Assembly (NCBI GenBank): GCA_963787255.1
Contig: CAWBCJ010000001.1
Coordinates: 19,540-83,539, forward strand
Direction of reading: 5' to 3'
From: Methanobacteriota archaeon
GTDB taxonomy: Archaea > Methanobacteriota > Methanobacteria > Methanobacteriales > Methanobacteriaceae
Length of the DNA stretch: 64,000 bases
Shown: one piece after another, positions 1 through 64,000 of the stretch
How positions within the stretch are numbered: position 1 is the stretch's first letter
Layout: the number at the start of each line of letters is the position of its first letter
Made by a program: the position numbers and the translations under genes
Notes under the pieces: generated by a model
Databases searched by the model: none
The model's input: only the letters and a program-made list of their open reading frames with translations
Told to the model about the DNA's origin: nothing

Positions 1-1
1 A

Positions 2-1442
2 TCAGTTTATTTTTCCATCAGGACCAATGGTAACCAGAGGGTCTAAACTGGATTCAATCAAACTACGGTTATAAATACTTGCCAGTTTTAAAGCTTCTTC
101 AGCTTTTTTACGCTCAGTTATGTCACGTGCAGCGGCAAAAACTCCGATAACTCTACCAGATTCATCTTGATAGACTGAAGCATTATATAATACAGGTGTA
201 ACATGTCCATCTTTATGTTTAATCTCTAAAGGATAATCAATCACCTTACCCTCTTTGAAAACTTGAATATAACCTTTTTTAGCCTTTTCAGGCTCAGTGA
301 AGTAACCTGAAAAATTAGTTCCGATAAGTTCATCCCTGCTGAAACCAGTGACCATTTCCGTAGCTGTATTTACATCTGTAATCCTTCCATCGGGACCAAT
401 GGTAACCAGAGGGTCTAAACTGGATTCAATCAAACTACGATTATAAGCATTCGCTAATTTAAGTTCATGTACGTTCCTGAACTTGTTCTTCAAGATTATC
501 ATGAGCATTATAGAGCTTCTTCAGGCTTTTTACGTTCAGTTAAATCATGTGCATATACAGTAGCACCAATCACTTTCCCATTTGAATCTTTAATAGAAGT
601 ATGAAATATTGAAAAATAACGACGATTCTTGAGGATTATCACCCGCAATTGATTCCATATGCACCATTTCCCCGTTGAATGCCTTATCAAAGTTTGCTTT
701 GGCATTTTCACGGTCTTTAACGTTTGTGTGATAATCAAGTATATTTGCACCTATTTCAATATCAGCATTATAGAGATTTTTCATTACTTTGGCATGTTGC
801 GAGTTGAAGCTTGTATATCGATAATTACAATCAACAGAAAATATAGGTCCTTCTGCGCTTCCATTACAAATTAAGTATATTATGCTTCTGTAAAAGTTCT
901 TCCTCAGCTTTTTTACGCTCAGTAATATCGGTTATAGTTATGCGGTATTTTTCATCAACCTTATCATATATTGGCATAATTTGCATTTGAACATAAAATA
1001 GTGATTTTTTCCCTTTTTTTAACTGTAGTTCAACTTCTTGAATTTCATGGTTAACCATTGCATCTTTAATAGAACGATAATATTTAGTCTGGTAATTTGA
1101 AGGTATGAATAGGATGAAACCAAACCCAATAATCCTGTCTTTTTCTAATCCAAGCAATTCTGCCCCTTTAGTGTTCACATTTCTTACATTTCCCTTATTA
1201 TCCAATGAAAAGTATCCTACAGGCGCTTCATTGTACATTTCATGGTATTCATCGTAAAGCTTTGATAATTCCTCTTGAGTCTCCCTTAGTTCTTCATTCT
1301 GCATCTCAAGCTCTGTTTGGTGAACCTGAAGCTCATGCACCAACTCAGCAGTACTTTCAGGGATATTGCCTTTTACTTTGGCATTTTGTATCTCTTTTTC
1401 TGCACGCTCACGCAATGAACCAGTTTTTTTATTTAACCCCAT
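2..1442 (-). pseudogene. Multi-PAS-domain sensor protein split over several reading frames; runs off the left edge of the window
   Basis: ORFs 864-1442, 590-784, 508-750 and 2-508 all translate to PAS S-box modules ending in the linker D(I/L)TERKK(A/P)EE(A/E)L. By hand translation, the PAS sequence continues across ORF boundaries only after frame changes near ~870-900, ~630, ~505 and ~470. The module NRSLIESSLDPLVTIGPDG occurs twice in ORF 2-508. Confidence 0.7.
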
Positions 1443-1703
1443 CTTCAGACTCCTAAATGTGCTAATTATAACTTAATCTTTGAATAATCATTTGGTTCCC
1501 ATAACCTATTCTTTATCATAAAAAAAGGATACCCATGTGATTGATTGAATATTTCCCTGAATTCATCCCCTTATTGGGGTTTAAGAGTCCTTTATGCTTT
1601 TTTTATTGGTTCTGTCCATTTAAAAAACACCTTGAAACTTATATAATTTAATTATAATTATATTTTATGATTTAATTTTTCACAAATATTATTAAAAAAA
1701 ATA

Positions 1704-1875
1704 TTTTACTTTTCAGATGCTCTTGCATTAAACCCATTAAATACAGCACTTACCGGTGTTAAAAATGAACATGACAGATGCAAGAGTACGCAAATGTAAG
1801 AATGTATCGATTTTAATTGATAATAAGATGCAAGAACGCAGAATCGAACACGACAAATGTACATTTTTATGCTAG
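1704..1875 (+). repeat. Copy A of a dispersed non-coding repeat (other copies 20181-20295, 21127-21295, 42233-42412)
   Basis: By-eye alignment with 42233-42412 shows long identical runs (ttcagatgctcttgca, ccggtgttaaaaatgaacatgacagatgcaag, attttaattgataa, gaacacga). A 5-nt indel (acttaccgg vs acttagattaccgg) means it is not codon-constrained. It lies 5' of the minus-strand sensor gene that starts at 1442. Confidence 0.7.
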
Positions 1876-2051
1876 ATAAAAATACTTCTATAATACGAGA
1901 GGGGTTAAATAAAAAAAATTAAAATTCAAAATTTTAGAACTGTATTAATCCTCTTCTTCAAACTCGATTTTTATGCGGATATCGTCACAGATAGGTTTAC
2001 ATAACCTTTCCTGCAATAATAATCATATTATAATTGTAGGAGATATTTAAA

Positions 2052-2909
2052 ATGGAAGTTATACTTCAACAGTTTGCTAATCTCAGTGTTTTAATATATA
2101 TTGTTACCACTATGCTGTCTATGGGTCTTAATTTTTTCCCTAAACAATTTTTAGAACCTTTAAAGGATAAGAGTCTCATATTAAAGTCTTTAGCTGCAAA
2201 TTTCATATTATTGCCCATCATAACCTATATTATACTGCAAGTGATTCCCCTAGAGCAGGGTCTTGCCATTGGCTTAGTTTTAATGGCTGCAGGGGCAGGA
2301 TCCCCCTTCATGCTGAAATTGGTTCAATTTATGAAAGCAGATATGGCATTTGCAGTGGGGCTGATGTTAATATTATCCATAGTGACCTTATTTTATATGC
2401 CATTAGTACTTTCTATTTTGTTACCCGGTGTTTCGGTAAATCCCCTGTCTATTGCAGTTTCCCTATTGGTCTTGATATTTTTACCCTTGATCATTGGAAC
2501 TGCTGTAAAGTCAAGGTATAGTGAAATAGCTAAAACTATTCAACCCACTTTTAACCAGATATCTAATATATTCATCTTCGTAGTGATATTTCTATATCTG
2601 GGTCTTAACTACCAGGACTTTCTGGCAGTATTCGGTACAGGAGCATTGATAGCTTCTTTAATATTTGTATTATCAGCTTTCTTAATAGGCTACTTACTAG
2701 GAGGCCCTTCCAAAAATACAAAATCAGTGCTAGGTATGGGGACTGCTATAAGAAACTCATCTGCCGCATTTGTGGTAGCAGTTACCAACTTTAGCTCAGA
2801 ATACGACGTCATGGCCATGATAATCGTAGTTTATATGCTCAGCATAATTACAATGATGATCATTTCAGGTGAGATGGGTAAAAGATCCAAAGGTTCAGAA
2901 ACACTATAA
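2052..2909 (+). CDS. Polytopic membrane transporter, bile acid:Na+ symporter (SBF/BASS)-like
   Basis: 285-aa ORF with about ten hydrophobic segments and AGGAG-like SD upstream. The family call is from overall resemblance by recall only. Confidence 0.55.
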   Translation: MEVILQQFANLSVLIYIVTTMLSMGLNFFPKQFLEPLKDKSLILKSLAANFILLPIITYIILQVIPLEQGLAIGLVLMAAGAGSPFMLKLVQFMKADMAFAVGLMLILSIVTLFYMPLVLSILLPGVSVNPLSIAVSLLVLIFLPLIIGTAVKSRYSEIAKTIQPTFNQISNIFIFVVIFLYLGLNYQDFLAVFGTGALIASLIFVLSAFLIGYLLGGPSKNTKSVLGMGTAIRNSSAAFVVAVTNFSSEYDVMAMIIVVYMLSIITMMIISGEMGKRSKGSETL

Positions 2910-2928
2910 AAATACAGGCACCGCACTT

Positions 2929-3753
2929 TTATAATTTACCAAATCTAGTATTAGAACTTCTAATACTAGCAGAATCCACAGCTTCCCATCTCCCACTGTT
3001 AACAAACTCTAACCTACCTTCAATTACTAATTTATCAATGATTTCCTTAGTTTCCCATTCTCCTTCATTATTATTTGGAAGCTTTGCAATTTTGCGAACT
3101 TGATCCAAAGAAACTGCTTGACCTACATTCAACTTACGGTAAACAATAGCTGCTTTATCTTCACTCATTTTAAATGAAGTCAGTCCTCTAATTTGGATAC
3201 GTTTCTCATAAAGTTCTTTTAAATCATCAGGAATATTCACAAAATTGTACCGATTCACTTTCCATAAATTAGTACCACAAATATTTTCAACTCTACCTGT
3301 TTCTCTTAACCGTTTACTCCAATGTTCTCTCCAAGCATATTTACTATCATTACCCGTAATTCTTTTGACCAATCTTTTTAGATAATCGGTGTTTACTTTA
3401 TCCTTAAAATATATGGGTCCTTTATCAAATTCATCAAAAAATTCATTTTCAGCCATAGTCCTTTTTTCATAAGCAACAGTGGTGGTTAATTCCTCACGTA
3501 TAGAACCTTCAGGTGGAAGTTTCAGTGGAATATCTCCATTATAATTTTGTGCCGTTTTATCTGCATCTACCAAATATCCGTGATTTAATAAGTTTTCTAA
3601 TGCCTCTTCTAAACTTATTCTGGTAGAGCGCCATGATTGACCATGATAAAAATAAACTGCTCTTGCAAATCTTCTCCACAAATCAGCATTTACAGCAGGA
3701 GGCCTGACCCTTTTCATAAGATCACCCATATAATTGCATTTGAACCTTTGCAT
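2929..3753 (-). CDS. Hypothetical protein (orphan); the N-terminus may be ribbon-helix-helix-like
   Basis: Long ORF (274 aa) with normal amino-acid composition. The N-terminal KRVRPPAVNADLWRRFARAV...SLEEALENLL loosely fits a strand-helix-helix pattern. No recognisable catalytic motif. The real start is probably one of the internal Met codons (MGDLMKRV). Confidence 0.45.
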   Translation of the reverse strand: MQRFKCNYMGDLMKRVRPPAVNADLWRRFARAVYFYHGQSWRSTRISLEEALENLLNHGYLVDADKTAQNYNGDIPLKLPPEGSIREELTTTVAYEKRTMAENEFFDEFDKGPIYFKDKVNTDYLKRLVKRITGNDSKYAWREHWSKRLRETGRVENICGTNLWKVNRYNFVNIPDDLKELYEKRIQIRGLTSFKMSEDKAAIVYRKLNVGQAVSLDQVRKIAKLPNNNEGEWETKEIIDKLVIEGRLEFVNSGRWEAVDSASIRSSNTRFGKL

Positions 3754-4059
3754 ATTTTCTTGAAAACGGGTCCTGTTTTTAAAAAAAAGACCTGTTTTCC
3801 GATATAATATTCATTTATATTATTATATTTATAAAAAAATAATAATATAATAATACCTAAAACATGTTCATCTTTCCTAATCTCAAAAAAAAGAGGATAA
3901 AAACATCTAAAAAAGGTTCTAAAATGTAATAATAACTTTTTTAAGGAAAATAGACTTTTAATATGTTTATTAATGTTGATTTTTTTAATATTTTCTATAT
4001 TTCTTTTTATTTTTGTGGTGTTTTTACCACCACCTTTGCAGGTTTCTATATTAGTGTTT

Positions 4060-4088
4060 TTCATGAGTGGTTGCCGCCCCCATTATAT
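4060..4088. repeat. Left copy of a 29-bp perfect direct repeat (ttcatgagtggttgccgcccccattatat)
   Basis: Identical 29-mer at 4831-4859. The flanking bases differ on both sides. GC-rich core in an AT-rich region. On the minus strand it reads ATATAATGGGGGCGGCAACCACTCATGAA, a TATA-like box about 20 nt before an ATG. Confidence 0.9.
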
Positions 4089-4092
4089 TATA

Positions 4093-4479
4093 TCAATTTT
4101 TTTTATTGTAGTGAATACCATAAACCTTAAATTTCTTTGAATATTTACGTTTTCCCAGCAAACGATCCGATTGATTTAATATGTGCCCTAATTTACGCCC
4201 TTTATTATCTAATGATAAAAAGAAAGGAGCATTCACAATTAAATCATTACTATGAATAAATTGCATTAATTCACGCGTTATAAAATCTTCCCCGTTCATT
4301 TCATTTTCTATATAATATAATGCAAGTTTTATGACATCCTTTTCGTATTTTAACTTCTTATTCCAAGCCTCTTTCGTGTTATCACGTCCCCTATTCCATT
4401 TTTTTAAGTAATATCCAAAATTATAACCCCACATAAACAACTCCATTTTTAAAGCTTTAAACTCTAAAAATAAAACCAT
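4093..4479 (-). CDS. Hypothetical protein (orphan), lying between the two 29-bp repeats
   Basis: 128-aa ORF; the likely start is MELFMWGYNFGYY. Basic, with no recognisable motif. Confidence 0.4.
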   Translation of the reverse strand: MVLFLEFKALKMELFMWGYNFGYYLKKWNRGRDNTKEAWNKKLKYEKDVIKLALYYIENEMNGEDFITRELMQFIHSNDLIVNAPFFLSLDNKGRKLGHILNQSDRLLGKRKYSKKFKVYGIHYNKKN

Positions 4480-4712
4480 TCTTCAGGTAACATTCCTTTA
4501 ACTTGATTTTGTGCTTTAATTGCACTTTTTGTGTTAATTTTAATCTCTGCAGCATGACCCCATTCATCGTATCTAATTGAATCTTGCACAGATTCTTCAG
4601 TAGGCAGTTTATAAAATTTTTTACTGCTTAAATTACAAAACAAAAAATTAATGAAACTATTTTTTAAAAATAAACGAATCCAATTATTCTTAAAATGATT
4701 CACTCGAAACTC

Positions 4713-4789
4713 TCGAAATCTTCGATTTCGAAGCGCGAAACATAGTTTCGCTGGCTTCGTTTCGATGCATCGAAAATCAAAGATTTTCG
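4713..4789. repeat. Array of four short hairpins/palindromes built on TCGAAA(A)TC half-sites
   Basis: Four elements: TCGAAATC-ttc-GATTTCGA (4713-4731); GCGAAAC-ata-GTTTCGC (4735-4751); the perfect 16-nt palindrome TTTCGATGCATCGAAA (4760-4775); and CGAAAATC-aaa-GATTTTCG (4771-4789). The last overlaps the previous palindrome. The array lies inside track ORF 4464-4835, whose translation looks non-protein-like. Confidence 0.8.
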
Positions 4790-4830
4790 CATAATTAGGG
4801 AAGGGAAGAATTAATCCTCCCTTAAATTGA

Positions 4831-4859
4831 TTCATGAGTGGTTGCCGCCCCCATTATAT
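4831..4859. repeat. Right copy of the 29-bp perfect direct repeat
   Basis: Identical to 4060-4088, offset 771 bp. Confidence 0.9.
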
Positions 4860-4935
4860 ATTTTCCCAAAACTTCTAATTTTATGTCTCGAACTAAGCTA
4901 AATTCTTTTTTTTTAGTTTGTGACCATGAACTATA

Positions 4936-5094
4936 TTATTTTATAATTTTGTGTTTTTCATTTTCACACCATGCACTAATCGCTTCTACCGCACCCTTTG
5001 AGAGTTTACCTTGTTTATCTCCATATTTTTCCCGGGTTAAAAGTCTGAATGTTTCTTCCAGGTCATCAGGTAAGTTAAATGTTATTGCTGCCAT
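4936..5094 (-). CDS. Ribbon-helix-helix (CopG/Arc/MetJ-like) small DNA-binding protein, 52 aa (below the ORF-track cut-off)
   Basis: Hand translation gives MAAITFNLPDDLEETFRLLTREKYGDKQGKLSKGAVEAISAWCENEKHKIIK. This matches the classic RHH strand (ITFNLPDDL) followed by two helices. GGAG lies about 8 nt upstream of the ATG. The overlapping plus-strand track ORF 4838-5116 looks spurious. Confidence 0.6.
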   Translation of the reverse strand: MAAITFNLPDDLEETFRLLTREKYGDKQGKLSKGAVEAISAWCENEKHKIIK

Positions 5095-5281
5095 GCATAA
5101 TTTCTCCACTAAATAGTCTATGTTCTTATTATATACTCATATTCATAGAGAGCATGTGAAAAGTAATAATTTTATGAATTCATAAATCATAAAAAAGTCA
5201 ATTATGATTAAAATTACATTTCAAAAGTGGAGACTTGTCATTTATATTAAAGATATGAAAATTAAAAGATTATATAAAGAG

Positions 5282-5935
5282 TTAAAGTTTATTTAAGGCA
5301 ATTTTAGCAGCATTTTGCTCTGCTTCTTTTTTACTTCCACCACTACCAATCCCACAACTTTCACCATTAATCATCACCGCCATGGTGAAGGTCTTATTAT
5401 GCGGCATTCCCTCTTCTTTAACTAACTCATAATTTACATCAAGACAGTCCTGATCACATAATTGTTTTAATTCAGACTTATAATCATAAAAAAAGACATC
5501 CTCATTTTCTATATGGGGTATAACAGTTTTAAAAATAAATTCCTTGACAATATGCAAGCCTTGATCCAGATATAATGCCCCAATAAAAGATTCAAACACA
5601 TCACTAATAATTGAATCAATTTCCCTTCGGGTTAATTCTAAACCTGCACCTAATTTTATATATTGATCTAATCCTAATTCCATTGAATAAACATAAAGTG
5701 CCTTTTTACACACATAATTAGAACGCATACGGGTTAACTGCCCTTCAGTTAACCCTGAATCTAGGTTATATAAAAATTCAGATACCACCAGATCCAGGAC
5801 TGCATCGCCTAAAAATTCTAATCTCTCATAACATTTATTGAGGTCATTTTCATTGGAATAAGACTCATGAATAAAAGCCAGCTCATAAAGATGCGCATTA
5901 ACTGGTTCAATTGAAAATTTTTTAAGTAATTGCAT
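5282..5935 (-). CDS. rnc: Ribonuclease III, bacterial class 1 type (catalytic domain + dsRBD)
   Basis: RNase III signature [14 protein letters not shown] second acidic cluster follows ([15 protein letters not shown]). C-terminal dsRBD-like [10 protein letters not shown]...[18 protein letters not shown]. 217 aa. Confidence 0.85.
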
Positions 5936-6069
5936 AATACTTCTATTTTATTATCCTGCATATTTATAGAATTTTAAATATTATACTGAAAAAGTATTGA
6001 ACTAAACTTTACTTCTATTAAACCGCAATATAAGGCATCAAACAAAAAAAAAAACACTTCCACAAATTT

Positions 6070-6175
6070 AAGAGGCGTATTGACCGTTATGGTGGTCGTA
6101 TTTGGGTGTAATCAGAATATGGAAAGGGTTCTACCTTTTTATTTCACTATAACTGTTAATGAATTAAAAAAATAA
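6070..6175 (+). pseudogene. 3' relic of a histidine-kinase gene (last ~30 codons of the HATPase domain)
   Basis: Read over three frames: RYGGRIWV / SEYGKGSTF / FYFTITVNELKK. This matches the kinase C-termini at 19444-19520 and 39908-40000 (HGG.IWVES..G.GSTFYFTIP). No upstream kinase sequence remains. Confidence 0.5.
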
Positions 6176-6327
6176 AGAACTCATTAGTGTCGATGGAAAA
6201 AAAATATTACTCATTAACATCTAAAGATGAAAAAGAACTAAAAAGAAGCATACGAATATTTCTGCAACATTTTTCTATGATAGTTGAAGAAATGCTAAAA
6301 TTCTGCAAATAATGTTAAAAAAATAAT

Positions 6328-6699
6328 TTAAAACCCAGTTATCAAACTTTTTTTAATATATTCTATTAAAGGCATTGCATTACCATCTAAATTCAGTTTA
6401 TAATACTTATCCTTAGAACGATTGTAAGACTCTACTATCTCCTGTTTTTTAAGTATACCCAGATTATATGAAATCAGATTTTGTTTTTCTTTTAATACCA
6501 TTACTAATTCACAAACGCAGTAATCTCTTCTAAAAAGTAACATTATTATTTGCAACCTTATAGGATTGCTTAGAATTTTAAGTAATTCTGCTATTTCGTT
6601 AATATTAGCATTTTTTAAAGAATCTAAGTCCTTTTGAAGTTCTGTTTCCCAAATTATTTTCATATCCGGATCAATTGGGCAGCAACGATCGTTTTTCAT
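6328..6699 (-). CDS. ArsR/SmtB-family transcriptional regulator
   Basis: HTH core LSNPIRLQIIMLL...DYCVCELVMVL...ISYNLGILKK, with a CVC metal-site motif at the start of the HTH. Confidence 0.8.
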   Translation of the reverse strand: MKNDRCCPIDPDMKIIWETELQKDLDSLKNANINEIAELLKILSNPIRLQIIMLLFRRDYCVCELVMVLKEKQNLISYNLGILKKQEIVESYNRSKDKYYKLNLDGNAMPLIEYIKKSLITGF

Positions 6700-6822
6700 A
6701 AGAAAAGTTCTGTTGTTTTTATTATAAATATTTTGGATTTATAAATTCTGTTAATAAATAATCATTTTTCATTTATTTTAAGACGGAATCGCGATATTAT
6801 TCCATATAACCAATTATATTTG

Positions 6823-6832
6823 AATTCGAATT
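6823..6832. promoter_or_regulatory. 10-bp perfect palindrome AATTCGAATT in the divergent promoter region; candidate operator
   Basis: Lies between the ArsR-family gene (minus) and 6927-7244 (plus). The same palindrome and its flanks are repeated at 8139-8148. Confidence 0.3.
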
Positions 6833-6926
6833 TTTTTGAAATGAGACTTTTCTATTTAAGTCATTCCCCAACACACTTTCTATTATACAATGAAATATTG
6901 TAATAAAAAAGGAGGAATGAAAAAAA

Positions 6927-7244
6927 ATGGAAAATAACCAAAAAAATGCTTTGGCATACCTTTCAGGAGGTTTAGGTCTTGTAATCTTGTTAGGAGGTGT
7001 ATTTAACCTATATCCTGTCTTATACGGTTTGTTAGGTGCGTTAATTTTAGGCGTTACATCTGGCGCAATAAAAAAATCTTGGACATCAATTTTAGGCACC
7101 ATAGGACTTATAATCCTACTTTCAGGAATATTAGGCATTTACACATTTGTGTATGGACTATTAGGCGCGATTTTGATATGGGTGATAGCAGGATCCCTCA
7201 AAAAGTATCGTGGAGAAAATAACTTGGGAAACACACCCAACTAA
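6927..7244 (+). CDS. Small integral membrane protein (4 predicted TM helices)
   Basis: 105-aa glycine/leucine-rich hydrophobic ORF with a strong SD (AAGGAGGAATGA) upstream. Confidence 0.5.
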   Translation: MENNQKNALAYLSGGLGLVILLGGVFNLYPVLYGLLGALILGVTSGAIKKSWTSILGTIGLIILLSGILGIYTFVYGLLGAILIWVIAGSLKKYRGENNLGNTPN

Positions 7245-7339
7245 TTTATTTATTTTTAGTAAAATGGAAAATCAGACAGGTTCTAAAAATGAAAAAAACT
7301 ACTACTTGATTTATCTAAAAAAAAGGAGTATGTAAGAAT

Positions 7340-7831
7340 ATGCAAAAAATGGCTATAGCCCTGATTTTGATTATTCTCGGTTTAATAGTGATAGCTTTCC
7401 CCCTTTTAGGATTAATCCCGATTGCCGTCCTTTCTGGATTCTTAGTCCTTATGTTAGGTATTGGTCTTATATTAACTGGAATATTTAAAATGGGCGAAAA
7501 TGATGCGCCTGTGGGGATCCTCATGCTTATATTGGGAATTATTGCCCTGATTTTAGGAATTGTATTCATAGTTAACCCCGCACTATTCACTTGGATAGTT
7601 GGTTTTTTAGTCTGGATAATGGGTCTATTCCTAATAATCGAAGGTATTGCCAGAATTCTTTCAAGGACTAGGGACATATGTGGAGTTAAAAACATCATCC
7701 TAGGTATACTAATCCTATTCGTAGGACTATTCTTAGCTACCTATACATGGCTTTTAGTAGTTTTAATCGGCCTATGGCTGTTATCTACTGGCATAAGAAT
7801 GATTTATCTTAGAATGAAAAACAGAATTTAA
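7340..7831 (+). CDS. HdeD/DUF308-like membrane protein
   Basis: 163 aa with six evenly spaced hydrophobic helices and repeated G..L...G motifs typical of DUF308. Family call by recall. Confidence 0.55.
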   Translation: MQKMAIALILIILGLIVIAFPLLGLIPIAVLSGFLVLMLGIGLILTGIFKMGENDAPVGILMLILGIIALILGIVFIVNPALFTWIVGFLVWIMGLFLIIEGIARILSRTRDICGVKNIILGILILFVGLFLATYTWLLVVLIGLWLLSTGIRMIYLRMKNRI

Positions 7832-7889
7832 TCTCCTACAACAGGGAAATAATAAAAGAACCATCTTAATAATCGTGAAGTATATGCTT

Positions 7890-8015
7890 CGAATTTTTAG
7901 TCCACTGGCAATTTCTATTAACATTCGTATTTTTAAGAAAATCTGATTCCTTTTTGAAGATCACTTTCCCAAGCCATTTTTCAGGTTCAATATGTCAACA
8001 ACGATTCTTTTTCAA
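7890..8015 (-). pseudogene. Truncated, frameshifted relic of an ArsR-family gene (duplicate of the 5' end of 6328-6699)
   Basis: The minus strand reads TTG AAA AAG AAT CGT TGT TGA..., parallel to MKNDRCC of the intact copy. W-E-S-D-L-Q-K appears in a shifted frame, matching WETELQK. The homology stops about 40 codons in. Confidence 0.5.
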
Positions 8016-8138
8016 AAAAAAGCTTTGTCCTTTTTTTATAAATATTTTGGGTTTAAAAATCAGCTCAATCTAATTTTTATTATTTAATTTCAGGGACAAA
8101 TTAGCCATTATTCGGATTCATACAAGTGATTATAACTG

Positions 8139-8148
8139 AATTCGAATT
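8139..8148. promoter_or_regulatory. Second copy of the AATTCGAATT palindrome
   Basis: Part of the ~350-bp imperfect duplication of 6590-6941 at 7900-8251. Confidence 0.3.
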
Positions 8149-8236
8149 TTTTTGAAATAGACCTTTCCTTTATAAGTCATTCAAAATCGCACTTAATATA
8201 CAAGAGAGTACTTAACAAAAGGAGGAATGAAAAAAA

Positions 8237-9035
8237 ATGGAAAATGATATCAATTCAAATGATACTGGTTCGGTGGCCAAGTGCGTCATTTTTGATTTTT
8301 TCGCTAATCATCTTGGTTCGACCGTTATACATCCTGGAGGACTTAAAGCAACCAGAAAGTTAGAAGATTCTTTAGAAATTGGCAGCAGTACCAAAGTTTT
8401 AGATATCGCATGCGGAAAAGGTTCAACTGCCTTTTATCTGGCAGAAAAATATGGTTGCCAAGTTGTAGGTATAGACGTATCAGAAGAATTAATTCAAGAA
8501 GCAAATGAATTATGTAAAAAGAAAGGGTTGAATAATCAGGTTAAATTTCAAGTAGGCAATGCAATGGACTTACCTTTTGATGATAACCAATTTGACGTGG
8601 CAATTTCACAGGGAATCCTGGTGTTTTTGTAGACGATAAACAAAAACCATAAATGAAGCCTCCAGAGTAATTAAAAATGGGGGAAAAGCCGGTTGGGTTG
8701 AGCTTAGCTGGAAAAAAGAGCCGAATAAAGATTTTTTAGATAAGGTTTTTAATGTACTTCGTGCATATTGCCTAACAAATGCCAGTACTTATGAAGGATG
8801 GAAAAAGGTTTTTGAAAGGGCTAATATTCATAATTTAGTTGTAATAAAAGGCGAAACCATAACCAGCAATTTCTTTGATTCTCTAAAAGATGAAGGAATT
8901 GTAAACACAATAAAAATAATGTTTAACTCTATGAAAAACAGCGAAATAAGGAATAGGCTTAAAATAATGGGTAAATTTGTTAAAGATAACCATGATTATT
9001 TTGGTTATGGAGTATATGTGCTTGAAAAACCATAA
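8237..9035 (+). pseudogene. Class I SAM-dependent methyltransferase (Methyltransf_11-like) with two frame changes
   Basis: Motif I is VLDIACGKGSTAF, followed by DLPFDDNQFDVAISQGILVF. The sequence continues as VDDKQK and then INEASRVIKNGGKAGWVELSW...GYGVYVLEKP only after frame changes in a T-run (~8622) and an A-run (~8645). Confidence 0.7.
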
Positions 9036-9063
9036 TTTATTATTATCTAATTGAGGTGATTCT

Positions 9064-9654
9064 ATGGTAAAAGCAAAAATTTTATTCGTAAGCGTCCGCA
9101 ATGCTTCCAGGACACAGATGGCAGAAGGTTTCTGTAAAGCTTTCTATGGGGATGAAATCGATGTTTACAGTGCTGGAAGCAATCCACAAGAAATTGACCC
9201 TACAACAATACATGTCATGGATGAGGTAGGAATAGACATTTCCAAACAAACATCAAAGACTTTGCTGGACTTGAAAGACCTTGAAATTGATTATGTTATC
9301 ATGATATGTGGAAATGAATATAATGTCTGCCCAATTTTTGTTGGAGGCATGAAATACTTCAAAAAACCACTCAAGGATATATACCCATTCAAAGGAACAG
9401 AAGCAGGAAAAATTGAGCTTTTAAGAGAAATAAGGGACGAAATAGGTGATTGGGTACAGGACTTTCACTATTATATGAATGGTGAAGCTAAAATATTAAC
9501 AGTTTCAGATTGCTGTGAGTTATTAGGCGCTGATGATGGCTGCTGTGATTTAGAAGGTGTTGGTGGCGGTAGCTGTTGTGATATAGGTGAAACTGATAGT
9601 GAATGCTGTAGTTTTGATTCATCTGATTCTACTCGAAATAAAGACTCTTCTTAA
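9064..9654 (+). CDS. LMW-PTPase-type ArsC paralogue with Ser in place of the nucleophilic Cys and a C-terminal tail carrying four CC pairs
   Basis: The P-loop reads FVSVRNASRTQMAEG (S-X5-R) versus C-X5-R in the neighbouring arsC. It retains CGNEYNVCP. The tail is SDCCELLGADDGCCDLEGVGGGSCCDIGETDSECCSFD. SD GAGGTGAT lies upstream. Confidence 0.75.
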   Translation: MVKAKILFVSVRNASRTQMAEGFCKAFYGDEIDVYSAGSNPQEIDPTTIHVMDEVGIDISKQTSKTLLDLKDLEIDYVIMICGNEYNVCPIFVGGMKYFKKPLKDIYPFKGTEAGKIELLREIRDEIGDWVQDFHYYMNGEAKILTVSDCCELLGADDGCCDLEGVGGGSCCDIGETDSECCSFDSSDSTRNKDSS

Positions 9655-9707
9655 TTTAAAATATTAGGTTTTTTATCGTTAAGCATATAAGCAACTTCTA
9701 CTATTAT

Positions 9708-9739
9708 ATCTATATATCAATATATGTCGATATATAGAT
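9708..9739. promoter_or_regulatory. 11-bp inverted repeat ATCTATATATC-N10-GATATATAGAT upstream of arsR; candidate ArsR operator overlapping a TATA-like sequence
   Basis: Perfect 11/11 arms read directly from the sequence, 64 bp upstream of the arsR start. Confidence 0.45.
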
Positions 9740-9802
9740 TTAACAAAATTAAAAATATAATCTACAAATTAATAGTAGGAAATTTATGGTAGAGGAAGTT
9801 TT

Positions 9803-10159
9803 ATGAAAACTTGTGAAATTTCAGGCGAAGGTAGGCCTAATGAAAATCAAATAAAAAGAATGAAAAAACTTATGGAATCATTACCTAATGATAATCAATT
9901 TGAGGGATATGCAGGTGAACTTAAAGCTTTATCTGATGCTACTCGACTTAAAATCTTATATTTATTATCAGATGGAGAATTATGTGTCTGTGAGATAATA
10001 TGCGCGTTAGATAAGCCACAATCAAGTATATCTCATCATTTAAATATTTTAAAAAATTTGGGTTATATTAAAGGACGTAAAGATGGTGTGTGGATTCATT
10101 ACAGCCTTACAGACCCAAAAATTGCAGAATTGGTTAAAGAATTAATAGAAGTACTCTAA
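9803..10159 (+). CDS. arsR: Arsenic-responsive repressor ArsR
   Basis: Has the canonical ELCVCEI As(III) site followed by the HTH ([22 protein letters not shown]). Immediately precedes arsC. Confidence 0.85.
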
Positions 10160-10173
10160 TTATGGTGATTTTA

Positions 10174-10674
10174 ATGGCAAAAGAAAGAGTTTTATTTATG
10201 TGTATCCATAATGCAGCCAGATCTCAAATGGCAGAAGGCCTATTCAGGCATTTATATAATGATAATTTTGATGTTTACAGTGCTGGAAGCGATCCTCAGG
10301 CAGTCGACCCTTTAGCAATAAAATGTATGGAAGAAATTGGAATTGATATCTCTAATCATAGATCTAAAAGTTTAAAGGAATTTGAGGGCCAGGTATTTGA
10401 TTATGTTATAACTGTTTGTGGAAATCCATATAGTGCATGTCCTTTCTTTGCCGGGGGTAAAAAATACTTCAAACAACCTTTCGAAGATCCCTCAGCGTTT
10501 GACGGGACAGAAGAAGAAAAATTGGAATTATTTAAAAAAATAAGGGATGAATTAAAAGATTGGATAGAAGATTTATACTATTCATATATGATACCCAAAG
10601 ACGGATGCTGCAATTTAGAAGATATTGAAAGATGCGGTTGCGGGCCAATTGATAAAGAATTCTCATGTAAATAA
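10174..10674 (+). CDS. arsC: Arsenate reductase, thioredoxin-coupled LMW-PTPase type, with a short Cys-rich tail
   Basis: Contains FMCIHNAARSQMAEG (C-X5-R), VCGNPYSACP and FEDPS. The tail is KDGCCNLEDIERCGCGPIDKEFSCK. SD GGTGAT lies before the ATG at 10174 (the track ORF starts at 10162). Confidence 0.85.
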   Translation: MAKERVLFMCIHNAARSQMAEGLFRHLYNDNFDVYSAGSDPQAVDPLAIKCMEEIGIDISNHRSKSLKEFEGQVFDYVITVCGNPYSACPFFAGGKKYFKQPFEDPSAFDGTEEEKLELFKKIRDELKDWIEDLYYSYMIPKDGCCNLEDIERCGCGPIDKEFSCK

Positions 10675-10688
10675 TTGGAGTTGAAAAT

Positions 10689-11344
10689 ATGTTAAACGTT
10701 GCAATAGCTACAGACGGACCATACGGTGAAAGAGCATTTGAAAATATTAAAAAAGAATTCAATACAGAATTTGTTGAACTGGAACAACCTACATCAATGT
10801 TCATGGATGAAATAGACATCCCTGAAGATGCATTAACAAAAATAAAACAAGCAAATATCTTAATAACCTATACACAACACCCTGATCTTACATTAGACCT
10901 TGTGGACATGGTTAACAAGGATGTAGATTACATAATTGTCGCTGCATGGAGAGGAGAAGGATTTAAAAACCAATTAGAAAGATACGAAAACGTAACTTGC
11001 CCATATATCATGTGCGAATTAGAAGAAAACGGCAATGAAGTATTCGATGAATTTACATCTAAAATTGGGAAGCCCAAAGTAGATATAAAACTTGAAGATG
11101 GTCAAATCGTTGATATTAATGTTATTAGGTCTTCTCCTTGCGGTTCAACATCATTTGTAGCAGATTACATATCAGATAAATATTCAAACAGTCTGATTTA
11201 GAAAATGTCCCTACTGAAGCAGGCCTTAAATTACAACATTATCCTTGCAGGGCTGCTAAAATGAGACTATTTTCAGATGAAGAGTGTAAAAAAGAAATGG
11301 CATCAGGTTTTCATAGAGATGCATTCGAAGAAGCTCTCAAATAG
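10689..11344 (+). pseudogene. Conserved archaeal protein (possibly DUF166 family) with one frame change near 11190
   Basis: The 170-aa ORF ends ...DKYSNSLI*. The next frame continues [47 protein letters not shown]. Family assignment is uncertain. Confidence 0.45.
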
Positions 11345-11368
11345 TAGTAAAATGAAGTTTTTTGAGGA

Positions 11369-11386
11369 TCGAAATCTACGATTTCA
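11369..11386. repeat. Solitary copy of the GAAATC-N3-GATTTC hairpin motif
   Basis: The sequence is tcGAAATCtacGATTTCa in the 10689-11344 / acr3 intergenic region. Its flank (ttgaggatcgaaatcta) resembles the copy at 17493. Confidence 0.6.
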
Positions 11387-11411
11387 AATGCGTTAAAATA
11401 GAGGGAAAATT

Positions 11412-12527
11412 ATGGGTAAGAGCATACGGATCAAGTTACAAGTCAACTTTGCGGAGTTACACGTCTTAGTTTTCTTGATAGATATTTAACTCTTTGGATT
11501 TTCCTTGCAATGGCTATTGGAGTTTCAATAGGTTATTTTATTCCGGAGTAGAATCATTTATCGGCATGTTTTCAGTTGGAACAACAAGCATACCAATAGC
11601 CATTGGATTAATCTTAATGATGTATCCTCCACTTGCAAAGGTAAAATACGAAGAATTAGGAGATGTATTTAAAAACAAGAAAATTTTAGGGTTAGCTATT
11701 TTCCAAAACTGGGTTATAGCGACCTATTTTAATGTTTATATTAGCAGTAGTCTTCTTAAGTGGATTCCCAGAATTCCTTGACTGGTTTAATCCTAATCGG
11801 AATAGCTCCATGTATTGCAATGGTAATAGTTGGAATGAACTTGCCAAGGAAATACCGAATATGCAGCAGGCCTTGTAGCATTTAACAGCGTATTTCAAGT
11901 ACTATTTTACAGTGTTTATGCATATATCTTCATTACAGTGCTTCCACCTCTACTTGGATTACAGGGAAGCGTTGTAAATTTCAGTATAACCCAAATAGCT
12001 CAGGTGTGTTTATTTATCTTGGAATTCCATTTTTAGCAGGAATTACAAGATTTGTCTTAATAAAATATAAAGGCAAAAATGGTATGAAACTAAATTTATT
12101 CCTAAAATTAGCCCCATTACACTGATAGCGCTACTATTCACCATTGTGGTAATGTTCAGTTTAAAGGGGAACTTTATAATTCAAATACCCCTGGATGTAG
12201 TTCGTATTGCAATTCCACTGCTCATTTACTTCTTGATAATGTTTTTCATAACATTTTACTTAGGTTACAGATGGAGCGGATTACTCTAAAACAACTACAA
12301 TATCTTTTACAGCCGCAAGTAACAATTTTGAGCTTGCAATAGCTGTTGCAGTGGCAGTTTTTGGAATAGGATCTGGAGTTGCATTTGCTACAGTAATCGG
12401 GCCTTTAATAGAAGTCCCTGTGCTTATTGGTTTAGTTAATGTGGCCCTATTATTCCAAAGGAAATATTTTAAGGATAGAACAATTTATAAAACTTATAAA
12501 ATGGAGGAAGAATCATATGGAAGATAA
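11412..12527 (+). pseudogene. acr3: Arsenite efflux permease ACR3, heavily disrupted (about nine frame changes)
   Basis: Stitched by hand over all three frames: [28 protein letters not shown] / [38 protein letters not shown]... / [19 protein letters not shown] / TGLILIGIAPCIAMVIV / WNELAK / [20 protein letters not shown]... / [24 protein letters not shown] / [20 protein letters not shown]... / [31 protein letters not shown]...[16 protein letters not shown]. Confidence 0.85.
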
Positions 12528-12642
12528 TAAATGTGGGATGTGAAGACACCAAACAAGATAAAGAAATTGAAGAAAAGTTAAAAGAAGATACTGGATGCGG
12601 ATGTGGCGAAGAACCCGTACAAGAGCCTGAAGAAGATGCTGG

Positions 12643-13418
<776 letters not shown>

Positions 13419-13422
<4 letters not shown>

Positions 13423-13841
13423 ATGCTAAATTAAAAGAAAAGCAAAATAAAAAGTTTAAAGTTGAATTATGGAATAATTGGGCTAAACAAAACTCTAATC
13501 TATTTACTGACTTAGTTGATGGCGCTACTATAGCAATAGCTATGACAGAAAACAATGAAAAGTTAGTCTTTTTAGAAAAAGGAAATAATGATTTAAACAT
13601 AAGTATAAAACCTCTAAAAGAATTAGAAAGTTCTAATGCAGATTTATTATTCGTTATCGACGAAAAAGACATTGAAGAAATATTAAAAGATGATGATCCT
13701 TTAAAATTCGTAAATTTACTTTCTTCTAGGAGAATAGAAGTTTATGGACTTATGGATCATTTACAACTTATGGATAAAGGATACACGAAGTTTTTAAACA
13801 ATTTAGGCATTAGTATAGGTGGAGGAAACTGCTGCGGTTAA
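13419..13841 (+). CDS. Hypothetical protein, possibly SCP2-like fold, ending in GGGNCCG
   Basis: 140-aa ORF whose start overlaps the previous stop (ATGA). The pattern [48 protein letters not shown] loosely resembles an SCP2 C-terminal half. It carries a terminal CC pair. Confidence 0.4.
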
Positions 13842-13876
13842 ATACCCCTTTTATAAAAATTTTGTAGGTAATTAAA

Positions 13877-14059
13877 TTGACTAAAGAAGAAAATAAACCA
13901 GTAATGGAAGGTAATCAGAATATTGGGCCCTTTTCAAATTGTGCTTGCATAAAACCTCAAAAGGAAGGCTTTATAGAAGCCATATGCGAAGTTTGTGATA
14001 AAGTATTTACAACAAATAAAGATGTTTATATCTGTCCAGAATGCCATGAAAAAAGCTAA
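13877..14059 (+). CDS. Small zinc-ribbon protein
   Basis: Contains C.VCDKVFTTNKDVYICPEC (two CxxC knuckles). Paralogous to the C-terminus of 15801-16037. TTG start per the track. Confidence 0.5.
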   Translation: MTKEENKPVMEGNQNIGPFSNCACIKPQKEGFIEAICEVCDKVFTTNKDVYICPECHEKS

Positions 14060-14147
14060 AAATATCTATCAGTAGGGAATTTATACGTTAAACTTTGAAA
14101 ATAAAGTAAAATTTCGGTTGATGATAAACCAAAAGGTTGTGGATATG

Positions 14148-14345
14148 GATGCCAGTAACACCAGAGCATGAAAAAGAATTTGAAAAAGCAGTAGAAGAGG
14201 ATAAAAAGAAACGAAGCAAATGCAGTATTTTTAATATAATAAATACAAAAAGAAGCGGTGAAAGCGATAAATGAAGTTTGTGAGAGTATATTACAACAAA
14301 TAAAGATGTTTATATTTGTCCAGATTGCCTTGGAAAACCAAGAAA
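14148..14345 (+). pseudogene. Decayed paralogue of the zinc-ribbon gene
   Basis: 14278-14340 (tttgtgagagtatattacaacaaataaagatgtttatatttgtccagattgcc) aligns with 13988-14050 of the intact gene, with a 1-nt gap. The upstream ORF MPVTPEHEKEFEKAVEEDKKKRSK... is in another frame. Confidence 0.3.
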
Positions 14346-14645
14346 TAAATGTTTTTTTTTATGTTAAAAGATATTAGATGGAACTAAAAAGTTAAATAAA
14401 GATGAATTGGTGTCAATCTTAATTATTTTTTTTATTGTTTTTAAAATATTTTTTTTTTATTACAATTAATTCGAAAAAATGGGATTTAGTATTAAATTTT
14501 TAATACTTTTAATTATAAAAAACAAGTTCCAGTAATACCAAAGGAAACCTTTATATGATATAAATTCAGACCCATATAGTGAGGTTAAAGGGTTATAGAG
14601 TATTTTTATAGGATTATTACGTTTTACCCTTAGAATTAGGGTTTT

Positions 14646-14670
14646 GTAATACTATATAATGAGTAATACT
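14646..14670. promoter_or_regulatory. Two direct repeats of GTAATACT bracketing a TATA-like box (ATATAATGA) upstream of cbiM
   Basis: The sequence is GTAATACTatataatgaGTAATACT, 34-58 nt upstream of the ATG at 14704. A third GTAATAC lies at 14532-14538. Confidence 0.3.
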
Positions 14671-14703
14671 GACCCTTATACAAAATTAAGGAGGATTTAA
14701 AAG

Positions 14704-15348
14704 ATGCATATACCTGATGGTTTAATTCCATTTCCACAATACCTAATATATGGTATTATATCTTTAATTGCAATATTCTTTGCTCTTAAATGGGCAAGAA
14801 GTAATCTTGATGAAAGAGCAATTCCATTATTAGCTGTTTTATCTGCCGGTATTTTCGCTATACAAGCCATGAATATTCCCATTCCCTTTGGAACAAGCGG
14901 ACACATGGTGGGTGCGGCATTAGTAGCTATTGTATTGGGCAGTCCATGGGCAGCAGTCCTGGTCTTATCAATAGTATTAGTACTCCAAGGATTGTTATTC
15001 GGTGACGGCGGAATGACCGCCTTAGGCGTGAACATATTCAACATGGGAGTTGTAGGAGGATTTGCAGGATTCTACACATACAAATCACTTAAAAATATTA
15101 ATGGAAAGTTCGCAGTGTTTACTGCAGGATGGATGTCAATATTTATAGCTTCAATTGTCGCTGCATTTGAACTTGCAATATCCGGAGCTTTCCCACTGGA
15201 TTTAGGCCTTTTATACATGGGAGGATTCCATGCAATGTATGGACTAATTGAAGGAGCAATAACATTAGTAGTAGTTTTAGCAATACAAAATGTAAGACCC
15301 GACTTATTCTCTCTTGAACAAAAACCAAGTGAGGTGCCAGCAAAATGA
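14704..15348 (+). CDS. cbiM: ECF-type Co/Ni transporter substrate-capture component CbiM/NikM
   Basis: Has the diagnostic N-terminus MHIPDG. 214 aa and multi-TM, with the GHMVGAAL motif region. Confidence 0.85.
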
Positions 15349-15644
15349 GCCCAAAAAACAAAAAATTTCTACTAGGTGGAATAACAATTGCTTTAATAAT
15401 AGCCATTCTTGCACCCTTTTTAGCTTCATCTAATCCAGATGGTTTAGACAGTACTGCTCAAAAAGTGATGGAGAATCCGGAAACAGAACCTGCATTTGAG
15501 TCACCATTTTCAGACTACACCATTCCCGCTTTAGGTGAAGAAAATCCATTAGGCGGTGTGGCAGCTTTAGTTCTTGGGACTTTACTGGTTCTTGGAATTG
15601 CATATGGCCTGGGAATAGGGTTAAAAAAAGAAAAAGTAGAGTAA
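15345..15644 (+). CDS. PDGLE-domain small membrane protein (CbiN/NikN-like partner of CbiM)
   Basis: Two TM helices flank SSNPDGLDS (PDGLE motif). Its start overlaps the cbiM stop. No cbiQ or cbiO follows. Confidence 0.6.
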
Positions 15645-15800
15645 TTCTACTTTTCTATCTATTTTTTTTACAATTTAATTTTCAATTCACCCTAATTTCT
15701 TAGGAAGTGTTTGACACGTAATATCGACTAATTTTTTACCCACAATGGTCGCCATATTATACAGGAAAGTGATTAATATGAAATCATATTGAAGTGATAT

Positions 15801-16037
15801 TTACCTCTTTTCACATTTAAAACATAAATTTGTGTCTCTGTTTGTTTTAAATACTTTTCCACATTTTTGGCATGTAACCTGCTGGATACTAGATTCTTTT
15901 TTACAAAAATTCTTAAACATTCTAACGGAACAATTGTAATTATTGGCTTGGATTCCTGCTTTTGCTTTCCGGTCTAAAGCTTCTTCCTCATACTTCCTTC
16001 TAAGAGCTTTTTTCCTTTTTTGATCATCACTTGGCAT
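15801..16037 (-). CDS. Small basic zinc-ribbon protein
   Basis: The lysine/arginine-rich N-terminus is followed by CQKCGKVFKTNRDTNLCFKCEKR. Paralogue of 13877-14059. Confidence 0.5.
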   Translation of the reverse strand: MPSDDQKRKKALRRKYEEEALDRKAKAGIQANNYNCSVRMFKNFCKKESSIQQVTCQKCGKVFKTNRDTNLCFKCEKR

Positions 16038-16085
16038 TTATATCTCCAAATTTATAGAAAGAATATACATTATTTAGTATTAAAT

Positions 16086-16754
16086 TTATTTAACTCCTCT
16101 GATCACTACAAATGAACCTTCCCCGTATCCTTTCTTTACAGGTTCAATATCTTTTAATTTCACTGATGACTGGAATAATGTCTGTCTAAAACTAAAATCT
16201 CTGAAATGGGCCTTTTCCATATATGAGACAACTTCTTTAACTGAATAAAATATTGCATCTTTGTAAAATGTGCTCTCATTTCTTTGTTTTTTATAGAATT
16301 TCCCCAGTAAACTATTGGCATCTATAAAACCGATTATTAGATAGCCTCCAGATTTAAGCACCCTATTTGCCTCTTCTAACGATTTTTCAACATCATTGAG
16401 GAAACATATTGTTGTAACCATTAAAACAAAATCAAATTGGGAATCAGGAAAAGGAAGGGATTCAGCAACTCCTTCAATGAATTCTATACCTCTTTTTTGG
16501 GCTATTTTTCCCATATTTTTGGATGGATCAATACCTAATTTAATTCCAAGCGGAGCTGCAAAGCGCCCACTTCCAACACCAATTTCAATACCGTTTCTAC
16601 TTTTAGGTAATAGTTCTTTAACGGCTTGAAGCTCTGATTTATAAGAAGACTTGTTTTTATCAAACCATTGGTCATATTTTTCTGCATATTTTTCAAAAGG
16701 CTCAAATTTCACCATTATTTTCTCTCTTCTGTTCTTTAAACCATTTAATGCCAT
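16086..16754 (-). CDS. Class I SAM-dependent methyltransferase
   Basis: Motif I is IEIGVGSGRFAAPLG. Also has PFPDSQFDFVLMVTTICFL and LKSGGYLIIG. Confidence 0.75.
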   Translation of the reverse strand: MALNGLKNRREKIMVKFEPFEKYAEKYDQWFDKNKSSYKSELQAVKELLPKSRNGIEIGVGSGRFAAPLGIKLGIDPSKNMGKIAQKRGIEFIEGVAESLPFPDSQFDFVLMVTTICFLNDVEKSLEEANRVLKSGGYLIIGFIDANSLLGKFYKKQRNESTFYKDAIFYSVKEVVSYMEKAHFRDFSFRQTLFQSSVKLKDIEPVKKGYGEGSFVVIRGVK

Positions 16755-16857
16755 ACTGTTATTATATTTTTTTTATTAAATTGTAATTATTTCTTTGGGT
16801 AGTGCTTAAAAAAAAATTAATAATACTTAAATTATATATTATTAATGGTGAATTATT

Positions 16858-17439
16858 ATGAAAAAGACAATTGAAAATTTGGCAAAAGCTTTTATTGGTG
16901 AAAGCCAGGCAAGAAACAGGTACACAATGTATGCAAAAGTTGCAAAAAAAGAAGGATATGAACAAGTTTCTGAAATCTTCCTGAATAATGCAGAAAACGA
17001 AAGAGAACATGCAAAATGGTCAATGAAAATGATCAACGGATTAAAAAAAGCAGGTGAGGTTCCAGACGAAATTATAGTTAAAGCAGACGCTCCAACAACC
17101 TTTGGAACTACAGTTGAAAACCTTAAAGCCTCGATTACAGGTGAACATTACGAATATACTGAAATGTATCCCCAATTTGCAGATGTAGCTGAAGAAGAAG
17201 GGCTAAAAGACATTGCTAAGAGATTAAGGGCAATTGGTAAAGTAGAAGAGCATCACGAAGAACGATTCAAGAGAATTTTAGACCAAATAGAATCTGGTAC
17301 AGTCTGGAAAAAAGATAAAGAAGTTGAATGGGTTTGCAGAAAATGTGGTTATGTGCATCGTGGAATGGAACCTATTGAAGAATGTCCTTCCTGTGATCAC
17401 CCTAAAAAATACTTCCAGATCAAATGCGAAGAATATTAA
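16858..17439 (+). CDS. rbr: Rubrerythrin
   Basis: The ferritin-like di-iron half has E..H motifs (ENEREHAKW, EEHHEERF). The C-terminal rubredoxin-like part is CRKCGYVH...CPSCDHP. Confidence 0.9.
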   Translation: MKKTIENLAKAFIGESQARNRYTMYAKVAKKEGYEQVSEIFLNNAENEREHAKWSMKMINGLKKAGEVPDEIIVKADAPTTFGTTVENLKASITGEHYEYTEMYPQFADVAEEEGLKDIAKRLRAIGKVEEHHEERFKRILDQIESGTVWKKDKEVEWVCRKCGYVHRGMEPIEECPSCDHPKKYFQIKCEEY

Positions 17440-17492
17440 AAAATAATCTTTTTTTTATTATTTAAAGTAATATTTACAGTGTTTGGAGCTAC

Positions 17493-17532
17493 GAAATCTA
17501 TGATTTCTACGGCCCACGACTTCAGTCGCGGG
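17493..17532. repeat. GAAATC-tat-GATTTC hairpin followed by a second GC-rich hairpin (CCCACGAC-ttca-GTCGCGGG)
   Basis: Read directly from the sequence. It sits exactly at the truncated 3' end of the PAS relic 17539-17917. Confidence 0.6.
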
Positions 17533-17538
17533 AGTATA

Positions 17539-17917
17539 TCAGAAGCTTCTATTGAACATTTTTTGAAGGTGAAAATCTTTAAATTTATCTTCAGGAATGA
17601 AATCAGTTATTTTCTTTCCAATCATCTTTTCTAGAGGAATTTTAGACATTGAGGCTAGTTGACTGTTACAATAAAAAATAGAGTAATCAGGGGGCCAATA
17701 TAGCTACTCCTTGGTTCATCCCTTCGATTAAAACCCGGTAAATATAGTCTGCACCCTTAAATGTAAAAGTCTGAGCTCCTTCAGGAGTATTGACCAGTAG
17801 TGCATCTACTTCACTACTTCGGATAGCATCAAGAGTTTCTTCAGATTCGAGAAGTCTTATTTTAAGCTCATCTACTTCTGCAAGAAGTTCTTCTCTTGTC
17901 TTTTCCTTTTTTGTCAT
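17539..17917 (-). pseudogene. Truncated and frameshifted PAS sensor relic
   Basis: ORF 17687-17917 (coiled coil plus start of a PAS domain, ...GMNQGVAILAP) continues in another frame as DYSILYCNSQLASMSKIPLEKMIGKKITDFIPEDKFKDFHLQKMFNRSF*, then stops. No output domain is present. Confidence 0.6.
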
Positions 17918-18294
17918 TTAAACTCCCTAAGATTAGTGGATTATTTTTTGTAATATTTGGTATCTCATTCTTTAGGTGCAATTCTAGGAGGATCCTATCC
18001 TTATTTAAAACACTGCTATCTGGTTTGTTTGTATCTGGTTTATATCATCCTATATCTCTATATTTTCAATGATTAAAACTCAAGAATGCTACATAATTAT
18101 CTGAATTAATTGCATTTAAATAAGTTGTGATTTAATTATAAAAGAAAAATGAAAACTTTTAAATATTATTTTATAGTAATTTTTATAATAATTTTGGTTC
18201 AAAAAATAATAGTTTTAAACACGTTTAATGCTACTTATAAAATCTAGTTTTAAAAATAGGAATTTAATATCATAGTAAAATGGGGGTGTTAAAT

Positions 18295-18573
18295 ATGAGT
18301 AAATGGTTAAATAACGAAAACCCGATTTGGGAAAATGCAGTAAAGCCCTGTTTGCTTTTAATGTTTTGTCCATACGGAAAATTAGCTGAAGAATTCCCAA
18401 TAAGCGAGAATAAGAAAACCTGCGAAATCTTGGGACATGACTGCCCTGTATTTTACCAAGCCTCACATATAGTTGAAGGCGACGGTGAAAAAAAAGTGAA
18501 TCAGGAAGAATTTGATAAATTCTTCAAGGAAATAGCAGCAAAATCTATAGGAGATAAGGAACGAATTTCCTAA
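18295..18573 (+). CDS. Hypothetical small cysteine-containing protein
   Basis: SD GGGGGTG lies 7 nt before the ATG at 18295. The sequence is MSKWLNNENPIW...CPYGKLAEEFP...GHDCPVFY. The opposite-strand ORF 18215-18466 looks spurious. Confidence 0.45.
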   Translation: MSKWLNNENPIWENAVKPCLLLMFCPYGKLAEEFPISENKKTCEILGHDCPVFYQASHIVEGDGEKKVNQEEFDKFFKEIAAKSIGDKERIS

Positions 18574-18784
18574 AATACGACGCCCATTTTTGCTAAAGAT
18601 ATAATGGATAAAAAAAAGATGCATGAACATTGAAATATTATTTTTTTTCCAGTTTATTTTGGGAATGAAAAATAAGTGCATGAGCAATATAAAAGAATAA
18701 TCTGATGGTTTAACCCATGCACCCCCTTAAATTCATGCAATTAAATATTCATGTGTTCCTACAAAAATTTCCAGGCAGTATATT

Positions 18785-19249
18785 TTATGCTGTACCGCCG
18801 GTACATTCACCATTTTGAGCATCCACAAATATTTCACCAACTGTTATACCATCCTGGATTACAGGAACAAAATATGTAGGTATATTAGCCATCATACCTA
18901 ATACTGGTGTCCCAACAGAAAAAGAAGTGTCCCCTAAATGATTAGAAGCTACAACTTTAGCTTCTGAGGCGGATACCTTCACATTGGATGTATTCTTAGT
19001 AGATGTTTTCTTAGCTGTTGTTGAAACTGATTTAGGTGTTGCTGGTTTAGCTGTTGTTGAAACTGACTTAGGTGGTGTTGATGCTGTTAAATTATTTACT
19101 GGAATAGAATTTTGAATAGGTTGGCTTTGATTAACAACCGATGCTACAGGAGTCTGAACGTTTTTATTCATCAAATTAGCAGCAGAATAACTAATACCCA
19201 CCCCTATAACTGCAATTAATGTAAATACTACAATAACTTTTTTATTCAT
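18785..19249 (-). CDS. Membrane-anchored secreted protein with a Ser/Thr-rich linker and a PepSY-like C-terminal domain
   Basis: An N-terminal TM helix is followed by the repeated KPATPKSVSTTA linker, then VSASEAKVVASNHLG...FVDAQNGE. The family call is weak. Confidence 0.45.
   Translation of the reverse strand: MNKKVIVVFTLIAVIGVGISYSAANLMNKNVQTPVASVVNQSQPIQNSIPVNNLTASTPPKSVSTTAKPATPKSVSTTAKKTSTKNTSNVKVSASEAKVVASNHLGDTSFSVGTPVLGMMANIPTYFVPVIQDGITVGEIFVDAQNGECTGGTA
19011..19082. repeat. 2 x 36-bp tandem repeat (encodes the PKSVSTTAK repeat)
   Basis: The units are ttagctgttgttgaaactgatttaggtgttgctggt / ttagctgttgttgaaactgacttaggtggtgttgat. Confidence 0.85.
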
Positions 19250-19443
19250 TATATGGCCCCCTCTCTGGTCATTTAAATGTTATTTAAAGCTAAGAAACAA
19301 AATTAAATTATTTTAGATAAAATGTATTCATCTTTTATATAATAACAATTATTTATAATTTTTTATTATAAAAAACAGAAAACTTTAAATATTACTTTTC
19401 AACTTTTGCATAATTCAAAAAGAAACAAACTAATAGTCAGAAA

Positions 19444-20160
19444 TCACTCATTCATTATAGGAATTGTAAAATAAAAAAGTAGAACCTTCACCTAATTTGA
19501 GGATTCAACCCAGATACGGCCGCCAATCAGCATCACTATCTAATTGACCTTTATAACGCCTCTCCAGTAGCTGCGTAAAACTAGCAATCGTTCGTAATGG
19601 TTCTTGTAGGTCGTGACTGGAAACATAGGCAAATTGTTGTAATTCAGCGTTGGAACGTTTTAAATCTTCTACAAGTTTTTTTGATTGTTTTTCTGCCTGT
19701 TTACGCTCTGTGATGTCCCGGGAAACTGTAAGATATGCGTTCCTTCCTTTGTAATTGATAGTATGACCATAAATTTCTACTGGTATCTTTTTACCTTCTT
19801 TAGTTACATGAACTATTTCAAAATTCATAAATCCCTTTTTATCTATTTCTACAGCATTTTTAGGCATTTCAACCCTTCTATCAGGAGCTACTATATCTGC
19901 AGGGCCCATATTTAACATTTCTTCTCGGGTGTAACCTAAATTCTTTTTAATCCAACTTCATTTATTTCTATGTACTTTCCTGGCAAGCCATCTTCACTTA
20001 TTTCACTTAAACTAATCATATCAGTTGATTTATCGAATAATAAACGGAATTTATCTTCACTTCCATATAACTCCTCTTCAGCTTTTTTAAGTTCAGTTAT
20101 ATCTGTTATTGTTATACGATATTTTTCATCACGCCTGTCATGTATGGGCATGATTTCCAT
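19444..20160 (-). pseudogene. PAS-histidine kinase relic with 5' truncation, a frame change and an internal deletion of most of the kinase core
   Basis: It starts mid-PAS (FYVKMEIMPIHDRRDEKYRITITDITELKKAEEEL). A frame change follows after EVGLK. The HisKA H-box [36 protein letters not shown] then runs straight into ...[22 protein letters not shown] in another frame. Compare the full-length paralogue at 39908-42178. Confidence 0.65.
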
Positions 20161-20180
20161 TTTAACATAAAATGGTGATT

Positions 20181-20295
20181 ACAGGTGCTAAAAATGAACA
20201 AAACCAATGCAAGGGTTTGTAAATGTAAGAATGTATCGATATTATGTTGATAAGAAGATGCAGAATAAGAACACGAAAAAATACATTAATATTCC
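20181..20295 (+). repeat. Copy C (5'-truncated) of the dispersed repeat
   Basis: Aligns with the right two-thirds of copies A and B (caggtgctaaaaatgaac...aaatgtaagaatgtatcgat...gataagaagatgcagaat.agaacacga). It abuts the truncated PAS relic. Confidence 0.65.
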
Positions 20296-20386
20296 TTGAA
20301 TGATTAACATGTGAAATTAGAAGATTAGCTATTTTCTTATTCTGATTTTTAATCTGTCTTTAAATTTAATATTGTGACATTATATG

Positions 20387-20999
20387 TTATAAGCCAAAGA
20401 ATTTTAAGAAATTATTTCCAAGGTTCTTAAGCTCATTTAATACCGGACTTAAAGTATATCCAGAACCTGAATCATTATGCTGTCCAGAAGAATCGGGACT
20501 ACCGGATGCGTTTCCAGTATGTGAATTGTTGGATGGTGTGGTCTTTCGAATCAGAACCAGTTTGATTAAAACCAGTTCTTTGACCAGAATCAGTTCGTTG
20601 ACTAGAATCAGTTGTTTGATTGGAATCAGTTTGATTAGAACCAGTTTCTTCAACTATTATTCTACCTGAAGCACCAGAGTATCTATCACGATATGGATAA
20701 GTTCCGGGATTATCAAAGGTATAGCTGTAACTATTTAGTGGTCCTATATCTCCACTGCTGGGGAACTTACCATCAGTACTGGTAACAGTAAATACCACGC
20801 CACTAAAAATGTTACGATCAAAGTTTTCCCATGATACAGTGGTGCCAGGTTTAACAGTTGTAGAAGACGGGCTAAAAGAACCTCCCGCATCAAGTTTATC
20901 AAACACTACCACGGTTCCTGAGTTTAAAAAGGCACATCCAGAAATTGAAACCACAGCTAAAATAGTTAGGGATATTATTAGTAATTTATAATCTTTCAA
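20387..20999 (-). pseudogene. Lipoprotein with a cupredoxin-like domain and a Ser/Asn/Gln/Thr-rich repeat tail; apparent frame change near 20525
   Basis: Signal peptide plus lipobox-like VSISGC, then a beta-rich domain (TVKPGTTVSWENFD...GTYPYRDRYSGASGRIIVEE). The tail continues more plausibly in the frame of ORF 20387-20653 (..SNNSHTGNASGSPDSSGQHNDSGSGYTLSPVLNELKNLG..). Confidence 0.5.
20545..20650. repeat. Degenerate 15/18-nt tandem repeats (tgattRgaaYcagtt-like units)
   Basis: Six to seven units are visible by eye. They encode the SNQTDSNQTTDSSQRTDSGQRTGFNQTGSD tail. Confidence 0.7.
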
Positions 21000-21126
21000 T
21001 TATTATCACCAGTCTATATTATATGATCCTTAAATAATATAAATGTAATACTTATTTGAAATAAAATATTATATGGAAAAATATAGTCAACTATTATTAA
21101 GCCAAATTACTTTCCAAACGCTCTCA

Positions 21127-21295
21127 CACTAAACCCAATAAACATAAATCACTACAACTACTGGTGATAAAATTGGATGTAACAGATGATGATTGTAAGA
21201 AAATGCAAGAAAGTAACCATGATAATGGATAAGAAGATGCGAAGATGCAGAATAGAACACGATAAATATGTTTATAATGTTAGACGAAAACACTT
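21127..21295 (+). repeat. Copy D of the dispersed repeat (most diverged)
   Basis: The ends align well with copy B (cactaaacccaataaa..., gataagaagatgcgaagatgcagaatagaacacgataaata...tataatgttaga). The centre has diverged. It overlaps track ORF 21129-21413, which is therefore probably not coding. Confidence 0.6.
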
Positions 21296-21914
21296 CTTTG
21301 AAGGCGTTATTAAATTTTCGCTTGCTGTCGTTGTCTAAAAGTTCTATATCATTTTTTTTATCTGTTGTATCCATAAGAACTAACATTGCTTTGTTAATGC
21401 AGGAGGTGGCCAAAACTTTATAAGTGATGAAATAAAATGAACTAATTTACAAAAGTGAAGGTGATAGAAAATGGATTTAAATGAGATTAAAATATTTATT
21501 TATAATTTGCTTGATATTCGCAAAAAAAGGTAGTTTTGTATTTCATCATACCAAAATAGGTTAGGGGAACAGGCTTTCCTGCCTTTTTATCCATTTAATA
21601 TTTCTATTATTTTAAAAATATTGTTAAAATGAGAATAAGCTCTTTTTGAATAGTCCTTTTTAGATATTGAATTATACATCTTTTTTTGGGTTTAATTTTG
21701 GTTAGATTAGTTAGTATGTTAATTGTTGAAATTTTAATCTATGGATCCTTTTATTGTTGTCTGTTTTTTTCTGTGTGGATGTATTCTACGATGGTGGTCA
21801 TAACCTTAAGGCTTCAGTATTAGTAAGTAATATTAATTATGAAAATCATAATAATAGTGTTGTTTGGTTGAAAATTATGATGTTTTAAATTGCGTAGAAA
21901 AACGGGTGGTAGTA

Positions 21915-22145
21915 ATGAAAATAAGTGATGAATTGAAAGGAAAAGAAGTTATAGATGAAAATGGGGATAAAGTTGGAGAAGTAAGCGATGTGGAATGGAA
22001 TCCCCAAATGAATATGGTTGAATCTCTCCTAGTTTCTGAAGGAAAAGCAGCTAAAATTGGAATGGGAGAAAAAAAGGTCATAGCATTTGAGGATATAGAC
22101 ATCATCGGAGAAAAAGTTCTTTTAAAACGATACATGCCTCGATAA
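21915..22145 (+). CDS. PRC-barrel domain protein
   Basis: The sequence is MKISDELKGKEVIDENGDKVGEVSDVEWN...VIAFEDIDIIGEKVLLK. SD GGTGGT lies before the ATG at 21915. Confidence 0.7.
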   Translation: MKISDELKGKEVIDENGDKVGEVSDVEWNPQMNMVESLLVSEGKAAKIGMGEKKVIAFEDIDIIGEKVLLKRYMPR

Positions 22146-22428
22146 TACTATGTTATAAAAAAAATACTTAAATTACCTTTATATTTCTTTTTTGGAATGA
22201 TTAAAGGGAAGGTATACAAAAAATGGATGATAGAGGACAATATTCAATAATATATATCCTAGTGGTTATAGTAGTCATCTTAATAATATTGAGACTATTA
22301 GGTATCTTCTAAAACTAAACCCGGCTATGTAAAAACTACTAGTTATCTATTCATGCGTGAAAATCCTTAAATTTTTTTTTAGGAGACAATTAAAAATTGG
22401 TATGAAATTATAATTTGGAGGTGAAAAA

Positions 22429-22834
22429 TTGGATCGAAGATTTTTGGGATTGATTATAATCATAATCGTTATAATCATAGGCGGGTGTATATCTCTTTAC
22501 TTCTATGAACTTAAATCAAAATGCACAAGCTCCAGTTAATCAAAGTGGAACAAATGGCAGTGCAAATAATACAAACAATACAGTTGCAGCTACAATTAGC
22601 ATTCAAAATGGAGCATTTAATCCTAATAACCTTACTGTTAAAACAGGTACTAATGTTCAGTGGATAAATAATGATAACGCATCGCATCAGATAATAAGTG
22701 ATAGTGGAGCATTCCAGAGTCCTATGCTGAATACTGGGGGCGTGTATAATTTCTATTTCGCTAAATCTGGTATTTTCGGCTACTATTGTGGATTACATCC
22801 TACTGAAACAGGTACAATTACGGTAACTCCTTAA
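22429..22834 (+). pseudogene. Cupredoxin-like (plastocyanin/amicyanin-type) protein whose N-terminal anchor is in a different frame
   Basis: SD GGAGGTGA is followed by a TTG at 22429, giving LDRRFLGLIIIIIVIIIGGCISLYFY (TM helix with a GGC lipobox-like motif). The domain in ORF 22505-22834 has H..., YYCGLHPTETGTITV (C-x2-H, with no Met in the usual position). Confidence 0.5.
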
Positions 22835-23009
22835 TTTTTTAGAGGATAAATTATATAATCCTCAAATTTTTTTTTATATTAAGGTAGTTGCATTTTTTTG
22901 TTTTTGTGATTATTGGTTTTTTTTATATAATCACAATATATTAAGTAATATTAAATATAGAAATAGTATTACTATTGTTCTTTTAAAAAATGAGGGAGGC
23001 CGATTTACT

Positions 23010-23465
23010 TTGAATGAAACCCAAAAAAGAATACCCAACAACATATTGCTGATAGAAGACAATCCCGCCGATATAAGATTAATCAAAGAACTATTCAAAG
23101 ATTATAAAACAGAAAATGAAATATACACCGTTAATGACGGCGTTAAAGCCCTAAAATTCCTATATCAACATGGCCAGTATGAAGATACGCCCCGTCCAGA
23201 TTTAATACTTCTTGATTTAGGTTTACCGCGTAAAGACGGTTTTGAAGTATTAAAAGAAATAAAAAACGACAAAAAACTAAAAAACATCCCTGTAATTATT
23301 GTAACTGTTTCTAATGACCCCGAAATTATTAATAATGCTTATAAACTCCAAGCTAATTGTGTAATTATTAAGCCATTAGATATTGATGACTTCAACAGAT
23401 GCATTAAAAGTATGACTGATTTTTGGTTTAATATTGTTAAATTGCCCATTAGCATTCTTGTTTAA
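23010..23465 (+). CDS. Stand-alone CheY-like response regulator receiver
   Basis: Contains LLIEDNPAD, PDLILLDLGLPRKDG (phospho-acceptor Asp), VIIVTVS and CVIIKPLD. TTG start after SD GAGGGAGG. Confidence 0.85.
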   Translation: MNETQKRIPNNILLIEDNPADIRLIKELFKDYKTENEIYTVNDGVKALKFLYQHGQYEDTPRPDLILLDLGLPRKDGFEVLKEIKNDKKLKNIPVIIVTVSNDPEIINNAYKLQANCVIIKPLDIDDFNRCIKSMTDFWFNIVKLPISILV

Positions 23466-23497
23466 TAATAAAAATAATATATAAGGATTCTAAAAAA

Positions 23498-23932
23498 ATG
23501 GAAGAAAATCATAAAATCAATATTTTATTAATGGAAAATGAAGAACCTGATAAAAGCATTATAAATTTATTAAAAAACTTTTCAAGTGAAAATCAGGTTA
23601 AATTATCCGTTTTTGATACTCCAGAAGAAACATTAGATCACTTAAAGCAAATCGTAGCATCTTCTGAATTTCAGGGACATAATATTCTGTTATTTTATTC
23701 AAAACCACCATTAAATGATGTTATGGATGTTATATGGGAAATTAAAGAAAGTCCAGATTTAAGGATTACTCCTGTATTTATTATAGCAGAATCATTAGAA
23801 GATGTAGATATTAATGAAGCTTATAAATGTCATTTAAATTGTTTTATTGCTAAACCTCAAGATGTAGAAGGATTAATTCGGATTATAGATTCTTTTAAGG
23901 AGTTATGGCTTAAATATGTAAAATTACCCTGA
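23498..23932 (+). CDS. Pseudo-receiver domain protein (receiver fold without the phospho-acceptor Asp)
   Basis: Colinear with 23010-23465 (ILLMENEEPD / NILLFYSKPPLND / PVFIIAES / NCFIAKPQD / ELWLKYVKLP). However, LLD is replaced by LLF and ED by EN. Confidence 0.6.
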   Translation: MEENHKINILLMENEEPDKSIINLLKNFSSENQVKLSVFDTPEETLDHLKQIVASSEFQGHNILLFYSKPPLNDVMDVIWEIKESPDLRITPVFIIAESLEDVDINEAYKCHLNCFIAKPQDVEGLIRIIDSFKELWLKYVKLP

Positions 23933-24121
23933 AAAAAATTGTTAAAAAAAGATTCACCTCAAAAATATCATGTTAGGCTTAAAGAAGTGGATAAGGGGAT
24001 TGGATATTGATTTTTCTGCTTTTTTTTGCACTGTTTTTTTTAAATTTTGTATTATAATTGTTTTTTGCGTGTTTTAACTATCATTTACATAAGATTTAAA
24101 TACTAAAAAGGTAATAAAATA

Positions 24122-24201
24122 AGTATGACTAGTATTACAAATTGTGGTCTGTTTTATGTTCAGCCCAGGGAAACAAGATAACCCTGGGCACCCCCTCCGT
24201 T
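24122..24201 (+). ncRNA. Candidate small RNA or structured leader: promoter + ~40 nt + 8-bp hairpin + CCCCCTCC
   Basis: TATA-like TTTAAATA at 24095-24102. Hairpin GCCCAGGG-11 nt-CCCTGGGC at 24163-24189, then ACCCCCTCC. It is homologous in layout and promoter block to 32615-32709. Not assigned to any known RNA family. Confidence 0.35.
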
Positions 24202-24389
24202 AAAACTATATTATTTTTGATAAATAAGATAAAAACTAAACCACATTTTTTTTCTATTCAATTTTTAACTTCCCATTTTTTTACTTAGAAAAAGTTGTAT
24301 AATCCAATTTTATCATAGTATTATATTTTATATAATTTGTATTACAAATAGATAGTAATGAATAAAAATAATAATATGGTGATTACTAT

Positions 24390-24737
24390 ATGAGTTTCGT
24401 GGAAATTGCAACAACAGATGAATTAATGGATGGTACTATGAAAATGGCTACAATTGAGGGGCGTGAAATCCTGTTAGCCCGAATTGGAGACAATTATTAT
24501 AGCGCAGATAATCGCTGCCCCCATATGGGCGGTAACCTATCAATGGGCAAACTAAACGGAACCGTAATAACATGCCCTCGACACCACAGCCAATTTGACC
24601 TAACCGATGGCCATGTAATCCGCTGGACAGACTGGACCGGACTAAAATTATCTATAGGTAAAGCATTAAAGTCACCTCGACCCCTTAAAACCCATGAAGT
24701 CAAAATAGAAGAAAATAAAATAATGGTCGACCTATAA
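24390..24737 (+). CDS. Rieske [2Fe-2S] domain protein
   Basis: Contains CPHMGGNL and CPRHHSQF (C-x-H ... C-x2-H). Confidence 0.85.
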   Translation: MSFVEIATTDELMDGTMKMATIEGREILLARIGDNYYSADNRCPHMGGNLSMGKLNGTVITCPRHHSQFDLTDGHVIRWTDWTGLKLSIGKALKSPRPLKTHEVKIEENKIMVDL

Positions 24738-24913
24738 AAAAAAAAGTTTTAGGGATTAAGCTTCCAAAGTTTCATTTATATATTCCATATCTTATTTGCT
24801 TGGAATTAATTCGTAATGATGCAAGTAGTAAACTCATGAATAAATCCCGTTATTAAATATTATATGAAAAAAATTAATTAAAAAGAACTTAAAAGTTGGA
24901 GGTTTAAAAAAAG

Positions 24914-25216
24914 ATGAAGAAAATAGCTATAATAGTGGCTTTAATGCTAGTTTTAGGAGTAGTATTCATATCAGGATGCACTACAACTCCAACAAATACT
25001 ACCGGAAACAATAGTGGACAAAATAAAAGTTCAGGCGTACCGGGATACAGCACAGGACAAATAATAAGCATTGGATCAGAAAACATTGTATCTGACTTGA
25101 ATCAGGAAAATCCCATGATTCATAGGGATACTAATCATTTAAACTTATATTCCCACTTTTTTTTGAAAACTAATAAAAAGAGAATCAATTTCAAAAACAA
25201 ATACCAAAAAAAATAA
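24914..25216 (+). CDS. Small putative lipoprotein
   Basis: Signal peptide plus FISGC lipobox, then a Thr/Asn/Gly-rich linker. The C-terminal third looks low-complexity, so the real 3' end is uncertain. Confidence 0.4.
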   Translation: MKKIAIIVALMLVLGVVFISGCTTTPTNTTGNNSGQNKSSGVPGYSTGQIISIGSENIVSDLNQENPMIHRDTNHLNLYSHFFLKTNKKRINFKNKYQKK

Positions 25217-25326
25217 TAGATAACCCAAATTAAAATTATAATCAACCCAATATAAGCATATTATCCTATCAAAATGGTCTATTTAGAGCACTTAAAACTG
25301 GTAATAGTTAAGAGAATTAAATACAA

Positions 25327-26716
25327 TTATTTTTTGCGATAACGGTTTTTTGACATTTTTTCTAGATCAAAAAGATTGTCTGCCTCTTCCTTAGAAAGTA
25401 TTCCTTTTAAAACAGCAATATCCTTTATTGGCTGATTTGTTTCCATCGCTTCTCTTGCAAGCTCTGCAGCACCTAAATAACCTATTCGGGGTGAAAGAAA
25501 CGTTGCAAGAATTGGATTTATCCCCACAACCTTTCTTAACTGTTCCTCATTGACCTTAATACCTTCAATGCAGCGAGACTGAAAAAGTGGAAGATAATTA
25601 TTTAAAATAGATATTGATTCAAGTATATTAAATGTCATAATTGGAGTCATCACATTTAAATCAAGCTGTCCAGCCTGGGCAGCAAGGGAAACAGTAGTAT
25701 CATTCCCTATGATCTGGAATGAAATCATATTAAGACACTCGGCCATTACGGGATTAACTTTTCCGGGCATAATGGATGATCCTGGCTGGACTGGAGGGAG
25801 AATAATCTCATTTAAACCTGATGTGGGGCCTGATCCCATAAGACGAAGATCATTTGCTATCTTGATAAGTTCAAGTGCAAGTTCACGAAGAGATCCTGAA
25901 AATGCGGCCATTTGAGACCGGCTTTGTAATGCTTCTAGACTGTCACGTGCAGGAACAAGTTCAAGAGATGTTAATTCAGCAAGTTTTGGGATTACATTTT
26001 CCCTGTAAAATTTAGGAGAATTTATACCCGTTCCGGTTGCAGTTCCACCTATGGCTACCTCAAGAAGATCGTTTCTCCTTTCATGTATTCTTTTTGCGGC
26101 TCGTTTAATAGCACTACCATAGGCCAGGAATTCATCACCAATGGTAACCGGCACAGCATCCATAAGATGAGTTCGCCCTGACTTAGGTGAATAAATATTT
26201 TCGCCTTTATTTTTAAATGCATGGGCAAGGTCTAAAATAACTTTTTGAAGGTGATCTGCTTTTAAAATGATGGCAATATGTGAAGCTGTGGGGAAAGTGT
26301 CATTGCTGGATTGTGATCTGTTAACATGGTCATTGGGGCTTAAATATTCATATTCTCCTCTTTTTTTTCCTAAAATTTCAAGTGCACGGTTTGCAAGCAC
26401 TTCATTGATATTCATATTAAATGAAGTACCTGCTCCTGCTTGAAAAACATCAATGGGAAATTGATCAGCGAACATTCCCTCAATGATCTCATTTGCGGCT
26501 TTTACGATTGCTCCTCCCCGTTTCTTTATCAATTATTCCAAGTTCCATATTAGTAAGTGCTGCTGCCTTTTTCACGAGCGCATATGCCCGTATAAGCTCG
26601 GAACGCTCCTTTATGCCGCTTACAGGGAAGTTTTCCATTGCCCGGAGTGTTTGAATACCATAATATGAGTCATCTGGGATTTCTTTTTTACCTATCGAAT
26701 CCATTTCCAAGCGCAT
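25327..26716 (-). pseudogene. Class II fumarate hydratase / aspartate ammonia-lyase family enzyme, one frame change near 26510-26530
   Basis: The N-terminal 70 aa (MRLEMDSIGKKEIPDDSYYGIQTLRAMENFPVSG...) are in the frame of ORF 26489-26722. The rest, including the signature GSSIMPGKVNP, is in ORF 25327-26532. Confidence 0.8.
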
Positions 26717-26718
26717 CT

Positions 26719-27495
26719 TCAATCATTTCCCCAACTTTTTTTTTTATCAGTCAATTTTTTTCGGGCTTTAGCAATTGCAGTTATGGGAGGAACACCTTTA
26801 GGACATACCTGAGCACAATTTCCGGAAGAACTCACATGACCACCATCCATCTGGCATATCGCCCAATTTCAGCCTTTCAGTTTCCCTTGCTTCCCGGGGA
26901 TCAATAGAGAAACGATAAAGTTTAGCTAAAGCAGCAGGCCCTAGATAATCTGGATTTACGCTATCTACCGGACATGCACCAAAACAAGCCGCACAGAGAA
27001 TGCAGTTAGTATATAATTCAAGTTCAGGTACAGCAGAAGGATCCATAAGCCTTTCCTTTTAAGGAGCAGGATCCCTTGGTCTAAAAACAGGGTCCACAGC
27101 CTGGTAATATTTGAAAAATTTGGTCATATCCACAATAAGATCCTTTATTACTGGAAGATGTGGAAGTGGCTCCACTAAAATCTCTTCTTCAGGATTCCAG
27201 GGTACCGTTATCTCTTCGATTGCAGAATAAGGAACAAGATTCATTTGTAGTTCTCCTTTAAGTAGAGATGCCACTTGTGTTCGGCAGGCAAGTCTTGGAA
27301 CTTTGTTAATGAGCATTGCACAGGTACCACATACAGCACCCCTACAAGAATAATGGAAAGCTAAGGAATCATCAAATTTTTCTTGAAACTGAAATAAAGC
27401 ACCCAATACAGTCAATCCCGGATTTAATTCAAGTTTAAAAGAATCATAACGAGGAGAATCATTCCCTCATTGTATCTATAGACTTTTAGTTTCAT
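26719..27495 (-). pseudogene. Succinate dehydrogenase/fumarate reductase iron-sulfur subunit (SdhB/FrdB type) with two frame changes and one in-frame TAA
   Basis: MKLKVYRYNEG, then a frame change. The 2Fe-2S site is SCRGAVCGTCAMLINKVPRLAC. After ...RPRDPAP there is an in-frame TAA (27059-27061), then KERLMDPS...CILCAACFGACP. A frame change near 26820 leads to SGNCAQVCPKGVPPITAIAKARKKL. Confidence 0.75.
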
Positions 27496-27496
27496 T

Positions 27497-29315
27497 TTAA
27501 TAAACACGCTCCTGGGGTTGGAACATTCCCAATTTAACAGGACTAAAAGAAATATCAATATCTCCATCCTGTAAATTGTAAATAGTATGTTTTAAGAAAT
27601 GCTGATCATCACGCCCTGGATAATCGGTCCGTGTATGTGAACCTCGGCTTTCTTCTCTTTTAAGGGCGCCTCTAGCAACCACTTCAGCAAGTTGAACCAT
27701 GTTTTCAAGTTCAAAAAATTGGAGGAGCGCCTGATTTACACGTCGCTCTTTATTACCTATAGAGATTTGCGAAATATTTTTCTTTATTTTTTTAATTTCT
27801 GAAAGTCCTTCATTCATCTTCTCTTTATCGCGAAATATGCCAAATTTATCGAACATCATCTGTGTCATTGCATCTCTCATGCTGAAGAGATGTTCTCCTT
27901 CTTTTCTTTCAAGTATCTGCCTGATTTTTACATTCAATCTCCTTGCATTGCAATTTTTATTGGTTCTAATTCGGGCCTTGGAACATTCTGTATATCTTCA
28001 ATAATTTTATCGGCCACCATTCGTCCGAAGACCACCGTTTCTAGGAGTGAATTTCCACCAAGCCGATTTGCTCCATGAACACTAATACAAGAACATTCGC
28101 CAGCAGCATATAATCCTGTAAGTGATGTTAATCCATTAATATCTACATCTATTCCACCCATAGAGTAATGTTGGCCTGGTTGAACCGGTATAGGATCCTG
28201 TATTATATCTACACCTGCAAAATCCATAGCAATCTGCCTTATTCCCGGCAACCGTTCCATAATACGATCAGCACCTAGATGGCGAAGATCAAGATGAACA
28301 TAACCACCCGGATAACCCCGGCCTTCTGCAATTTCTTGGATGATTGCACGTGCTACAACATCCCTGGGAGCTAGATCCATAGAATTAGGAGCATAGCGTT
28401 CCATGAAACGTTCCTCGTTACAATTAACTAAAATTCCGCCTTCGCCTCTGGCTGCTTCACTTATCAGGATGTTAGTTCCGTAAAGTGTTGTAGGATGGAA
28501 CTGGACAAATTCCATATCTTTAAGTGAGGCTCCTGCTTGAAGTGCGAGTGCCTGGCCATCACCAGTATTAATTAACGCATTTGTGGACTTGCTAAAGAGT
28601 CTCCCAAACCCTCCCGTTGCCATTAAAACCGCCTTTGAAACAAACCCATGAATCTGTCCAGTCATGATTTCAATAGCAGTACATCCAATACAATGTCCAT
28701 TGTCATTTACTAGTGATGTTACAAAAAATTCCTCATAAACCGGGATATTATTATCCTGTACGTTTTCATAGAGTGTATGAAGCGCGTTGTGCCCAGTACG
28801 GTCCGCTGCGTAGCATGTTCTGGGAAATCCTGCACCTCCAAAGGGACGCTGCGCAATTTTCCCATTTTCTAGTCTTGACCAAACGGTTCCCATATGTTCC
28901 AATTCGAAGACCGATAGGGGAGCTTCACGACACATACATGCAACAGCATCTTGATCTGCTAGATAATCCGATCCCTTTACCGTATCATATGCATGCGCTT
29001 CCCAACTATCACTAGTGCCTTCTTCACCGGAACGTTTCCTAGAGAGGCATTCATACCGCCTTGAGCTGCAACAGAATGGGATCGCAATGGATGAACTTTG
29101 GTAACTACCGCTCCATTTAGACCGGCATTTGAAACTTGCAAAGCAGCTCGAAGTCCAGTTAAACCTCCTCCAATTATAATTACATCATGATAATGAATCA
29201 ATGATAAAACAGGGTCATCCGGAGTTGAAGATGTGATTTTGGTTTCTTTTAATGATGGATCTTCTGATTTTTTTAATTTAGAAGAAGATGCTAATTTACT
29301 TTTTAAAAGTGCCAT
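27497..29315 (-). pseudogene. Succinate dehydrogenase/fumarate reductase flavoprotein subunit (SdhA/FrdA/TfrA type), two frame changes
   Basis: FAD motif [16 protein letters not shown], plus [16 protein letters not shown]. After a frame change it reads [28 protein letters not shown]...HPTTLYG...RGEGG...[23 protein letters not shown]. The C-terminal domain (ORF 27497-27937) is in another frame, overlapping by 4 nt. Confidence 0.8.
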
Positions 29316-29469
29316 TTCCACTTAATCACCTAATTATATTATTTATTATTTAAAAAATATTAATTTATTGAATTTTTTTATCATTTAAATTTAAATTATC
29401 GTACGATCATAATATATAGTAAGAACAGATGCAATCTTATTAAAAATTATAAATCCTGGAGGCATTACT

Positions 29470-31224
29470 ATGGCCAAGTACCGATGCACAGTTATGTAAC
29501 TATGTTTATGATGAAGAAAAAATGGGCACAAAATTCGATGAACTACCAGATAACTGGAGATGCCCAGTCTGCAATTCTCCAAAAAGCGTATTCATAAAAC
29601 TAGATACAGAAGAATTCATACCTGCAGAAAGTACAGTTTCAGACATTATGATCGAACAAATGGCCGAATGGGGCGTTAAATACGTTTTCGGAATCCCCGG
29701 CACATCCACACTAGGCGTAATCGATGCTATTAGAAAAAATGAAAAAATAAAGTATATACAAGTAAGAAATGAACAAACAGCAGCATTTATGGCATCAGCC
29801 TACGGCAAACTCACCGGACACGTAGCCGCATGCCTAACCGTAGCAGGACCCGGAGCAACAAACCTCACCACAGGACTATACGATGCTAAACTTAGATCAC
29901 GCACCCGTACTAGCATTAACAGGCCAAGTAGAAAGACATAGAATTGGTACAGGCGCCACTCAAGAAATCGACCAGCATTCCTTCTTTGAACCCATATGCG
30001 TCTATAACAAAACAATTATGTCTAAAGAACAGTCCACAATTCTAATTACTAAAGGCATTAAACATGCCCTAATGGAAAGAGGAGTAGCCCGCATAGGAAT
30101 ACCCAACGACATACAAAAATTACCCTATAAAACTAAAATTAAGGCTTTTGAAGGTAATCTTGCCAACCTAGCCGTATTACAATCCCGAACATACCTCATA
30201 AATGCAGTGCAAGTAATCGATAACTCTAAAAGACCGGTAATAATAGCAGGATTTGGAGGTATAAGGCAAGGAGACAACATAATTGAGTTTGCAGAGAAAA
30301 TAACCGCACCCATTGTCACAACATTCAGGGGAAAGGGAGTAGTAGATGAAGATCATCCCCTCTACATGGGAAGTCATGGAGCTATAGGATCTACAGACTG
30401 CCTCCGAACTTGTGCAAAAATCAGACCTCTTAATAGTTATAGGTTCCTCATTTTCAGACCAAACAATGATTCCCAAAAAAAAGATAATACAAATAGATAT
30501 TGATCCAATAATGATCGCTAAAAATTATCCCGTTGAAGTAGGACTACTAGGAAACAGTGCAGAAATCATTCAAGAACTATTAAGCCTGGTAAAAGAGCGT
30601 AAAGACAATAATTACCGCGAAGAAATGAAAAAATTAAAACAAGAATGGATAAAATTACTAGAAGAAGAAATAGACGCCGACAAAACGCCAATAAGGCCCC
30701 AATACATTATTAAAACACTTAATCAACGTTTGGATGATGATGCCATAATCGCTTTGGATGTAGGAGAAAATGCATGGTGGTTTGGCCGTAACTTCTGGAT
30801 GACCAAAAAACAGGAAGTGTTATTGTCTGGTTATCTGGGATCTATGGGATTTGGTCTTCCCGCTGCAATGGCAGCACAACTTACATATCCAGATCGCCAG
30901 GTAGCATGTATAACTGGAGATGGTGGTTTTGTAATGGTTATGGGAGATTTTTTAACGGCTGTAAAATATGAACTTCCTATAAAAATATTTTTACTAAATA
31001 ATAAGCAACTAGGAATGATCATGCAAGAACAAAAAGTTGAAAACTACCCTAATTGGCAGACAGAACTCCATAACTGTGAATTTTCAAAATATGCAGAAAA
31101 CTGCGGCGGTGTCGGAATAAAAGTTGAAAAAGCAGAAGAATTAGAAGAAGCAGTCGATGAAGCACTTAAACTAAAAAAACCAGTTATAGTAGATATTAAT
31201 ACTGATCCCCAGAGATTTTTATAA
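29470..31224 (+). pseudogene. Rubredoxin domain fused to a thiamine-diphosphate enzyme of the pyruvate oxidase/acetolactate synthase family; three frame changes
   Basis: MAKYRCTV then [33 protein letters not shown] (rubredoxin CxxC...CxxC). Next comes the TPP N-domain ([13 protein letters not shown]...[19 protein letters not shown]), the middle domain, and the TPP-binding motif GSMGFGLPAAMAA...ITGDGGFVMVMGDFLTAVKYELPIKIFLLNN. The frame can be restored by deleting single A residues at 29494, 29894 and 30396. Confidence 0.75.
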
Positions 31225-31270
31225 AAAAAGAAATCTAAATCATTTTTTGTGGGATAAAGGAGTGATTATA

Positions 31271-31570
31271 ATGATGGATAAATTCGAGGAAAAACTTAAT
31301 GAACTGGCACAAATGAGTGAAGAAGATAAGAATAGATCTCTAGAAGAAATTAAAGGAGATTGTGTATGTCCAATTTGCCCAACTTACAATGAATGTGCAG
31401 AAAAAGCCGATGAACTAATATTCTGTATAATGGGAAAAAGTAAAAATTGTATTAGTGAAGAAAGAAGTTGTATGTGTCCTAGTTGCCCCTTTGGACAAAA
31501 GCATGGAATTGGAGTTAAATATAATTTCTATTGCATACGTGATTCAGAAATGGAACAACGAAAAAAATAA
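31271..31570 (+). CDS. Cysteine-rich small protein, DUF2769-like, with an N-terminal helical extension
   Basis: Contains CVCPICPTYNEC...FC...C...CMCPSCP...YC. This is the same Cys spacing as the three downstream paralogues. SD AAGGAGTGAT lies before the ATG at 31271. Confidence 0.6.
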   Translation: MMDKFEEKLNELAQMSEEDKNRSLEEIKGDCVCPICPTYNECAEKADELIFCIMGKSKNCISEERSCMCPSCPFGQKHGIGVKYNFYCIRDSEMEQRKK

Positions 31571-31740
31571 TATGACTTAAATAGCCAATACTAAATTCTT
31601 CTATTTGAGCTGATTAGATAAATTAACTAGTCAGCTCTTAAACTAATTATAAAATAGTATTATTTAGCTTACTGTTAAACAATCCAAAGTATAATTAAAA
31701 TGCAATTTAAGTATTAATAATGTCTGTTACTTCCCACTTT

Positions 31741-31986
31741 TTATTCTAATATGTTTTCTTCTTGAAATTTTCCATTTAGTTTTTTTCCTGCTTCATATTT
31801 TGCTCTTTTTAATCCTTTTTGTAATTCAAGACTTGCATTTAGATGATCTGCCATTAATTCCCTTGCTAATTCTTCATTATTAAGTTCTTCATCTGTAGTA
31901 TATCCAATAATAGCTAATAATGATTCTTGCCAATCGTTATATTCTTTTGTATCTTCAAACTCTGTTGTTATGTTATCATTACTCAT
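31741..31986 (-). CDS. Hypothetical acidic small protein
   Basis: ORF with normal composition (MSNDNITTEFEDTKEYNDWQESLLAIIGY...). No motif recognised. Confidence 0.35.
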   Translation of the reverse strand: MSNDNITTEFEDTKEYNDWQESLLAIIGYTTDEELNNEELARELMADHLNASLELQKGLKRAKYEAGKKLNGKFQEENILE

Positions 31987-32113
31987 AAATAATACACGCT
32001 CCATACATTATATTCTAAAAAAATACTTTTCTTATTCATTCCTTAAACCTTTATCCACTAACCTGCAAATAGATAAATAACATTACTCCCCGTAATAGAG
32101 CCATTCTCACCAT

Positions 32114-32494
32114 TCATAGTCCTATCAGGCATTGTATTTCTTCTTTTTCTACAGATATTTCATTAACTCTCTTTGGAGTTTTCTCTGGAATTCTGTTATT
32201 GAATGAGCTTAAGCGTGTTTGTACATCAAATTTAATAAGGAGGTCCATGTCTTCTTGTATGAGTTTTATCCAGTCTTCTATGTGTTCTAAATCCATTGTG
32301 GGGTTGGGGGTTGAGCTTGGATTTAGAGAATCCTCTATTATATGTTTAACAACATTTAGGCTTTGGAAGGTTTCGTTATAGAATTTATCAAATTCTTTGA
32401 AGGGGAAGATGATTAGATCTTCATTTTTTTGGAATACTCCGGGATTGTAGAAGACTGTTTCATTATCCTGGTATTTTATGACACTTAATCTCAT
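32114..32494 (-). CDS. Hypothetical protein
   Basis: SD AAGGAGGT lies before the internal Met (MRLSVIKYQDNETVFYNPG...). No motif recognised. Confidence 0.4.
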   Translation of the reverse strand: MRLSVIKYQDNETVFYNPGVFQKNEDLIIFPFKEFDKFYNETFQSLNVVKHIIEDSLNPSSTPNPTMDLEHIEDWIKLIQEDMDLLIKFDVQTRLSSFNNRIPEKTPKRVNEISVEKEEIQCLIGL

Positions 32495-32644
32495 ACTAAT
32501 TTGGACCTCCTTATTAGGTGATGTCAATCCATTATATTGAAACTAATTATTGGTAGTGGTTGTGGTAGAGAGCGTGTGAAATCTAATACTATTTCATGAA
32601 GTGTTATAAGAAGATATAAATACTTTAAAAGTAATAAATTAACT

Positions 32645-32709
32645 AGAATGAGTGTTACAATTCCATAGTATTTGTCCATGGGAAAGGATCTCTTGGACGC
32701 CTCCTTTTT
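32645..32709 (+). ncRNA. Second copy of the candidate small RNA / structured leader
   Basis: TATA-like TATAAATA at 32615-32622. Hairpin GTCCAtGGGA-aagga-TCTCtTGGAC at 32674-32698, then GCCTCC and T5 (32699-32709). The promoter block 32611-32640 matches 24091-24120 at 25 of 30 positions without gaps. Confidence 0.35.
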
Positions 32710-32919
32710 ACAATATTTTTTGCCAATTCCCTAAAAGGTAATCTATAAAATGAATTATTCTCCTTATTTTGGCATGTTAATTTGCTAGTTACAACTGTTT
32801 TAGCCCCAGAAAGCCTGTAATAATATAAGACAGATATTATGAATGTAAATTAACCTTAAAATAGTACTAAAATTATATTACTTATTACTAATAAATTATA
32901 TAATAATTAGGTGTTTTAA

Positions 32920-33150
32920 ATGGATAAAAAAAATGTACCAGATACAAAAGAAAACGCCAGTAAATGCCTCTGTCCAAGCTGTCCCACATATAATGAATGC
33001 ATGGATAATAATAACGAGCATCTCTACTGTTCCCGTGGAAATACTGAATGTAAATTCGATTTGATACATTGTCTTTGCGGAGAATGTCCCGTATGGAAAG
33101 AATACGGAATAAAAAGCTTTTACTACTGCAAAAGTCCATTTAAACTATAA
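32920..33150 (+). CDS. Cysteine-rich small protein, DUF2769-like (paralogue 1 of 3 in tandem)
   Basis: The sequence is KCLCPSCPTYNECMDNNNEHLYCSRGNTECKFDLIHCLCGECPVWKEYGIKSFYYC. Confidence 0.65.
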   Translation: MDKKNVPDTKENASKCLCPSCPTYNECMDNNNEHLYCSRGNTECKFDLIHCLCGECPVWKEYGIKSFYYCKSPFKL

Positions 33151-33206
33151 AAATATTGAATTTTAGAGTTAAATATCGATTTAAAATAAATAAAGGTGGA
33201 TTAATA

Positions 33207-33437
33207 ATGAATGAAATAGTTCCAAATATAGATAAAAATGCAGAAAGATGTCTTTGCCCCGAATGTCCAACTCATAATGAATGCATGAAGAGCAATAAAG
33301 AGAAATTTTTCTGTTCTCGTGGAAATACTGAATGCGATATTGAAAAGCATGGATGTTTGTGTGGTAGTTGTCCAGTGTGGGCTGAATATGGACTGGATGA
33401 TTGGTACTATTGTGAAATAGGACCTGCCCAAAAATAA
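33207..33437 (+). CDS. Cysteine-rich small protein, DUF2769-like (paralogue 2)
   Basis: The sequence is RCLCPECPTHNECMKSNKEKFFCSRGNTECDIEKHGCLCGSCPVWAEYGLDDWYYC. SD AAAGGTGGA lies before the ATG at 33207. Confidence 0.65.
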   Translation: MNEIVPNIDKNAERCLCPECPTHNECMKSNKEKFFCSRGNTECDIEKHGCLCGSCPVWAEYGLDDWYYCEIGPAQK

Positions 33438-33478
33438 AAACATTATATTATTATAAAATTTTTTTGGGGATGATTAAA

Positions 33479-33742
33479 ATGAGCGAAAAAAAAGTTGTGC
33501 CAGATACAAAAGAAAATGCTGATAGATGCCGCTGTCCCCAGTGTCCGGTATATAATGAATGCATGAAGGACAATGAAGAGAAATTTTTCTGTTCTCGTGG
33601 AAGTTCCGGATGCAGTTTTGAAAAAAGGGGATGTTTGTGTCTGCATTGTCCCAATGAAATTGAGTATAGGCTGAATAGTTTTGTTTACTGTGAAAAAGGT
33701 GCTGCTACAGAAAAGAATGTTGCTACTAAAACTTTAAAATAA
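33479..33742 (+). CDS. Cysteine-rich small protein, DUF2769-like (paralogue 3)
   Basis: The sequence is RCRCPQCPVYNECMKDNEEKFFCSRGSSGCSFEKRGCLCLHCPNEIEYRLNSFVYC. Confidence 0.65.
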   Translation: MSEKKVVPDTKENADRCRCPQCPVYNECMKDNEEKFFCSRGSSGCSFEKRGCLCLHCPNEIEYRLNSFVYCEKGAATEKNVATKTLK

Positions 33743-33830
33743 ATATTTTTTTTTATTAATTTTTTCAAAATATATATTAACTTTTGTCTACATAAAAATA
33801 ATAAAATATAAAAACTGGAGGTAATCTAAT

Positions 33831-34250
33831 ATGGCCAAAGGAGATGTTTATAAAGTTTTAACAGAAGATCACGAAAATGTTAAGGAATTATTAAGGGAGA
33901 CAATTGAAACTGGAAATACTTCTAAATTTCCAGAATTAAAAAAACAATTAGAAGCACATATGACCGGTGAAGAAAGCTTCCTATATCCGCCAATGGAATT
34001 TGTAGAAGAAGAAATGGTTAAAAAGAATAGATATGAACATGAACTCGTCTGGGGAAAGCTTTTATATTTGGATAATTCCCAAGGTGATAAAGATTGGATG
34101 ATGAATCTAAAAGAACTTAACGATATAATTTTAAAACATGTCGAACGTGAAGAAAATGCACTTTTCCCTAAAGCATCTGAAGTATTAAGTGCAGAAGCAG
34201 AAGAAGACATTATGAAATTAATAGAAGAAACAAAAGCAGAAAACATCTAA
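33831..34250 (+). CDS. Hemerythrin-like (HHE cation-binding) domain protein
   Basis: H/E ligand pattern: EDHENVKELL, EAHMTGEE, YEHELV, KHVEREENALFP. Confidence 0.7.
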   Translation: MAKGDVYKVLTEDHENVKELLRETIETGNTSKFPELKKQLEAHMTGEESFLYPPMEFVEEEMVKKNRYEHELVWGKLLYLDNSQGDKDWMMNLKELNDIILKHVEREENALFPKASEVLSAEAEEDIMKLIEETKAENI

Positions 34251-34465
34251 AAACATATAATCATTTTTTTTAAGCAACATAGAATAAATTTAATCTTCTT
34301 TTTTTTTCATCCCACAAAAAAGAGTAATTCAAAAAAAATGGGCATTAACTTAGTTACCACACATATATCCACAATTAGCGTCAAAGAATTATATTATAAT
34401 CTTAATAATCCCCTTTGAACCCCATTTTATTTTATCAAACCATTCAACCTAAATATTCCACCATT

Positions 34466-35023
34466 TTATTGGAATATTTGAGAACTAAATTTATAAATTT
34501 TAACGTCTGGATAAATCCAGCAATCGGCCGTAAGACCCGCTTTTACACATGTATTGTATAAAAACTCCTCAACATTCCATCCCCATTCTACAGCAACTTG
34601 AGGTAATAAAAGACCTTTGTAAGGCCCTCTTTCTATAATCAGCCCATCTTCACCTATTTTAATCTTTTCCATATATTCTTCAGGCTTTTTAGCTTCTATA
34701 AGCACCGGTTTAGTAAGTACACTAACTTCTATTTCAAGATCATCCAACTCATTAATCGTTACAGGTGAAAATCGCGGATCATTAACTGCTGCAGAGATAG
34801 CAACATCAATCACAGCTTTAACCAGAGGTTCTATAGGTTCTGGATATCCTATACATCCCCTGAGCAGACCATCTTTATTAAGAGTTACAAATACGCCCAA
34901 TTCTTCCTTTAAACTATCGGGTGTGTTTTCAGGAACTTTCAATTTCTTTTTTTCTTTAATAAAAGTTTCAATAGTTTCCCGTGCAAGTTTTACCAAAAAT
35001 TTTCCATCTTCTTCAGACAACAT
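34466..35023 (-). CDS. AMMECR1 domain protein
   Basis: Contains [21 protein letters not shown] and DPRF, with 185 aa typical of archaeal AMMECR1. Confidence 0.85.
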
Positions 35024-35106
35024 AAATAACGTTTACCCCTATTCTTTTTTTTCTAATTAAATTCAAGCTTTATAAATCCGTTTAAATAACACGAAATATA
35101 TCTTTT

Positions 35107-36480
35107 TTACATTACGCCGCCGACTGTTGCTTCGCTAACCCTTATATGCGGCCCCCCATCTCCAACTGGAGCTGTTTGACCTCCTTTACCACAGAATCCA
35201 ATGCCCATTTTAAAGTCACTGCCTACTGCATCAACATGATTAAGAATTTCAAGAATATTTCCAGACAATGAAACATCCCTTAAAGGTGCTTTAATTTCAC
35301 CATTTTCTACTATAAACGATTCTGCAGCATTGAATTGGAATATACCCTTCCCAGTATCTACCTGCCCACCGCGGGAGCCTTTAAGATAAATTCCATCTTT
35401 AATATCTTCAATTATTTCTTCAAATTCTAAATTTCCAGGTTTAAGGTAAGTATTACTCATTCTTACAATAGGCTGATCACCCACCTTGGATCGGGCATTT
35501 CCTGATGAAGACATCCCAAATTTCGCTGCAGTCTCTCTTGAACTTAAAAGAGATATTAATTTACCATTTTCTACAAGCACGTTTTCAGCGGTCCCCACTC
35601 CTTCAGCATCATATGCATAATATCCAAAGGCATCCATACTAGCATCATCAATAATAGTTACGAGATTTGATCCAATTTGAGTTCCCATTTTACCTTTAAG
35701 TATTGAATCATTTTGTAAAATTAGATCAGCTTCAGATGCATGGCCTAATGCTTCATGAATAAATACTCCAGTAAGTTCTGGATCCATTATCACGGGAAAC
35801 TTTCCTGAAGGTGGAGAAGTTGCATTTAATAATCGGACAGCCTTCTCTGCTGCTTTTCTTCCAAATTTTTCAATATCTTCTTTTTGAAGCACTTCAAATC
35901 CGCGTGCTCCTCCAGTACTACCGTGTCCAAATTGAATTACATTTTCATTTGATGCTACTGCATTTAGAAACATTCCCACTCTTGATTCTTCGCTGGTAAT
36001 TGAAGTTCCTTCAGTGCTTAAAAATGCTCCAATTCCTTCTGCATCAACATAGCTAACGGTAGTGCTCACAATTTTTTCAATTGTTGCTGCATGATTAGCT
36101 TCAGTCATGATTTCCTTCTTATCTTCAATAGAAACATTCGAAGGGATTATTTTAGCCTTTGATTTAACTTTATCTACTCGTGGTTCAATAGCAGCAAGTT
36201 CAACATCACTTTTAAGGGAGTTAACCAGTTTAAGCGCAGTTTCCACCATTTCATCCATTTTAGAAACTTGAGTTGTAAATGCTGATCCCCATGCACCGTC
36301 TTTTAATATTCTGATAGCACTTCCAAAATCAGATCCTGACCTAATTTCTTGAATTTTCCCATCTTTCATTATAATAGATGTATTTTGGCTATCGCTTACT
36401 CTTATATCTGCATAATCCACTTTATTCTCAATTTTTGTCAGCATTGATTGAAATAAGTCAAGATCAATTTGATTTGTCAT
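35107..36480 (-). CDS. TldD/PmbA-family metalloprotease
   Basis: 457 aa. Contains [12 protein letters not shown] (HExxxH-type) and a glycine-rich C-terminal beta domain. Confidence 0.85.
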
Positions 36481-36819
36481 AATAATCTCCCTTTTTTTAG
36501 CTCAAATGTTAATCAATTATTATAATTTTTCAGCCATTTTTAAAACAGTAATATTCTTTTATACTAAATATGATCTTAATGCAATATAAATCGTTTATAA
36601 GACTTTTTTCATAAACTGACCACAAAGGTAATACATCTTGAAATTCACGTTAATTTATCTAGTTATAGTTATAATATTAAATTAGCTAGCACGGCAATTT
36701 AATGCAGTATATACATATAGTTAAGTAAAAATTATATAATTAGAAATGATATTAATATAAATTTAAAGATAATAATATTTAATTATTTTTTTTGGAAATA
36801 CGGCACCGGAAGTGAATAA

Positions 36820-38374
36820 ATGAAGACAATTAAAGAGATTAACCAGAAAATCAAGGATGGAGATGCTATTGTTTTAACTGCTGCAGAGATGACACAGTAT
36901 GTTGAAGAAAATGGACTTAAAAAAGCAGCAGATGAAGTAGATGTTGTAACAACTGGAACATTTGGTGCTATGTGTTCTTCAGGTGCATTTTTAAATTTCG
37001 GTCATTCTGATCCTCCAATAAAAATGAACAAAACCTTCTTAAACAATGTTGAGGCATACTCTGGCCTTGCTGCAGTGGATGCATATATAGGGGCCACCCA
37101 ATTAAACAAAAACCCACAAATAGGCATGGATTATGGTGGTGCTCATCTAATTGAAGACCTTATCCAAGGAAAGGAAATTGAATTAGTAGTAGAATCTTAT
37201 GGAACTGATTGTTATCCTGCTAAGGAAATAGAGACTATTATTGATATTGATAGTTTAAATCATGCCACCATGATAAACCCACGAAACTGTTATCAAAATT
37301 ATGCTGTTGCCACCAATTCAACTGATGAAACTCTTTATACTTATATGGGAACACTTCTTCCTAATTTTGGAAATGTAAGCTACTCAAGCGCAGGACAACT
37401 AAGCCCTCTTCTAAATGATCCCTACTTCGAAACAATAGGTCTGGGAACAAGAATATTCCTTTGCGGAGGCGAAGGATACATCATAGGCGAAGGAACACAA
37501 CATTCTACAGAAGTTGAACGGCGAAATGGAGTGCCTGTAGGTCCTGCGGGGACCTTAATGCTCATGGGTGACATGAAAAAGATGAACAGTGAATTCGTTA
37601 GGGGTGCAACTATGCAAAAATATGGCCCAACACTTTATGTTGGAGCGGGAATACCCATTCCAATTTTAAATGAAGAAATAGCTAAACGAACCGCGATAAG
37701 TGATGAAGATATAACTTGTCGAATTTTTGATTATGGAGTACCACAGACGTAGCCGTCCTGTTTTAAAAGAAACCAATTATAAAGAATTGAAAACTGGAAA
37801 AATCGAAATTAACGGTATTGAAATAAAAACATCACCACTTTCATCCTATAAAAAAGCCGAAGAAGTGGCAGATGAACTTAAAAGCTGGATAAACCAGGGT
37901 AAATTCTTCCTTACAGAACCGGTTAATCATATACCTTCTAAAGGTTACACAGTTAATCCTCTTGAAATTAAGAAACCGTCTGTCCTTGTAAAAGACATTG
38001 AAAGCAAACCAGTTATAATTTCTTACCCTACAGATGAAATAAGCGACGTTGCCAAAAAACTAGTAGAAAATCAGATAAACCATCTACCTGTTGTAGATAA
38101 TGAAGGTAAACTTATGGGTATTGTAACCTCATGGGACATAGCCAATGCTGTTGCCAAAGGTAGAGTGAAATTAAAAGATGTTATGACAAAAAAGGTGGTA
38201 ATCGCAAGAGAAGATGAACCTGTGGACGTTATAGCTCGAAGAATTGATAAATACGAAATTTCTGGACTACCTATTGTTGATAAGGATAATAAAGTGAAAG
38301 GAATGATTACAGCAGAAGATATTTCCAGGTTAATCGGTGAAAATACAAAAAATAATGATGAGGTGTCTGTATGA
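36820..38374 (+). pseudogene. Homocysteine-biosynthesis protein (COG1900/DUF39 domain + CBS pair), single frame change at ~37745-37760
   Basis: The COG1900-type N-domain ends ...[11 protein letters not shown]. The overlapping frame continues [15 protein letters not shown]..., then two CBS motifs ([40 protein letters not shown]). Deleting A37757 restores one frame. This may be a sequencing error. Confidence 0.75.
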
Positions 38375-38757
38375 GAGCATGGTTAAAGTTTTCACCAGAT
38401 ATAGTCAATAAATCAATAATTTCAGATGCAATGAAAAGATATAATATCACATTTAACATATTAAGGGCAGATATAACTCCAAAGGGTGGTAAAGCCCTCA
38501 TCGAACTTGAAGGTGAGGAAGTAGATAAAGGTATTAAATATATGGAAAGTAAGGGAATACAGGTAAATTCAATCCAAAAAGTCTTAAAAAGAGATGAAGA
38601 AAAATGTGTAGATTGTGGTGCATGTGTTTCATTATGTCCAGTTAAAGCAATTTGCATCAAAGAAGACTGGAGCATTGGAATAGATAATGAATTATGTATT
38701 GGCTGCGGATTCTGCACTGGTTCTTGCCCTATGAAAGCCATAACCATTGTGGAATAA
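38371..38757 (+). CDS. NIL-domain + 2x[4Fe-4S] ferredoxin protein (partner of the COG1900 protein)
   Basis: The N-terminal NIL-like region ([32 protein letters not shown]) is followed by [12 protein letters not shown] and [12 protein letters not shown]. Its start overlaps the previous stop. Confidence 0.75.
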
Positions 38758-38781
38758 AAAACAACCTTTTTCCCCTTCTTT

Positions 38782-39159
38782 TTAGGTTTCTTTTAATTCT
38801 GGCATCTTCTCAAACTGGTTATTATCAAGAATCCAGATGTAGTCATCCATTTTTTTGCTTAAAACATAATATAATAAATAGATATCCAGATGAACATTTG
38901 CTAAATAGAATTTAGCTTTTTTTACGTCTTTTAGCGCATCATTTATTTCTTTTAGAGCATCTACATGAAATCCATTAATCTGTACATATTCCACGTTTTC
39001 AAATGACGTTTCAGGGATTTTTTCGAAGCTGTGTTGGTATAAAATGACACATTTGCTACAATTACTTTCAATAATAGCTTTTAAGGCTATACTTTCATCA
39101 TGAGCGGTTGTTACGAGGATACAATCATCCATATCTTCAAATGAGCGTTTTAAATCCAT
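38782..39159 (-). CDS. Hypothetical protein downstream of the receiver gene
   Basis: 125-aa ORF with no motif recognised. It occupies the same position as the pseudo-receiver 23498-23932 relative to its receiver paralogue. Confidence 0.4.
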   Translation of the reverse strand: MDLKRSFEDMDDCILVTTAHDESIALKAIIESNCSKCVILYQHSFEKIPETSFENVEYVQINGFHVDALKEINDALKDVKKAKFYLANVHLDIYLLYYVLSKKMDDYIWILDNNQFEKMPELKET

Positions 39160-39206
39160 TTTTATGACACCTTAAAAAATATAATTAATTATCCCAAATA
39201 AATGAT

Positions 39207-39663
39207 TTAAACAGGGATTTTACTGGGTAGTAGGGCAATATTAAACCAGAAATCATTAATACCTTTAATGTACTTGTTGAATTCATCAATATCTAACGGT
39301 TTAATAAATACAGAATTAGCTTGGAGTCTATAAGCATTATTAATAATTTCTGGATCATTGGAAACAGTTACAATAATTACAGGGATGAGTTTTAAGTTTT
39401 TCATCGTTTTTTATTTCTTTTAATACTTCCCAACCATCTTTACGCGGTAAACCTAAATCAAGAAGTATTAAATCTGGACGAGGCACATCTTCATACTTGT
39501 TTTCTTGGTTTAGGAATTGTATGGCTTCAACACCATCATTAACAGTGTATAAATTCTTTTTTAATCTTATTCCTTTCAATGCTTCTTCAACTAACCTAAT
39601 ATCAGAAGGGTTATCTTCTACCATTAGTATATTCTGTTTGATTATGCTTTTGGTTCTATCCAT
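39207..39663 (-). pseudogene. CheY-like receiver (paralogue of 23010-23465), one frame change near 39388
   Basis: ORF 39355-39693 has ...PDLILLDLGLPRKDGWEVLKEIKNDEKLK. ORF 39207-39404 has IPVIIVTVSNDPEIINNAYRLQANSVFIKPLD. Nucleotide alignment with 23270-23300 shows one extra base. Confidence 0.75.
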
Positions 39664-39907
39664 TTTATATATCGCCTTTTTTGGAAAAAACAATTATACA
39701 ATACTACTATTTTTGGATATAATACTATTTAATCATGTTTACTACTAATTAACAAATAATTAATACAAAAAAAAGTGTAATAATAATAGTAAAATAACTT
39801 TTATATAAATCTCTAACATCCGTATTATTTCCTGATTCGGATAAAATAAAAAATAGGAGTTGATTTAAGCACTGAATATTCCATTAACCATTAGATATAA
39901 AACTGTT

Positions 39908-42178
39908 TTATTTCCTCATTGAATCAATCTCAGTAGGTATAGTGAAATAAAAGGTAGAACCAACACCAAAACGAGGATTCAACCCAAGTATGACCACCAT
40001 GACGTTCCACAATTCTTTTAATGATTGATAATCCAATACCTGTTCCTTTATAAACATCCCTTGTATGTAGACGCTGGAATATAGTAAAAATACGTTCAAA
40101 ATATTGCTCTTCTATCCCAATACCATTATCAGATACGCTGAATACATACTCCTTTTCATCTTCAGACTTATAAGCAGATATATCAATTTTAAGCGGTTCT
40201 TCACATTTTCTAAACTTAATAGCATTTGAAATTAGGTTTTGGAACATCTTTTCCAACTGCCCTGCATCTCCCATTACATTGGGAAGCTCATCATATGTAA
40301 TTTCAGCATCAGACTCCCTAATTAAAGTATGTAAACTTTTAATGATTTTATTTAATACCTCATTAGTATTCACAAGCCCAAATTCTCCACTCTTTGTCCC
40401 AACACGTGAATAATCAAGTAAATCCTGAATTTGCTGTTTCATACGAATAGATGCCTCTACAATATAACCCATAAACTCATCAGCATCACTATCCAAACGG
40501 CCTTTATAACGCATTTCCAAAAGTTGCGTGAAACTGGCAATAGTACGTAAAGGCTCTTGCAAATCATGACTAGAAACATAAGCAAACTGCCGTAATTCCT
40601 TATTTGAACGTTTTAAATCTTCTATAAGCTTCTTTTAATTGTTCTTCTGTTTCTTTACGTTCTGTAATATCACGATCTAAAATAATTATAGACTCAATTT
40701 CACCATTAGCATTAAATTCAGGTATTGCAGTAGTTTCTACGAATCTTAAGCCATTAATGGTGGAAAATTCAAATTCATAGTGTTGTATTTCACCAGTTTC
40801 AATTGCTTTTAGATTATGTTCCCTCCATATTGTAGCATATTCCTCTGGAATGCCTGCCTCCTCATAGGTCTTACCAATATAATATTCAGGTGATTGTCCA
40901 GTCATTTCAGTTATAACCGAATTAACATAAACATATCTTAAATTTTTATCCAACCGGATAATGAAATCAGGAGAATTCTCCGCAAGCGTTCTAAAACTTT
41001 CTCTACTTCTATGAATTCCCTCTTCAGCTTCTTTACGTTCTGTAACATCATTCAATATTAACACAACAGAAACAGAACCATCAATATTGATTATAGGAGT
41101 AGCTAATGCCTCATATGTCTTATCTAATCTAGAGGAATATTGTTCCCATTCAATTGTATCTCCTTGAAATGCTTGCTGAATTTTGCATTTCTGGCAGATT
41201 TCAGACCTACCATAAAAGTACTTATAACATTTATATCCTTTTAAGACCCCAAAATCCCTTTCCATCGCAGGATTAATGAATTCTACCTCATAATCATTAT
41301 TTACCACATATATTCTATTTTTTGTTTTGTTTAGAATATTATTTAATTTATTTTTTTCTATTTGAAGCTCTGCTGTACGTTTTTCAACCAGTTCTTCAAG
41401 ATTATCGCGTGCACGCCTTAATTGTTCTTCTATTTGCTTGCGTTTAGTAATATCAGTGAACATGGCAAAAGAACCTGCAAATTCGCCCTCAGCATCTTTT
41501 TTAGGAGTAGCAGACACTAAAGCCCAACAAACACTCCCATCCTTGTGTTTTAATCGGAGCTCATAATCTCCATAAATGCCTTCTCGTCTCTGCATAACAC
41601 GTTCTACATGTCCATTTAGATCTTCCTCAAAGAGAAAATCAGACATCGGCAGGCCAACCATTTCTTCAACACTATATCCCAGCATGGCCGCCATAGTAGG
41701 ATTAACATGTACAGTTATATAATGCTCATCAAATTCCCATATTCCCTCATTGGCAGTCTCTACGATTCTACGGTACCTTTCTTCGCTTTCAGCTAATTTT
41801 TTATCAAGAGGATGTTTATAAAGCGCAGTTTCTATAGCACCGATTAATCCTTCATGGTTAACAGGTTTAGTAAGAAATCCATAAGGTCTTGTTAATTTAG
41901 CCCTTTCAAAAGTTCTCCCATCAGAAAAAGCAGTTAAATAAATAACAGGAATATTAAAAAGAGTTTGGATATTTATCCGCAGCCTCAACACCGTCTATTT
42001 CTCCCTTAATCACTATATCCATCAGTACCAAGTCAGGTTTTAATTCTTCAGCCTTTTGAATGGCTTCTTCCCCATTGGAAGCAGTTGCAACGACATCAAA
42101 ACCATTGCTTTCTAATGTTCTTTGAATATCCATTGCAGTAATAGCTTCATCCTCAACAACCAATATTTTAATCTGCAT
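39908..42178 (-). pseudogene. Hybrid sensor kinase (receiver + 3 PAS + HisKA + HATPase), three frame changes
   Basis: Receiver: MQIKILVVEDE...DLVLMDIVIKGEIDGVEAADK then IQTLFNIPVIYLTAFSD. PAS modules carry ERK(Q/E)(I/A/T)EE linkers. A frame change near 40625 leads to [29 protein letters not shown]. HATPase has DNGIGI and GTGIGLSI. A frame change near 39974 leads to RFGVGSTFYFTIP. Confidence 0.8.
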
Positions 42179-42232
42179 TCTAAACCCTTCAAAAAGAATA
42201 TGATAGTAGATTGTAACGAACATATTATAATA

Positions 42233-42412
42233 CTTTACTTTTTCAGATGCTCTTGCACTAAAACCATTAAATAAAACAGCACTTAGATTACCGGTGTTAA
42301 AAATGAACATGACAGATGCAAGGGTACGTAAATGCAAGAATGTGTCCATTTTAATTGATAAGAAGATGCGAAGATGCAGAATTGAACACGAGAAATACAT
42401 TATAATGTTAGA
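42233..42412 (+). repeat. Copy B of the dispersed repeat
   Basis: See copy A. It lies 55-235 bp 5' of the kinase start at 42178. It accounts for the non-protein-like first 74 codons of track ORF 41954-42400. Confidence 0.7.
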
Positions 42413-43038
42413 AAAACAATTCCTTATTTAAATGATTTAATTTTTATGATTACCACTTAATTCTTTTTAATCCCTGAAACTTCAAGGGTCGGTTATTTAA
42501 TCATAATTAAACTTATTGCGTAAATTAAAATCCCACATATAACCACACTGAATAAAACAAATATTTTTAACTGTTTATCACTCATCACGATATCATTTAA
42601 CCCCTGGAGCTTCTGTAAGCGCCTTTAAATTCATTATTATGGGTCCTATTAATATATTTTTCAAGTTTAGTCTTTTTTGGAGCTGTTAATTTGAATTTTT
42701 CAGTATGTTTTTTTTATTGAATTTAGGTTAAACAGATTATTTTCCATGAGACCACATTAAAATATGCCCCGATTGATTTAATAATATTTTCAATGGATAA
42801 CCAACATTATTACTATACTCCTATGAAACAGTTCATCAATTAGAAGATAAGCTAATGTAATTAAAATAATATTGGATTTTCATACAAAAAAAATGGACAA
42901 GATGAAGTTAAGAAAAAGTTATAGATATAATACGCTACTAATATTTCCATAATTTATGAAAAAAAATCATTGAAAAATAGTATAAATAACTTTTTTACGA
43001 GCGAGGGAGATAGTGAAAGTAAAACTGAAAAAAGGTTT

Positions 43039-43242
43039 TTATAACCTTTTAACAGCTAATTCAATGTCTGATGCTTTTACAGTTTTTCTTCCGGTGTGTT
43101 TTGCAAGTTTAACGGATTCTGTAGCTATCATTTCGCCTTGTTCTTCTAAAAATTTTGTTAAAGATTCTTTTGCATCTTCACTTACTCTTTTGGCACCTGC
43201 ATTTTTTATTATTCTTCCAACTGGAGCAATTGGTAATTCCAT
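43039..43242 (-). CDS. Archaeal histone (HMf family)
   Basis: [67 protein letters not shown] is colinear with HMfA/B. Confidence 0.9.
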
Positions 43243-43705
43243 ATTTAATCACCTCATTTTTTTAGTAATACTTATTTTTATTTTAGTAATATAATCTCTA
43301 TAAATAATCCCATATATATTTATCTTTTTTTCCTGTGATTATTTGGAAAATTATATGATTTTTGGTCATTTTAAGTCAATCCATATGATTTTTACAGTGT
43401 CACAAAGAAAATTAAAAGAAAAAAATTACATAAAAAAAAGCTATGATGAAAAACACTCCCTTCAAAAAGAAATGATCAAGTTAAAACTATTAGTAAAACT
43501 CATTTTGAAAAACTCGGTAACATGATCAAAATCACCAATAGAATGAAAGGGACAGCTTTAAAGATCAAGTAAGAAAACCTTGAAACAAATGAGGCTTATT
43601 CATGCTCTAAAAAAATTTTTTGATGGAAAGATGTTAAGTAATATTTAAATTGATCCTGCATGATTATAATTAAATTAGATAATACATATCAGGAGGGTGG
43701 TTAAT

Positions 43706-44422
43706 ATGAAAAAGTATATTATTGCAGTTTTACTGCTTTTTGCAGTGGTAGCAGCATCAGGATGCATAAATCAAGGCGCAACCGGATCAGGAAAAATAGT
43801 AAATGAATCAAGAAGTGTCAGTGGTTTTAACCAAATTGACCTTAGTGGAACTGGGGAAATTATTATTACTCAAGGAAACACGGAATCGGTAACTGTAGAG
43901 GCCGATGATAACCTTATGCAATATATAAAGACTGGAGTAAACAATAACAAACTATCAATTAGCTTTGATAATGGCATGCCCCGGCCAACTAAAGGGGTTA
44001 AATTTTATATAACAGTTAAAGATCTAAACTCTATTAATACATCTGGAAATGGGAAAATTGTCTCTGACAATTTAAGGGTCAATAATTTAGCCATAAATAC
44101 AAATGGTGCAGGTGATGGTAATTTAAATAACTTTAATGCACAAACACTGAAAATCATGATTTCTGGGGCTGGAAAAATGAATGTTGCTGGAACTGTAAAT
44201 GAACAGACCATAACTATTTCAGGGGCCGGAGATTATAATGCCAATAGTCTTTCCAGTAAAACAGCGAGTATATCCATAAATGGTGGCGGTAGGGCTACAA
44301 TTAGAGTTTCAGATGCATTAAATGCAGTTATAAACGGTGGTGGACAAATATCATACATCGGCAGCCCTAAAATAACTCAACAGATAAATGGTGCTGGAAA
44401 TATCAAGCAAGTGCAGGGATGA
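43706..44422 (+). CDS. Lipoprotein with a DUF2807/GIN (head-domain-like beta-helix) domain
   Basis: Signal peptide plus ASGC lipobox. Repeated (S/N)G(A/G/N)G...(V/I) rungs: TSGNGKIV, TNGAGDGNL, ISGAGKMNV, ISGAGDYN, INGGGRATI, INGGGQISY. Confidence 0.65.
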   Translation: MKKYIIAVLLLFAVVAASGCINQGATGSGKIVNESRSVSGFNQIDLSGTGEIIITQGNTESVTVEADDNLMQYIKTGVNNNKLSISFDNGMPRPTKGVKFYITVKDLNSINTSGNGKIVSDNLRVNNLAINTNGAGDGNLNNFNAQTLKIMISGAGKMNVAGTVNEQTITISGAGDYNANSLSSKTASISINGGGRATIRVSDALNAVINGGGQISYIGSPKITQQINGAGNIKQVQG

Positions 44423-44504
44423 AGTTTAAACTAATAAAAATTTCATCTTAATTCTTTTTTTAAAAAAATGAAAATGGTTAGTTTTAAGTTCAAATGTAAT
44501 CCTA

Positions 44505-45377
44505 TTATTGCTTTAAAAGCATTAATATTTTGTTAGATACTATATCTGCTCTTTCCATGCCCATTATCGGATATGATGGTTGAATATTATCTATTAATGT
44601 TATTCTATTTTCTAATAGATATTCTGCAGGTTCATTAAGCCCTTCAAATGATCCTGGCGAGAATTCATCATCGTATGACCGGGGTAAATAAGAACAATTT
44701 GTTAATATTGTGTCTGGAGACACATTAACATAGATTATTCCATTTAAATCCTTTGCATATTCATATAAATATCCTTTATCTGTTTTCCCATTTGTTTGCG
44801 GCCCACTAATACCAACAGTAAGGTCTTTTATAGTTCCAGCGCAATTATAATTAATTACAACAATAGCACTATCCTTTGGAGCATTTTTTATTGCCCTCGG
44901 TACTTGATTGGGATTAGGAGCATAAGGATCCATTATAACATTGATTCCATTGCTTTTTAGATTAGATGCTACCCTTTTTAAAAATTTCATATCTGTATTT
45001 TTATCAATTATATTATCTGAAGTTAAATAGACAGTTTTTGTACCATTTAAATTCCATTTTATTGTTGATGAATCATTTAATTGATTCTTTCTGGGGATGG
45101 TAATGTTGTTTTCTGAAATATTGTCTGGTGCAGCTAGAACTACTTTAGGATAATTATTTTTAATATCGGATTTATTTGTAGTCTTTAAAGATTGGTTCTC
45201 GTTTTTATTGTCAATTATTTTAATTGAATATAGAAAATTATTGTTATCTTCTAAATTAGAATTTAAATTAGGGTTTGTTTCGTTTATTGGTGTGTTTAAG
45301 GCCATGCTTCCCATAATTGTTGTTATTGAAAATATTACAATGGGAAGAAGCAAAAATAAGTGCTTGTCATTCATCAT
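44505..45377 (-). CDS. Hypothetical secreted/anchored protein, Asn-rich N-terminal half
   Basis: 290-aa ORF with an N-terminal hydrophobic helix. No motif recognised. Confidence 0.45.
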   Translation of the reverse strand: MMNDKHLFLLLPIVIFSITTIMGSMALNTPINETNPNLNSNLEDNNNFLYSIKIIDNKNENQSLKTTNKSDIKNNYPKVVLAAPDNISENNITIPRKNQLNDSSTIKWNLNGTKTVYLTSDNIIDKNTDMKFLKRVASNLKSNGINVIMDPYAPNPNQVPRAIKNAPKDSAIVVINYNCAGTIKDLTVGISGPQTNGKTDKGYLYEYAKDLNGIIYVNVSPDTILTNCSYLPRSYDDEFSPGSFEGLNEPAEYLLENRITLIDNIQPSYPIMGMERADIVSNKILMLLKQ

Positions 45378-46026
45378 CTTCTAACATCTTTTATGTCTCC
45401 TATCTAAAACAGGCCTCTAATTTTTTAATATCCGCTGAATTAATCCACCCGATTAATACTCTTTTATATTATTTTATTCAAATGTGTTATATAAATATGT
45501 CTATTTAATCGCGCCCCATTAAGTATATAAAGGAGAATTAAGAACCTAAACTGGAAAACACACCCTAATGCATCGAATTTAAAAAGCAGAAAATAAGCCT
45601 TTTATTCCTATTATTCCAATTGAAACAACTAAATTTAAAATAAAATAAGAGTTAGTACTAATTTCAAATTATACACCAATTTTCTATTACAAAGTAATAA
45701 TAAAACGATTTACAGAATTATTATTTTTATTAAAATTTAAAAATAACTTTCAGTAATTCAAACAAGATAATTTTAAAAAATACCATAAATTATTCTAAAA
45801 TTAATTAAAAGAAATTAAAAATAAAACACTTCAAAATTAAAAATAAAAAAAACAAAGAAAAGAATCCAAAGTCTTCCTCTCACAACTTAATAATACAAAA
45901 AAAATATCATTTATAACTTCACCTTAAATTCCACAAAAAAAATAATATGAAAATAGAGGAACTAATTATAGTAAATACAATTGATTGGTTTACATATATA
46001 TAGTTCATCCAAAATAATGTTTTATT

Positions 46027-46989
46027 TTATAAACCAAATGACTTCATAAGAAGCTCAGTGTTTACATATCCTGCCCGGAACATTTCTCCAGTTCTTAAAT
46101 CGTTAATAACAACTTCAGCAGGTGCAAACATTCCCTTATCAATTTTGTAGAAATCATATTCAGCTTCTTTAAACACATCATAAAACGGCTTACCATACCC
46201 TGCAGAAGCAGAAGATGGTAACTTATTTGCAATTTCTTCTAAATCATCACCCTCTGCTGACTCAATGTAATAATAAGTCCTACCACCAAATAAAACAGCA
46301 TCATTTGTTTTACCCATAGCTTTAAGCCCATCAGGGTCAACAGGCGCTATTGGAGCAATTCCAGCTGCATATTTAACCTTATTAACATCAAAACCTAAAG
46401 CTTCCATCATTTTATAGGTACCATTTTCCACAACCCTTCCCGCAATTTGAATGGAACCAACAATTGATGATGTCGGTGCAACAAGAACAAACACATTCTC
46501 TGATGAAACACCACATTCTTTAGCGATTGAATCAGTTACATCAGCACCAGGAAGTTTATCAGCTTCAAGAGTTAAAATAGCAATATCCGCATCGTCTTCA
46601 TACCCTATCACTTCATAAGTATGGGCCGGTTTTAAAGCTAATGCCCTTGCAGGTCCGGAACCAAGTGCAAAGAAATCCCCAACACTTACAGACCAACCAG
46701 CTTTTTGCGCTCCCAGAGTTGAAATTGCTGGAGAATCAGTTTTAATCTTTACAGAAGGTAATGCGAATTTTTCTGAGAGATCTCCAGGAATTGAGATTCC
46801 AACTTCTGCAAGTCCTCCAAGACATACCTTTGTATAAAGTTCACCTGCTTTTAAGCTTCCGGGAACGTTTACACCAGCATCTATTACTGTTGAACCGTTT
46901 TCAAGCTTCTCAACCATTAAATTTAATCCAGCTGAGTTTTCTATCATTAAGTCTACTGTCTTTTTTGCTTCAAGATTGACACTTACCAT
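46027..46989 (-). CDS. mch: Methenyltetrahydromethanopterin cyclohydrolase
   Basis: 320 aa. MVSVNLEAKKTVDLMIE...GPARALA...LPSSASAGYGKPFYDVFKEAEYDFYKID is colinear with Mch of methanogens, by recall. Confidence 0.88.
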   Translation of the reverse strand: MVSVNLEAKKTVDLMIENSAGLNLMVEKLENGSTVIDAGVNVPGSLKAGELYTKVCLGGLAEVGISIPGDLSEKFALPSVKIKTDSPAISTLGAQKAGWSVSVGDFFALGSGPARALALKPAHTYEVIGYEDDADIAILTLEADKLPGADVTDSIAKECGVSSENVFVLVAPTSSIVGSIQIAGRVVENGTYKMMEALGFDVNKVKYAAGIAPIAPVDPDGLKAMGKTNDAVLFGGRTYYYIESAEGDDLEEIANKLPSSASAGYGKPFYDVFKEAEYDFYKIDKGMFAPAEVVINDLRTGEMFRAGYVNTELLMKSFGL

Positions 46990-47126
46990 TATTAATTCAC
47001 CTCAAAAAATGTGTAATATAACTAATATGAATCCAAAATCATGTTATGCTAATATGATTTTTAGCTTTATTATCATTTAATTAATTTACTATTTTAATTT
47101 CTCATATTTTTTACATATAGATTATT

Positions 47127-47804
47127 TTATAATCCTAAAATCTGCTTAGCATCATCAAAATTAACTTCATAAATATGCGCGCTTATAGAATGAATAGTAA
47201 CAGTTCCCACATCTACATTAAGCTTATCTGCAGCATACTTAGCCAAATGGGTCAATCCCACAGCGTTCGGGAACCAGGCACCGTATATGTCGTGACTGCG
47301 CCATAATGCTGTTGTATGGAGTTTTTCATCCCTTATTTTGAAGTCTACAAGGATCATGCAGGGCACTTCTTCGGTTTTTGTGTCAATTGTTGGATCCCAT
47401 GTTACTGATATCGCTCTTCTGGATTCATAGCAATTTTTTAATCTGTCAATAGCTATTTGAATTTGATCAATGTCCTCGAAATGCTGTCTCAAACGATTAC
47501 CGTAGGTGTAAACAAATCCCTGTTTATCTTTGCTTAAAAATTGCTCAGAATAGACTTCAAGCTTATCACCGCTCCAGAAATATCCTTCAGGCACTCTGAT
47601 TTCCTGTATTTTGGCTATTTTGTTTAAATAAAATCCTTCAGACATTTTATTTCCAAGTGGATTTGTAACTGTAACCAATGTGTTCAATATTTCACGGGTT
47701 AATGAGCCTCTTTCGTCCTTAATTTCCTTGCCTTCTTTCATGATCTTTTTTACGAGTGTTTCCCAGCCGTCTGCTATTTCCTTTACTTCAATTTGAAATG
47801 CCAT
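47127..47804 (-). CDS. thyA: Thymidylate synthase, archaeal ThyA type
   Basis: 225 aa. The active-site region is EEVPCMILVDFKIRDEKLHTTALWRSHDIYGAWFPN. Confidence 0.7.
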   Translation of the reverse strand: MAFQIEVKEIADGWETLVKKIMKEGKEIKDERGSLTREILNTLVTVTNPLGNKMSEGFYLNKIAKIQEIRVPEGYFWSGDKLEVYSEQFLSKDKQGFVYTYGNRLRQHFEDIDQIQIAIDRLKNCYESRRAISVTWDPTIDTKTEEVPCMILVDFKIRDEKLHTTALWRSHDIYGAWFPNAVGLTHLAKYAADKLNVDVGTVTIHSISAHIYEVNFDDAKQILGL

Positions 47805-47854
47805 TTTATATACTCCACCAAATATTCTATAAGTTCTACTTTAATTTTAATTTT

Positions 47855-48811
47855 TTATAAGTTTTTTACTGCCATAGTCATTGACTTCAATTTTGAAAAC
47901 GCCGCATCTCTTGATCGCATCCGCATTCCACAGTCTGGATCTGCAAGCATGTTTTCAGCACCTATTAACTCAATTCCACGCTTTATAAGGTTTTCTATTT
48001 CTTCTTTAGTTTCAATTTTATCTGTTTTTGTATCTAAACATCCGAATCCTATTTTTTTACCGTTTAAATTATGGTTTTCAAGTAAATCCATATTTTTAGG
48101 GATTCCTGCAAATTCACAGTCAATAATGTCCACTTTGAATTTTATAATCTCCTCAAAAATATTTCCTACATCTCCGCAAACATGCATTGCTGTAGGAATA
48201 GATAAATCTCGGGTTATAATTTCCACTGCTTTTTTAGCGTTTTTTACGTCGACCATACCGGTAGATAGGAATGGCTCGTCAATTTGGATGTAAACAGCGC
48301 CTGCTTTCTCCAAGAATTCTGCTTCTTTTTTTAATGCAGCTGCTAAATCGAGTACTGCATCTTCTTTTTTATTGTAGAATCCTTCCATTCTTGATGAAAA
48401 AACAAGAGTTGATGGTCCTGTAATGATTCCTTTAACGCCTTTAACATTTTCTTCAAGTGTTTTTTTAGAATTTCCTTTGTAATCTTTGGAAATGCCCTCT
48501 GCAACTTTAATTGCGTATTTAAGATCATCAGCACTTATGGATTCATAACTGGGCATTATTTTTCCCACAACCTTGGTGGTTTTATCTTCAACAGCCATGC
48601 CTGGAATCGATTTAGCAAAGATTTCAACCATTCCAGCCCTTACCTGTCCATCGGATATGATATCAATTCCTGCTTCTATTTGATCACGCACTGCAAGTGC
48701 TATTGCTGGTTTATATTCATCATAAGTTCCAAAAATGTTGGAAAGTTTTTGAGATAGTGATGATGGTCCTTGGGGTAATGCAGGATAGCTTCCGACTACT
48801 GTTGTTAACAT
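47855..48811 (-). CDS. Cobalamin-independent methionine synthase-like protein (short archaeal MetE type)
   Basis: The N-terminus is MLTTVVGSYP. Also has IQIDEP, HVCGD and DCGM zinc/substrate motifs. Confidence 0.75.
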   Translation of the reverse strand: MLTTVVGSYPALPQGPSSLSQKLSNIFGTYDEYKPAIALAVRDQIEAGIDIISDGQVRAGMVEIFAKSIPGMAVEDKTTKVVGKIMPSYESISADDLKYAIKVAEGISKDYKGNSKKTLEENVKGVKGIITGPSTLVFSSRMEGFYNKKEDAVLDLAAALKKEAEFLEKAGAVYIQIDEPFLSTGMVDVKNAKKAVEIITRDLSIPTAMHVCGDVGNIFEEIIKFKVDIIDCEFAGIPKNMDLLENHNLNGKKIGFGCLDTKTDKIETKEEIENLIKRGIELIGAENMLADPDCGMRMRSRDAAFSKLKSMTMAVKNL

Positions 48812-48906
48812 AATTGACCTCTAAATGATTATATTCACATGTTTTTTTGTTAATTAATTTTCTATTCTAAATTTTAATAAAAAAAAATTTTAATTTTATA
48901 AACCTT

Positions 48907-49506
48907 TTACATTTTGAATTTCCTTTCGTAATTGGAAACCACAGTTTCATCCTTTTCACGCTTTTTGGAGGGTTTTTGGAATTCAATATCTCCTTCAATA
49001 GCTCGATTTAACAAATTTTCGACTTTACTGGGATGGGGAACATCATAGAGCAGCATTGTGGTGAAATCATGTCCACTGTATATTTCTATGTCTCCACTTG
49101 CTATAATTCTCTCAGTTATGCTCTGTGAAACTTTAATATCTTGAATTTTATCAAAATGGATGAAGGATTTATTTTTACGTAGTATACCTTTTTTAGAGAT
49201 TATTCTAGTATTTGTAATGGTATATGATGTATATTTCCATGAAAGTAAATCCCAGATTGTCCAGAGGAACAGAATTAGGATAAGTAGCAGTAAAATAATG
49301 GTTGCTGCTTCAACAAGTGGAATTTGGATGTAGTTAATTATAAAATTTTGAGCTGTAGCGGTTAAAGATATTATTGTTCTAAAAAAGTATATAATTAGAA
49401 GTATTACAATTAATTTGATGAAAGCTGACTTTAAGTACATTAAAAAGCGTGGTTTCGTTTCAAAAACCACTTCATCTCCTGAACGAATTTCTTTGGTATT
49501 TCTCAT
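48907..49506 (-). CDS. Membrane protein with a bacterial PH (bPH_2/YdbT-like) domain
   Basis: Two TM helices are followed by YTITNTRIISKKGILRKNKSFIHFDKIQDIKVSQSITERIIASGDIEI. Confidence 0.65.
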   Translation of the reverse strand: MRNTKEIRSGDEVVFETKPRFLMYLKSAFIKLIVILLIIYFFRTIISLTATAQNFIINYIQIPLVEAATIILLLLILILFLWTIWDLLSWKYTSYTITNTRIISKKGILRKNKSFIHFDKIQDIKVSQSITERIIASGDIEIYSGHDFTTMLLYDVPHPSKVENLLNRAIEGDIEFQKPSKKREKDETVVSNYERKFKM

Positions 49507-49584
49507 TTAAACTTCCTCACAATCTATAATATATTTTAATAATCTAAATATTTTTTGTACATTAAAAAAAAGGATTAGAATGTT

Positions 49585-50310
49585 ATGATTACAGAAAGAA
49601 TAAGGATTGATGAAACCAATATTCTGCTTAAAACGGATTTAATAAATCATGAACTGGGTAGATTTATTTTAAAACAGCGTATGGAACTTATAAATTATAT
49701 ACGTAAAAATAGGGAATTTTTAATATCTTTTGAGCCTGTAGAAGTAGATGAAGCACCGTTTATTGTTAAAATAATGGCAAGGGCAGGTAAAATTGCTGAT
49801 GTAGGTCCCATGGCAGCAGTTGCAGGGACAATATCTGAGCTTTCAATGAAATATTTATTGAATAAGGAAGCAAAATATGCAATAGTAGAAAATGGGGGAG
49901 ATATTGCACTTAAAACCAATAAAGACGTTGTGATGGGTCTTTATGCTGGTATGTCATCACTTTCGGGGCAAATTGGATTTAAAATAAAGCATGAAAAAAC
50001 TCCAATGGGAATATGCACATCTTCTGGAACCGTAGGTCATTCCATAAGTCTTGGAAAGGCAGATTCTGTTACGGTATTTGCTGATGAAGCCAGTATTGCA
50101 GATGCACTTGCAACCAGCATTGCAAATGAGGCTAAAGGTGATACAGAACAAGATGCTGTACAAAATTGTCTTGATAAAGCTGATGATTTTAAATCATATT
50201 TTAGGGGAGTTATGATAGTCGTAGGTGAAGCTGCAGGGACTGTGGGGAAAATTCCAAAGCTTGTAAAAACTGATAAAAAAGTAGTATTGGGCGATTTATT
50301 CGACCTATAA
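49585..50310 (+). CDS. UPF0280 / ApbE-like family protein
   Basis: 241 aa. Contains [12 protein letters not shown] and NGGDIAL motifs. Family call by recall. Confidence 0.55.
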
Positions 50311-50414
50311 TTAATCTCCATCTAATTTGCACCTATCTAAAAAAATGAATAAACTTTTCCGAGTATTTTTTTTTAAAAAGGTTTATATAAATGATTTATT
50401 AAAAATACAATTCT

Positions 50415-50966
50415 ATGGATTTTATTTCAATATTATTTCTGGCAGTTGCTCTTTCAATGGACGCATTCAGCGTTTCTATAACTAGAGGATTGACTTTAAA
50501 ATGTAATATTAAGTATGCATTGATAATTGCCATCTTTTTTGGGGGATTCCAGGCATTAATGCCCGTTTTAGGCTGGTTTTCAGGCATGCAGCTGCAGGGC
50601 CTTATTTCAACTCTGGCTCCATGGATCGCTTTCATTCTTTTAGCTGCAATTGGATTAAAAATGATTTATGAAAGTTTCTCTATAGAAGAAGATGTTTGTA
50701 AAGTTTTTTCTCTAAAAGAGTTGTTAATTCTTTCTATTGCTACTAGTATTGATGCATTTGCGGTTGGTGTAACTTTTGCAATATTAAATACGCCCATAAT
50801 AACTCCAATTATTGTAATTGGTTTGGTAACTTTTATACTCTCATTTATAGGTGTTTATATTGGTAAAAATGTGGGACATCTATTTGAAAATAAAATTGAG
50901 ATATTTGGAGGTTTAATTTTAATAGGAATCGGATTAAAAATACTATTAGAAAACTTATTTATTTAA
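50415..50966 (+). CDS. mntP: Manganese efflux pump MntP
   Basis: Has duplicated DAFAVG/DAFSVS motifs in a 6-TM, 183-aa protein. Confidence 0.85.
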   Translation: MDFISILFLAVALSMDAFSVSITRGLTLKCNIKYALIIAIFFGGFQALMPVLGWFSGMQLQGLISTLAPWIAFILLAAIGLKMIYESFSIEEDVCKVFSLKELLILSIATSIDAFAVGVTFAILNTPIITPIIVIGLVTFILSFIGVYIGKNVGHLFENKIEIFGGLILIGIGLKILLENLFI

Positions 50967-50989
50967 AAAGAAAGAATCTCCCCTTTTTT

Positions 50990-51591
50990 TTATCCTCGTA
51001 TCTTTGAAAAGAAAAATCTAATTAAAATATTGATTAACCCTCCCAAAAGTCCGAATAAAGCAAGTATTAATATAGGAGCAATCATTTCAAATACAAAAAC
51101 ATTGAAATAAGAAATTTCACTGCTAAACGTTATATTACTCCTAAAAATCAGGAGTATCAAACCAGCAATTAAACCTACAATTATCCCATTAAAAACCCTT
51201 TCTTCATCACTGCTAGCAACAAGAGATGCTACCAGACCCCCGATTACAATGAGTACTAAAGCATAATTTTGATCAATTAAAAATAATGGGAATTAGAACT
51301 ATTAAAATTCCTGTAATTATGGCCAATATTCTTATAATATCCTTTTGAGTGTTTGATTCCTTTAAATTTTCTTCTTTGGAATTTGAATTACTTTTTTGGT
51401 GGAGTTTCTGTATCGCAGTCGGGGCATATGTTTATCTCATTTAAAGGGTCCATTTCTTCATCAATATGCGAATTGAAGTTTTGAACGTATCTTAAATTGC
51501 CTCCACATTTACAGGATTTAAAATCTTCTGGAGATTCTCCTTCCTTTAGTTTATAGTAACCGCCGCATTTTTCGCATTTAAGACGAGACAT
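50990..51591 (-). pseudogene. Zinc-ribbon protein with a C-terminal membrane domain, two frame changes in A/T runs
   Basis: ORF 51388-51591 has CEKCGG...CKCGG...CPDCD. Downstream frames continue SNSNSKEENLKESNTQKDIIRILAIITGILIVLIPIIFN, then DQNYALVLIVIGGLVASLVAS...LFGLLGGLINILIRFFFSKIRG*. Confidence 0.5.
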
Positions 51592-51845
51592 TCATACACC
51601 ATTATTATTAAATTATGTATTATATTATTATTTAGACTTCAAATCTAATATAGTTTAAAGCGATTAATAATTGAAAACGAGGATGAAAAAAAACTAGTTG
51701 ATTAAAAAAAAGTAGTAATTATTATTAGCCTCAGCTCGCCCATCATTCATCACCAATCAGAGCTCATAGGGTTCATCATCGGCTAAAAAAAATATAATTC
51801 GATTTAATAGAATAAAAATATTTGGAAAAAAATAAGGAAATGAGA

Positions 51846-53075
51846 TTAACCGAACATTACGCCGGCTTCTCTTCCAACTTCTTCGTCTTTTTCAAGTCCT
51901 ATAATCTTATCAATTGCGTCCATGAAGTCGTTCATTGTAACAATGGATCTTTCTTCCCTTATTGCAAACATACCTGATTCTGTACATATTGCTTTAAGGT
52001 CAGCACCTGAAGCACCTTCTGCAAGTGATGCAACAAGTCTAAGGTCCACTTCCTCTTCTAATGACATGTTTCTAGTGTGGATTTTTAAGATTTCCATTCT
52101 ACCATCTTCGTTGGGTATTGGTACTTCAATGAACCTGTCGAATCTTCCAGGTCTTAAAAGAGCTGGATCCAGTATATCTGGCCTGTTAGTTGCTGCAACA
52201 ATTCCAACATCCCCTCTAGCCTCAAAACCGTCCATTTCCGCTAGAAGCTGCATGAGTGTTCTTTGAACTTCTCTGTCACCGCTGGTGGAACTTTTAAGTC
52301 TCTTTGCTGCAATTGCATCTATTTCATCGATGAAGATTATACTTGGTGCTTTTTCTTTTGCAAGTTCGAATACACCTCTAACAAGTCTTGCACCTTCACC
52401 TATGTATTTTTTAACGAATTCGGATGCTACAATTTTTATAAAAGTTGCATTGGTTTCGTTTGCAACTGCCTTTGCAAGAAGTGTTTTACCTGTTCCAGGT
52501 GGACCATAAAGAAGCACTCCTTTTGGAGGTTCGATTCCAATATTTATAAACAACTCTGGTTTTTTAAGTGGGAGTTCTACTGTTTCTTTAATTTCAACTA
52601 CCTGATCTTCAAGCCCGCCTATTCCTTCATAGTTTACTTCAGGCTTTTCTTCAACTTCCATACCTGTTATTAGTGGGTCTTTTTCAGATGGTAAAACATT
52701 TACAATGCTAAATGTTTGTTGATTTAAAGCAACCCTTGCACCGGGTTCAAGTGAATTTGTATCTAATAAACGTGAATATCCAATTACGAAATGAGGGCCT
52801 GTGCTGCTTTTTACTACAAGTTTTCCATCTTCTAACACTTCTGTAATGGTGGCTACTACAAGTGGTGGAGATTTAAATCGCTCAATTTCTCCTCTAAGGG
52901 ACTTTACTTCTCTGTCAAGCCTCATCTTTTCATTTTCTACTAAAACTTTGTCTTTTTCTAATTTTCTTACTTTCCACATTAGATTTCTTTTTGTTTTAGT
53001 ATTTTCTTCTTTGAGGAGTTTTATTTCCTTTTTAAGATCTTCAGTTTTCATTATATTTTTGGACATGTCTTCCAT
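51846..53075 (-). CDS. pan: Proteasome-activating nucleotidase
   Basis: N-terminal coiled coil, OB domain, Walker [16 protein letters not shown], Walker B IIFIDEID and second region of homology. 409 aa. Confidence 0.92.
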
Positions 53076-53341
53076 GATCCTTGCTCACTCCTAAAAAATT
53101 TTTTTTTTATAACTTTTTTTTTATTTGTAATATTTGATTAATATATAAATAGATCAGTCATTATTTTAGTTTTAATAATATTTAAATATTGAGGATATAA
53201 ATATAATGAAAAAGAATTAATATAACTATTTTAATTTAAAAAAAGATTTATTAAAACAATTATATATTCATTAAAAGAGTACTTTTTCTGCAAGTGAAAA
53301 AAATTCAATTTATTTATAATGACTAAGTCAAAGGGATTAAC

Positions 53342-53800
53342 ATGAGATGCGAGATATGTGGAAAGAAAATAATTGGAGATCCAATGAGAACAAAGATAGA
53401 AAGCTCTATTATGCTTACCTGTAACGAATGCGCTAAGTTTGGGAAAATACAAAGAGAACCACCAAAACCAAAACCCCGCAGACCAATAAATAGAACTCAA
53501 AGAAGGAGAGAACCATCAGAAGAAGTTGTTGAAGATTATACTAAATTAATAAGAGATTCCCGAGAAAAGAAGGGATGGTCTCGTGAAGAACTAGCCGAAA
53601 AATTGTATGAAAAGGCTTCTGTTATAAACAGAGTTGAATCTGGAAAAATGGTTCCGGACATTAAACTTGCAAGAAAATTGGAAAGAACGCTTCATATAAC
53701 ACTAATTGAAAAATTGGAAGACATTAGCCAGAAGGATATGGATTCTTCTTCTGCTAGAGGCGCTACTATTGGAGATATAGCTCGAATTAAAAGACATTAA
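53342..53800 (+). CDS. Archaeal multiprotein-bridging factor 1 (zinc ribbon + XRE-type HTH)
   Basis: Contains CEICGKKI...CNECAKFG, then KKGWSREELAEKLYEKASVINRVESGKMVPDIKLARKLE. Confidence 0.85.
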   Translation: MRCEICGKKIIGDPMRTKIESSIMLTCNECAKFGKIQREPPKPKPRRPINRTQRRREPSEEVVEDYTKLIRDSREKKGWSREELAEKLYEKASVINRVESGKMVPDIKLARKLERTLHITLIEKLEDISQKDMDSSSARGATIGDIARIKRH

Positions 53801-53877
53801 AAATAGAACTAATTATTTTTTTTTGGGGGAATAAAAAAAAGGTGATATGAATTTTCGGCTTTGAAATTCATTACATT

Positions 53878-54234
53878 TTATTTTGATTGTTTATGTGAAT
53901 AATAACCTTTAAGTGGTGGTGATTGGGTATATATTTGTTTTATTTCCCCGAATTCTTTATATTCATCACTTATAACCACTAGATGGGCTGGTGGATGTAT
54001 TTTTTTTACGTGCATTATACTTTTTGTTGTATCTTCTAAAACTTTTACAATAACCGCTATTTTACTTTCGGTCCTTATATTTTGTTTAAGAATTCTTTTA
54101 GCAAAGTTATCTGCCTGTTTAGGGTTAATTAATTTGGGTTTGCCTGCTATTTTTAAATTAGCATGCCTTTCTATATCTGCAAGTGCATTTAAAAGTTTTT
54201 CTTGTGTGTCTGCACGAATTAAGATTAAAGCCAT
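53878..54234 (-). CDS. Hypothetical protein at the distal end of the pseudomurein operon
   Basis: 118-aa ORF, 73 bp downstream of 54308-55562 on the same strand. No motif recognised. Confidence 0.4.
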   Translation of the reverse strand: MALILIRADTQEKLLNALADIERHANLKIAGKPKLINPKQADNFAKRILKQNIRTESKIAVIVKVLEDTTKSIMHVKKIHPPAHLVVISDEYKEFGEIKQIYTQSPPLKGYYSHKQSK

Positions 54235-54307
54235 TTTTTATCACATTTTTATATTATAAATTATATTATATCTTTTTTAAAAAAAATAGTTGAATTATTT
54301 TTATAGT

Positions 54308-55562
54308 CTATTTTTTAAATGATTTCATCAAACTGCTTCTAAATAATACAAGCAATATTAAAATTAGACCTATTGCAGTTTGTATATTCCCAAGTAAGTC
54401 CAGAATCGATGAGCTTACTGGTAAATTCCATGGGGGTGCTGATCTACCATTAGGAAGTGGCTTGAAATATACTCCCACCGCTTTTGAACTTTCTTTAACA
54501 TTAATATCCTTCGGTTCTACGTAATTAACACCTACCAAAAGCCCATTATCAATTGCATTATTGATACTATTTGCTATTTCTACATTACTGTAGCCTTTTT
54601 TCCTAACGGATAATGCAACAATTTCTTGAGTTGTTTCTCTAATACCAAGTTCATCAGAACCATATACAGATACCTGTACCGATTGACCGGTTACTGTAAT
54701 TGCACTAGACAGGGCGTCATAAGCGTAAATAGTTTTTAAAGCGGTTCCATCATTTGGACAAACTTGATAATTGTCTGCTGCCGGGAAACCAATACTCCAA
54801 CCGTCTGCAGGGCAGACTTTACTGTACGGAGTGTTCATGGGATAACCAGTTGTATTTAGCTTTTCAGGAGTGAACATATCCCCTGTAGTTATTCCTGAAG
54901 CTAGATTTGTACCCCCACCACCGTATTTTTCACCAGCATCATTGGATATTTCCTTAAAAGCCTGTCCAAGTATATAAGGGGCAGAATATCCATCTCTTAT
55001 CATCTTACCTATGTTTACTGCAGTTTCTTGACGCACTTTAGTCGCTGTTCCATACTTAGGATTACCATGAGTGTTTCTTAAGTGAATTATAGCTCCTTTT
55101 TTCCCTGCAGGTAAAACAGCTAATCCTCCAGAATAAGGAGTTACAGTAATGGTTCCATCGTTTTCTACTATTACTACATAAGCATCAAATGAACCACCGA
55201 CTGCAGCTCCCTGGGTGGCACTTCCAACCATTACCCTGATTCCTTGAAATGAACTTGCAGAAGATGCAGCTGTTGAAGGGTTAGCTCCTGCCTTCAATCT
55301 TTTAGTAGTTTCCACAATAGCGCCTAATCGAGCTATGGAATCACCTTCACCTCCTGAAAGAACAGCAAAATGGTTGTCTTTTGAAAGTAAAAATGTGGAC
55401 TGGAACATGTTTTCAGCAAATGACATACTTCCTGCTGCAGCTCCATTAGGGTCTTTTCCTGTTGGATTCTGTAACAATAACAACGTTAGTTGTTGCTGCT
55501 ACAGGTCCAATTAGCAGGGTAAGTATAATAATGAATAAAAGTAATTTTTTCATATTTTTCAT
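54308..55562 (-). pseudogene. Secreted, C-terminally anchored protein of unknown function in the pseudomurein operon; the signal peptide is in a different frame
   Basis: MKNMKKLLLFIIILTLLIGPVAATTN (ATG at 55562) is out of frame by one base with the 391-aa body (ORF 54308-55483). The body ends in a TM helix (IGLILILLVLF). Confidence 0.5.
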
Positions 55563-55574
55563 CGCTATTTTCCT

Positions 55575-56027
55575 CTATACTTCAGTTGAAGGGTTTACTC
55601 CTATTGGAGTTACTTGTAAATTCGAGAAATCCTCTATAACATTTACTGTAACAATTCCCTGTTCTTTATCAACTTTAACATCTGCAGCCACTATCGGGGT
55701 TAATCTTGTACCTGGAATGGTTGTTAATGTTGCAAATTTCTTAGCGTTTTCTATTGCCTCATTAAGGGGTAGTTCTCGCTTACCTGTTACAAGGGTGTCT
55801 CCTTTGATGTAGCTTCCTGATCTAAAACCTGCCTGTGCTATGTTACTCCTAATTGAATCTGTTGGAACTACGTCATTTCCTTTTATAATCACTCCAGATA
55901 TGGGTACGCCCTGATCTGAGTCTACAGATGTGGCATAAGACATATAACCCATTGTTCTTCCTGAAACAATTAAAAGAAATGCTAGCATTAAAATGATTAA
56001 TGTATCTCTTCTTATTTTTATGAACAT
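55575..56027 (-). CDS. N-terminally anchored small extracytoplasmic protein in the pseudomurein operon
   Basis: A TM helix is followed by a ~110-aa domain (ISGVIIKGNDVVPTDSIRSNIAQAGFRSGSYIKGD...EAIENAKKF...GIVTVNVIE). Confidence 0.45.
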   Translation of the reverse strand: MFIKIRRDTLIILMLAFLLIVSGRTMGYMSYATSVDSDQGVPISGVIIKGNDVVPTDSIRSNIAQAGFRSGSYIKGDTLVTGKRELPLNEAIENAKKFATLTTIPGTRLTPIVAADVKVDKEQGIVTVNVIEDFSNLQVTPIGVNPSTEV

Positions 56028-56103
56028 TCTCTTATCTCACATATTAGTTAATGAATTAAAATTACATTTGATATTATAACAATTTAAATATTTTTTATAA
56101 ATA

Positions 56104-57522
56104 TTATAGAAACTCATTTAAAATCTTATTTGCAGGATCCATGCCCTGCGCGCCAATTAATAAAATTGTATCTTGGCTTTTTGATAATTTAATTACCTTT
56201 TCCAATGCATCATATAGTCTTTTATAAAAGATATAGTTTATCCCTTTTTTTTGAAGTACATCTATAAAAACTTTTTTCTCATTGTCATTAACTATGTTTA
56301 AATTATCCACAACATCGCTGCTGCTGGTTATAATAAGTTTATAATAGCTATTTTGAAGCCCTTCTGCAATGGCTTCTGCATTAACTTGATTAATAGCTTC
56401 GCCTCTTGAACCTCTAATAGCTGAAACAACGTAAAAATTTCCATTTCCTATTAAGGCAGCGTTTTTTATTGTGGCTTTTATTCCATCGGGATTATGTGCA
56501 AAATCATCTATGATACAAGGATTCTCATTAATTACAGTAAAACGTCTCTTTAAAGGTTTATATGATTTAACAGCCTTTTTAATCACTTCAATACTAACTT
56601 TTAAACTTAAAGCAGCCCCTACAGCCGCCATGGTGTTTTGAATGAAGTGATCGCTTTTAAAGGGAAGATTATCTCTCTTTATACAAATATTTCCTTTATA
56701 TGAAATTCCTTCATTATTTATGATTATATCTGCATCTTTTCCAAAAAATAGAACTTCGTTATCTTGTGATGTGAGATTTTCCATCTTTTTTACAAGTGAA
56801 TCATCTGCATTTAAAATTAAATGGCCATCTTCTTTTTTTAGTGCTTTTACTGCCCCTGAAGTTTCTTGAAATGTTTCTTCAATGGAATTCACAAGACCTA
56901 TATGGTCTAAAGCTACGTTAGTTATAACAACTGTATCTGGATCAATTGCAGATGTCATTAGGTAGGCATGATCCTTCATTATATTATTAAGCCATCCTTG
57001 GACTTCAGAAACTTCTATAACCATTGCTTCTATATTTCCTTTAAATTCGGCAATTTGTTTTGCGACCATGGGGTCAATTAGGGTGTTAAATTCAGATTTT
57101 GAGTCTGTATTGGTGTAGGTATTGTATCCTGCTTCCTTTAGAATGTTGTAAATCATGTGAGTTGTTGTTGACTTCCCGTTGGTTCCTGTTACCACAATAC
57201 GCAGTGATTTTTGTGCAAATTTATTAATTGCCCATTTTATGGCAAATGCATTGGCTAGTTCTATTTTTTCAGTTATTATAAAGGGTAATCCCAATTTTTC
57301 TGCAGCTTCAATGGCTTTACCTTTGGGATTTTGAGTTATTATAATTGAAACGCCTTTTTTGGCTGCAATTTCTACTCCTTTTTCATCTATCCAGTGCCGG
57401 ATTACTGCATCGTTGTGTTTTGCGTCTTTTAAGATGTTGAAAATACCTTTCATTACTTTATCTGGTCCTTTGAGTTTTCCATCTATTTTTTCTGCAATTT
57501 CTGATGCTTTAGGTTCATTCAT
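56104..57522 (-). CDS. Mur-ligase-family peptide ligase (pseudomurein type)
   Basis: P-loop VTGTNGKSTTTHMI, with Mur ligase middle and C-terminal domain layout. 472 aa. Adjacent to the MraY-like gene. Confidence 0.8.
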   Translation of the reverse strand: MNEPKASEIAEKIDGKLKGPDKVMKGIFNILKDAKHNDAVIRHWIDEKGVEIAAKKGVSIIITQNPKGKAIEAAEKLGLPFIITEKIELANAFAIKWAINKFAQKSLRIVVTGTNGKSTTTHMIYNILKEAGYNTYTNTDSKSEFNTLIDPMVAKQIAEFKGNIEAMVIEVSEVQGWLNNIMKDHAYLMTSAIDPDTVVITNVALDHIGLVNSIEETFQETSGAVKALKKEDGHLILNADDSLVKKMENLTSQDNEVLFFGKDADIIINNEGISYKGNICIKRDNLPFKSDHFIQNTMAAVGAALSLKVSIEVIKKAVKSYKPLKRRFTVINENPCIIDDFAHNPDGIKATIKNAALIGNGNFYVVSAIRGSRGEAINQVNAEAIAEGLQNSYYKLIITSSSDVVDNLNIVNDNEKKVFIDVLQKKGINYIFYKRLYDALEKVIKLSKSQDTILLIGAQGMDPANKILNEFL

Positions 57523-57551
57523 TTTCTTTCACATAGACATTATTTGTTAGA

Positions 57552-58688
57552 TTAAAGTAGTGGGTAGAAATAGAGTGCTAATGCGCATATTATAATGGTG
57601 ATAAACCAGTATAGGAGTATGATTTTCTTTTCAGAAAGCCCTTTATAATGTAAAGTATGATGCAATGGTTCTACAGGTAATTTAATGATGTGTGCGCGAT
57701 GTAAAAGACTTACAATAACTGAGAGGATGGGAATAGTAAGTGCAATTACTGCAAAGTAAATAATATCACCTAAAAATGCTGCTGTGATGTAACCTGCGCC
57801 TAATGCAAATGATCCGGTATCTCCCATGAATATTGATGCCGGATACCGGTTTAATGCTAGGAATCCGAATGAAATACCTGCAAGTGCAATGAAGGGTATT
57901 GATCCATCAATATTTCCAACAGAAATAGAGAAAATTGCACATGCAGTGGATGCTATTGCTAGTATTCCTGCTGCAAGGCCGTCCATACCATCAATCAAGT
58001 TTACAGAGTTTATTGCACCAATTATACCAAATATTATTACCGGAATTATAAAAATACCTAGTTCAAATCCGAGTACAGCTGAACTGACCGCTCCTGTACC
58101 AATTAAAAATAGGGAAATTAGAAATTGGGCGAATATCTTTTCACTTTCTTTAACTTCGCTTTTTATAGGTGCTTCTCCGATTATTTCAACATTATTTTCT
58201 TTTAAATGTTTTTCAAGGTCTTCTTTAGCTTTAGGGGTTGCAATTCGTGCTTCTTCTCCCGGTTTAAGCATTAATCTGCCTATTTCTATTGTGGTGGAAG
58301 ATAAGTTTTTGACTTTTTTTTGGATTTCCTTGGTTTTTAGACCTATTAAATCATCCATGAGGCCAATTATGCCTGCAGTCATCATCAACATTGCTGTGAT
58401 GATTAAATTAGAATTATTAAAATATATGCATGCAGTAAGAAGAATTCCTAGAAGTATTGCAAGTCCTCCCATTGTTGGAGTTCCTGCTTTATGGCTGTGT
58501 TCTGTTACAATTGGTTTATCAGTTATATTAGCATCCTTCAGTATCTTTCTTACAAATAATGTGAAAAATAACGTTGATAGGAATGCCAGAAGAAATATAA
58601 AAATGTCTGTCTGTGAAATGTTCAACTTACCACCTGATTTCATATAATAATATTTATTATTTAATTTGTATGGTTCTTTTTTTTTCAA
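57552..58688 (-). CDS. MraY-like phospho-sugar transferase (glycosyltransferase family 4), pseudomurein type
   Basis: Polytopic membrane protein with the motifs GLMDDLIGL, NLIDGMDGLAAG and FMGDTGS. Confidence 0.8.
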   Translation of the reverse strand: MKKKEPYKLNNKYYYMKSGGKLNISQTDIFIFLLAFLSTLFFTLFVRKILKDANITDKPIVTEHSHKAGTPTMGGLAILLGILLTACIYFNNSNLIITAMLMMTAGIIGLMDDLIGLKTKEIQKKVKNLSSTTIEIGRLMLKPGEEARIATPKAKEDLEKHLKENNVEIIGEAPIKSEVKESEKIFAQFLISLFLIGTGAVSSAVLGFELGIFIIPVIIFGIIGAINSVNLIDGMDGLAAGILAIASTACAIFSISVGNIDGSIPFIALAGISFGFLALNRYPASIFMGDTGSFALGAGYITAAFLGDIIYFAVIALTIPILSVIVSLLHRAHIIKLPVEPLHHTLHYKGLSEKKIILLYWFITIIICALALYFYPLL

Positions 58689-58755
58689 TTTGATTAATAG
58701 TAAATAATTTATGTTATTTTATTGAATTTTTATATTATGGTGTATATAATGCTTT

Positions 58756-59886
58756 TCAAGTTATATGAAACTTTTTATAATCAATATTTAACTTTCTTGC
58801 ATTATTAAATGCTTTTTCCAGGGTTTCAGCACGGATTGTGATGCGTTGGAAATTTTCGGGGCCGTGAATTATATATGAATCGCTGCCTTTAAACACTCTG
58901 AAATTAAAATTATTTTTTTCTGTTTTATAGTTGCCGACAGGTAGCTCAAGCGCACAGTAATTTTCAATTCGTTTTTCTACTTCTTTATTATTCCATTTAC
59001 CTGCGGCCATATCCACGAGTTCATGCATCGGGCTTATGTTTGTGGACGCTGCAGTTAAGTATCTAGTGCCACTAGGACGAGTATTTATTTCTATAAAATA
59101 ACTAACAGCTTCATTTTCATCAAATATAATATCGATGTCAATTACACCTTCGGCACCTAAAGAATCGGCAATTATACCTGCTTGTTTCATTATTCCTTGA
59201 TTATTCAGACTGTCTATATTTAATGGGGCTGTTTTTAGTTTATCTAGGGGGTGAATACCTTCATTAGTTGTTTTTCCTTTAAATACGGGTACAAGAGGAA
59301 CAGTTTTTCCGTTATATCTTAATACCTCAATAGATATTTCTGTACCTTCAATAAATTTTTCTGCAAAAGCACCTTCAAAATCTGGTATTATATTATTATA
59401 ATCTTCTTCATTCCAGACAATTTTTATTCCACTTCCACCTTGACCTTCCAATTTTTTAAATACAGCAGGTAAACTAGGTTTTTGTCCATTTTTTGAAATT
59501 TTACAAAAAGGTGGAGTATTTATTCCACTTTTAACGAAGAATTCTTTGGTTTTAAGTTTGTCTCTAGCAGTAATAACTGCTTCTAAAGGAGATGCTACTA
59601 CCGGAATCCCGTAATCGTTTTCAAGTTCTTCTTTTAGTTTTGCGACTTCAATAAGGGGTTTATCTATTCCAATTAGAGGTAAGACTGCGTCTACATCTTC
59701 TTTAATTGCGATTTCTTTAGGTGCTTCCATTCCCCTTGGAACGATGTAATGGCTGTCTGATAACTTTAAGTTTGGTGAATCAGGGTTAGATTCAGTTAAT
59801 ATGGAGGTGATTCCTTCGTTTTTTGTATATATTGCTATATCGTCGAAAAGTCTTGCTCCGATAAATAGTATCTTCATTTTTATCAC
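58756..59886 (-). CDS. ATP-grasp enzyme related to the carbamoyl-phosphate synthase large subunit (pseudomurein operon)
   Basis: Has ATP-grasp layout (KLKTKEFFVKSGINTPPF, GGSGIKIV, EKFIEGTEISIEV, IEINTRPSGT). It is the first gene of the minus-strand operon. Confidence 0.7.
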   Translation of the reverse strand: MIKMKILFIGARLFDDIAIYTKNEGITSILTESNPDSPNLKLSDSHYIVPRGMEAPKEIAIKEDVDAVLPLIGIDKPLIEVAKLKEELENDYGIPVVASPLEAVITARDKLKTKEFFVKSGINTPPFCKISKNGQKPSLPAVFKKLEGQGGSGIKIVWNEEDYNNIIPDFEGAFAEKFIEGTEISIEVLRYNGKTVPLVPVFKGKTTNEGIHPLDKLKTAPLNIDSLNNQGIMKQAGIIADSLGAEGVIDIDIIFDENEAVSYFIEINTRPSGTRYLTAASTNISPMHELVDMAAGKWNNKEVEKRIENYCALELPVGNYKTEKNNFNFRVFKGSDSYIIHGPENFQRITIRAETLEKAFNNARKLNIDYKKFHIT

Positions 59887-60105
59887 TGGAAATCAATTAA
59901 ATAAAAATATTTAGTAATATTGATTTGTTTTAAGTTATTAAATACGTTAAGAAGTTTATTTTTATTATACTTAAATAATATTGAATTTTATTGGTTTCTT
60001 ATCTTGATTTTTAGATATTTAAAGTCGAATGGTAATAATCATAGTATGATGAATTTCAATAAATTTATTAAAATTAAAAGTTAACATTATAATTGGTGAT
60101 TAATA

Positions 60106-60462
60106 ATGGAACAAAAACACGGAGCTATTAAACAAGCTAGAAAACTAATGGGATTTTCTCCCGATGTATTAGACATGTATGAAGAACTAAACCCCGAACT
60201 ATTAGAAATAATTGGAAAGTTTGATAAAATAATCCTAAAAGACGGAGCTTTACCCACTAAAACCAAAAGATTAATTGCATTAGGCATCATAATCTCAAAC
60301 CAATGCGGATACTGTGTTGAACAACAACTTAGAGCTGCGATTAATGCTGGAGCTACAAAAGAAGAAATAGTAGATTTAATGGGTGTTGTACTACTCACCT
60401 CTGGAGCGCCTGCACTGGCTTCATGCCGAGATACAATAGCAGAAATAATTAAAGAACTTTAG
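60106..60462 (+). CDS. Carboxymuconolactone decarboxylase / AhpD-like family protein
   Basis: CxxC-type motif NQCGYCVEQQLRAAINAGATKEEI. Confidence 0.8.
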   Translation: MEQKHGAIKQARKLMGFSPDVLDMYEELNPELLEIIGKFDKIILKDGALPTKTKRLIALGIIISNQCGYCVEQQLRAAINAGATKEEIVDLMGVVLLTSGAPALASCRDTIAEIIKEL

Positions 60463-60467
60463 AAGAA

Positions 60468-60929
60468 TTATATCAACTCAAAAAGAGTATTTACAACAAT
60501 TTCAATACTCTTTTCAACTTCCTTAGATATTCCTTCAGCAAGCTCCATGTTCTTAGGTTGCATTCCAACTAGAATGATCCGAGCACCAATTGTAGTTTCC
60601 ATAAACTTAATTAAAAACGAAATAGGCATTGCATGGGTTGAAATGTTATACTTAGCTATTTCATCTTTTTGAACTACCCTAATATGTCCTGGTTCCTTCT
60701 TCATTTCCACCGCATCAACCAATATTATGTGGGTGGGCTCTTCATTCCTTATAAGACTCGTATAATTTTCAGGAACAGTACCACCATCAAAAACAATAAC
60801 ATCATCATTTTTCTCAAATAGATCATTTAGTTTCCATACTATATTGGGACCCAGACCATCATCGCCTTTTATTTCATTTCCTATACCTAAAATAACAATT
60901 TTCCCATGATTTTTAAGAAACTTTTTCAA
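60468..60929 (-). CDS. Hydrogenase maturation endopeptidase (HycI/FrhD family)
   Basis: Contains ILGIGNEIKGDDGLG, ILVDAV and STHAMP. Confidence 0.8.
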   Translation of the reverse strand: MKKFLKNHGKIVILGIGNEIKGDDGLGPNIVWKLNDLFEKNDDVIVFDGGTVPENYTSLIRNEEPTHIILVDAVEMKKEPGHIRVVQKDEIAKYNISTHAMPISFLIKFMETTIGARIILVGMQPKNMELAEGISKEVEKSIEIVVNTLFELI

Positions 60930-61743
60930 CTCTTGTTTTAATACTATTTAATCCACCACCCATCACATAACTGAGTTTGATCTCTATTTGATCTCCCATA
61001 TCTACATTAATCCTTTTTATAGGAACAAGTAAGGGAGGATTCAACATGGGAGTTGGCCCGCAAATTATTTCTTCAGTAAGCAAAGTGAATGTTGTGATCT
61101 TAATTCCTGAGATAATTCCTTCTTTTAAAACTTTAAACTTAATATTAGCCTCTAACTCTTCTTCAATTTTATTTTTAAAATTAATTTCGTTATAAATTAC
61201 TAGATCACTCATTACTTCATAATTAGGCTTTTGATTGGCTTCAGGGTCTTCATAACAGATGTAATCTCTATCCATGCTGATGATCTCAGCTCCATTTAGA
61301 ATCTTGCATGGAATGATATCTCCATCTTTTTTAAGGTATTTTAAAATAGAATTGATTACCGGGATCTGTTCCTCGTCAATTAAAGCGGTGTCTAACATTT
61401 CACAGATAATTAAATCGGCCTTATCTTGAAAAATAACTTCTTTTGCATCTTTATTGATTAAAATAATATTATTGAATGGTTTAAAATTATATTCGGCAAA
61501 TTTTGCTGCTTTAGTATCGATTTCAATAGAATAAACAAAGTTAGAATGAAAAGAGGCTAAAATAGATAAAATTCCGCAGCCTGCACCAATATCATAAACT
61601 ATTCCATTGGCTTTTTGTGTTATTGCTTCGTGGAAGGCTGTTAGTCTTTCTTCATCAGATAAAAGATTAAAATGATAAGGTGTTGTGCGCATTTTAGTTT
61701 TTAGTGACTTTAAGTCTACTATAGGCTGTTTTAAAGCGCACAT
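60913..61743 (-). CDS. SAM-dependent methyltransferase with a C-terminal beta-rich domain
   Basis: Motif I is VYDIGAGCGILSILAS. Its stop overlaps the start of the maturation protease gene. Confidence 0.6.
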   Translation of the reverse strand: MCALKQPIVDLKSLKTKMRTTPYHFNLLSDEERLTAFHEAITQKANGIVYDIGAGCGILSILASFHSNFVYSIEIDTKAAKFAEYNFKPFNNIILINKDAKEVIFQDKADLIICEMLDTALIDEEQIPVINSILKYLKKDGDIIPCKILNGAEIISMDRDYICYEDPEANQKPNYEVMSDLVIYNEINFKNKIEEELEANIKFKVLKEGIISGIKITTFTLLTEEIICGPTPMLNPPLLVPIKRINVDMGDQIEIKLSYVMGGGLNSIKTRVEKVS

Positions 61744-61829
61744 ACTGGATTCTTTTACTTATATATGATCAGACTACTATCTCTATTGTCTGATAAAATA
61801 ATAAGTGAGTATTTAAAAAAAAATTAAAT

Positions 61830-62279
61830 TTATGGTGAAATTGTACTACTAGCACCGGATTTTTCTAGATCCATTTGTTTTCCGATTGCAGTACTGGTTA
61901 AACGTACGTGTTCTACACCTTTTAATCTCATTATTTTTTCTGAGAGTGTTCTGATGTATTTAACATCGCCTTTAACGACTACTACTTCAAGACAGTGTTT
62001 ATCGGTCATGTGTACGTGCATTACTGCATTAATGAAATCTTTGTAATCGTGCTGGATTTCTGTAAGGTCTTCCATTACTCCTGTGTAGTGGTGGTCGTAG
62101 ATTACGGCGATTATTCCGATTCTTTCTCCTTCCATCTCGTTCATCCATTGGTATCTTACAATGTAGTCTTTTAATGCATCTCTGATACCTTTTGATCGGG
62201 ATTGATATCCTCTATCTTTTAGAACTCCATCAAATTCATTTAACAATTTTTTTGGTAGTGACATACTAATTCTCATCAC
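61830..62279 (-). CDS. nikR: Nickel-responsive regulator NikR
   Basis: RHH N-terminus MRISMSLPKKLLNEFDGVLKDRGYQSRSKGIRDALKDYI. The C-terminal metal-binding domain has HDHH...HVHM..KHCLEV. Confidence 0.88.
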   Translation of the reverse strand: MMRISMSLPKKLLNEFDGVLKDRGYQSRSKGIRDALKDYIVRYQWMNEMEGERIGIIAVIYDHHYTGVMEDLTEIQHDYKDFINAVMHVHMTDKHCLEVVVVKGDVKYIRTLSEKIMRLKGVEHVRLTSTAIGKQMDLEKSGASSTISP

Positions 62280-62348
62280 ATTTTCCCCTCCGTTATTACT
62301 TTATTATTATCATACTATTTTATAGTATTTAAATGTTGTTACTTTACA

Positions 62349-62487
62349 ACAATATTGTGCAAGCACAACAATATTTATGCATATTATTTTCTTAAAACAT
62401 ATGATATAATACAGTTTCATTATCTTTGTACTATTTAAATATTGTCCTTTACAAGCAATATTGTTCCATGATAACAACAAATATTGT
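62349..62487. promoter_or_regulatory. Cluster of five (A)CAATATTG(T)-type palindromes/half-sites in the nikR / CBS-gene divergent intergenic region
   Basis: ACAATATTGT (62349-62358), ACAATATT (62368-62375), AATATTGT (62438-62445), GCAATATTGT (62455-62464), AATATTGT (62480-62487). Confidence 0.4.
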
Positions 62488-62626
62488 TAATAATTTCCAA
62501 TAATAGTAATATATATTATGTTATAAGTATTACTATTAACATTTTTTGAAAAACACTCTAATTCCCACAATAGCAATATAAACTTGAAAAAACAATACTA
62601 TATGTATACCAAAAAGGAGTGATAGA

Positions 62627-63025
62627 ATGGAAGTTAGAGAAGCAATGAATCAAGGCATAATATCAATCAGTCCAGATACCAGCCCGCTTGAAGCATTTGA
62701 AAAAATGTACAAAGAAGGAGTAAGAAGACTATTCGTTATGGATGATGGAAAAGCTGTTGGCGTAATATCCTACCTTGATCTTGTAGGTGTACTAGGAACA
62801 TTAACACCCCGCATTAAAGAATCTGGAGACTTAAAAATCAGTAAAATAATGTCAGAAGATATAATGACTATTGATGCAGGAGATAAAATTCAAGATGCAG
62901 CAAATTTAATGCTAAGAGCTGACATATCAGGCCTACTAGTCTTAGAAAGCGAAAAACCTATAGGAGTAATTACAAAAACCGATATTTGCAGGTTAGTAGC
63001 AGCAGAAATCTTAGTTCCACAATAA
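62627..63025 (+). CDS. CBS-pair domain protein
   Basis: Two CBS motifs: RRLFVMDDGKAVGVISYLDL and SGLLVLESEKPIGVITKTDI. Confidence 0.8.
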   Translation: MEVREAMNQGIISISPDTSPLEAFEKMYKEGVRRLFVMDDGKAVGVISYLDLVGVLGTLTPRIKESGDLKISKIMSEDIMTIDAGDKIQDAANLMLRADISGLLVLESEKPIGVITKTDICRLVAAEILVPQ

Positions 63026-63156
63026 ATACTACCAATAATAATTACAATAATTTATTTAATAAAATTACAAATATTCCGTTATACAAAAATCATTAATTTT
63101 AATTATTTATTACAATTTTTTAAAATAAGCAAAAAAAAATATATCCACATATTAAA

Positions 63157-63230
<74 letters not shown>

Positions 63231-63232
63231 GA

Positions 63233-63306
63233 TGCGGCGTCCGGGATTTGAACCCGGGTCACTGACGTGGCAGGCCAGAGTCTTAACCAGACTGGACTAA
63301 CGCCGC
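63233..63306 (-). tRNA. tRNA-Gly (anticodon GCC)
   Basis: The fold is GCGGCGT-TA-GTCC-AGTCTGGTTA-AGAC-T-CTGGC-CTGCCAC-GTCAG-TGAC-CCGGG-TTCAAAT-CCCGG-ACGCCGC-A. It lies 2 nt from the other tRNA-Gly. Confidence 0.9.
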
Positions 63307-63417
63307 ATACCCCTAATTTTAGGCTCATAGTATATAAACATTTAGGTAAATGGAAATCAAATATCAAATTAAACTTAAAAATATGTTTCTAATTCATACT
63401 ATTATAATTTCATATAT

Positions 63418-64000
63418 TTATATCCACTTTTTCCTTCTAAAGTAAATCAACATGAAAACAGCGAGTATAAACATGACTAATAAAACAATAGGATATGAAA
63501 GAGGATGCTCAATTTCAGGCATAAATCTAAAATTCATCCCATAAAGACCAACAATAAAAGTTAAAGGAACAAAAATAGTTGATATAATTGTTAAAACCCT
63601 TACAATTTCATTTAATCTATTACTGGTACTTGAAAGATAAATATCAAGCATTTCAGAAATTCTATCTCTAAATGATTCCAGTGTTTCAAAAACATGCATT
63701 GAATGATCATAAACGTCACGAATGTAAAAGTTGGTTGATTCCTCAATTAGAGAATAGTCCTTTGATTCAAGGTCGCTTAACATTTCTCGAAGGGGCCAGA
63801 TCGCTTTTCTTAAAGTAATAATGTCTATTTTGATATGATGAATAAGCTGGAGAACATTGGAATTTACATTTTTAATTAATTCTTCTTCTATTAACTCTAT
63901 TCTATCTTCAAGCTCTTCTAAATCTAAGAAATAACTATCAATTACAGTATCAATAAGAGAATATAGCAAATAGTCTGCCCCTCTTTTTCTTATTGGATTG
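63418..64000 (-). CDS. corA: Magnesium/cobalt transporter CorA (partial; the 5' end lies beyond the right edge)
   Basis: GLYGMNFRFMPE (YGMNF signature) with two C-terminal TM helices. The reading frame stays open through 64000 (..GADYLLYSLIDTVIDSYF). Confidence 0.85.
   Translation of the reverse strand, partial: NPIRKRGADYLLYSLIDTVIDSYFLDLEELEDRIELIEEELIKNVNSNVLQLIHHIKIDIITLRKAIWPLREMLSDLESKDYSLIEESTNFYIRDVYDHSMHVFETLESFRDRISEMLDIYLSSTSNRLNEIVRVLTIISTIFVPLTFIVGLYGMNFRFMPEIEHPLSYPIVLLVMFILAVFMLIYFRRKKWI

Follow-up and report, generated by a model that had tools for sequence, protein, structure and literature searches.

The window analysed here, a 64,000-nucleotide stretch of DNA from a Methanobacteriota archaeon, carries on its minus strand a block of genes and repeats that an initial annotation had taken for the possible remnant of an integrated plasmid or virus, and the question is from which kind of element such a block derives and what its repeats may do. 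The components named there were all found, that is, a 52-aa ORF, two exact copies of a 29-bp repeat, a cluster of hairpins and two ORFs of 128 aa (4479-4093) and 274 aa (3753-2929), both of which were borne out; the order on the minus strand is a ribbon-helix-helix (RHH)-like gene, a motif copy, a host repeat, the 128-aa ORF (p128), a second motif copy, an ORF of 116 aa (ORF116) and the 274-aa ORF (p274). The block has no integrase, Rep or transposase, as had been stated, and the 52-aa, 128-aa and 274-aa proteins are indeed orphans, with no matches in Pfam, PHROGs, NCBIfam or PADLOC. We consider it probable (roughly 0.6) that the block is the integrase-proximal early/regulatory module of a decayed, rearranged provirus, with the regulatory mechanism proposed below and an unrelated host repeat.

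When other genomes were searched for the block, homologues of the RHH-like protein, p128 and p274 were found in the same order in the early region of a provirus in another Methanobacterium genome (G017), where they adjoin the integrase and are collinear with the block of the window. This tailed provirus is about 35 kb long, apparently intact, and encodes an integrase, a DNA methylase, a prohead protease, an HK97-like capsid protein and a 1456-aa tape measure (Pfam matches: Phage_integrase, N6_N4 methylase, Peptidase_S78 and Linocin_M18/HK97-like capsid). In the G007 genome a p274 homologue lies 1.4 kb from an integrase, and all homologues with genomic context reside within tailed proviruses or beside integrases. 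The genome of the window (G000) is a 2.47-Mb MAG whose bin includes co-binned strain variants (contigs C2 and C3), so that long-range linkage along its window-bearing contig (C1) has a single assembly as its basis. On this contig, 10-18 kb to the left of the block and left of the window, lies the decayed rest of the same provirus, consisting of a TFIIB-zinc-ribbon gene, two membrane proteins, a split ParB-methylase, TerS, a split TerL and portal fragments. The viral hallmarks at C1:6-12.4 kb, linked to the block by this one MAG contig, are collinear with G017 and include a split Terminase_3 recognized by Pfam; about 10 kb of host-type PAS sensor-kinase genes and a transporter gene separate them from the block. 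Because the TerL, TerS, ParB-methylase and TFIIB-zinc-ribbon remains share the contig, the remnant is larger than the initial annotation held. No integrase was detected in the window or in C1:1-25 kb and no att repeats were found, on which grounds the provirus is called a remnant, and rnc occupies the position that the integrase has in G017 and in the viral contig L043. A comparison of the block with a phage collection and IMG/VR returned no record matches, and among RNA runs none was found to contain the stretch. In several environmental strains, the RHH-like protein, the p128 C-terminus and p274 still evolve under purifying selection.

The same layout is displayed by MSTV1 of Methanobrevibacter smithii, in which small RHH or wHTH regulators come after the integrase and precede replication genes, a methyltransferase, TerS, TerL, the protease, the HK97-type capsid protein and the tape measure, and in which a wHTH protein was proposed as lysogeny repressor (PMC11375127). 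The copy in the window differs in that it is interrupted and has neither integrase nor structural genes. Gene content and order support an origin from a tailed (Caudoviricetes-type) provirus, a virus rather than a plasmid; the mobile origin, the remnant state and the viral alternative of the first proposal are retained and the plasmid is given up.

The 52-aa protein (4936-5094, minus strand) is preceded by the Shine-Dalgarno (SD) sequence GGAGA 8 nt upstream, and in complete relatives its gene opens the series of early genes downstream of the integrase region. Its homologues share 70-96% identity, with a dN/dS of 0.09 in the comparison with L046; further homologues occur in G000 at the near-identical ends of contigs C20, C21 and C29 and at C29:889 kb, and the copies on C2 and C3 are probably strain variants. 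A beta-strand (AITFNLP), a helix, a GKLSKG turn and a second helix form a DNA-binding-type, RHH-like pattern, and the alignment of nine homologues displays the invariant positions A-I-T...P-D-x-L-E..F-R..T-R and G-x-L-S/T-x-G-A-x-E-A. At the level of pattern the protein thus has the traits of an RHH protein (about 45-55 aa, a strand of alternating hydrophobic residues, a helix, a G-x-S/T turn and a helix), whereas the best Pfam match of the family, RHH_5, is non-significant (E = 0.078, in two of the nine homologues), sequence comparison with the PDB gave no matches and alignment to CopG with hhalign placed the strand and helix 1 in register with a non-significant probability of 1.7%. The ORF at 5094-4936 stands, with its SD, and the RHH fold itself is plausible on the strength of the pattern, with no significant match.

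Upstream of the RHH promoter, three TTATGA/TCATAA half-sites are clustered at 5171-5192 (minus strand), the cluster including a 16-bp perfect palindrome, TTTATGAATTCATAAA. The promoter region contains a conserved box, ATTACTTTTCACATGCTCTC (5148-5167, minus strand), which can be aligned in the window, C2, L046, G017 and L043, and downstream of it the TATA-like TATATAAT (5135-5128, minus strand); positions 4982-5178 match G017 at 72.6% (blastn). The half-site cluster is also kept upstream of the RHH-like gene in G017 and L043, which makes three viruses in all, and these two have the same TTATGA half-sites yet different GC-rich motifs. The cluster is a candidate auto-operator, to which the RHH-like protein may bind. 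F55 of SSV1, which maintains lysogeny, and SvtR of SIRV1 resemble the 52-aa protein in being encoded by archaeal viruses, in size (~6 kDa), in their beta-strand/helix/helix pattern and as candidates for repressing, at short repeated sites close to the TATA box or transcription start, both their own promoter and those of early genes (PMC5569661). They differ in that no sequence similarity is detectable, the candidate operator TTATGA is unlike theirs and the hosts are methanogens instead of Sulfolobales.

The "hairpin array" downstream of the RHH-like gene was found, and found to be foldable, at 4703-4790, where it constitutes one copy of a structured palindromic repeat of about 90 nt that is distributed over the genus. 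It is composed of a hairpin H1 (4789-4771), an outer helix pairing 4764-4759 with 4710-4705 and two inner hairpins (4751-4735 and 4731-4713), and folds better than shuffled sequences (z = -4.4). Matches occur in 22 of the 23 genomes of the genus, with 1-12 detectable copies per genome, and the other copies in G000 (on C3, two on C18 and on C10) lie at non-viral loci. In an alignment of 20 copies from 11 genomes, compensatory (double) changes were observed in 19 of 29 pairs, and 84.8% of the cells can pair, against 24-58% in slid controls; the covariation score of 0.316 compares with 0.154 +/- 0.014 in shuffled alignments, and none of 500 shuffles reached the observed value. Screening of positions 1-12000 of the window against Rfam (cmscan, E <= 1) gave no matches. 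Bacterial REP/BIME palindromes are likewise dispersed, intergenic and composite, vary in the number of hairpins per site and keep their stems by compensatory changes, but the repeat described here has few copies and a three-way-junction architecture. Judged from its distribution, the array is a host repeat with no relation to the virus and has either inserted into this intergenic region or been inherited with it; it represents a structured, hitherto undescribed repeat family spanning the genus and is not the virus or plasmid operator array that had been suggested.

The earlier proposal that the RHH protein acts on this array, as in plasmid copy-control or partition, is not supported. It is true that 150 bp separate the small RHH-like protein from a dense cluster of palindromes, as could be expected if the block were the remnant of an integrated plasmid in which the RHH protein bound the array for copy control or, as a centromere, for partition. 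However, besides the genus-wide distribution of the palindromes, C2 and L046, which are close variants, are without a 45-nt part, half of the array, nothing of the kind follows the RHH-like gene in the viruses of G017 and L043, and the contexts of the homologues are those of tailed proviruses or integrases, with no ParA, Rep or relaxase anywhere nearby. A plasmid copy-control or partition locus is therefore largely refuted and very improbable.

Of p128 (4093-4479, minus strand), only about the last 68-90 residues, which start near 4360-4299 and end at 4093, are conserved in frame, with a dN/dS of 0.14-0.36 over the last 68 codons and 37.5% identity to a 116-aa protein of G017 across residues 39-126. 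The N-terminal part carries indels of lengths other than multiples of three in relatives, in which the protein is called as 69 aa, and the N-terminal extension is doubtful. The ORF 4464-4835 was correctly regarded as non-coding, since its frame is disrupted in close relatives by indels of 1, 2, 5 and 13 nt and all codon positions are substituted evenly.

By contrast, the supposed non-coding AT-rich spacer at 3714-4064 (minus strand) contains ORF116, an open, weakly constrained frame rich in Lys, Ile, Asn and Phe with a hydrophobic centre. Exactly one frame is open at seven loci (the window, L041, L042, L045/46, L048, G017 and G007), with a single indel of 9 nt and no frameshifts, and neutral simulations with 41, 55 and 120 substitutions left the frame open in 3, 1 and 0% of the trials, respectively. 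This preservation, well beyond that of the neutral simulations, indicates that ORF116 is probably translated, although a dN/dS of 0.8-1.8, at low dS, is that of a sequence free of amino-acid constraint. Its stop codon overlaps the start of p274 in an ATGA at 3717-3714. The likely start of p274 is this ATG at 3717, preceded by GGGTGATC, giving a protein of 262 aa (2929-3717, minus strand). At its N-terminus lies a two-helix segment that is RHH-like, and AlphaFold2 predicts two winged-helix domains further on (approximately residues 100-190 and 200-260 in the 274-aa numbering), both with a pLDDT of 80-89. Homologues share 63% identity in G017 and 37% in G007, dN/dS is 0.20, and the sequences of the relatives part ways immediately after the p274 stop. 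The family is patchy: within the genus it occurs in 3 of 23 genomes, within the whole order in 10 of 301, and it consists of 13 clusters among 1.8 billion representative proteins.

Iteron-plasmid initiators (RepA/RepE/Pi) have a tandem winged-helix architecture, and p274 has been considered in this light, with ORF116 and p274 forming a replication module in which the AT-rich 350 bp upstream would serve as origin and the open frame would be secondary. Apart from the integrase, the AT-rich stretch with p274 is all that the G017 provirus has in common with the G007 element, to which it is otherwise unrelated. With 78% AT, the stretch contains inverted repeats at 3762-3799 and 3815-3850, and the similar, reduced rates at all three of its codon positions suggest constraint at the nucleotide level. 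Nevertheless, Foldseek retrieved generic tandem winged-helix proteins (MAGE/Nse, cullin, JetB/MukE, Stn1), all with E > 1e-3 and none of them a Rep protein among the top 50, no iteron-like tandem repeats were found, frame preservation at seven loci is unexpected of an origin, and related viruses have other replication genes, such as PCNA in L043, all of which makes a replication module unlikely. As to the more specific assignment of p274 to the Rep_3/RepA iteron initiators, it was rejected, there being no Rep match in Pfam or Foldseek and no tandem iterons, and the tandem winged-helix architecture being the one shared trait.

The two exact 29-bp repeats, at 4831-4859 (copy a') and 4060-4088 (copy c'), are the sole full copies in the genome. 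On the minus strand copy a' reads as an A/T-rich ATATAAT, a 15-nt core (GGGGGCGGCAACCAC, 4852-4838), TC and ATGAA; it is syntenic with copy a of G017, downstream of the RHH-like gene, and its ATG opens a frame without conservation in relatives. A hairpin, AAGGGAGGATTAATTCTTCCCTT (4801-4823, minus strand), follows 8 nt after it, and hairpins likewise follow the post-RHH motif copy at 15-20 nt in G017 (GAGAATCC-TACG-GGATTCTC) and L043 (GAGATCC-TGCG-GGATCTC). The ATG of copy c' (4064-4062) is the start codon of ORF116, and its G017 counterpart, copy c, abuts the ATG of the homologous ORF; the core of c' is kept in L041 and L042, the latter having lost the upstream ATG of a putative mini-ORF. Two further copies, d' and e' (GAGGGCGGCAACCAC; C1:12332 and C1:12210), match copies d and e of G017, with which they share the downstream TTAGATCCCCA. 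The TFIIB-like gene is preceded by two motif copies in both viruses, at syntenic positions. Among the 23 genomes of the genus the motif is confined to G000 and G017, and a third virus, L043, has seven copies of a motif of its own, GAGGGACCAA. Copies are identical within one virus, differ from virus to virus, and lie always on the gene strand and in the early region only. In 8 of 16 copies an ATG follows after 0-3 nt, and the other half has no adjacent start. The 5' end is an SD-like G-run, with a predicted pairing to the 3' tail of 16S rRNA of -11 to -18 kcal/mol.

On these features, the core most resembles, as a virus-specific signal of one orientation, the start-associated sequences (SAS) or the stoperators of mycobacteriophages. 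The SAS of Cluster K phages, 13 nt long and present in about 10-19 copies, whose function is likewise without assignment, shares with the motif (15 nt) its short and asymmetric form, an SD core with conserved bases that cannot pair with 16S rRNA, a single orientation a few nucleotides before start codons, mostly ATG, and confinement to the non-structural half of the genome with no copies in the host chromosome (PMC3203893). Unlike SAS, the motif occurs in an archaeal host, in 4-7 copies, with a start codon after only half of them and no inverted-repeat extension (ESAS), and varies between related viruses, whereas the SAS core is constant across Cluster K (PMC3203893). The stoperators of Cluster A are, as the motif, asymmetric sites of 13-15 bp in promoters and short intergenic gaps, in an orientation tied to transcription (PMC9283540). 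In both cases each immunity group has a sequence of its own, which implies that it co-evolves with a multi-domain DNA binder encoded by the phage; the Cluster A repressor is a two-domain monomer (PMC9283540), and the RHH-like segment and two winged helices of p274 would suit an asymmetric site. The differences are far fewer sites, restricted to the early region, non-homologous proteins and a motif known here from its sequence (PMC9283540). The uniformity of copies within a virus and their divergence between viruses is indirect evidence for an operator or stoperator role.

Either DNA or RNA could be the level at which the motif acts. If the core and its A/T-rich 5' flank were a DNA element, either a core promoter of leaderless early transcripts, in which TATA and GC core would lead up to a transcription start at the ATG and which would double as operator, or a repressor site of stoperator type, with translation uninvolved, it would be understood why the 29-bp identity covers exactly the TATA-like ATATAAT, the core and the ATG, why copy a' has the same TATATAAT as the TATA-like box of the RHH promoter, why the ATG comes ~22-24 nt after the TATA-like box and why orientation follows transcription, as in Cluster A (PMC9283540); the uniform copies that diverge between viruses would also fit operators co-evolving with a repressor. 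However, one L043 copy lies within the 14 nt that separate two genes of like orientation and has no A/T-rich box ahead of it, which favours a role in RNA or translation, and copy b of G017 must be transcribed, because a 42-aa HTH-like ORF can start only at a TTG inside the motif. The ATG is missing right after half of the copies, and in a region of 78% AT nearly any upstream stretch appears TATA-like, so that this reading is regarded as tentative and rather unlikely.

It may also be asked whether the repeats encode short leader peptides (window: MGAATTHE(S/K)(I/H); G017: MEATTT...) whose translation would regulate the gene that follows, through termination-reinitiation or attenuation. Both copies of the window encode ORFs of 10 aa differing only past residue 8, the ORF is kept in L041 with its stop changed from TAA to TAG, TTG replaces ATG in variant C2, and all five G017 copies start with TTG or ATG, several with a G-run 7-8 nt upstream and copy c with a TGA overlapping the next ATG. 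Against this, the start is absent in L042 (AAG), d' (AAG) and e' (TAG) while the core nucleotides are unchanged, past the core the peptides have neither length (6, 10, 19, 21, 42 aa and longer) nor sequence in common and the 5' end of the L043 motif has no start codon; we regard such peptides as quite improbable.

The preferred reading is that of a virus-specific start-associated signal. The virus-specific divergence of the non-SD part of the motif favours a virus-encoded reader over the invariant 16S tail. It is proposed that the small RHH-like protein autoregulates through the TTATGA half-sites of its own promoter and that the 15-nt GC-rich core acts as an orientation-dependent signal, 0-3 nt before the start codons of early genes, which a virus-encoded factor would read in the DNA or the mRNA leader, switching these genes jointly. 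The best candidate for this reader would be the multi-domain DNA binder p274, and the translation of ORF116 may mainly bring ribosomes to the overlapping p274 start. A bolder version, to which we give little credence, holds that the motif is a promoter or initiation signal read by the TFIIB-like zinc-ribbon protein of the provirus; if true, a private paralogue of a general transcription factor would steer the host RNA polymerase to early and middle viral genes. In a weaker version, the system may be the first archaeal counterpart of the mycobacteriophage SAS/stoperator regulons, with p274 as reader.

To our knowledge, almost nothing is known about regulation in temperate tailed viruses of archaea. 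For methanogen viruses, one transcriptome-based hypothesis has been put forward, that of MSTV1 (PMC11375127). The locus of the window and its G017 relative provide a small, testable regulon formed by an RHH-like protein with its half-sites, a rare RHH-plus-double-winged-helix family and a virus-specific motif. The motif has syntenic positions between viruses and a sequence that has changed in concert, which is the signature of immunity-specificity evolution, a pattern that, as far as we know, has been documented mainly in mycobacteriophages. The maintenance of this remnant by selection suggests that methanogens retain viral control modules, possibly for immunity, and retention of the module described here may provide repressor-type immunity against related viruses.

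The block lies on the minus strand beside the RNase III gene rnc (5935-5282), from which it is separated by a promoter region of 190 bp. It contains, in this order, a ribbon-helix-helix (RHH)-like ORF of 52 aa (5094-4936), a first copy of a 29-bp element (4859-4831), a hairpin of 23 nt (4823-4801), a dense palindrome cluster (the hairpin array, 4790-4703), about 220 nt of AT-rich sequence, the p128 ORF (4479-4093), a second, identical copy of the 29-bp element (4088-4060), ORF116 (4064-3714) and the p274 ORF (start at 3753 or 3717, end at 2929). The two 29-bp repeats reported in the initial annotation are exact, and no other full copy occurs in the 2.47-Mb assembly. Scans against Pfam, PHROGs, NCBIfam and PADLOC gave nothing usable for RHH, p128, ORF116 and p274, and the first 12 kb of the window had no match in Rfam. 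A search of RNA sequencing runs found none that contains the stretch.

The suggestion that the block is the remnant of a mobile element was borne out by a gene order shared with the early region of a provirus in another Methanobacterium genome (G017, JAEYPF010000010.1) and by decayed viral genes on the same contig; this homology and synteny, together with the viral genes, favor a provirus over the plasmid that had been considered as well. Judged by its gene content, the G017 locus is a tailed provirus of ~35 kb with housekeeping genes on both flanks. It starts with an integrase, an opposite-strand 562-aa gene, a RHH homolog (70% identical) and an opposite-strand small gene, followed by a Zn-finger protein, a 246-aa protein, a SWIM protein and small ORFs, then by homologs of p128 (37%) and p274 (63%) with an ORF116-like frame between them, and a 93-aa gene. 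After these come a TFIIB-zinc-ribbon protein, two membrane proteins, a ParB-N/N6_N4 methylase, a TerS-like protein, terminase, portal, a Peptidase_S78 protease, an HK97-like capsid protein, a 1456-aa tape measure and tail fibers. In a second genome (G007) a p274 homolog (37% identical) is located 1.4 kb from a tyrosine integrase and, here too, follows an AT-rich frame that is open over a long distance and a small gene of RHH-like type. No GC-rich motif of the kind centered in the 29-bp repeat was found near this homolog. A GC-rich island of ~80 nt (gccctaatagtggggtttatggttgatgttggcgcatcaaccggtcataag...; L007 10190-10270, minus strand), located in the interval from the integrase to the RHH-like gene of this element, is a possible att core or small RNA. 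The third relative, a Logan metagenomic contig of 48.7 kb (L043), begins with an integrase fragment, a RHH homolog (76%) and an opposite-strand small gene, after which a long series of small genes including PCNA follows. Where the opposite-strand small gene and the early genes diverge, the intervening region carries TGTACA-type tandem and inverted repeats in this contig (1560-1720) and CACAAACT tandem repeats in G017 (L006 12500-12640), both of which look like lysogeny-switch operators; the window lacks a counterpart.

The p274 family is patchily distributed, with homologs in only 2 of the 22 other genomes of the genus. Within the order it was found in 10 of 301 genomes, and HMMER detected only 13 clusters among 1.84 billion representative proteins. 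No tblastn match to p274 was obtained among 50,697 phage records, and a scan of IMG/VR found no relative.

The decayed remainder of the provirus was located on the same contig (C1), left of the window, within C1:1-12400 (L039). When the G017 provirus frames were compared with this genome (tblastn), matches were obtained at C1:6.0-10.5 kb for TerL (split in two pieces; Terminase_3), a TerS-like protein, the ParB-methylase (also in two pieces) and a membrane protein. Portal fragments, a scaffold-like gene and the gene for a 340-aa TFIIB-zinc-ribbon protein (C1:11172-12194) accompany them; the whole set is encoded on the minus strand and is collinear with G017. Core copies with one mismatch (GAGGGCGGCAACCAC) were found at C1:12332 and C1:12210, directly upstream of the TFB-like gene, and the G017 TFB-like gene has two core copies upstream, 147 bp apart; in both pairs, TTAGATCCCCA comes after the first copy. 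This shared arrangement indicates that the two halves on C1 descend from one provirus. The zinc ribbon protein that directly follows the paired copies in both proviruses (L006 6316-7008 in G017; Pfam Zn_Ribbon_TF, below cut-off) may be a viral transcription-factor paralog.

The viral remainder is separated from p274 by about 10 kb of PAS sensor-kinase genes, of which some are fragments, together with the SBF transporter gene. The PAS genes and fragments (window 2-1442; C1:12617-19494) have near-identical segments in common, e.g., ASIYNRSLIESSLDPLVTIGPDGKI; they sit between the two provirus halves, and similar fragments, inserted at 2.8-5.3 kb of C1, break up the structural module. These genes and fragments may have driven the rearrangements. 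In the closest environmental relatives, L041, L042, and L045-L048 (82-95% identical), the similarity to the window stops exactly at the p274 stop codon and is followed by a 133-aa gene that the window lacks, indicating that 2929-2931 is a rearrangement breakpoint. No integrase is left in the block, as initially annotated; its position is occupied by rnc. A second, better-preserved provirus fragment (C17:1-14843, L040; integrase fragment, SWIM, methylase, TerS, TerL) contains no copy of the GC-rich motif. Altogether, the block is the regulatory module of a defective provirus, an ordinary kind of object whose origin is now well documented.

The assembly is a MAG in which contigs C2 (13.6 kb) and C3 (21.3 kb) are collinear with C1:24-45 kb at 80-98% identity; the identity is mosaic, and the start of each contig falls within the block. 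Both, like their copies of RHH, probably represent variants from co-binned strains, and copy counts in this MAG therefore need care. More RHH homologs were detected on C20/C21/C29 and at C29:889 kb, one of them adjoining a homolog of a G017 early gene. The window's rnc is the only intact RNase III gene of the assembly: the copy at the ancestral locus (C18:84591-85233), where a YkgJ-like gene is the neighbor just as in G005 and G002, contains stop codons and is a pseudogene, and the variants at C2:836-1484 and C3:323-966 are also broken. The gene adjoins RHH in the window, C2, C3, and L046, extra rnc fragments occur in G002 and G009, and a tree built to ask whether the window's copy is foreign gave no resolved placement. 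The segment C26:122-132 kb, very GC-rich in an otherwise AT-rich genome, is probably mis-binned bacterial sequence.

Codon-level tests were performed with the environmental contigs L041, L042, and L045-L048 and the variant contig C2. For RHH, p274 and the C-terminal 68 codons of p128, substitutions were biased to third codon positions and indels were multiples of 3 throughout, except for one 2-nt gap run in the alignment of RHH to C2. The dN/dS values were 0.09 for RHH, 0.14-0.36 for these p128 codons and 0.20 for p274, and all three are under purifying selection in spite of the decay of the structural genes. The frame of the 35-60 N-terminal codons of p128 is not kept, and its relatives are called as 69 aa. 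The region 4464-4835 is indeed non-coding, as was proposed: its indels are of 1, 2, 5, and 13 nt, relatives carry stops in it, and substitutions are spread evenly over codon positions.

A different result was obtained for 3714-4064, which had been described as an AT-rich, non-coding spacer. We also first read ORF116 as non-coding (no codon periodicity in a distant alignment) and reversed this reading after frame-openness and indel tests on close relatives. Exactly one frame is open over this stretch in the window, L041, L042, L045/46, L048, G017 (104+ codons) and G007 (155 codons), the other frames reaching at most 32 codons; among close relatives the sole indel is of 9 nt, and in neutral substitution simulations the frame remained open in 3, 1, and 0% of cases at 41, 55, and 120 substitutions. 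The dN/dS of ORF116 was nevertheless 0.8-1.8, with a dS below that of its neighbors. The ORF116 TGA overlaps the p274 ATG (ATGA, 3717-3714), which is preceded by GGGTGATC. In our reading ORF116 would be translated into a little-constrained peptide and would feed ribosomes to p274. An alternative is that it encodes a fast-evolving small protein.

Concerning the proteins, the 52-aa product has the sequence pattern of RHH proteins, as proposed, and lacks a significant match; PDB sequence searches with the RHH and p274 profiles likewise returned nothing significant. AlphaFold prediction of p274 reached a pLDDT of 50 with a 6-sequence alignment, and the AlphaFold2 run with 11 sequences was usable for two winged-helix domains only (residues ~100-190 and ~200-260, pLDDT 80-89). 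As for the RHH-like N-terminus suggested earlier, a helix pair predicted at lower confidence is compatible with RHH. Foldseek with p274 retrieved generic tandem winged-helix proteins only, plus one weak viral match annotated as RHH.

The proposal that RHH acts on the adjacent hairpin array found no support. Array matches occur in 22 of the 23 genomes of the genus, full-length copies being 75-84% identical, and further copies in this genome (nhmmer; C3:5596-5697, C18:81285-81372 and 83588-83675, C10:40548-40654) sit at non-viral intergenic sites. Based on this distribution the array is a host repeat, which leaves the plasmid-type idea of RHH on a centromere or operator array unsupported. Its structure was tested on an alignment of 20 copies from 11 genomes, the repeat being found also at L049-L066. 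RNAalifold on the raw alignment recovered only one hairpin, and the structure was specified by hand as one 5' hairpin plus a three-way junction of ~90 nt, in which 84.8% of cells are paired (24-58% in slid controls) and 19 of 29 pairs show compensatory changes; none of 500 shuffles reached the observed value. The array had no match in Rfam. Its unit number varies between strains, a 45-nt unit being absent from C2 and L046, and in this genome copies differ in how they are oriented with respect to the neighboring genes. A comparison of the C3 element with C1 for a clean insertion showed intergenic regions that are simply divergent.

Upstream of RHH, three otherwise different viruses have in common a half-site cluster, a 20-bp box and a TATA-like box. 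In the window the cluster (5192-5171, minus strand) consists of three TTATGA/TCATAA half-sites including a 16-bp perfect palindrome, and the conserved box lies at 5167-5148 (minus strand). Since RHH is conserved across the viruses (70-76%) whereas the GC-rich core differs between them, the cluster of half-sites would be the likelier target of RHH. The candidate RHH autocontrol is modeled on F55 and SvtR (PMC5569661).

The invariant part of the 29-bp repeat is a 15-nt GC-rich core, which reads G(G/A)GGGCGGCAACCAC in this genome. The G017 core (GGAGGCGACCACCAC) is present in five copies on the gene strand of the early region, with none in the structural half, and the L043 core (GAGGGACCAA) in seven copies within 11 kb, every one on the gene strand. 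Copies are the same within each virus and different between viruses, and their positions are syntenic in the window's provirus and G017 (one following RHH, one preceding ORF116 and two preceding the TFB-like gene). Syntenic positions combined with a virus-specific sequence point to a virus-specific factor as the putative reader of the core. The 5' end of the core resembles a Shine-Dalgarno sequence, with predicted pairing to the host 16S 3' tail of -18 kcal/mol in G017, about -11 in this genome and -12.6 in L043, and an ATG follows 0-3 nt after 8 of 16 copies, including the starts of ORF116, its G017 homolog, the TFB-like gene of this genome and two called L043 genes; one ATG-adjacent L043 copy occupies an intergenic gap of 14 nt. 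A mini-ORF reading (MGAATTHE.., MEATTT..) was rejected, as L042 and the copies at C1:12332 (d') and C1:12210 (e') have lost the start codon but kept the core unaltered. In G017 copy b a TTG within the motif is the sole possible start of a 42-aa HTH-like ORF (L006 10142-10014, minus strand, MEATTTLTKKEVNELPELKAIDDLLHWAKTGELPVKGEGT), which looks like an excisionase/HTH_17-type protein. The core is best compared with two kinds of mycobacteriophage element: the Start-Associated Sequences (SAS) found in Cluster K (PMC3203893), and the Cluster A stoperators, whose reader is a monomeric repressor with two domains (PMC9283540). The core may act at the DNA level or at the RNA level.

An undescribed family of structured repeats, distributed across the genus, emerged as a by-product of this analysis. 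Within the provirus itself, three features are noteworthy: the family of p274, rare proteins that, as modeled, join RHH to a double winged helix; a putative coupling ORF that is preserved in frame yet unconstrained; and the motif of an archaeal virus that is virus-specific and resembles SAS or stoperators.

Follow-up and report, generated by a model that had tools for sequence, protein, structure and literature searches.

A stretch of 64,000 nt from a Methanobacterium MAG (the window, G000:C1:19540-83539) carries an intact class 1 ribonuclease III gene, rnc, of a known and already annotated kind, whose relatives form a single clade across the archaeal family Methanobacteriaceae. Taking the evidence together, we consider it probable that this gene encodes a functional class 1 RNase III, that it goes back to a single old transfer from Bacillota, that the copy of the gene at the site conserved among its congeners is dead, and that the window copy has been relocated. 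In the scenario that we propose, the gene would have passed once from a Bacilli-like donor into the ancestor of the Methanobacteriaceae, after that ancestor had split from the sister families. The enzyme would presumably act as an Mg2+-dependent homodimer that cleaves double-stranded RNA. Purifying selection would since have preserved it in most of the family, next to EndA, the normal splicing endonuclease of archaea. In the present genome, where the rnc at the conserved site is a pseudogene, the window copy would have displaced the 5' part of a kinase gene, and it abuts the decayed remnant of an integrative element.

In the window protein, Pfam recovers one RNase III domain and, C-terminal to it, one dsRNA-binding domain (dsRBD), and nothing else (Table 1). 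It matches the NCBIfam equivalog TIGR02191 (“ribonuclease III”) at 224.2 bits (cut-off 166.25), the alignment taking in positions 2-219 of the 219 in the model. Beyond the residues of the signature and the second acidic cluster, E64 is likewise kept, making six of the six catalytic acidic residues (E37, E40, D44, E64, D112, and E115), and these are invariant or nearly invariant in the alignment of relatives (alignment A1). We take their metal-binding equivalents in Aquifex to be E37, E40, D44, E64, D107, and E110. The dsRBD contains the motifs NKTF (180-183) and KKEAEQ (202-207). Among solved structures, the protein aligns over its whole length with the Thermotoga maritima RNase III 1o0w (E 5e-31), and the second RNase III domain of Drosha (RIIID b), together with its dsRBD, also aligns with it in the structure comparison. 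An earlier note on this DNA, made from the sequence alone, had read the full class 1 architecture (signature, second acidic cluster, and C-terminal dsRBD) in this open reading frame, and Pfam, TIGR02191, and the residue check bear this out.

Table 1. Features of the rnc locus, in window coordinates
Feature	Position	Strand	Basis or remark
rnc, intact class 1 RNase III gene	5282..5935	-	ATG start, 217 aa plus stop; TIGR02191, dN/dS
RNase III catalytic domain, aa 14-141	5513..5896	-	PF14622 (Ribonucleas_3_3) E 7e-32; PF00636 (Ribonuclease_3) E 4e-24
dsRNA-binding domain, aa 152-217	5285..5482	-	PF00035 (dsrm) E 9e-21, profile positions 1-66 of 66
Signature ERLEFLGD, aa 37-44 (E37, E40, D44)	5804..5827	-	read in translation
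Second acidic cluster SDVFES (D112, E115)	5588..5605	-	read in translation
TATA-like box TATAAATA, about 25 nt before the ATG	5961..5968	-	read in sequence
3' relic of a histidine-kinase gene (HATPase_c C-terminus), in-frame TAA, 5' part missing	6070..6159	+	matches intact kinases
Small RHH-like gene, 57 aa, first gene downstream of rnc	4936..5109	-	no Pfam match; paralogs in the genome
Three near-orphan ORFs of 123, 128, and 274 aa	2929..4835	-	element remnant

The gene is under purifying selection, with dN/dS values of 0.07-0.17 against nine congeners, and its G+C content of about 0.31 is like that of the surrounding DNA. Judged from its residues and domains, the protein is predicted to be enzymatically active. 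The position of the TATA-like box would imply a leaderless or short-leader transcript. The sequence upstream of the gene, including this box, is retained in two variants of the locus on contigs C2 and C3 and is absent at a further rnc locus of the same genome, on contig C18.

These three contigs hold the only other rnc-like stretches in the genome, and all three are broken. The one on C18 (C18:84594-85259) lies between a gene for a CxxCxxCC protein and the cluster F15-F29-fen1-F24...F20, and the same neighborhood holds an intact, syntenic rnc in the congeners G006, G010, and G004; fen1, the CxxCxxCC protein, and a TPR protein are the conserved neighbors of rnc in congeners. The C18 copy bears four lesions, namely, a +1 indel, a change of TTA to TAA inside ERLEFLGD, a 2-bp insertion, and a 1-bp deletion. 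Since the flanking genes are intact and fen1 is single copy, we regard it as a true pseudogene at the conserved site, and the presence of a substitution and a 2-bp insertion between intact neighbors argues against an assembly error. A comparable pattern is seen in G009, with a broken rnc beside F15/F29/fen1 and an intact copy elsewhere, and in G002 a dsRBD relic adjoins the F19 gene. The window gene, for its part, has none of the conserved-locus neighbors (the fen1 cluster, F15/F29, and F19) that the C18 copy has. The rnc loci of 16 congeners form at least three synteny groups, and the window neighbors flank rnc in none of these 16 genomes, so that the window gene and the rnc genes of its congeners have no neighbors in common. 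Hence, the window gene is a relocated survivor, the only intact copy in the genome, standing at a secondary site made by rearrangement. We also considered orthology of the window locus with a locus of G002 that combines rnc with a PAS-kinase gene, for which the DNA homology, limited to the gene and to PAS-domain paralogy, gives no sufficient ground.

The neighbors of the window gene are as the earlier note had described them, an orphan/RHH block on one side and the 3' relic of a histidine kinase on the other. The relic, translated from about 6082 to 6156 (RYGGRIWV-stop-SEYGKGSTF...), matches the C-termini of intact kinases elsewhere in this genome, such as that at C29:480733 (80%). In contigs from soil metagenomes, the DNA before position 6078 runs on as an intact G2 box (GIGLAISKRI), and one such contig joins 6066 to 6308 with the relic absent, a junction of the type found on C3. 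The intact G2 box and the relic-free junction suggest that the kinase gene was truncated when the rnc-bearing segment arrived.

On the other side, the four minus-strand ORFs at 2929-5109 match no Pfam or PHROG family, and the largest of them, orf274, has only 4 relatives among 5.8 billion proteins. The RHH-like gene has a homolog of 70% identity next to the integrase end of an island in another Methanobacterium-like genome (L146; ena:ERZ28599369 scaffold_24, 12566-27357). This island begins with a phage-type integrase and comprises about 25 mostly tiny, unassigned ORFs, a DUF2188 gene, and an N6/N4 DNA methyltransferase. Homologs of the RHH-like gene, orf128, and orf274 occur in it in the same order as in the window, which identifies the orphan block as a cut-down integrative element; L146 is its intact counterpart and may be a methanogen provirus or an integrative plasmid. 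One soil-metagenome contig of 1.8 kb runs from orf274 to the 3' end of rnc, collinearly and with about 95% identity, and the linkage of the orphan block, the RHH-like gene, and rnc therefore exists outside this assembly. A search of the site for terminal repeats of an insertion found only short or imperfect ones. Imperfect inverted repeats at 1663-1723 and 5149-5194 (79-84% complementary) bracket a transporter gene, the orphan ORFs, and the RHH-like gene, and a perfect 29-nt direct repeat (4060-4088 and 4831-4859) lies inside the element remnant. The proposal that the gene came by insertion or replacement thus stands insofar as the site is rearranged and the conserved-locus copy is dead, but the gene that moved is a Methanobacterium rnc and not a bacterial one.

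C2 and C3 are small contigs that each begin with their broken rnc stretch and run collinear with C1:23.9-44.9 kb; in window terms, C2 (1-13643) and C3 (1-21319) follow 4385-25334, with deletions. C2 is 88-92% identical to the window region and 95% identical over rnc, and C3 is 94-98% identical to the region but only 74-84% identical over rnc. Given that many other small contigs of the assembly (29 contigs, 95% completeness, 4.57% contamination) are likewise near-copies of parts of large ones, C2 and C3 most probably represent the window locus in co-assembled variant strains rather than extra copies in one cell. Such strain-variant “bubbles” of metagenome assembly probably inflate the apparent copy numbers in this genome. 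Long ORFs cover 0.45-0.60 of contigs C1-C3 (0.60 of C1, the window contig) versus 0.73-0.77 of the main contigs; in view of this lower coverage, the contamination, and the strain-variant contigs, some of the frame breaks are possibly assembly errors.

The window copy may have arisen by a duplication within the lineage or by import from a related strain, perhaps with an element. Import from another strain of Methanobacterium, possibly as cargo of an integrative element and followed by functional replacement of the resident rnc, is a course of events that we hold to be possible, if rather doubtful. It would account for the homology between the window and C18 copies being confined to the gene (window 5307-5952, 83% nucleotide identity), with different DNA upstream, and for rnc standing directly before the RHH-like gene of the element in the same orientation. 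The variants on C1, C2, and C3 moreover diverge far more strongly over rnc (74-95%) than they do over the right flank (97.7%), as after recombination, and a comparison of G006, G000, and G009 shows rnc in no fewer than three different places around the fen1 cluster. One DNA tree, on the contrary, places the window copy as the sister of the C18 pseudogene (support 84/90); when the pseudogene of G009 is added, this grouping becomes a polytomy, and an AU test neither favors nor rejects the sister grouping (p 0.35). Also speaking against import, the related island L146 carries no rnc, and searches of IMG/VR viral contigs and of GenBank records of methanogen phages turned up nothing related to the window rnc or to orf274; the GenBank phage records yielded only matches of 34-46% identity to the RNase III, in bacterial phages, and none to orf274. 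By either course, the gene that we regard as a relocated survivor presents a small, clear case of paralog turnover, with a pseudogene left at the conserved locus and an intact gene at a rearranged, element-scarred site.

Beyond this genome, rnc is the rule within the Methanobacteriaceae rather than the exception, a family-wide trait that we believe to be under-appreciated. Counted as full-length TIGR02191 matches over the cut-off in whole genomes, which were sampled and are in some cases incomplete, the gene is present in 20 of the 22 Methanobacterium genomes and in 226/285 genomes of the family, from 23 of its 27 genera. The same search found it in none of the 23 genomes of one genus of the family (g3) and in none of 15 genomes from three sister families of the same order or class (0/9, 0/5, and 0/1). 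A wider search, nominally of the phylum, covered just these same four families, with more genomes and no new lineages. The closest proteins to the window RNase III all belong to Methanobacterium (M. oryzae, M. aggregans, and MAGs of Methanobacterium sp.), at 76-88% identity, and these relatives carry the name ribonuclease III in their sources already. The gene is thus vertically conserved across the family, but not across the order, and its neighbors differ from one genome to another.

Some genomes of the family have more than one full-length rnc. In G201, two intact copies lie in a 10-kb duplicated segment of 99.7% identity (G201:C1:27000-37116 and G201:C3:63937-74055), in which a homolog of the transporter gene at window position 2052-2909 adjoins rnc. 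G159 also has two intact copies, inside duplicated segments of C3 and C4 that are 90-98% identical. Both cases may be real duplications or strain variants. A second “rnc” of the MAG G158 (G158:C6:1376-2035, locus L053) lies on a contig of 3.4 kb and branches among bacterial sequences; this contig is a contaminant.

Phylogenetic analysis drew relatives from 1.84 billion representative proteins, and a first tree was built from the best 127 single-domain matches together with 37 sequences from Methanobacteriaceae. The latter form one clade, with SH-aLRT support of 96 in this tree and of 93 in a second tree of 99 rows; in the first, two deep subclades within it (supports 97 and 100) track groups of genera. 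The nearest clusters outside the family are 46-51% identical to the window RNase III. Their contigs contain genes for Mur ligase, SpoVS, Coat_F, DnaG, WXG100, CHAP, and LysM, with SMC directly after rnc, a gene content from which we identify their sources as Bacillota-like bacteria. The named relatives of these clusters among GTDB species genomes are uncultured Bacilli, Erysipelotrichaceae, a Clostridium MAG, Oceanobacillus, and similar organisms, and for most of the 150 closest representatives the named best match belongs to Bacillota. Four long proteins among the closest representatives, P0123 (409 aa), P0126 (480 aa), P0129 (594 aa), and P0133 (2391 aa), contain two or three RNase III-like stretches, or one embedded in a longer chain, and may be fusions or tandem forms.

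In the second tree, the Methanobacteriaceae join 13 bacterial sequences (uncultured Bacilli, Erysipelotrichaceae, and a Clostridium MAG) and then Methanococcus maripaludis, in a clade with support of 96. This clade nests in turn inside a clade of Bacilli (99) comprising Enterococcaceae, Streptococcaceae, Staphylococcaceae, Bacillaceae, and Paenibacillaceae. Both trees come from quick searches; the named set was sampled with a Bacillota query, and only two Actinomycetota sequences set the root. Within this frame, the nesting of the Methanobacteriaceae enzymes among those of Bacilli appears moderately supported. The most economical reading of these sequences would be a single early transfer from Bacillota, after which the gene descended vertically and was lost in places; the direction and the date of that transfer are as we infer them. 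Methanococcus could be either a separate recipient or a secondary one: with M. maripaludis in the same clade, a single transfer followed by spread from archaeon to archaeon and two transfers are not distinguishable.

The opposite direction, in which RNase III was ancestral to the class I methanogens (Methanobacteriales and Methanococcales), was often lost among them, and was acquired from archaea by the related uncultured Bacilli, would accommodate the RNase III of M. maripaludis (47% identical) in that same clade. We consider this improbable, in that within the clade the Methanobacteriaceae group with bacterial sequences (93) and not with Methanococcus, the clade as a whole is nested in Bacilli, and the three sister families have no rnc in the 15 genomes searched.

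Much less credible still is a recent, sporadic transfer from a bacterium, with insertion at the present site in this genome or its close kin. The rearranged site beside mobile-element debris might invite such a view, as might the characterization of archaeal RNase III as “sporadic” and “accidental” by Nicholson (PMC3867540). Against it stand the gulf between the closest Methanobacterium proteins and the nearest bacterial ones, the presence of the gene as a single clade in most genomes of the family, its host-like G+C content, and the decayed second copy at the conserved rnc locus of the genus; neither patchy presence, nor closest homologs in another domain, nor atypical composition is found. 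The horizontal acquisition surmised in the earlier note is accordingly right as to an ultimately bacterial origin, with a clade nested among Bacillota, and wrong if taken as recent, given the host-like G+C and purifying selection; the note's “sporadic,” as applied to archaea, is contradicted in this family by the counts and by the two deep subclades. Finally, we dismiss the notion that a binning or assembly artefact placed a bacterial contaminant contig in the MAG: its measured contamination and the bacterial rnc on the small contig of G158 give a precedent, but the window contig is 144 kb long and has Methanobacterium paralogs throughout, and its rnc is 76-88% identical to rnc of cultured species of Methanobacterium (M. 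oryzae and M. aggregans).

If the preferred reading of an old, vertically maintained enzyme holds, the question of its role in the archaeal cell arises. The known biology of bacterial RNase III suggests rRNA-flank duplexes and sense/antisense duplexes as candidate substrates. The genome also encodes EndA, and the flanks of its 16S and 23S rRNAs fold to long duplexes with bulges compatible with bulge-helix-bulge motifs; the folds are minimum-free-energy predictions, too noisy for calling such motifs. Long duplexes and bulges appear alike in genomes with rnc (the present one and G051) and in genomes in which it was not found (G024 and G028), so that nothing so far ties rnc to rRNA maturation. 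That the Methanobacteriaceae have recruited a bacterial RNase III into their core RNA metabolism, where it would act on rRNA-flank duplexes in parallel with EndA or in the clearance of sense/antisense pairs, is an idea that we put forward as speculative and, at present, unlikely. If true, the Methanobacteriaceae, together with M. maripaludis, would be the first archaea for which a dsRNA-specific processing pathway is defined, and a natural counter-example to the view of archaea as being without one.

The window protein is an ordinary enzyme of the Bacillota-like kind, and neither an Argonaute nor a Cas9 accompanies it. Its own genome yielded no Cas9, nor did 200 genomes of the family yield a genuine one; the control genomes contained no Cas9 by which to gauge the sensitivity of this search. 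The only match over the cut-off, a full-length Cas9 at G239:C273:2047-6078 (TIGR01865, 544 bits), was rejected: it contains 12 in-frame TGA codons, and the contig is almost certainly a bacterial contaminant with code 4 (Mollicutes-like) in a Methanobacteriaceae MAG. RNase III has been stated to be absent from archaea (PMC8708148; PMC5961385; PMC5965381), and this absence has been used to explain their lack of type II CRISPR systems (PMC5965381). With RNase III present in the family and Cas9 not found in the 200 genomes, it follows that RNase III alone has not brought type II systems with it.

In the collection of papers searched, no study dealt with an archaeal class 1 RNase III, and the phrase “archaeal RNase III” did not occur. 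The gene itself is unremarkable and has its annotation already; what the present analysis brings out is that a whole, ecologically important family of methanogens, including gut and rumen genera, carries a conserved RNase III under selection. M. maripaludis, with an orthologue-like gene and genetic tools, offers a way to the role of the enzyme in an archaeal cell.

Among known systems, the bacterial class 1 Rnc proteins (those of Escherichia coli, Aquifex aeolicus, T. maritima [1o0w], and Bacillus subtilis) are like the window protein in combining an RNase III domain with a dsRBD in about 220 aa, and the latter further has, as they do, the ERLEFLGD signature, the six acidic catalytic residues, and a full-length match to TIGR02191. 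Unlike them, it occurs in an archaeon that also keeps EndA, and its identity to the closest bacterial proteins is 46-51%. Its gene likewise stands outside the rnc-era or rnc-smc operon of bacteria, the conserved neighbors being fen1 and the genes for the CxxCxxCC and TPR proteins. EndA, the usual enzyme for the rRNA-flank job of RNase III in archaea (PMC8339473), has an unrelated fold and cuts single-stranded bulges, not duplex; it is a functional counterpart of the window RNase III and not a relative. The nearest archaeal parallel is the RNase III of M. maripaludis (MMP1526; WP_048064113 and others), similarly an archaeal class 1 enzyme, of 228-229 aa, 47% identical and in the same clade. MMP1526 is annotated as rncS, ribonuclease III, and two analyses of the same Tn-seq data disagree on its essentiality (EI 4 versus LogFC -0.91; PMC4418687). 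It differs from the window enzyme in belonging to another order and in branching outside the subgroup formed by the Methanobacteriaceae and Bacilli sequences.

Follow-up and report, generated by a model that had tools for sequence, protein, structure and literature searches.

Promoter-operator-hairpin units with a NikR-type palindrome as candidate metal-repressed small RNAs in a soil Methanobacterium

In enterobacteria the metal regulator Fur represses the small RNA RyhB, and RyhB in turn lowers synthesis of the regulator. To our knowledge, no metal-homeostasis small RNA with feedback on its regulator has been described in archaea. In Helicobacter pylori, the promoter of the small RNA NikS (HPnc4160/IsoB) is bound and repressed by NikR-nickel; NikS is made at low nickel and blocks translation by pairing with mRNA leaders (PMC8322730). 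Intergenic small RNAs that mask ribosome-binding sites are known from the methanogen Methanosarcina mazei, namely sRNA162, which targets a transcription-factor mRNA (PMC3510493), and sRNA41 and sRNA154 (reviewed in PMC5867862). The operators of NikR have been given as GTATGAT-N13/14-ATCATAC in enterobacteria and as GTGTTAC-N13/14-GTAACAC, together with its reversed form, in delta-proteobacteria (PMC545781).

The locus compared here with these systems lies in a 64,000-nt stretch of DNA, analysed as a whole and called the window. It contains two related intergenic units, with the following features:

24095-24102, plus strand: TATA box of unit 1, TTTAAATA, with a purine-rich BRE-like AAGA directly 5' (from the sequence)
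24111-24138, no strand: operator of unit 1, a perfect GTAATA-N16-TATTAC palindrome whose centre is the predicted start, ~A24125 (RNAalifold inverted repeat and genome-wide enrichment at N16)
24125-24218, plus strand: predicted unit 1 small RNA, ~94 nt (start placed from the TATA position; fold; covariance-model matches; strain variants)
32615-32622, plus strand: TATA box of unit 2, TATAAATA (from the sequence)
32631-32658, no strand: operator of unit 2, GTAATA-N16-TGTTAC with 1 mismatch, whose centre is the predicted start, ~A32645
32645-32721, plus strand: predicted unit 2 small RNA, 65-77 nt, with hairpin 32674-32698, tail GCCUCC 32699-32704, T5 32705-32709 and a second run, T6, at 32716-32721

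A sequence-only reading of this DNA had described two near-identical promoter blocks, each followed by a hairpin and a C-rich tract, and every item of this anatomy was confirmed. Two blocks of 30 nt, 24091-24120 and 32611-32640, agree at 25/30 positions, with an archaeal TATA box inside and an ATGA..GTRTTACAA stretch on the 3' side in both units. A degenerate 28-mer spanning both blocks matched the window twice, at units 1 and 2, where shuffles (n=100) expect 0.00 matches. The predicted unit 1 RNA runs from a 5' part inside the operator through a variable linker, a hairpin (24163-24189), the tail and GUUAAAACUAU to T5 at 24214-24218. Its hairpin arms are GCCCAGGG (24163-24170) and CCCTGGGC (24182-24189); those of unit 2 are GTCCAtGGGA (32674-32683) and TCTCtTGGAC (32689-32698), and the second pair changes from C:G in unit 1 to U:A in unit 2, the compensatory change that had been claimed. 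The C-rich tract follows the hairpin immediately, as ACCCCCTCC at 24190-24198 and as GCCTCC at 32699-32704. The T5 noted after unit 2 was found at 32705-32709, with its counterpart in unit 1. The spacing to the next gene, put at ~190-210 nt, is 189 nt from unit 1 to the Rieske ATG (24390) and 211 nt from unit 2 to the DUF2769 ATG (32920); Pfam confirmed both downstream products. The short ORFs quoted for the two units also read as reported.

On their similarity, units 1 and 2 are homologous members of one family, and the genome-wide covariance-model search that had been proposed did find further copies: four paralogous loci and seven copies, strain-variant contigs included. nhmmer recovered six copies in the unit's own genome (E = 1e-22 to 5e-34, far beyond chance). 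A covariance model of promoter plus RNA (R1) also returned six, and one of the RNA only (R2) added the seventh, more divergent, on contig C26. Contigs C2, C3 and C4 repeat C1 in strain-variant form, which leaves four independent loci: units 1 and 2, unit 3 on C25 and unit 4 on C26, in four unrelated flanking contexts. Units 2 and 3 are homologous over about 270 nt. The block GAGAGCGTGTGAAA upstream of these two has one more near-copy at ~5150 in the window, with no evident meaning.

Relatives beyond this genome were not found. R1 and R2 detected no member in 22 sister species (23 genus genomes; 150 of 500-2900 first-look candidates scored per genome, at which weak relatives could escape). In 300 family genomes, the promoter pattern with ≤3 mismatches occurred at chance-level counts equal to those of the reversed control. 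The exact degenerate pattern had two chance matches in JGI metagenome contigs, both within coding DNA, and the hairpin pattern had 77 matches in GTDB representative genome contigs, all of them in unrelated bacteria, mostly of high GC. A search of contigs from four soil metagenome runs with unit 1 yielded only near-identical strain variants and one further variant fragment, with neither RNA nor new covariation. A search for the stretch among RNA runs returned 0 runs containing it. At the gathering score, Rfam 15 matched only two tRNAs in the window, and permissive scans of both units gave chance-level matches only. The family appears to be young and confined to one species, an uncultured soil Methanobacterium.

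Across the four loci compared, the hairpin is kept through compensatory changes. It stands at the same place in 4/4 loci, with pair 2 being C:G or U:A and pair 5 A:U or U:A. In the model alignment 73% of cells pair, compared with 65% in shuffles (0/500 reach the observed value) and ≤52% in slid controls. The covariation score was 0.20 against 0.10 in shuffles (again 0/500); with members detected in a single species, it is based on four sequences. In the C2 strain variant, linker, loop and tail carry indels and substitutions, and the 16 stem bases carry none. Folding energies were unremarkable, with z-scores of -1.4 (unit 1) and -0.1 (unit 2). Oligo-T is an archaeal termination signal, and T5-6 follows the hairpin or tail in 4/4 loci. 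The tail contains an anti-Shine-Dalgarno CCUCC or CCCUC in 3/4 loci; unit 4 is without CCUCC.

The TATA box and the 8-nt gap to the palindrome are identical in units 1, 2 and 3, and unit 4 has a TATA-like box. The conserved promoter block appears to be, for the most part, a regulator-binding palindrome of 28 bp that belongs to a metal regulon, which the sequence-only reading had missed. The pattern GTAWTA-Nx-TAWTAC had 16 exact sites genome-wide at N16 compared with 1-7 at other spacings from N10 to N22. With ≤1 mismatch, there were 155 sites at N16 compared with 68-112 at other spacings. The reversed-pattern control gave 3 sites in the same genome. Operator sites lie on the promoters of the receiver operon, the Rieske gene, the nikR/CBS pair, Dps, CbiM, ZupT and a LarC-like gene. 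Besides those of the two units, the window contains:

21827-21854, no strand: one-mismatch operator upstream of a small PRC-barrel-like gene (21864-22145)
22945-22972, no strand: perfect operator ahead of the receiver / pseudo-receiver operon (23010-23932), at a distance of 38 nt
24318-24345, no strand: second perfect operator, 45 nt before ATG 24390, within the promoter of the Rieske gene itself
62506-62533, no strand: perfect operator between nikR and the divergently oriented CBS-domain gene, with 94 nt to the ATG of the latter and 227 nt to the start of nikR

The PRC-barrel-like gene has two paralogues elsewhere in the genome, each with an operator site. A cbiM/nikM-like gene has a one-mismatch operator upstream, and in the window GTAATAC heptamers stand on either side of the cbiM TATA box. 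At the UbiA-Rieske operon, the operator recurs at the orthologous place in two other genomes, perfect in G003 and with one mismatch in G021. The gene hmd is absent from the unit's own genome, so the operator was sought at hmd in sister species: in 5/5 genus genomes having hmd, a one-mismatch operator ends ~27 nt before the ATG. Induction of hmd by nickel limitation has been reported (PMC3087415). Operators at the promoters of a small gene convergent to some units, referred to as X, were inconsistent (1 of ~8 copies), and in unit 4 the left operator half-site is missing.

A candidate repressor is encoded in the window:

61830-62279, minus strand: nikR, nickel-responsive regulator and candidate repressor of the operator (NCBIfam NF002169, 233 bits against a cut-off of 111)

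The NikR protein is 93-97% identical across the genus, and a second nikR paralogue lies on C18. The operator shares with described NikR operators the 27-28-bp inverted repeat, whose GT..AC heptamers are separated by about two turns of the helix, the position at nickel-gene promoters and the presence of nikR in the genome. It differs in its half-site, GTAWTAC, which is nearly its own reverse complement, and in its archaeal promoter context, where it overlaps the TATA box or start site; it is a candidate by sequence. The operator is most likely of NikR type, with NikR and nickel most probably acting as the repressor, and NikR would be the protein that binds it. The site upstream of nikR is not conserved in other species, and autoregulation of NikR through this adjacent operator is therefore unsupported.

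The CCUCC tract had been proposed to mask ribosome-binding sites in cis or in trans. A small RNA acting in trans fits best, with the nikR ribosome-binding site as the top target of unit 1; the cis part did not hold. The predicted partner is:

62284-62309, minus strand: nikR 5' UTR / Shine-Dalgarno segment UAAUAAUAAAGUAAUAACGGAGGGGA, predicted to pair with the unit 1 tail (11-nt perfect match + 3 + 7 bp)

Among 5311 SD-bearing start regions, nikR ranked 1 for the unit 1 tail at -28.1 kcal/mol (mean -9.8, sd 3.3; next gene -24.2), and it ranked 2 for the tail of the C2 variant. The paired segments are CCCCUCCGUUA in unit 1 and the 11-mer UAACGGAGGGG in nikR, which covers the SD. A fourth G in the nikR SD, present in this genome only, extends the pairing. 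Shuffled tails (n=44) placed nikR no better than rank 41; the energy of -28.1 kcal/mol is not extreme alone, being matched somewhere in the genome by 4/44 shuffled tails. The tails of units 2-4 ranked nikR between 460 and 3616 and had no meaningful top targets. These were FwdA, ribosomal protein L3, SAM synthetase, aIF-1A and a GNAT acetyltransferase (named by eye), which share no theme. Complementarity beyond the generic SD was seen for unit 1 only, with no convincing specific target for units 2-4; ribosome-binding sites will be matched by any tail that has CCUCC. Duplex prediction with the whole RNAs, run over all start regions, carried no information: it gave long artificial duplexes and matches in a high-GC part of C26. 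In line with RBS-masking small RNAs that act in trans, the units have their own promoter, are independent of flanking genes and have no conserved reading frame. For a discrete short product, the one indication is the T5-6 run behind each unit.

We put the chance that the units are small independent transcription units, encoding species-specific, metal-repressed small RNAs of 65-95 nt most probably under NikR control, at about even. The units would be transcribed, with RNA ends near the positions given above, and the RNAs would act on translation. Each unit would consist, in order, of BRE/TATA, 8 nt, the 28-bp operator on the start, a fast-evolving linker, a GC hairpin, a single-stranded C-rich tail and oligo-T. 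The palindrome is centred on the predicted start, so a bound repressor would block initiation. In the presence of metal, a metal-sensing repressor, most probably NikR-nickel, would keep the units off. When metal is scarce the repressor would leave, the RNAs would be made and their tails would pair with ribosome-binding sites. For unit 1, pairing of the tail with the ribosome-binding site of nikR mRNA would lower NikR synthesis. Such mutual repression, of the RNA by NikR and of NikR by the RNA, would sharpen the low-nickel response. More tentatively, and on balance doubtful, a NikR-repressed small-RNA family may have evolved within one species by cassette duplication and diversification of the 3' tails, with unit 1 closing a loop on nikR.

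Several other explanations were weighed against small RNAs of this kind. Both window copies point to a metal-cluster gene 190-210 nt away, and the Rieske gene has the same operator, as might be expected of riboswitch-like 5' leaders or attenuators of the Rieske and DUF2769 genes, in which hairpin and T-run form a conditional terminator and CCUCC masks the RBS in cis. This reading was not borne out, and we regard it as very improbable: the Rieske gene is served by a TATA box and operator of its own, its orthologues in five species are without a unit upstream, an opposite-strand mntP-like gene lies between unit and Rieske gene in the C2 strain variant, and no Rfam family matched. Units 3 and 4 have no same-strand downstream gene and face the convergent gene X, and a reversed remnant of X separates unit 2 from the DUF2769 gene:

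32763-32815, minus strand: fossil of the 3' end of X, the small convergent gene (..AKTVVTSKLTCQNK), flanked by unit 2 and the DUF2769 gene (unit 2/3 homology, tblastn)

What lies downstream differs among the four loci, with a convergent gene in two cases, and does not show the constant linkage and co-orientation of a leader, riboswitch or attenuator. Block d, common to units 2 and 3, corresponds in the genus to the end of X that encodes its C-terminus. A sigma-54-like TGGCATG-N5-TTGCT in block d was rejected as a coincidence within this coding end. The X genes at units 3 (C25) and 4 (C26) end tail to tail 45-60 nt from the unit 3' end, and unit 2 retains the X fossil, which indicates that unit and X were duplicated together. 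The units could accordingly be seen as cis partners of X, by antisense pairing or transcriptional collision at its 3' end, comparable to type I toxin-antitoxin or 3'-overlapping antisense pairs. We judge this improbable. Each partner has its own oligo-T before the other begins, unit 1 is without any X, and six other genomic copies of X as well as the X copies of sister species have no unit. The X product (59-65 aa) is hydrophilic and helical, not toxin-like, and a Pfam search of X gave no match; with separate oligo-T stretches and most X copies lacking a unit, the arrangement is not that of a type I toxin-antitoxin system. No co-variation was found between the tails and the RBSs of adjacent X genes.

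A coding function has the least to recommend it, and we consider it barely credible. It would be a short leaderless peptide (MTSITNCGLFYVQPRETR in unit 1), as also offered in the sequence-only reading, or a small minus-strand protein, and units 1, 2 and 4 do have an ATG on or close to the predicted start, with a 51-aa hydrophobic minus-strand ORF (32524-32679) across unit 2. The peptide reading failed, as the ATGs of units 1 and 2 are unaligned, the plus-strand ORFs of units 1-4 have 18, 6, 0 (AUA, no start) and 40 codons, and a 2-nt indel in the C2 strain variant shifts the frame. The minus-strand ORFs (18, 51, 10 and 10 codons) are unrelated in sequence, and the 'SIT / SVT' residues common to the unit ORFs occur because the right half of the operator is read as codons. 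On comparison of the four loci, no ORF is conserved among the units. Closest to the small-RNA reading in plausibility, and still unlikely, is that the units are orphan promoter-operator fragments copied with neighbouring genes by local duplications, retained or slowly decaying as extra repressor sites, the short transcript being a functionless by-product of the T-run. The DNA-binding block is better conserved than the transcribed part, the family is young and restricted to one species, in copy 4 both half the operator and the CCUCC tract are gone, fold z-scores are weak, and the region is rich in pseudogene-like remnants such as the X fossil. Such fragments would not account for a hairpin at the same place in four loci made from different sequences, with two double changes, for strain-variant stems left untouched while loop and linker change, or for T5-6 in every copy; the top-ranked nikR complementarity of unit 1 would also be unexpected for junk.

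As small RNAs, the units would resemble NikS in lying directly under a NikR-type operator, here predicted from sequence. There is no relation in sequence or structure, the host is an archaeon with a TATA promoter, oligo-T termination and four paralogues, and NikS targets virulence genes whereas the predicted target of unit 1 is the regulator's own mRNA. The likeness to RyhB-Fur would lie in the double-negative loop and in a small-RNA promoter carrying the regulator's operator, as proposed here; the metal and the domain of life are different, there is no homology, and metal-sparing targets were not found for units 2-4. With the M. mazei RNAs, the units would share a methanogen host, an own promoter and repression of translation by covering the SD, which is predicted for the units. 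The M. mazei RNAs are nitrogen-responsive, conserved within Methanosarcina and experimentally verified. The units, by comparison, belong to one species of Methanobacteriaceae, have a metal operator and unrelated sequence, and are predicted from sequence.

Nickel is a key trace metal of methanogenesis, required for cofactor F430, [NiFe]-hydrogenases and CODH, and nickel sensing and economy in methanogens are only now being worked out. The candidate NikR-type operator defined here, GTAWTAC-N14-GTAWTAC, marks hmd and metal genes across a Methanobacterium genus, and its definition assigns the receiver / pseudo-receiver pair, the soluble Rieske protein and PRC-barrel and cupredoxin-like proteins to a probable low-nickel regulon. 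Should the units prove to be real small RNAs, archaeal metal homeostasis would gain a post-transcriptional level of control that includes feedback on the regulator, and new small RNAs could arise by copying a regulated promoter together with a hairpin terminator. A loop between NikR and unit 1, if true, would provide a sharper or bistable switch to the low-nickel programme and, for archaea, would be the first described feedback loop between a metal regulator and a small RNA. The family would then offer a snapshot of small-RNA birth and target acquisition.

The two look-alike units of the window, each comprising a promoter block, a hairpin and a C-rich tail, are present as the sequence-only reading had described them. 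Their ~30-nt promoter blocks are near-identical (25/30 positions), and a degenerate 28-mer built from both matched the window at units 1 and 2 only, with 0.00 matches expected from shuffles. The hairpins with their C:G to U:A change in the second pair, the CCTCC tracts and T5 after them, the distances to the Rieske gene (189 nt) and DUF2769 gene (211 nt), and the short ORFs were all seen in the sequence. Comparison with Rfam, which that reading had proposed, gave no match to the units at gathering score or permissive thresholds. The suggested family was confirmed by a genome-wide covariance-model search, which found further copies in the same genome. Six copies were identified by nhmmer and the covariance model, and a seventh was recovered by an RNA-only model. 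Contigs C2, C3 and C4 duplicate stretches of C1 as strain variants (91–97% identity, same gene order and flanking genes), so the seven copies reduce to four independent loci.

Unit loci and hairpin arms (C numbers, contigs of this genome)
Unit 1, window 24095-24201: 5' arm GCCCAGGG, 3' arm CCCUGGGC
Unit 2, window 32615-32709: 5' arm GUCCAuGGGA, 3' arm UCUCuUGGAC
Unit 3, C25:12069-12188, minus strand, independent locus: 5' arm GCCuUGGGGG, 3' arm UCCCCAcGGC
Unit 4, C26:40673-40749, independent locus, more divergent than units 1–3: 5' arm GUCCAaGG, 3' arm CCUGGAC

The assembly (2.47 Mb, 29 contigs, 33% GC) originates from soil and wetland metagenomes. C26 (39% GC) may be chimeric or contaminated, given a bacteria-like high-GC stretch at ~110–130 kb (C26:110000-130000). 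No relatives of the units turned up in 22 further species of the genus, 300 family genomes, JGI metagenome contigs or GTDB representatives, in searches that scored just part of the first-look candidates and that weak relatives may have escaped. A block GAGAGC(G/A)TGTGAAA lies ~55 nt upstream of the TATA box in unit 2 (window 32549-32562) and unit 3 (C25:12222-12235, minus), with one further occurrence in an orphan gene block near window 5150.

Within the promoter block, RNAalifold flagged an inverted repeat, GTAATA...TATTAC. Units 1–3 have an identical layout of TATA box, 8 nt and GTAATA-N16-T(A/G)T(T/A)AC, with the palindrome centred on the predicted start site (A24125 in unit 1, A32645 in unit 2; placed from the TATA position). 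Repeats of GTAATACT at the window's cbiM promoter were the reason for a genome-wide palindrome test. GTAWTA-Nx-TAWTAC occurred 16 times at N16 versus 1–7 times at each other spacing from N10 to N22, and, with one mismatch allowed, 155 versus 68–112 times. The reversed-pattern control gave 3 in this genome. Genus-wide totals were 183 for the pattern versus 117 reversed, where some counts in relatives are long perfect TGTAATAAGGAT...ATCCTTATTACA hairpins, since these score as GTAATA-N16-TATTAC. Exact sites of this genome are located on promoters; of the 109 intergenic sites with one mismatch, chance must account for many.

Sites of the 28-bp operator palindrome, GTAATA-N16-TATTAC
22945-22972, exact: 38 nt upstream of a receiver/pseudo-receiver operon
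On unit 1, exact
24318-24345, exact: 45 nt upstream of the Rieske ATG
62506-62533, exact: between nikR and a CBS-domain gene
Further exact sites: upstream of Dps, MFS transporter and membrane-protein genes
One mismatch: units 2 and 3, a cbiM/nikM-like gene and ZupT
One mismatch: a LarC-like gene, three PRC-barrel paralogues and a DUF2769 paralogue

Four operator sites lie between 21827 and 24345, a dense block that also holds a cupredoxin-like gene (22505-22834). The one-mismatch operator GCAATATTAAACCAGAAATCATTAATAC at 39235-39262, between a second receiver gene (39207-39663) and a small neighbour gene, resembles the receiver-operon operator, spacer included, and is probably a paralogous promoter.

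We consider NikR a rather likely binder of this operator. Judged from sequence, it has the geometry of NikR operators, recorded as GTATGAT-N13/14-ATCATAC in enterobacteria and GTGTTAC-N13/14-GTAACAC in delta-proteobacteria, with the reversed arrangement also on record (PMC545781). NikR is encoded in the window (NF002169, 233 bits; 93–97% identity across the genus), and the genome holds a second nikR paralogue. Relatives give stronger evidence than the nikR region does. The operator of the UbiA-Rieske operon is kept at the orthologous place in two relatives (perfect in G003, one mismatch in G021). In four relatives, perfect GTAATAC-N14-GTATTAC sites lie ~25 nt ahead of genes encoding cupredoxin-like and Met/Gly-rich secreted proteins (loci L102-L106; G001, G010, G008, G007). 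All five genus genomes with hmd (G001, G005, G013, G017, G022) carry an hmd-linked palindrome; the one-mismatch GTACTA-N16-TATTAC ends ~27 nt before the ATG (L207-L212, ~27–55 nt upstream). hmd, absent from the genome studied here, is the classic nickel-limitation-induced gene of Methanobacteriales (PMC3087415), and these sites tie the palindrome to it. The perfect site beside nikR (62506-62533) was not conserved in the other species compared, so autoregulation through it is unsupported.

The nikR promoter and 5' UTR (TTTAAATACTATAAAATAGTATGATAATAATAAAGTAATAAYGGAGGG; window 62284-62345 minus, L107-L128) are conserved near base for base in 22 species. They share a TATA block (ATTTAAATACTA.AAA) with unit 1 and contain GTATGAT and GTAATAA words, which may be NikR's own autoregulatory site. 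Two cbiM/nikM-like genes have GTAATAC heptamers around the TATA box in another arrangement: the window's copy (14640-14672) shows GTAATAC-N10-GTAATAC, and the C10 copy (C10:66551-66578) one heptamer with a degenerate partner.

The earlier proposal that the units are cis leaders of the Rieske and DUF2769 genes did not hold: the Rieske gene's own promoter and operator rule against it, and five Rieske orthologues lack a unit. The unit 1 copy of strain variant C2 is separated from the Rieske gene, there truncated to 70 aa, by an mntP-like (manganese efflux) gene of 179 aa on the opposite strand (C2:9197-9736, minus). The alternative of a short leaderless peptide also failed. The start codons of units 1 and 2 fall at different alignment positions, the ORFs span 18, 6, 0 and 40 codons, and C2 carries a frame-shifting 2-nt indel; no relation was seen among the minus-strand ORFs either. 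Units 2 and 3 have ~270 nt of homology in common, the distal block being the C-terminal coding end of a convergent gene, X. This encodes a small, hydrophilic protein (59–65 aa; ...RAKTVVTSKLA...; pattern ..AAYKCKP..L..LL.KIE..IKN....LLRAKTVVTSKLA..) without a Pfam match, conserved genus-wide and with about eight copies here. At units 3 and 4 an intact X converges on the unit, their 3' ends facing each other, with a separate oligo-T stretch for each partner; unit 2 retains a fossil of the last 14–17 X codons (32763-32815, minus) before DUF2769.

X copies
C25:11856-12035 (+)
C26:40781-40978 (-)
C29:1033860-1034039
C18:11273-11428, 19693-19839 and 22849-23016

X often adjoins DUF2769 or receiver genes. 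In other species the TGTAATAAGGAT...ATCCTTATTACA hairpin follows X copies on their 3' side (L075 in G019, L080 in G010), and it also occurs at G001:C3:56635 and G005:C288:10432.

Fold z-scores are unremarkable (-1.4 for unit 1, -0.1 for unit 2) and the linker between operator and hairpin is variable. All four loci have a GC hairpin in the same position, with C:G or U:A at pair 2 and A:U or U:A at pair 5. Across four independent sequences in a model-fitted alignment, 73% of cells were paired versus 65% in shuffles, and the covariation score was 0.20 versus 0.10 (0/500 shuffles in each case); slid controls reached ≤52% paired. C1 and C2 differ by indels and substitutions in linker, loop and tail, with none in the 16 stem bases, and a further variant fragment from soil contigs keeps GCCCAGGG. 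The stem is followed by a C-rich tail (ACCCCCUCC, GCCUCC or CCCUC; AUCCAUUUG instead in unit 4) and, within 0–20 nt of it in 4/4 loci, by T5-6. Oligo-T is an archaeal termination signal.

Whole-RNA duplex prediction proved useless for target finding. Single-stranded tails alone were screened against 5311 start regions bearing a Shine-Dalgarno (SD) sequence. The best partner of the unit 1 tail was the nikR start region, at -28.1 kcal/mol (mean -9.8, sd 3.3; next gene -24.2). Over the SD, CCCCUCCGUUA / UAACGGAGGGG pair without mismatch for 11 nt, and 3 and 7 more pairs add to the duplex. This energy is not rare alone, being reached somewhere in the genome by 4 of 44 shuffled tails, among which nikR ranked 41 at best (median 963). 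nikR had been picked as candidate regulator before the screen; the prior chance of rank 1 is ~1 in 2650 per tail. nikR ranked second for the C2 variant tail and 460–3616 for the tails of units 2–4, whose top targets lack a common theme. This genome alone has the fourth G in the nikR SD that lengthens the unit 1 pairing.

The best-supported prediction is that the units form a young, species-specific family of metal-repressed small-RNA genes. The main rival reading takes them for orphan copies of an operator and promoter, with no function as RNA. The RyhB-Fur system has similar logic, with no sequence relation to the units. The same applies to H. pylori NikS (PMC8322730) and to the RBS-masking sRNAs of Methanosarcina mazei (PMC3510493; PMC5867862). 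The repressor of these predicted genes is probably NikR with Ni, and the unit 1 RNA would mask the nikR ribosome-binding site.
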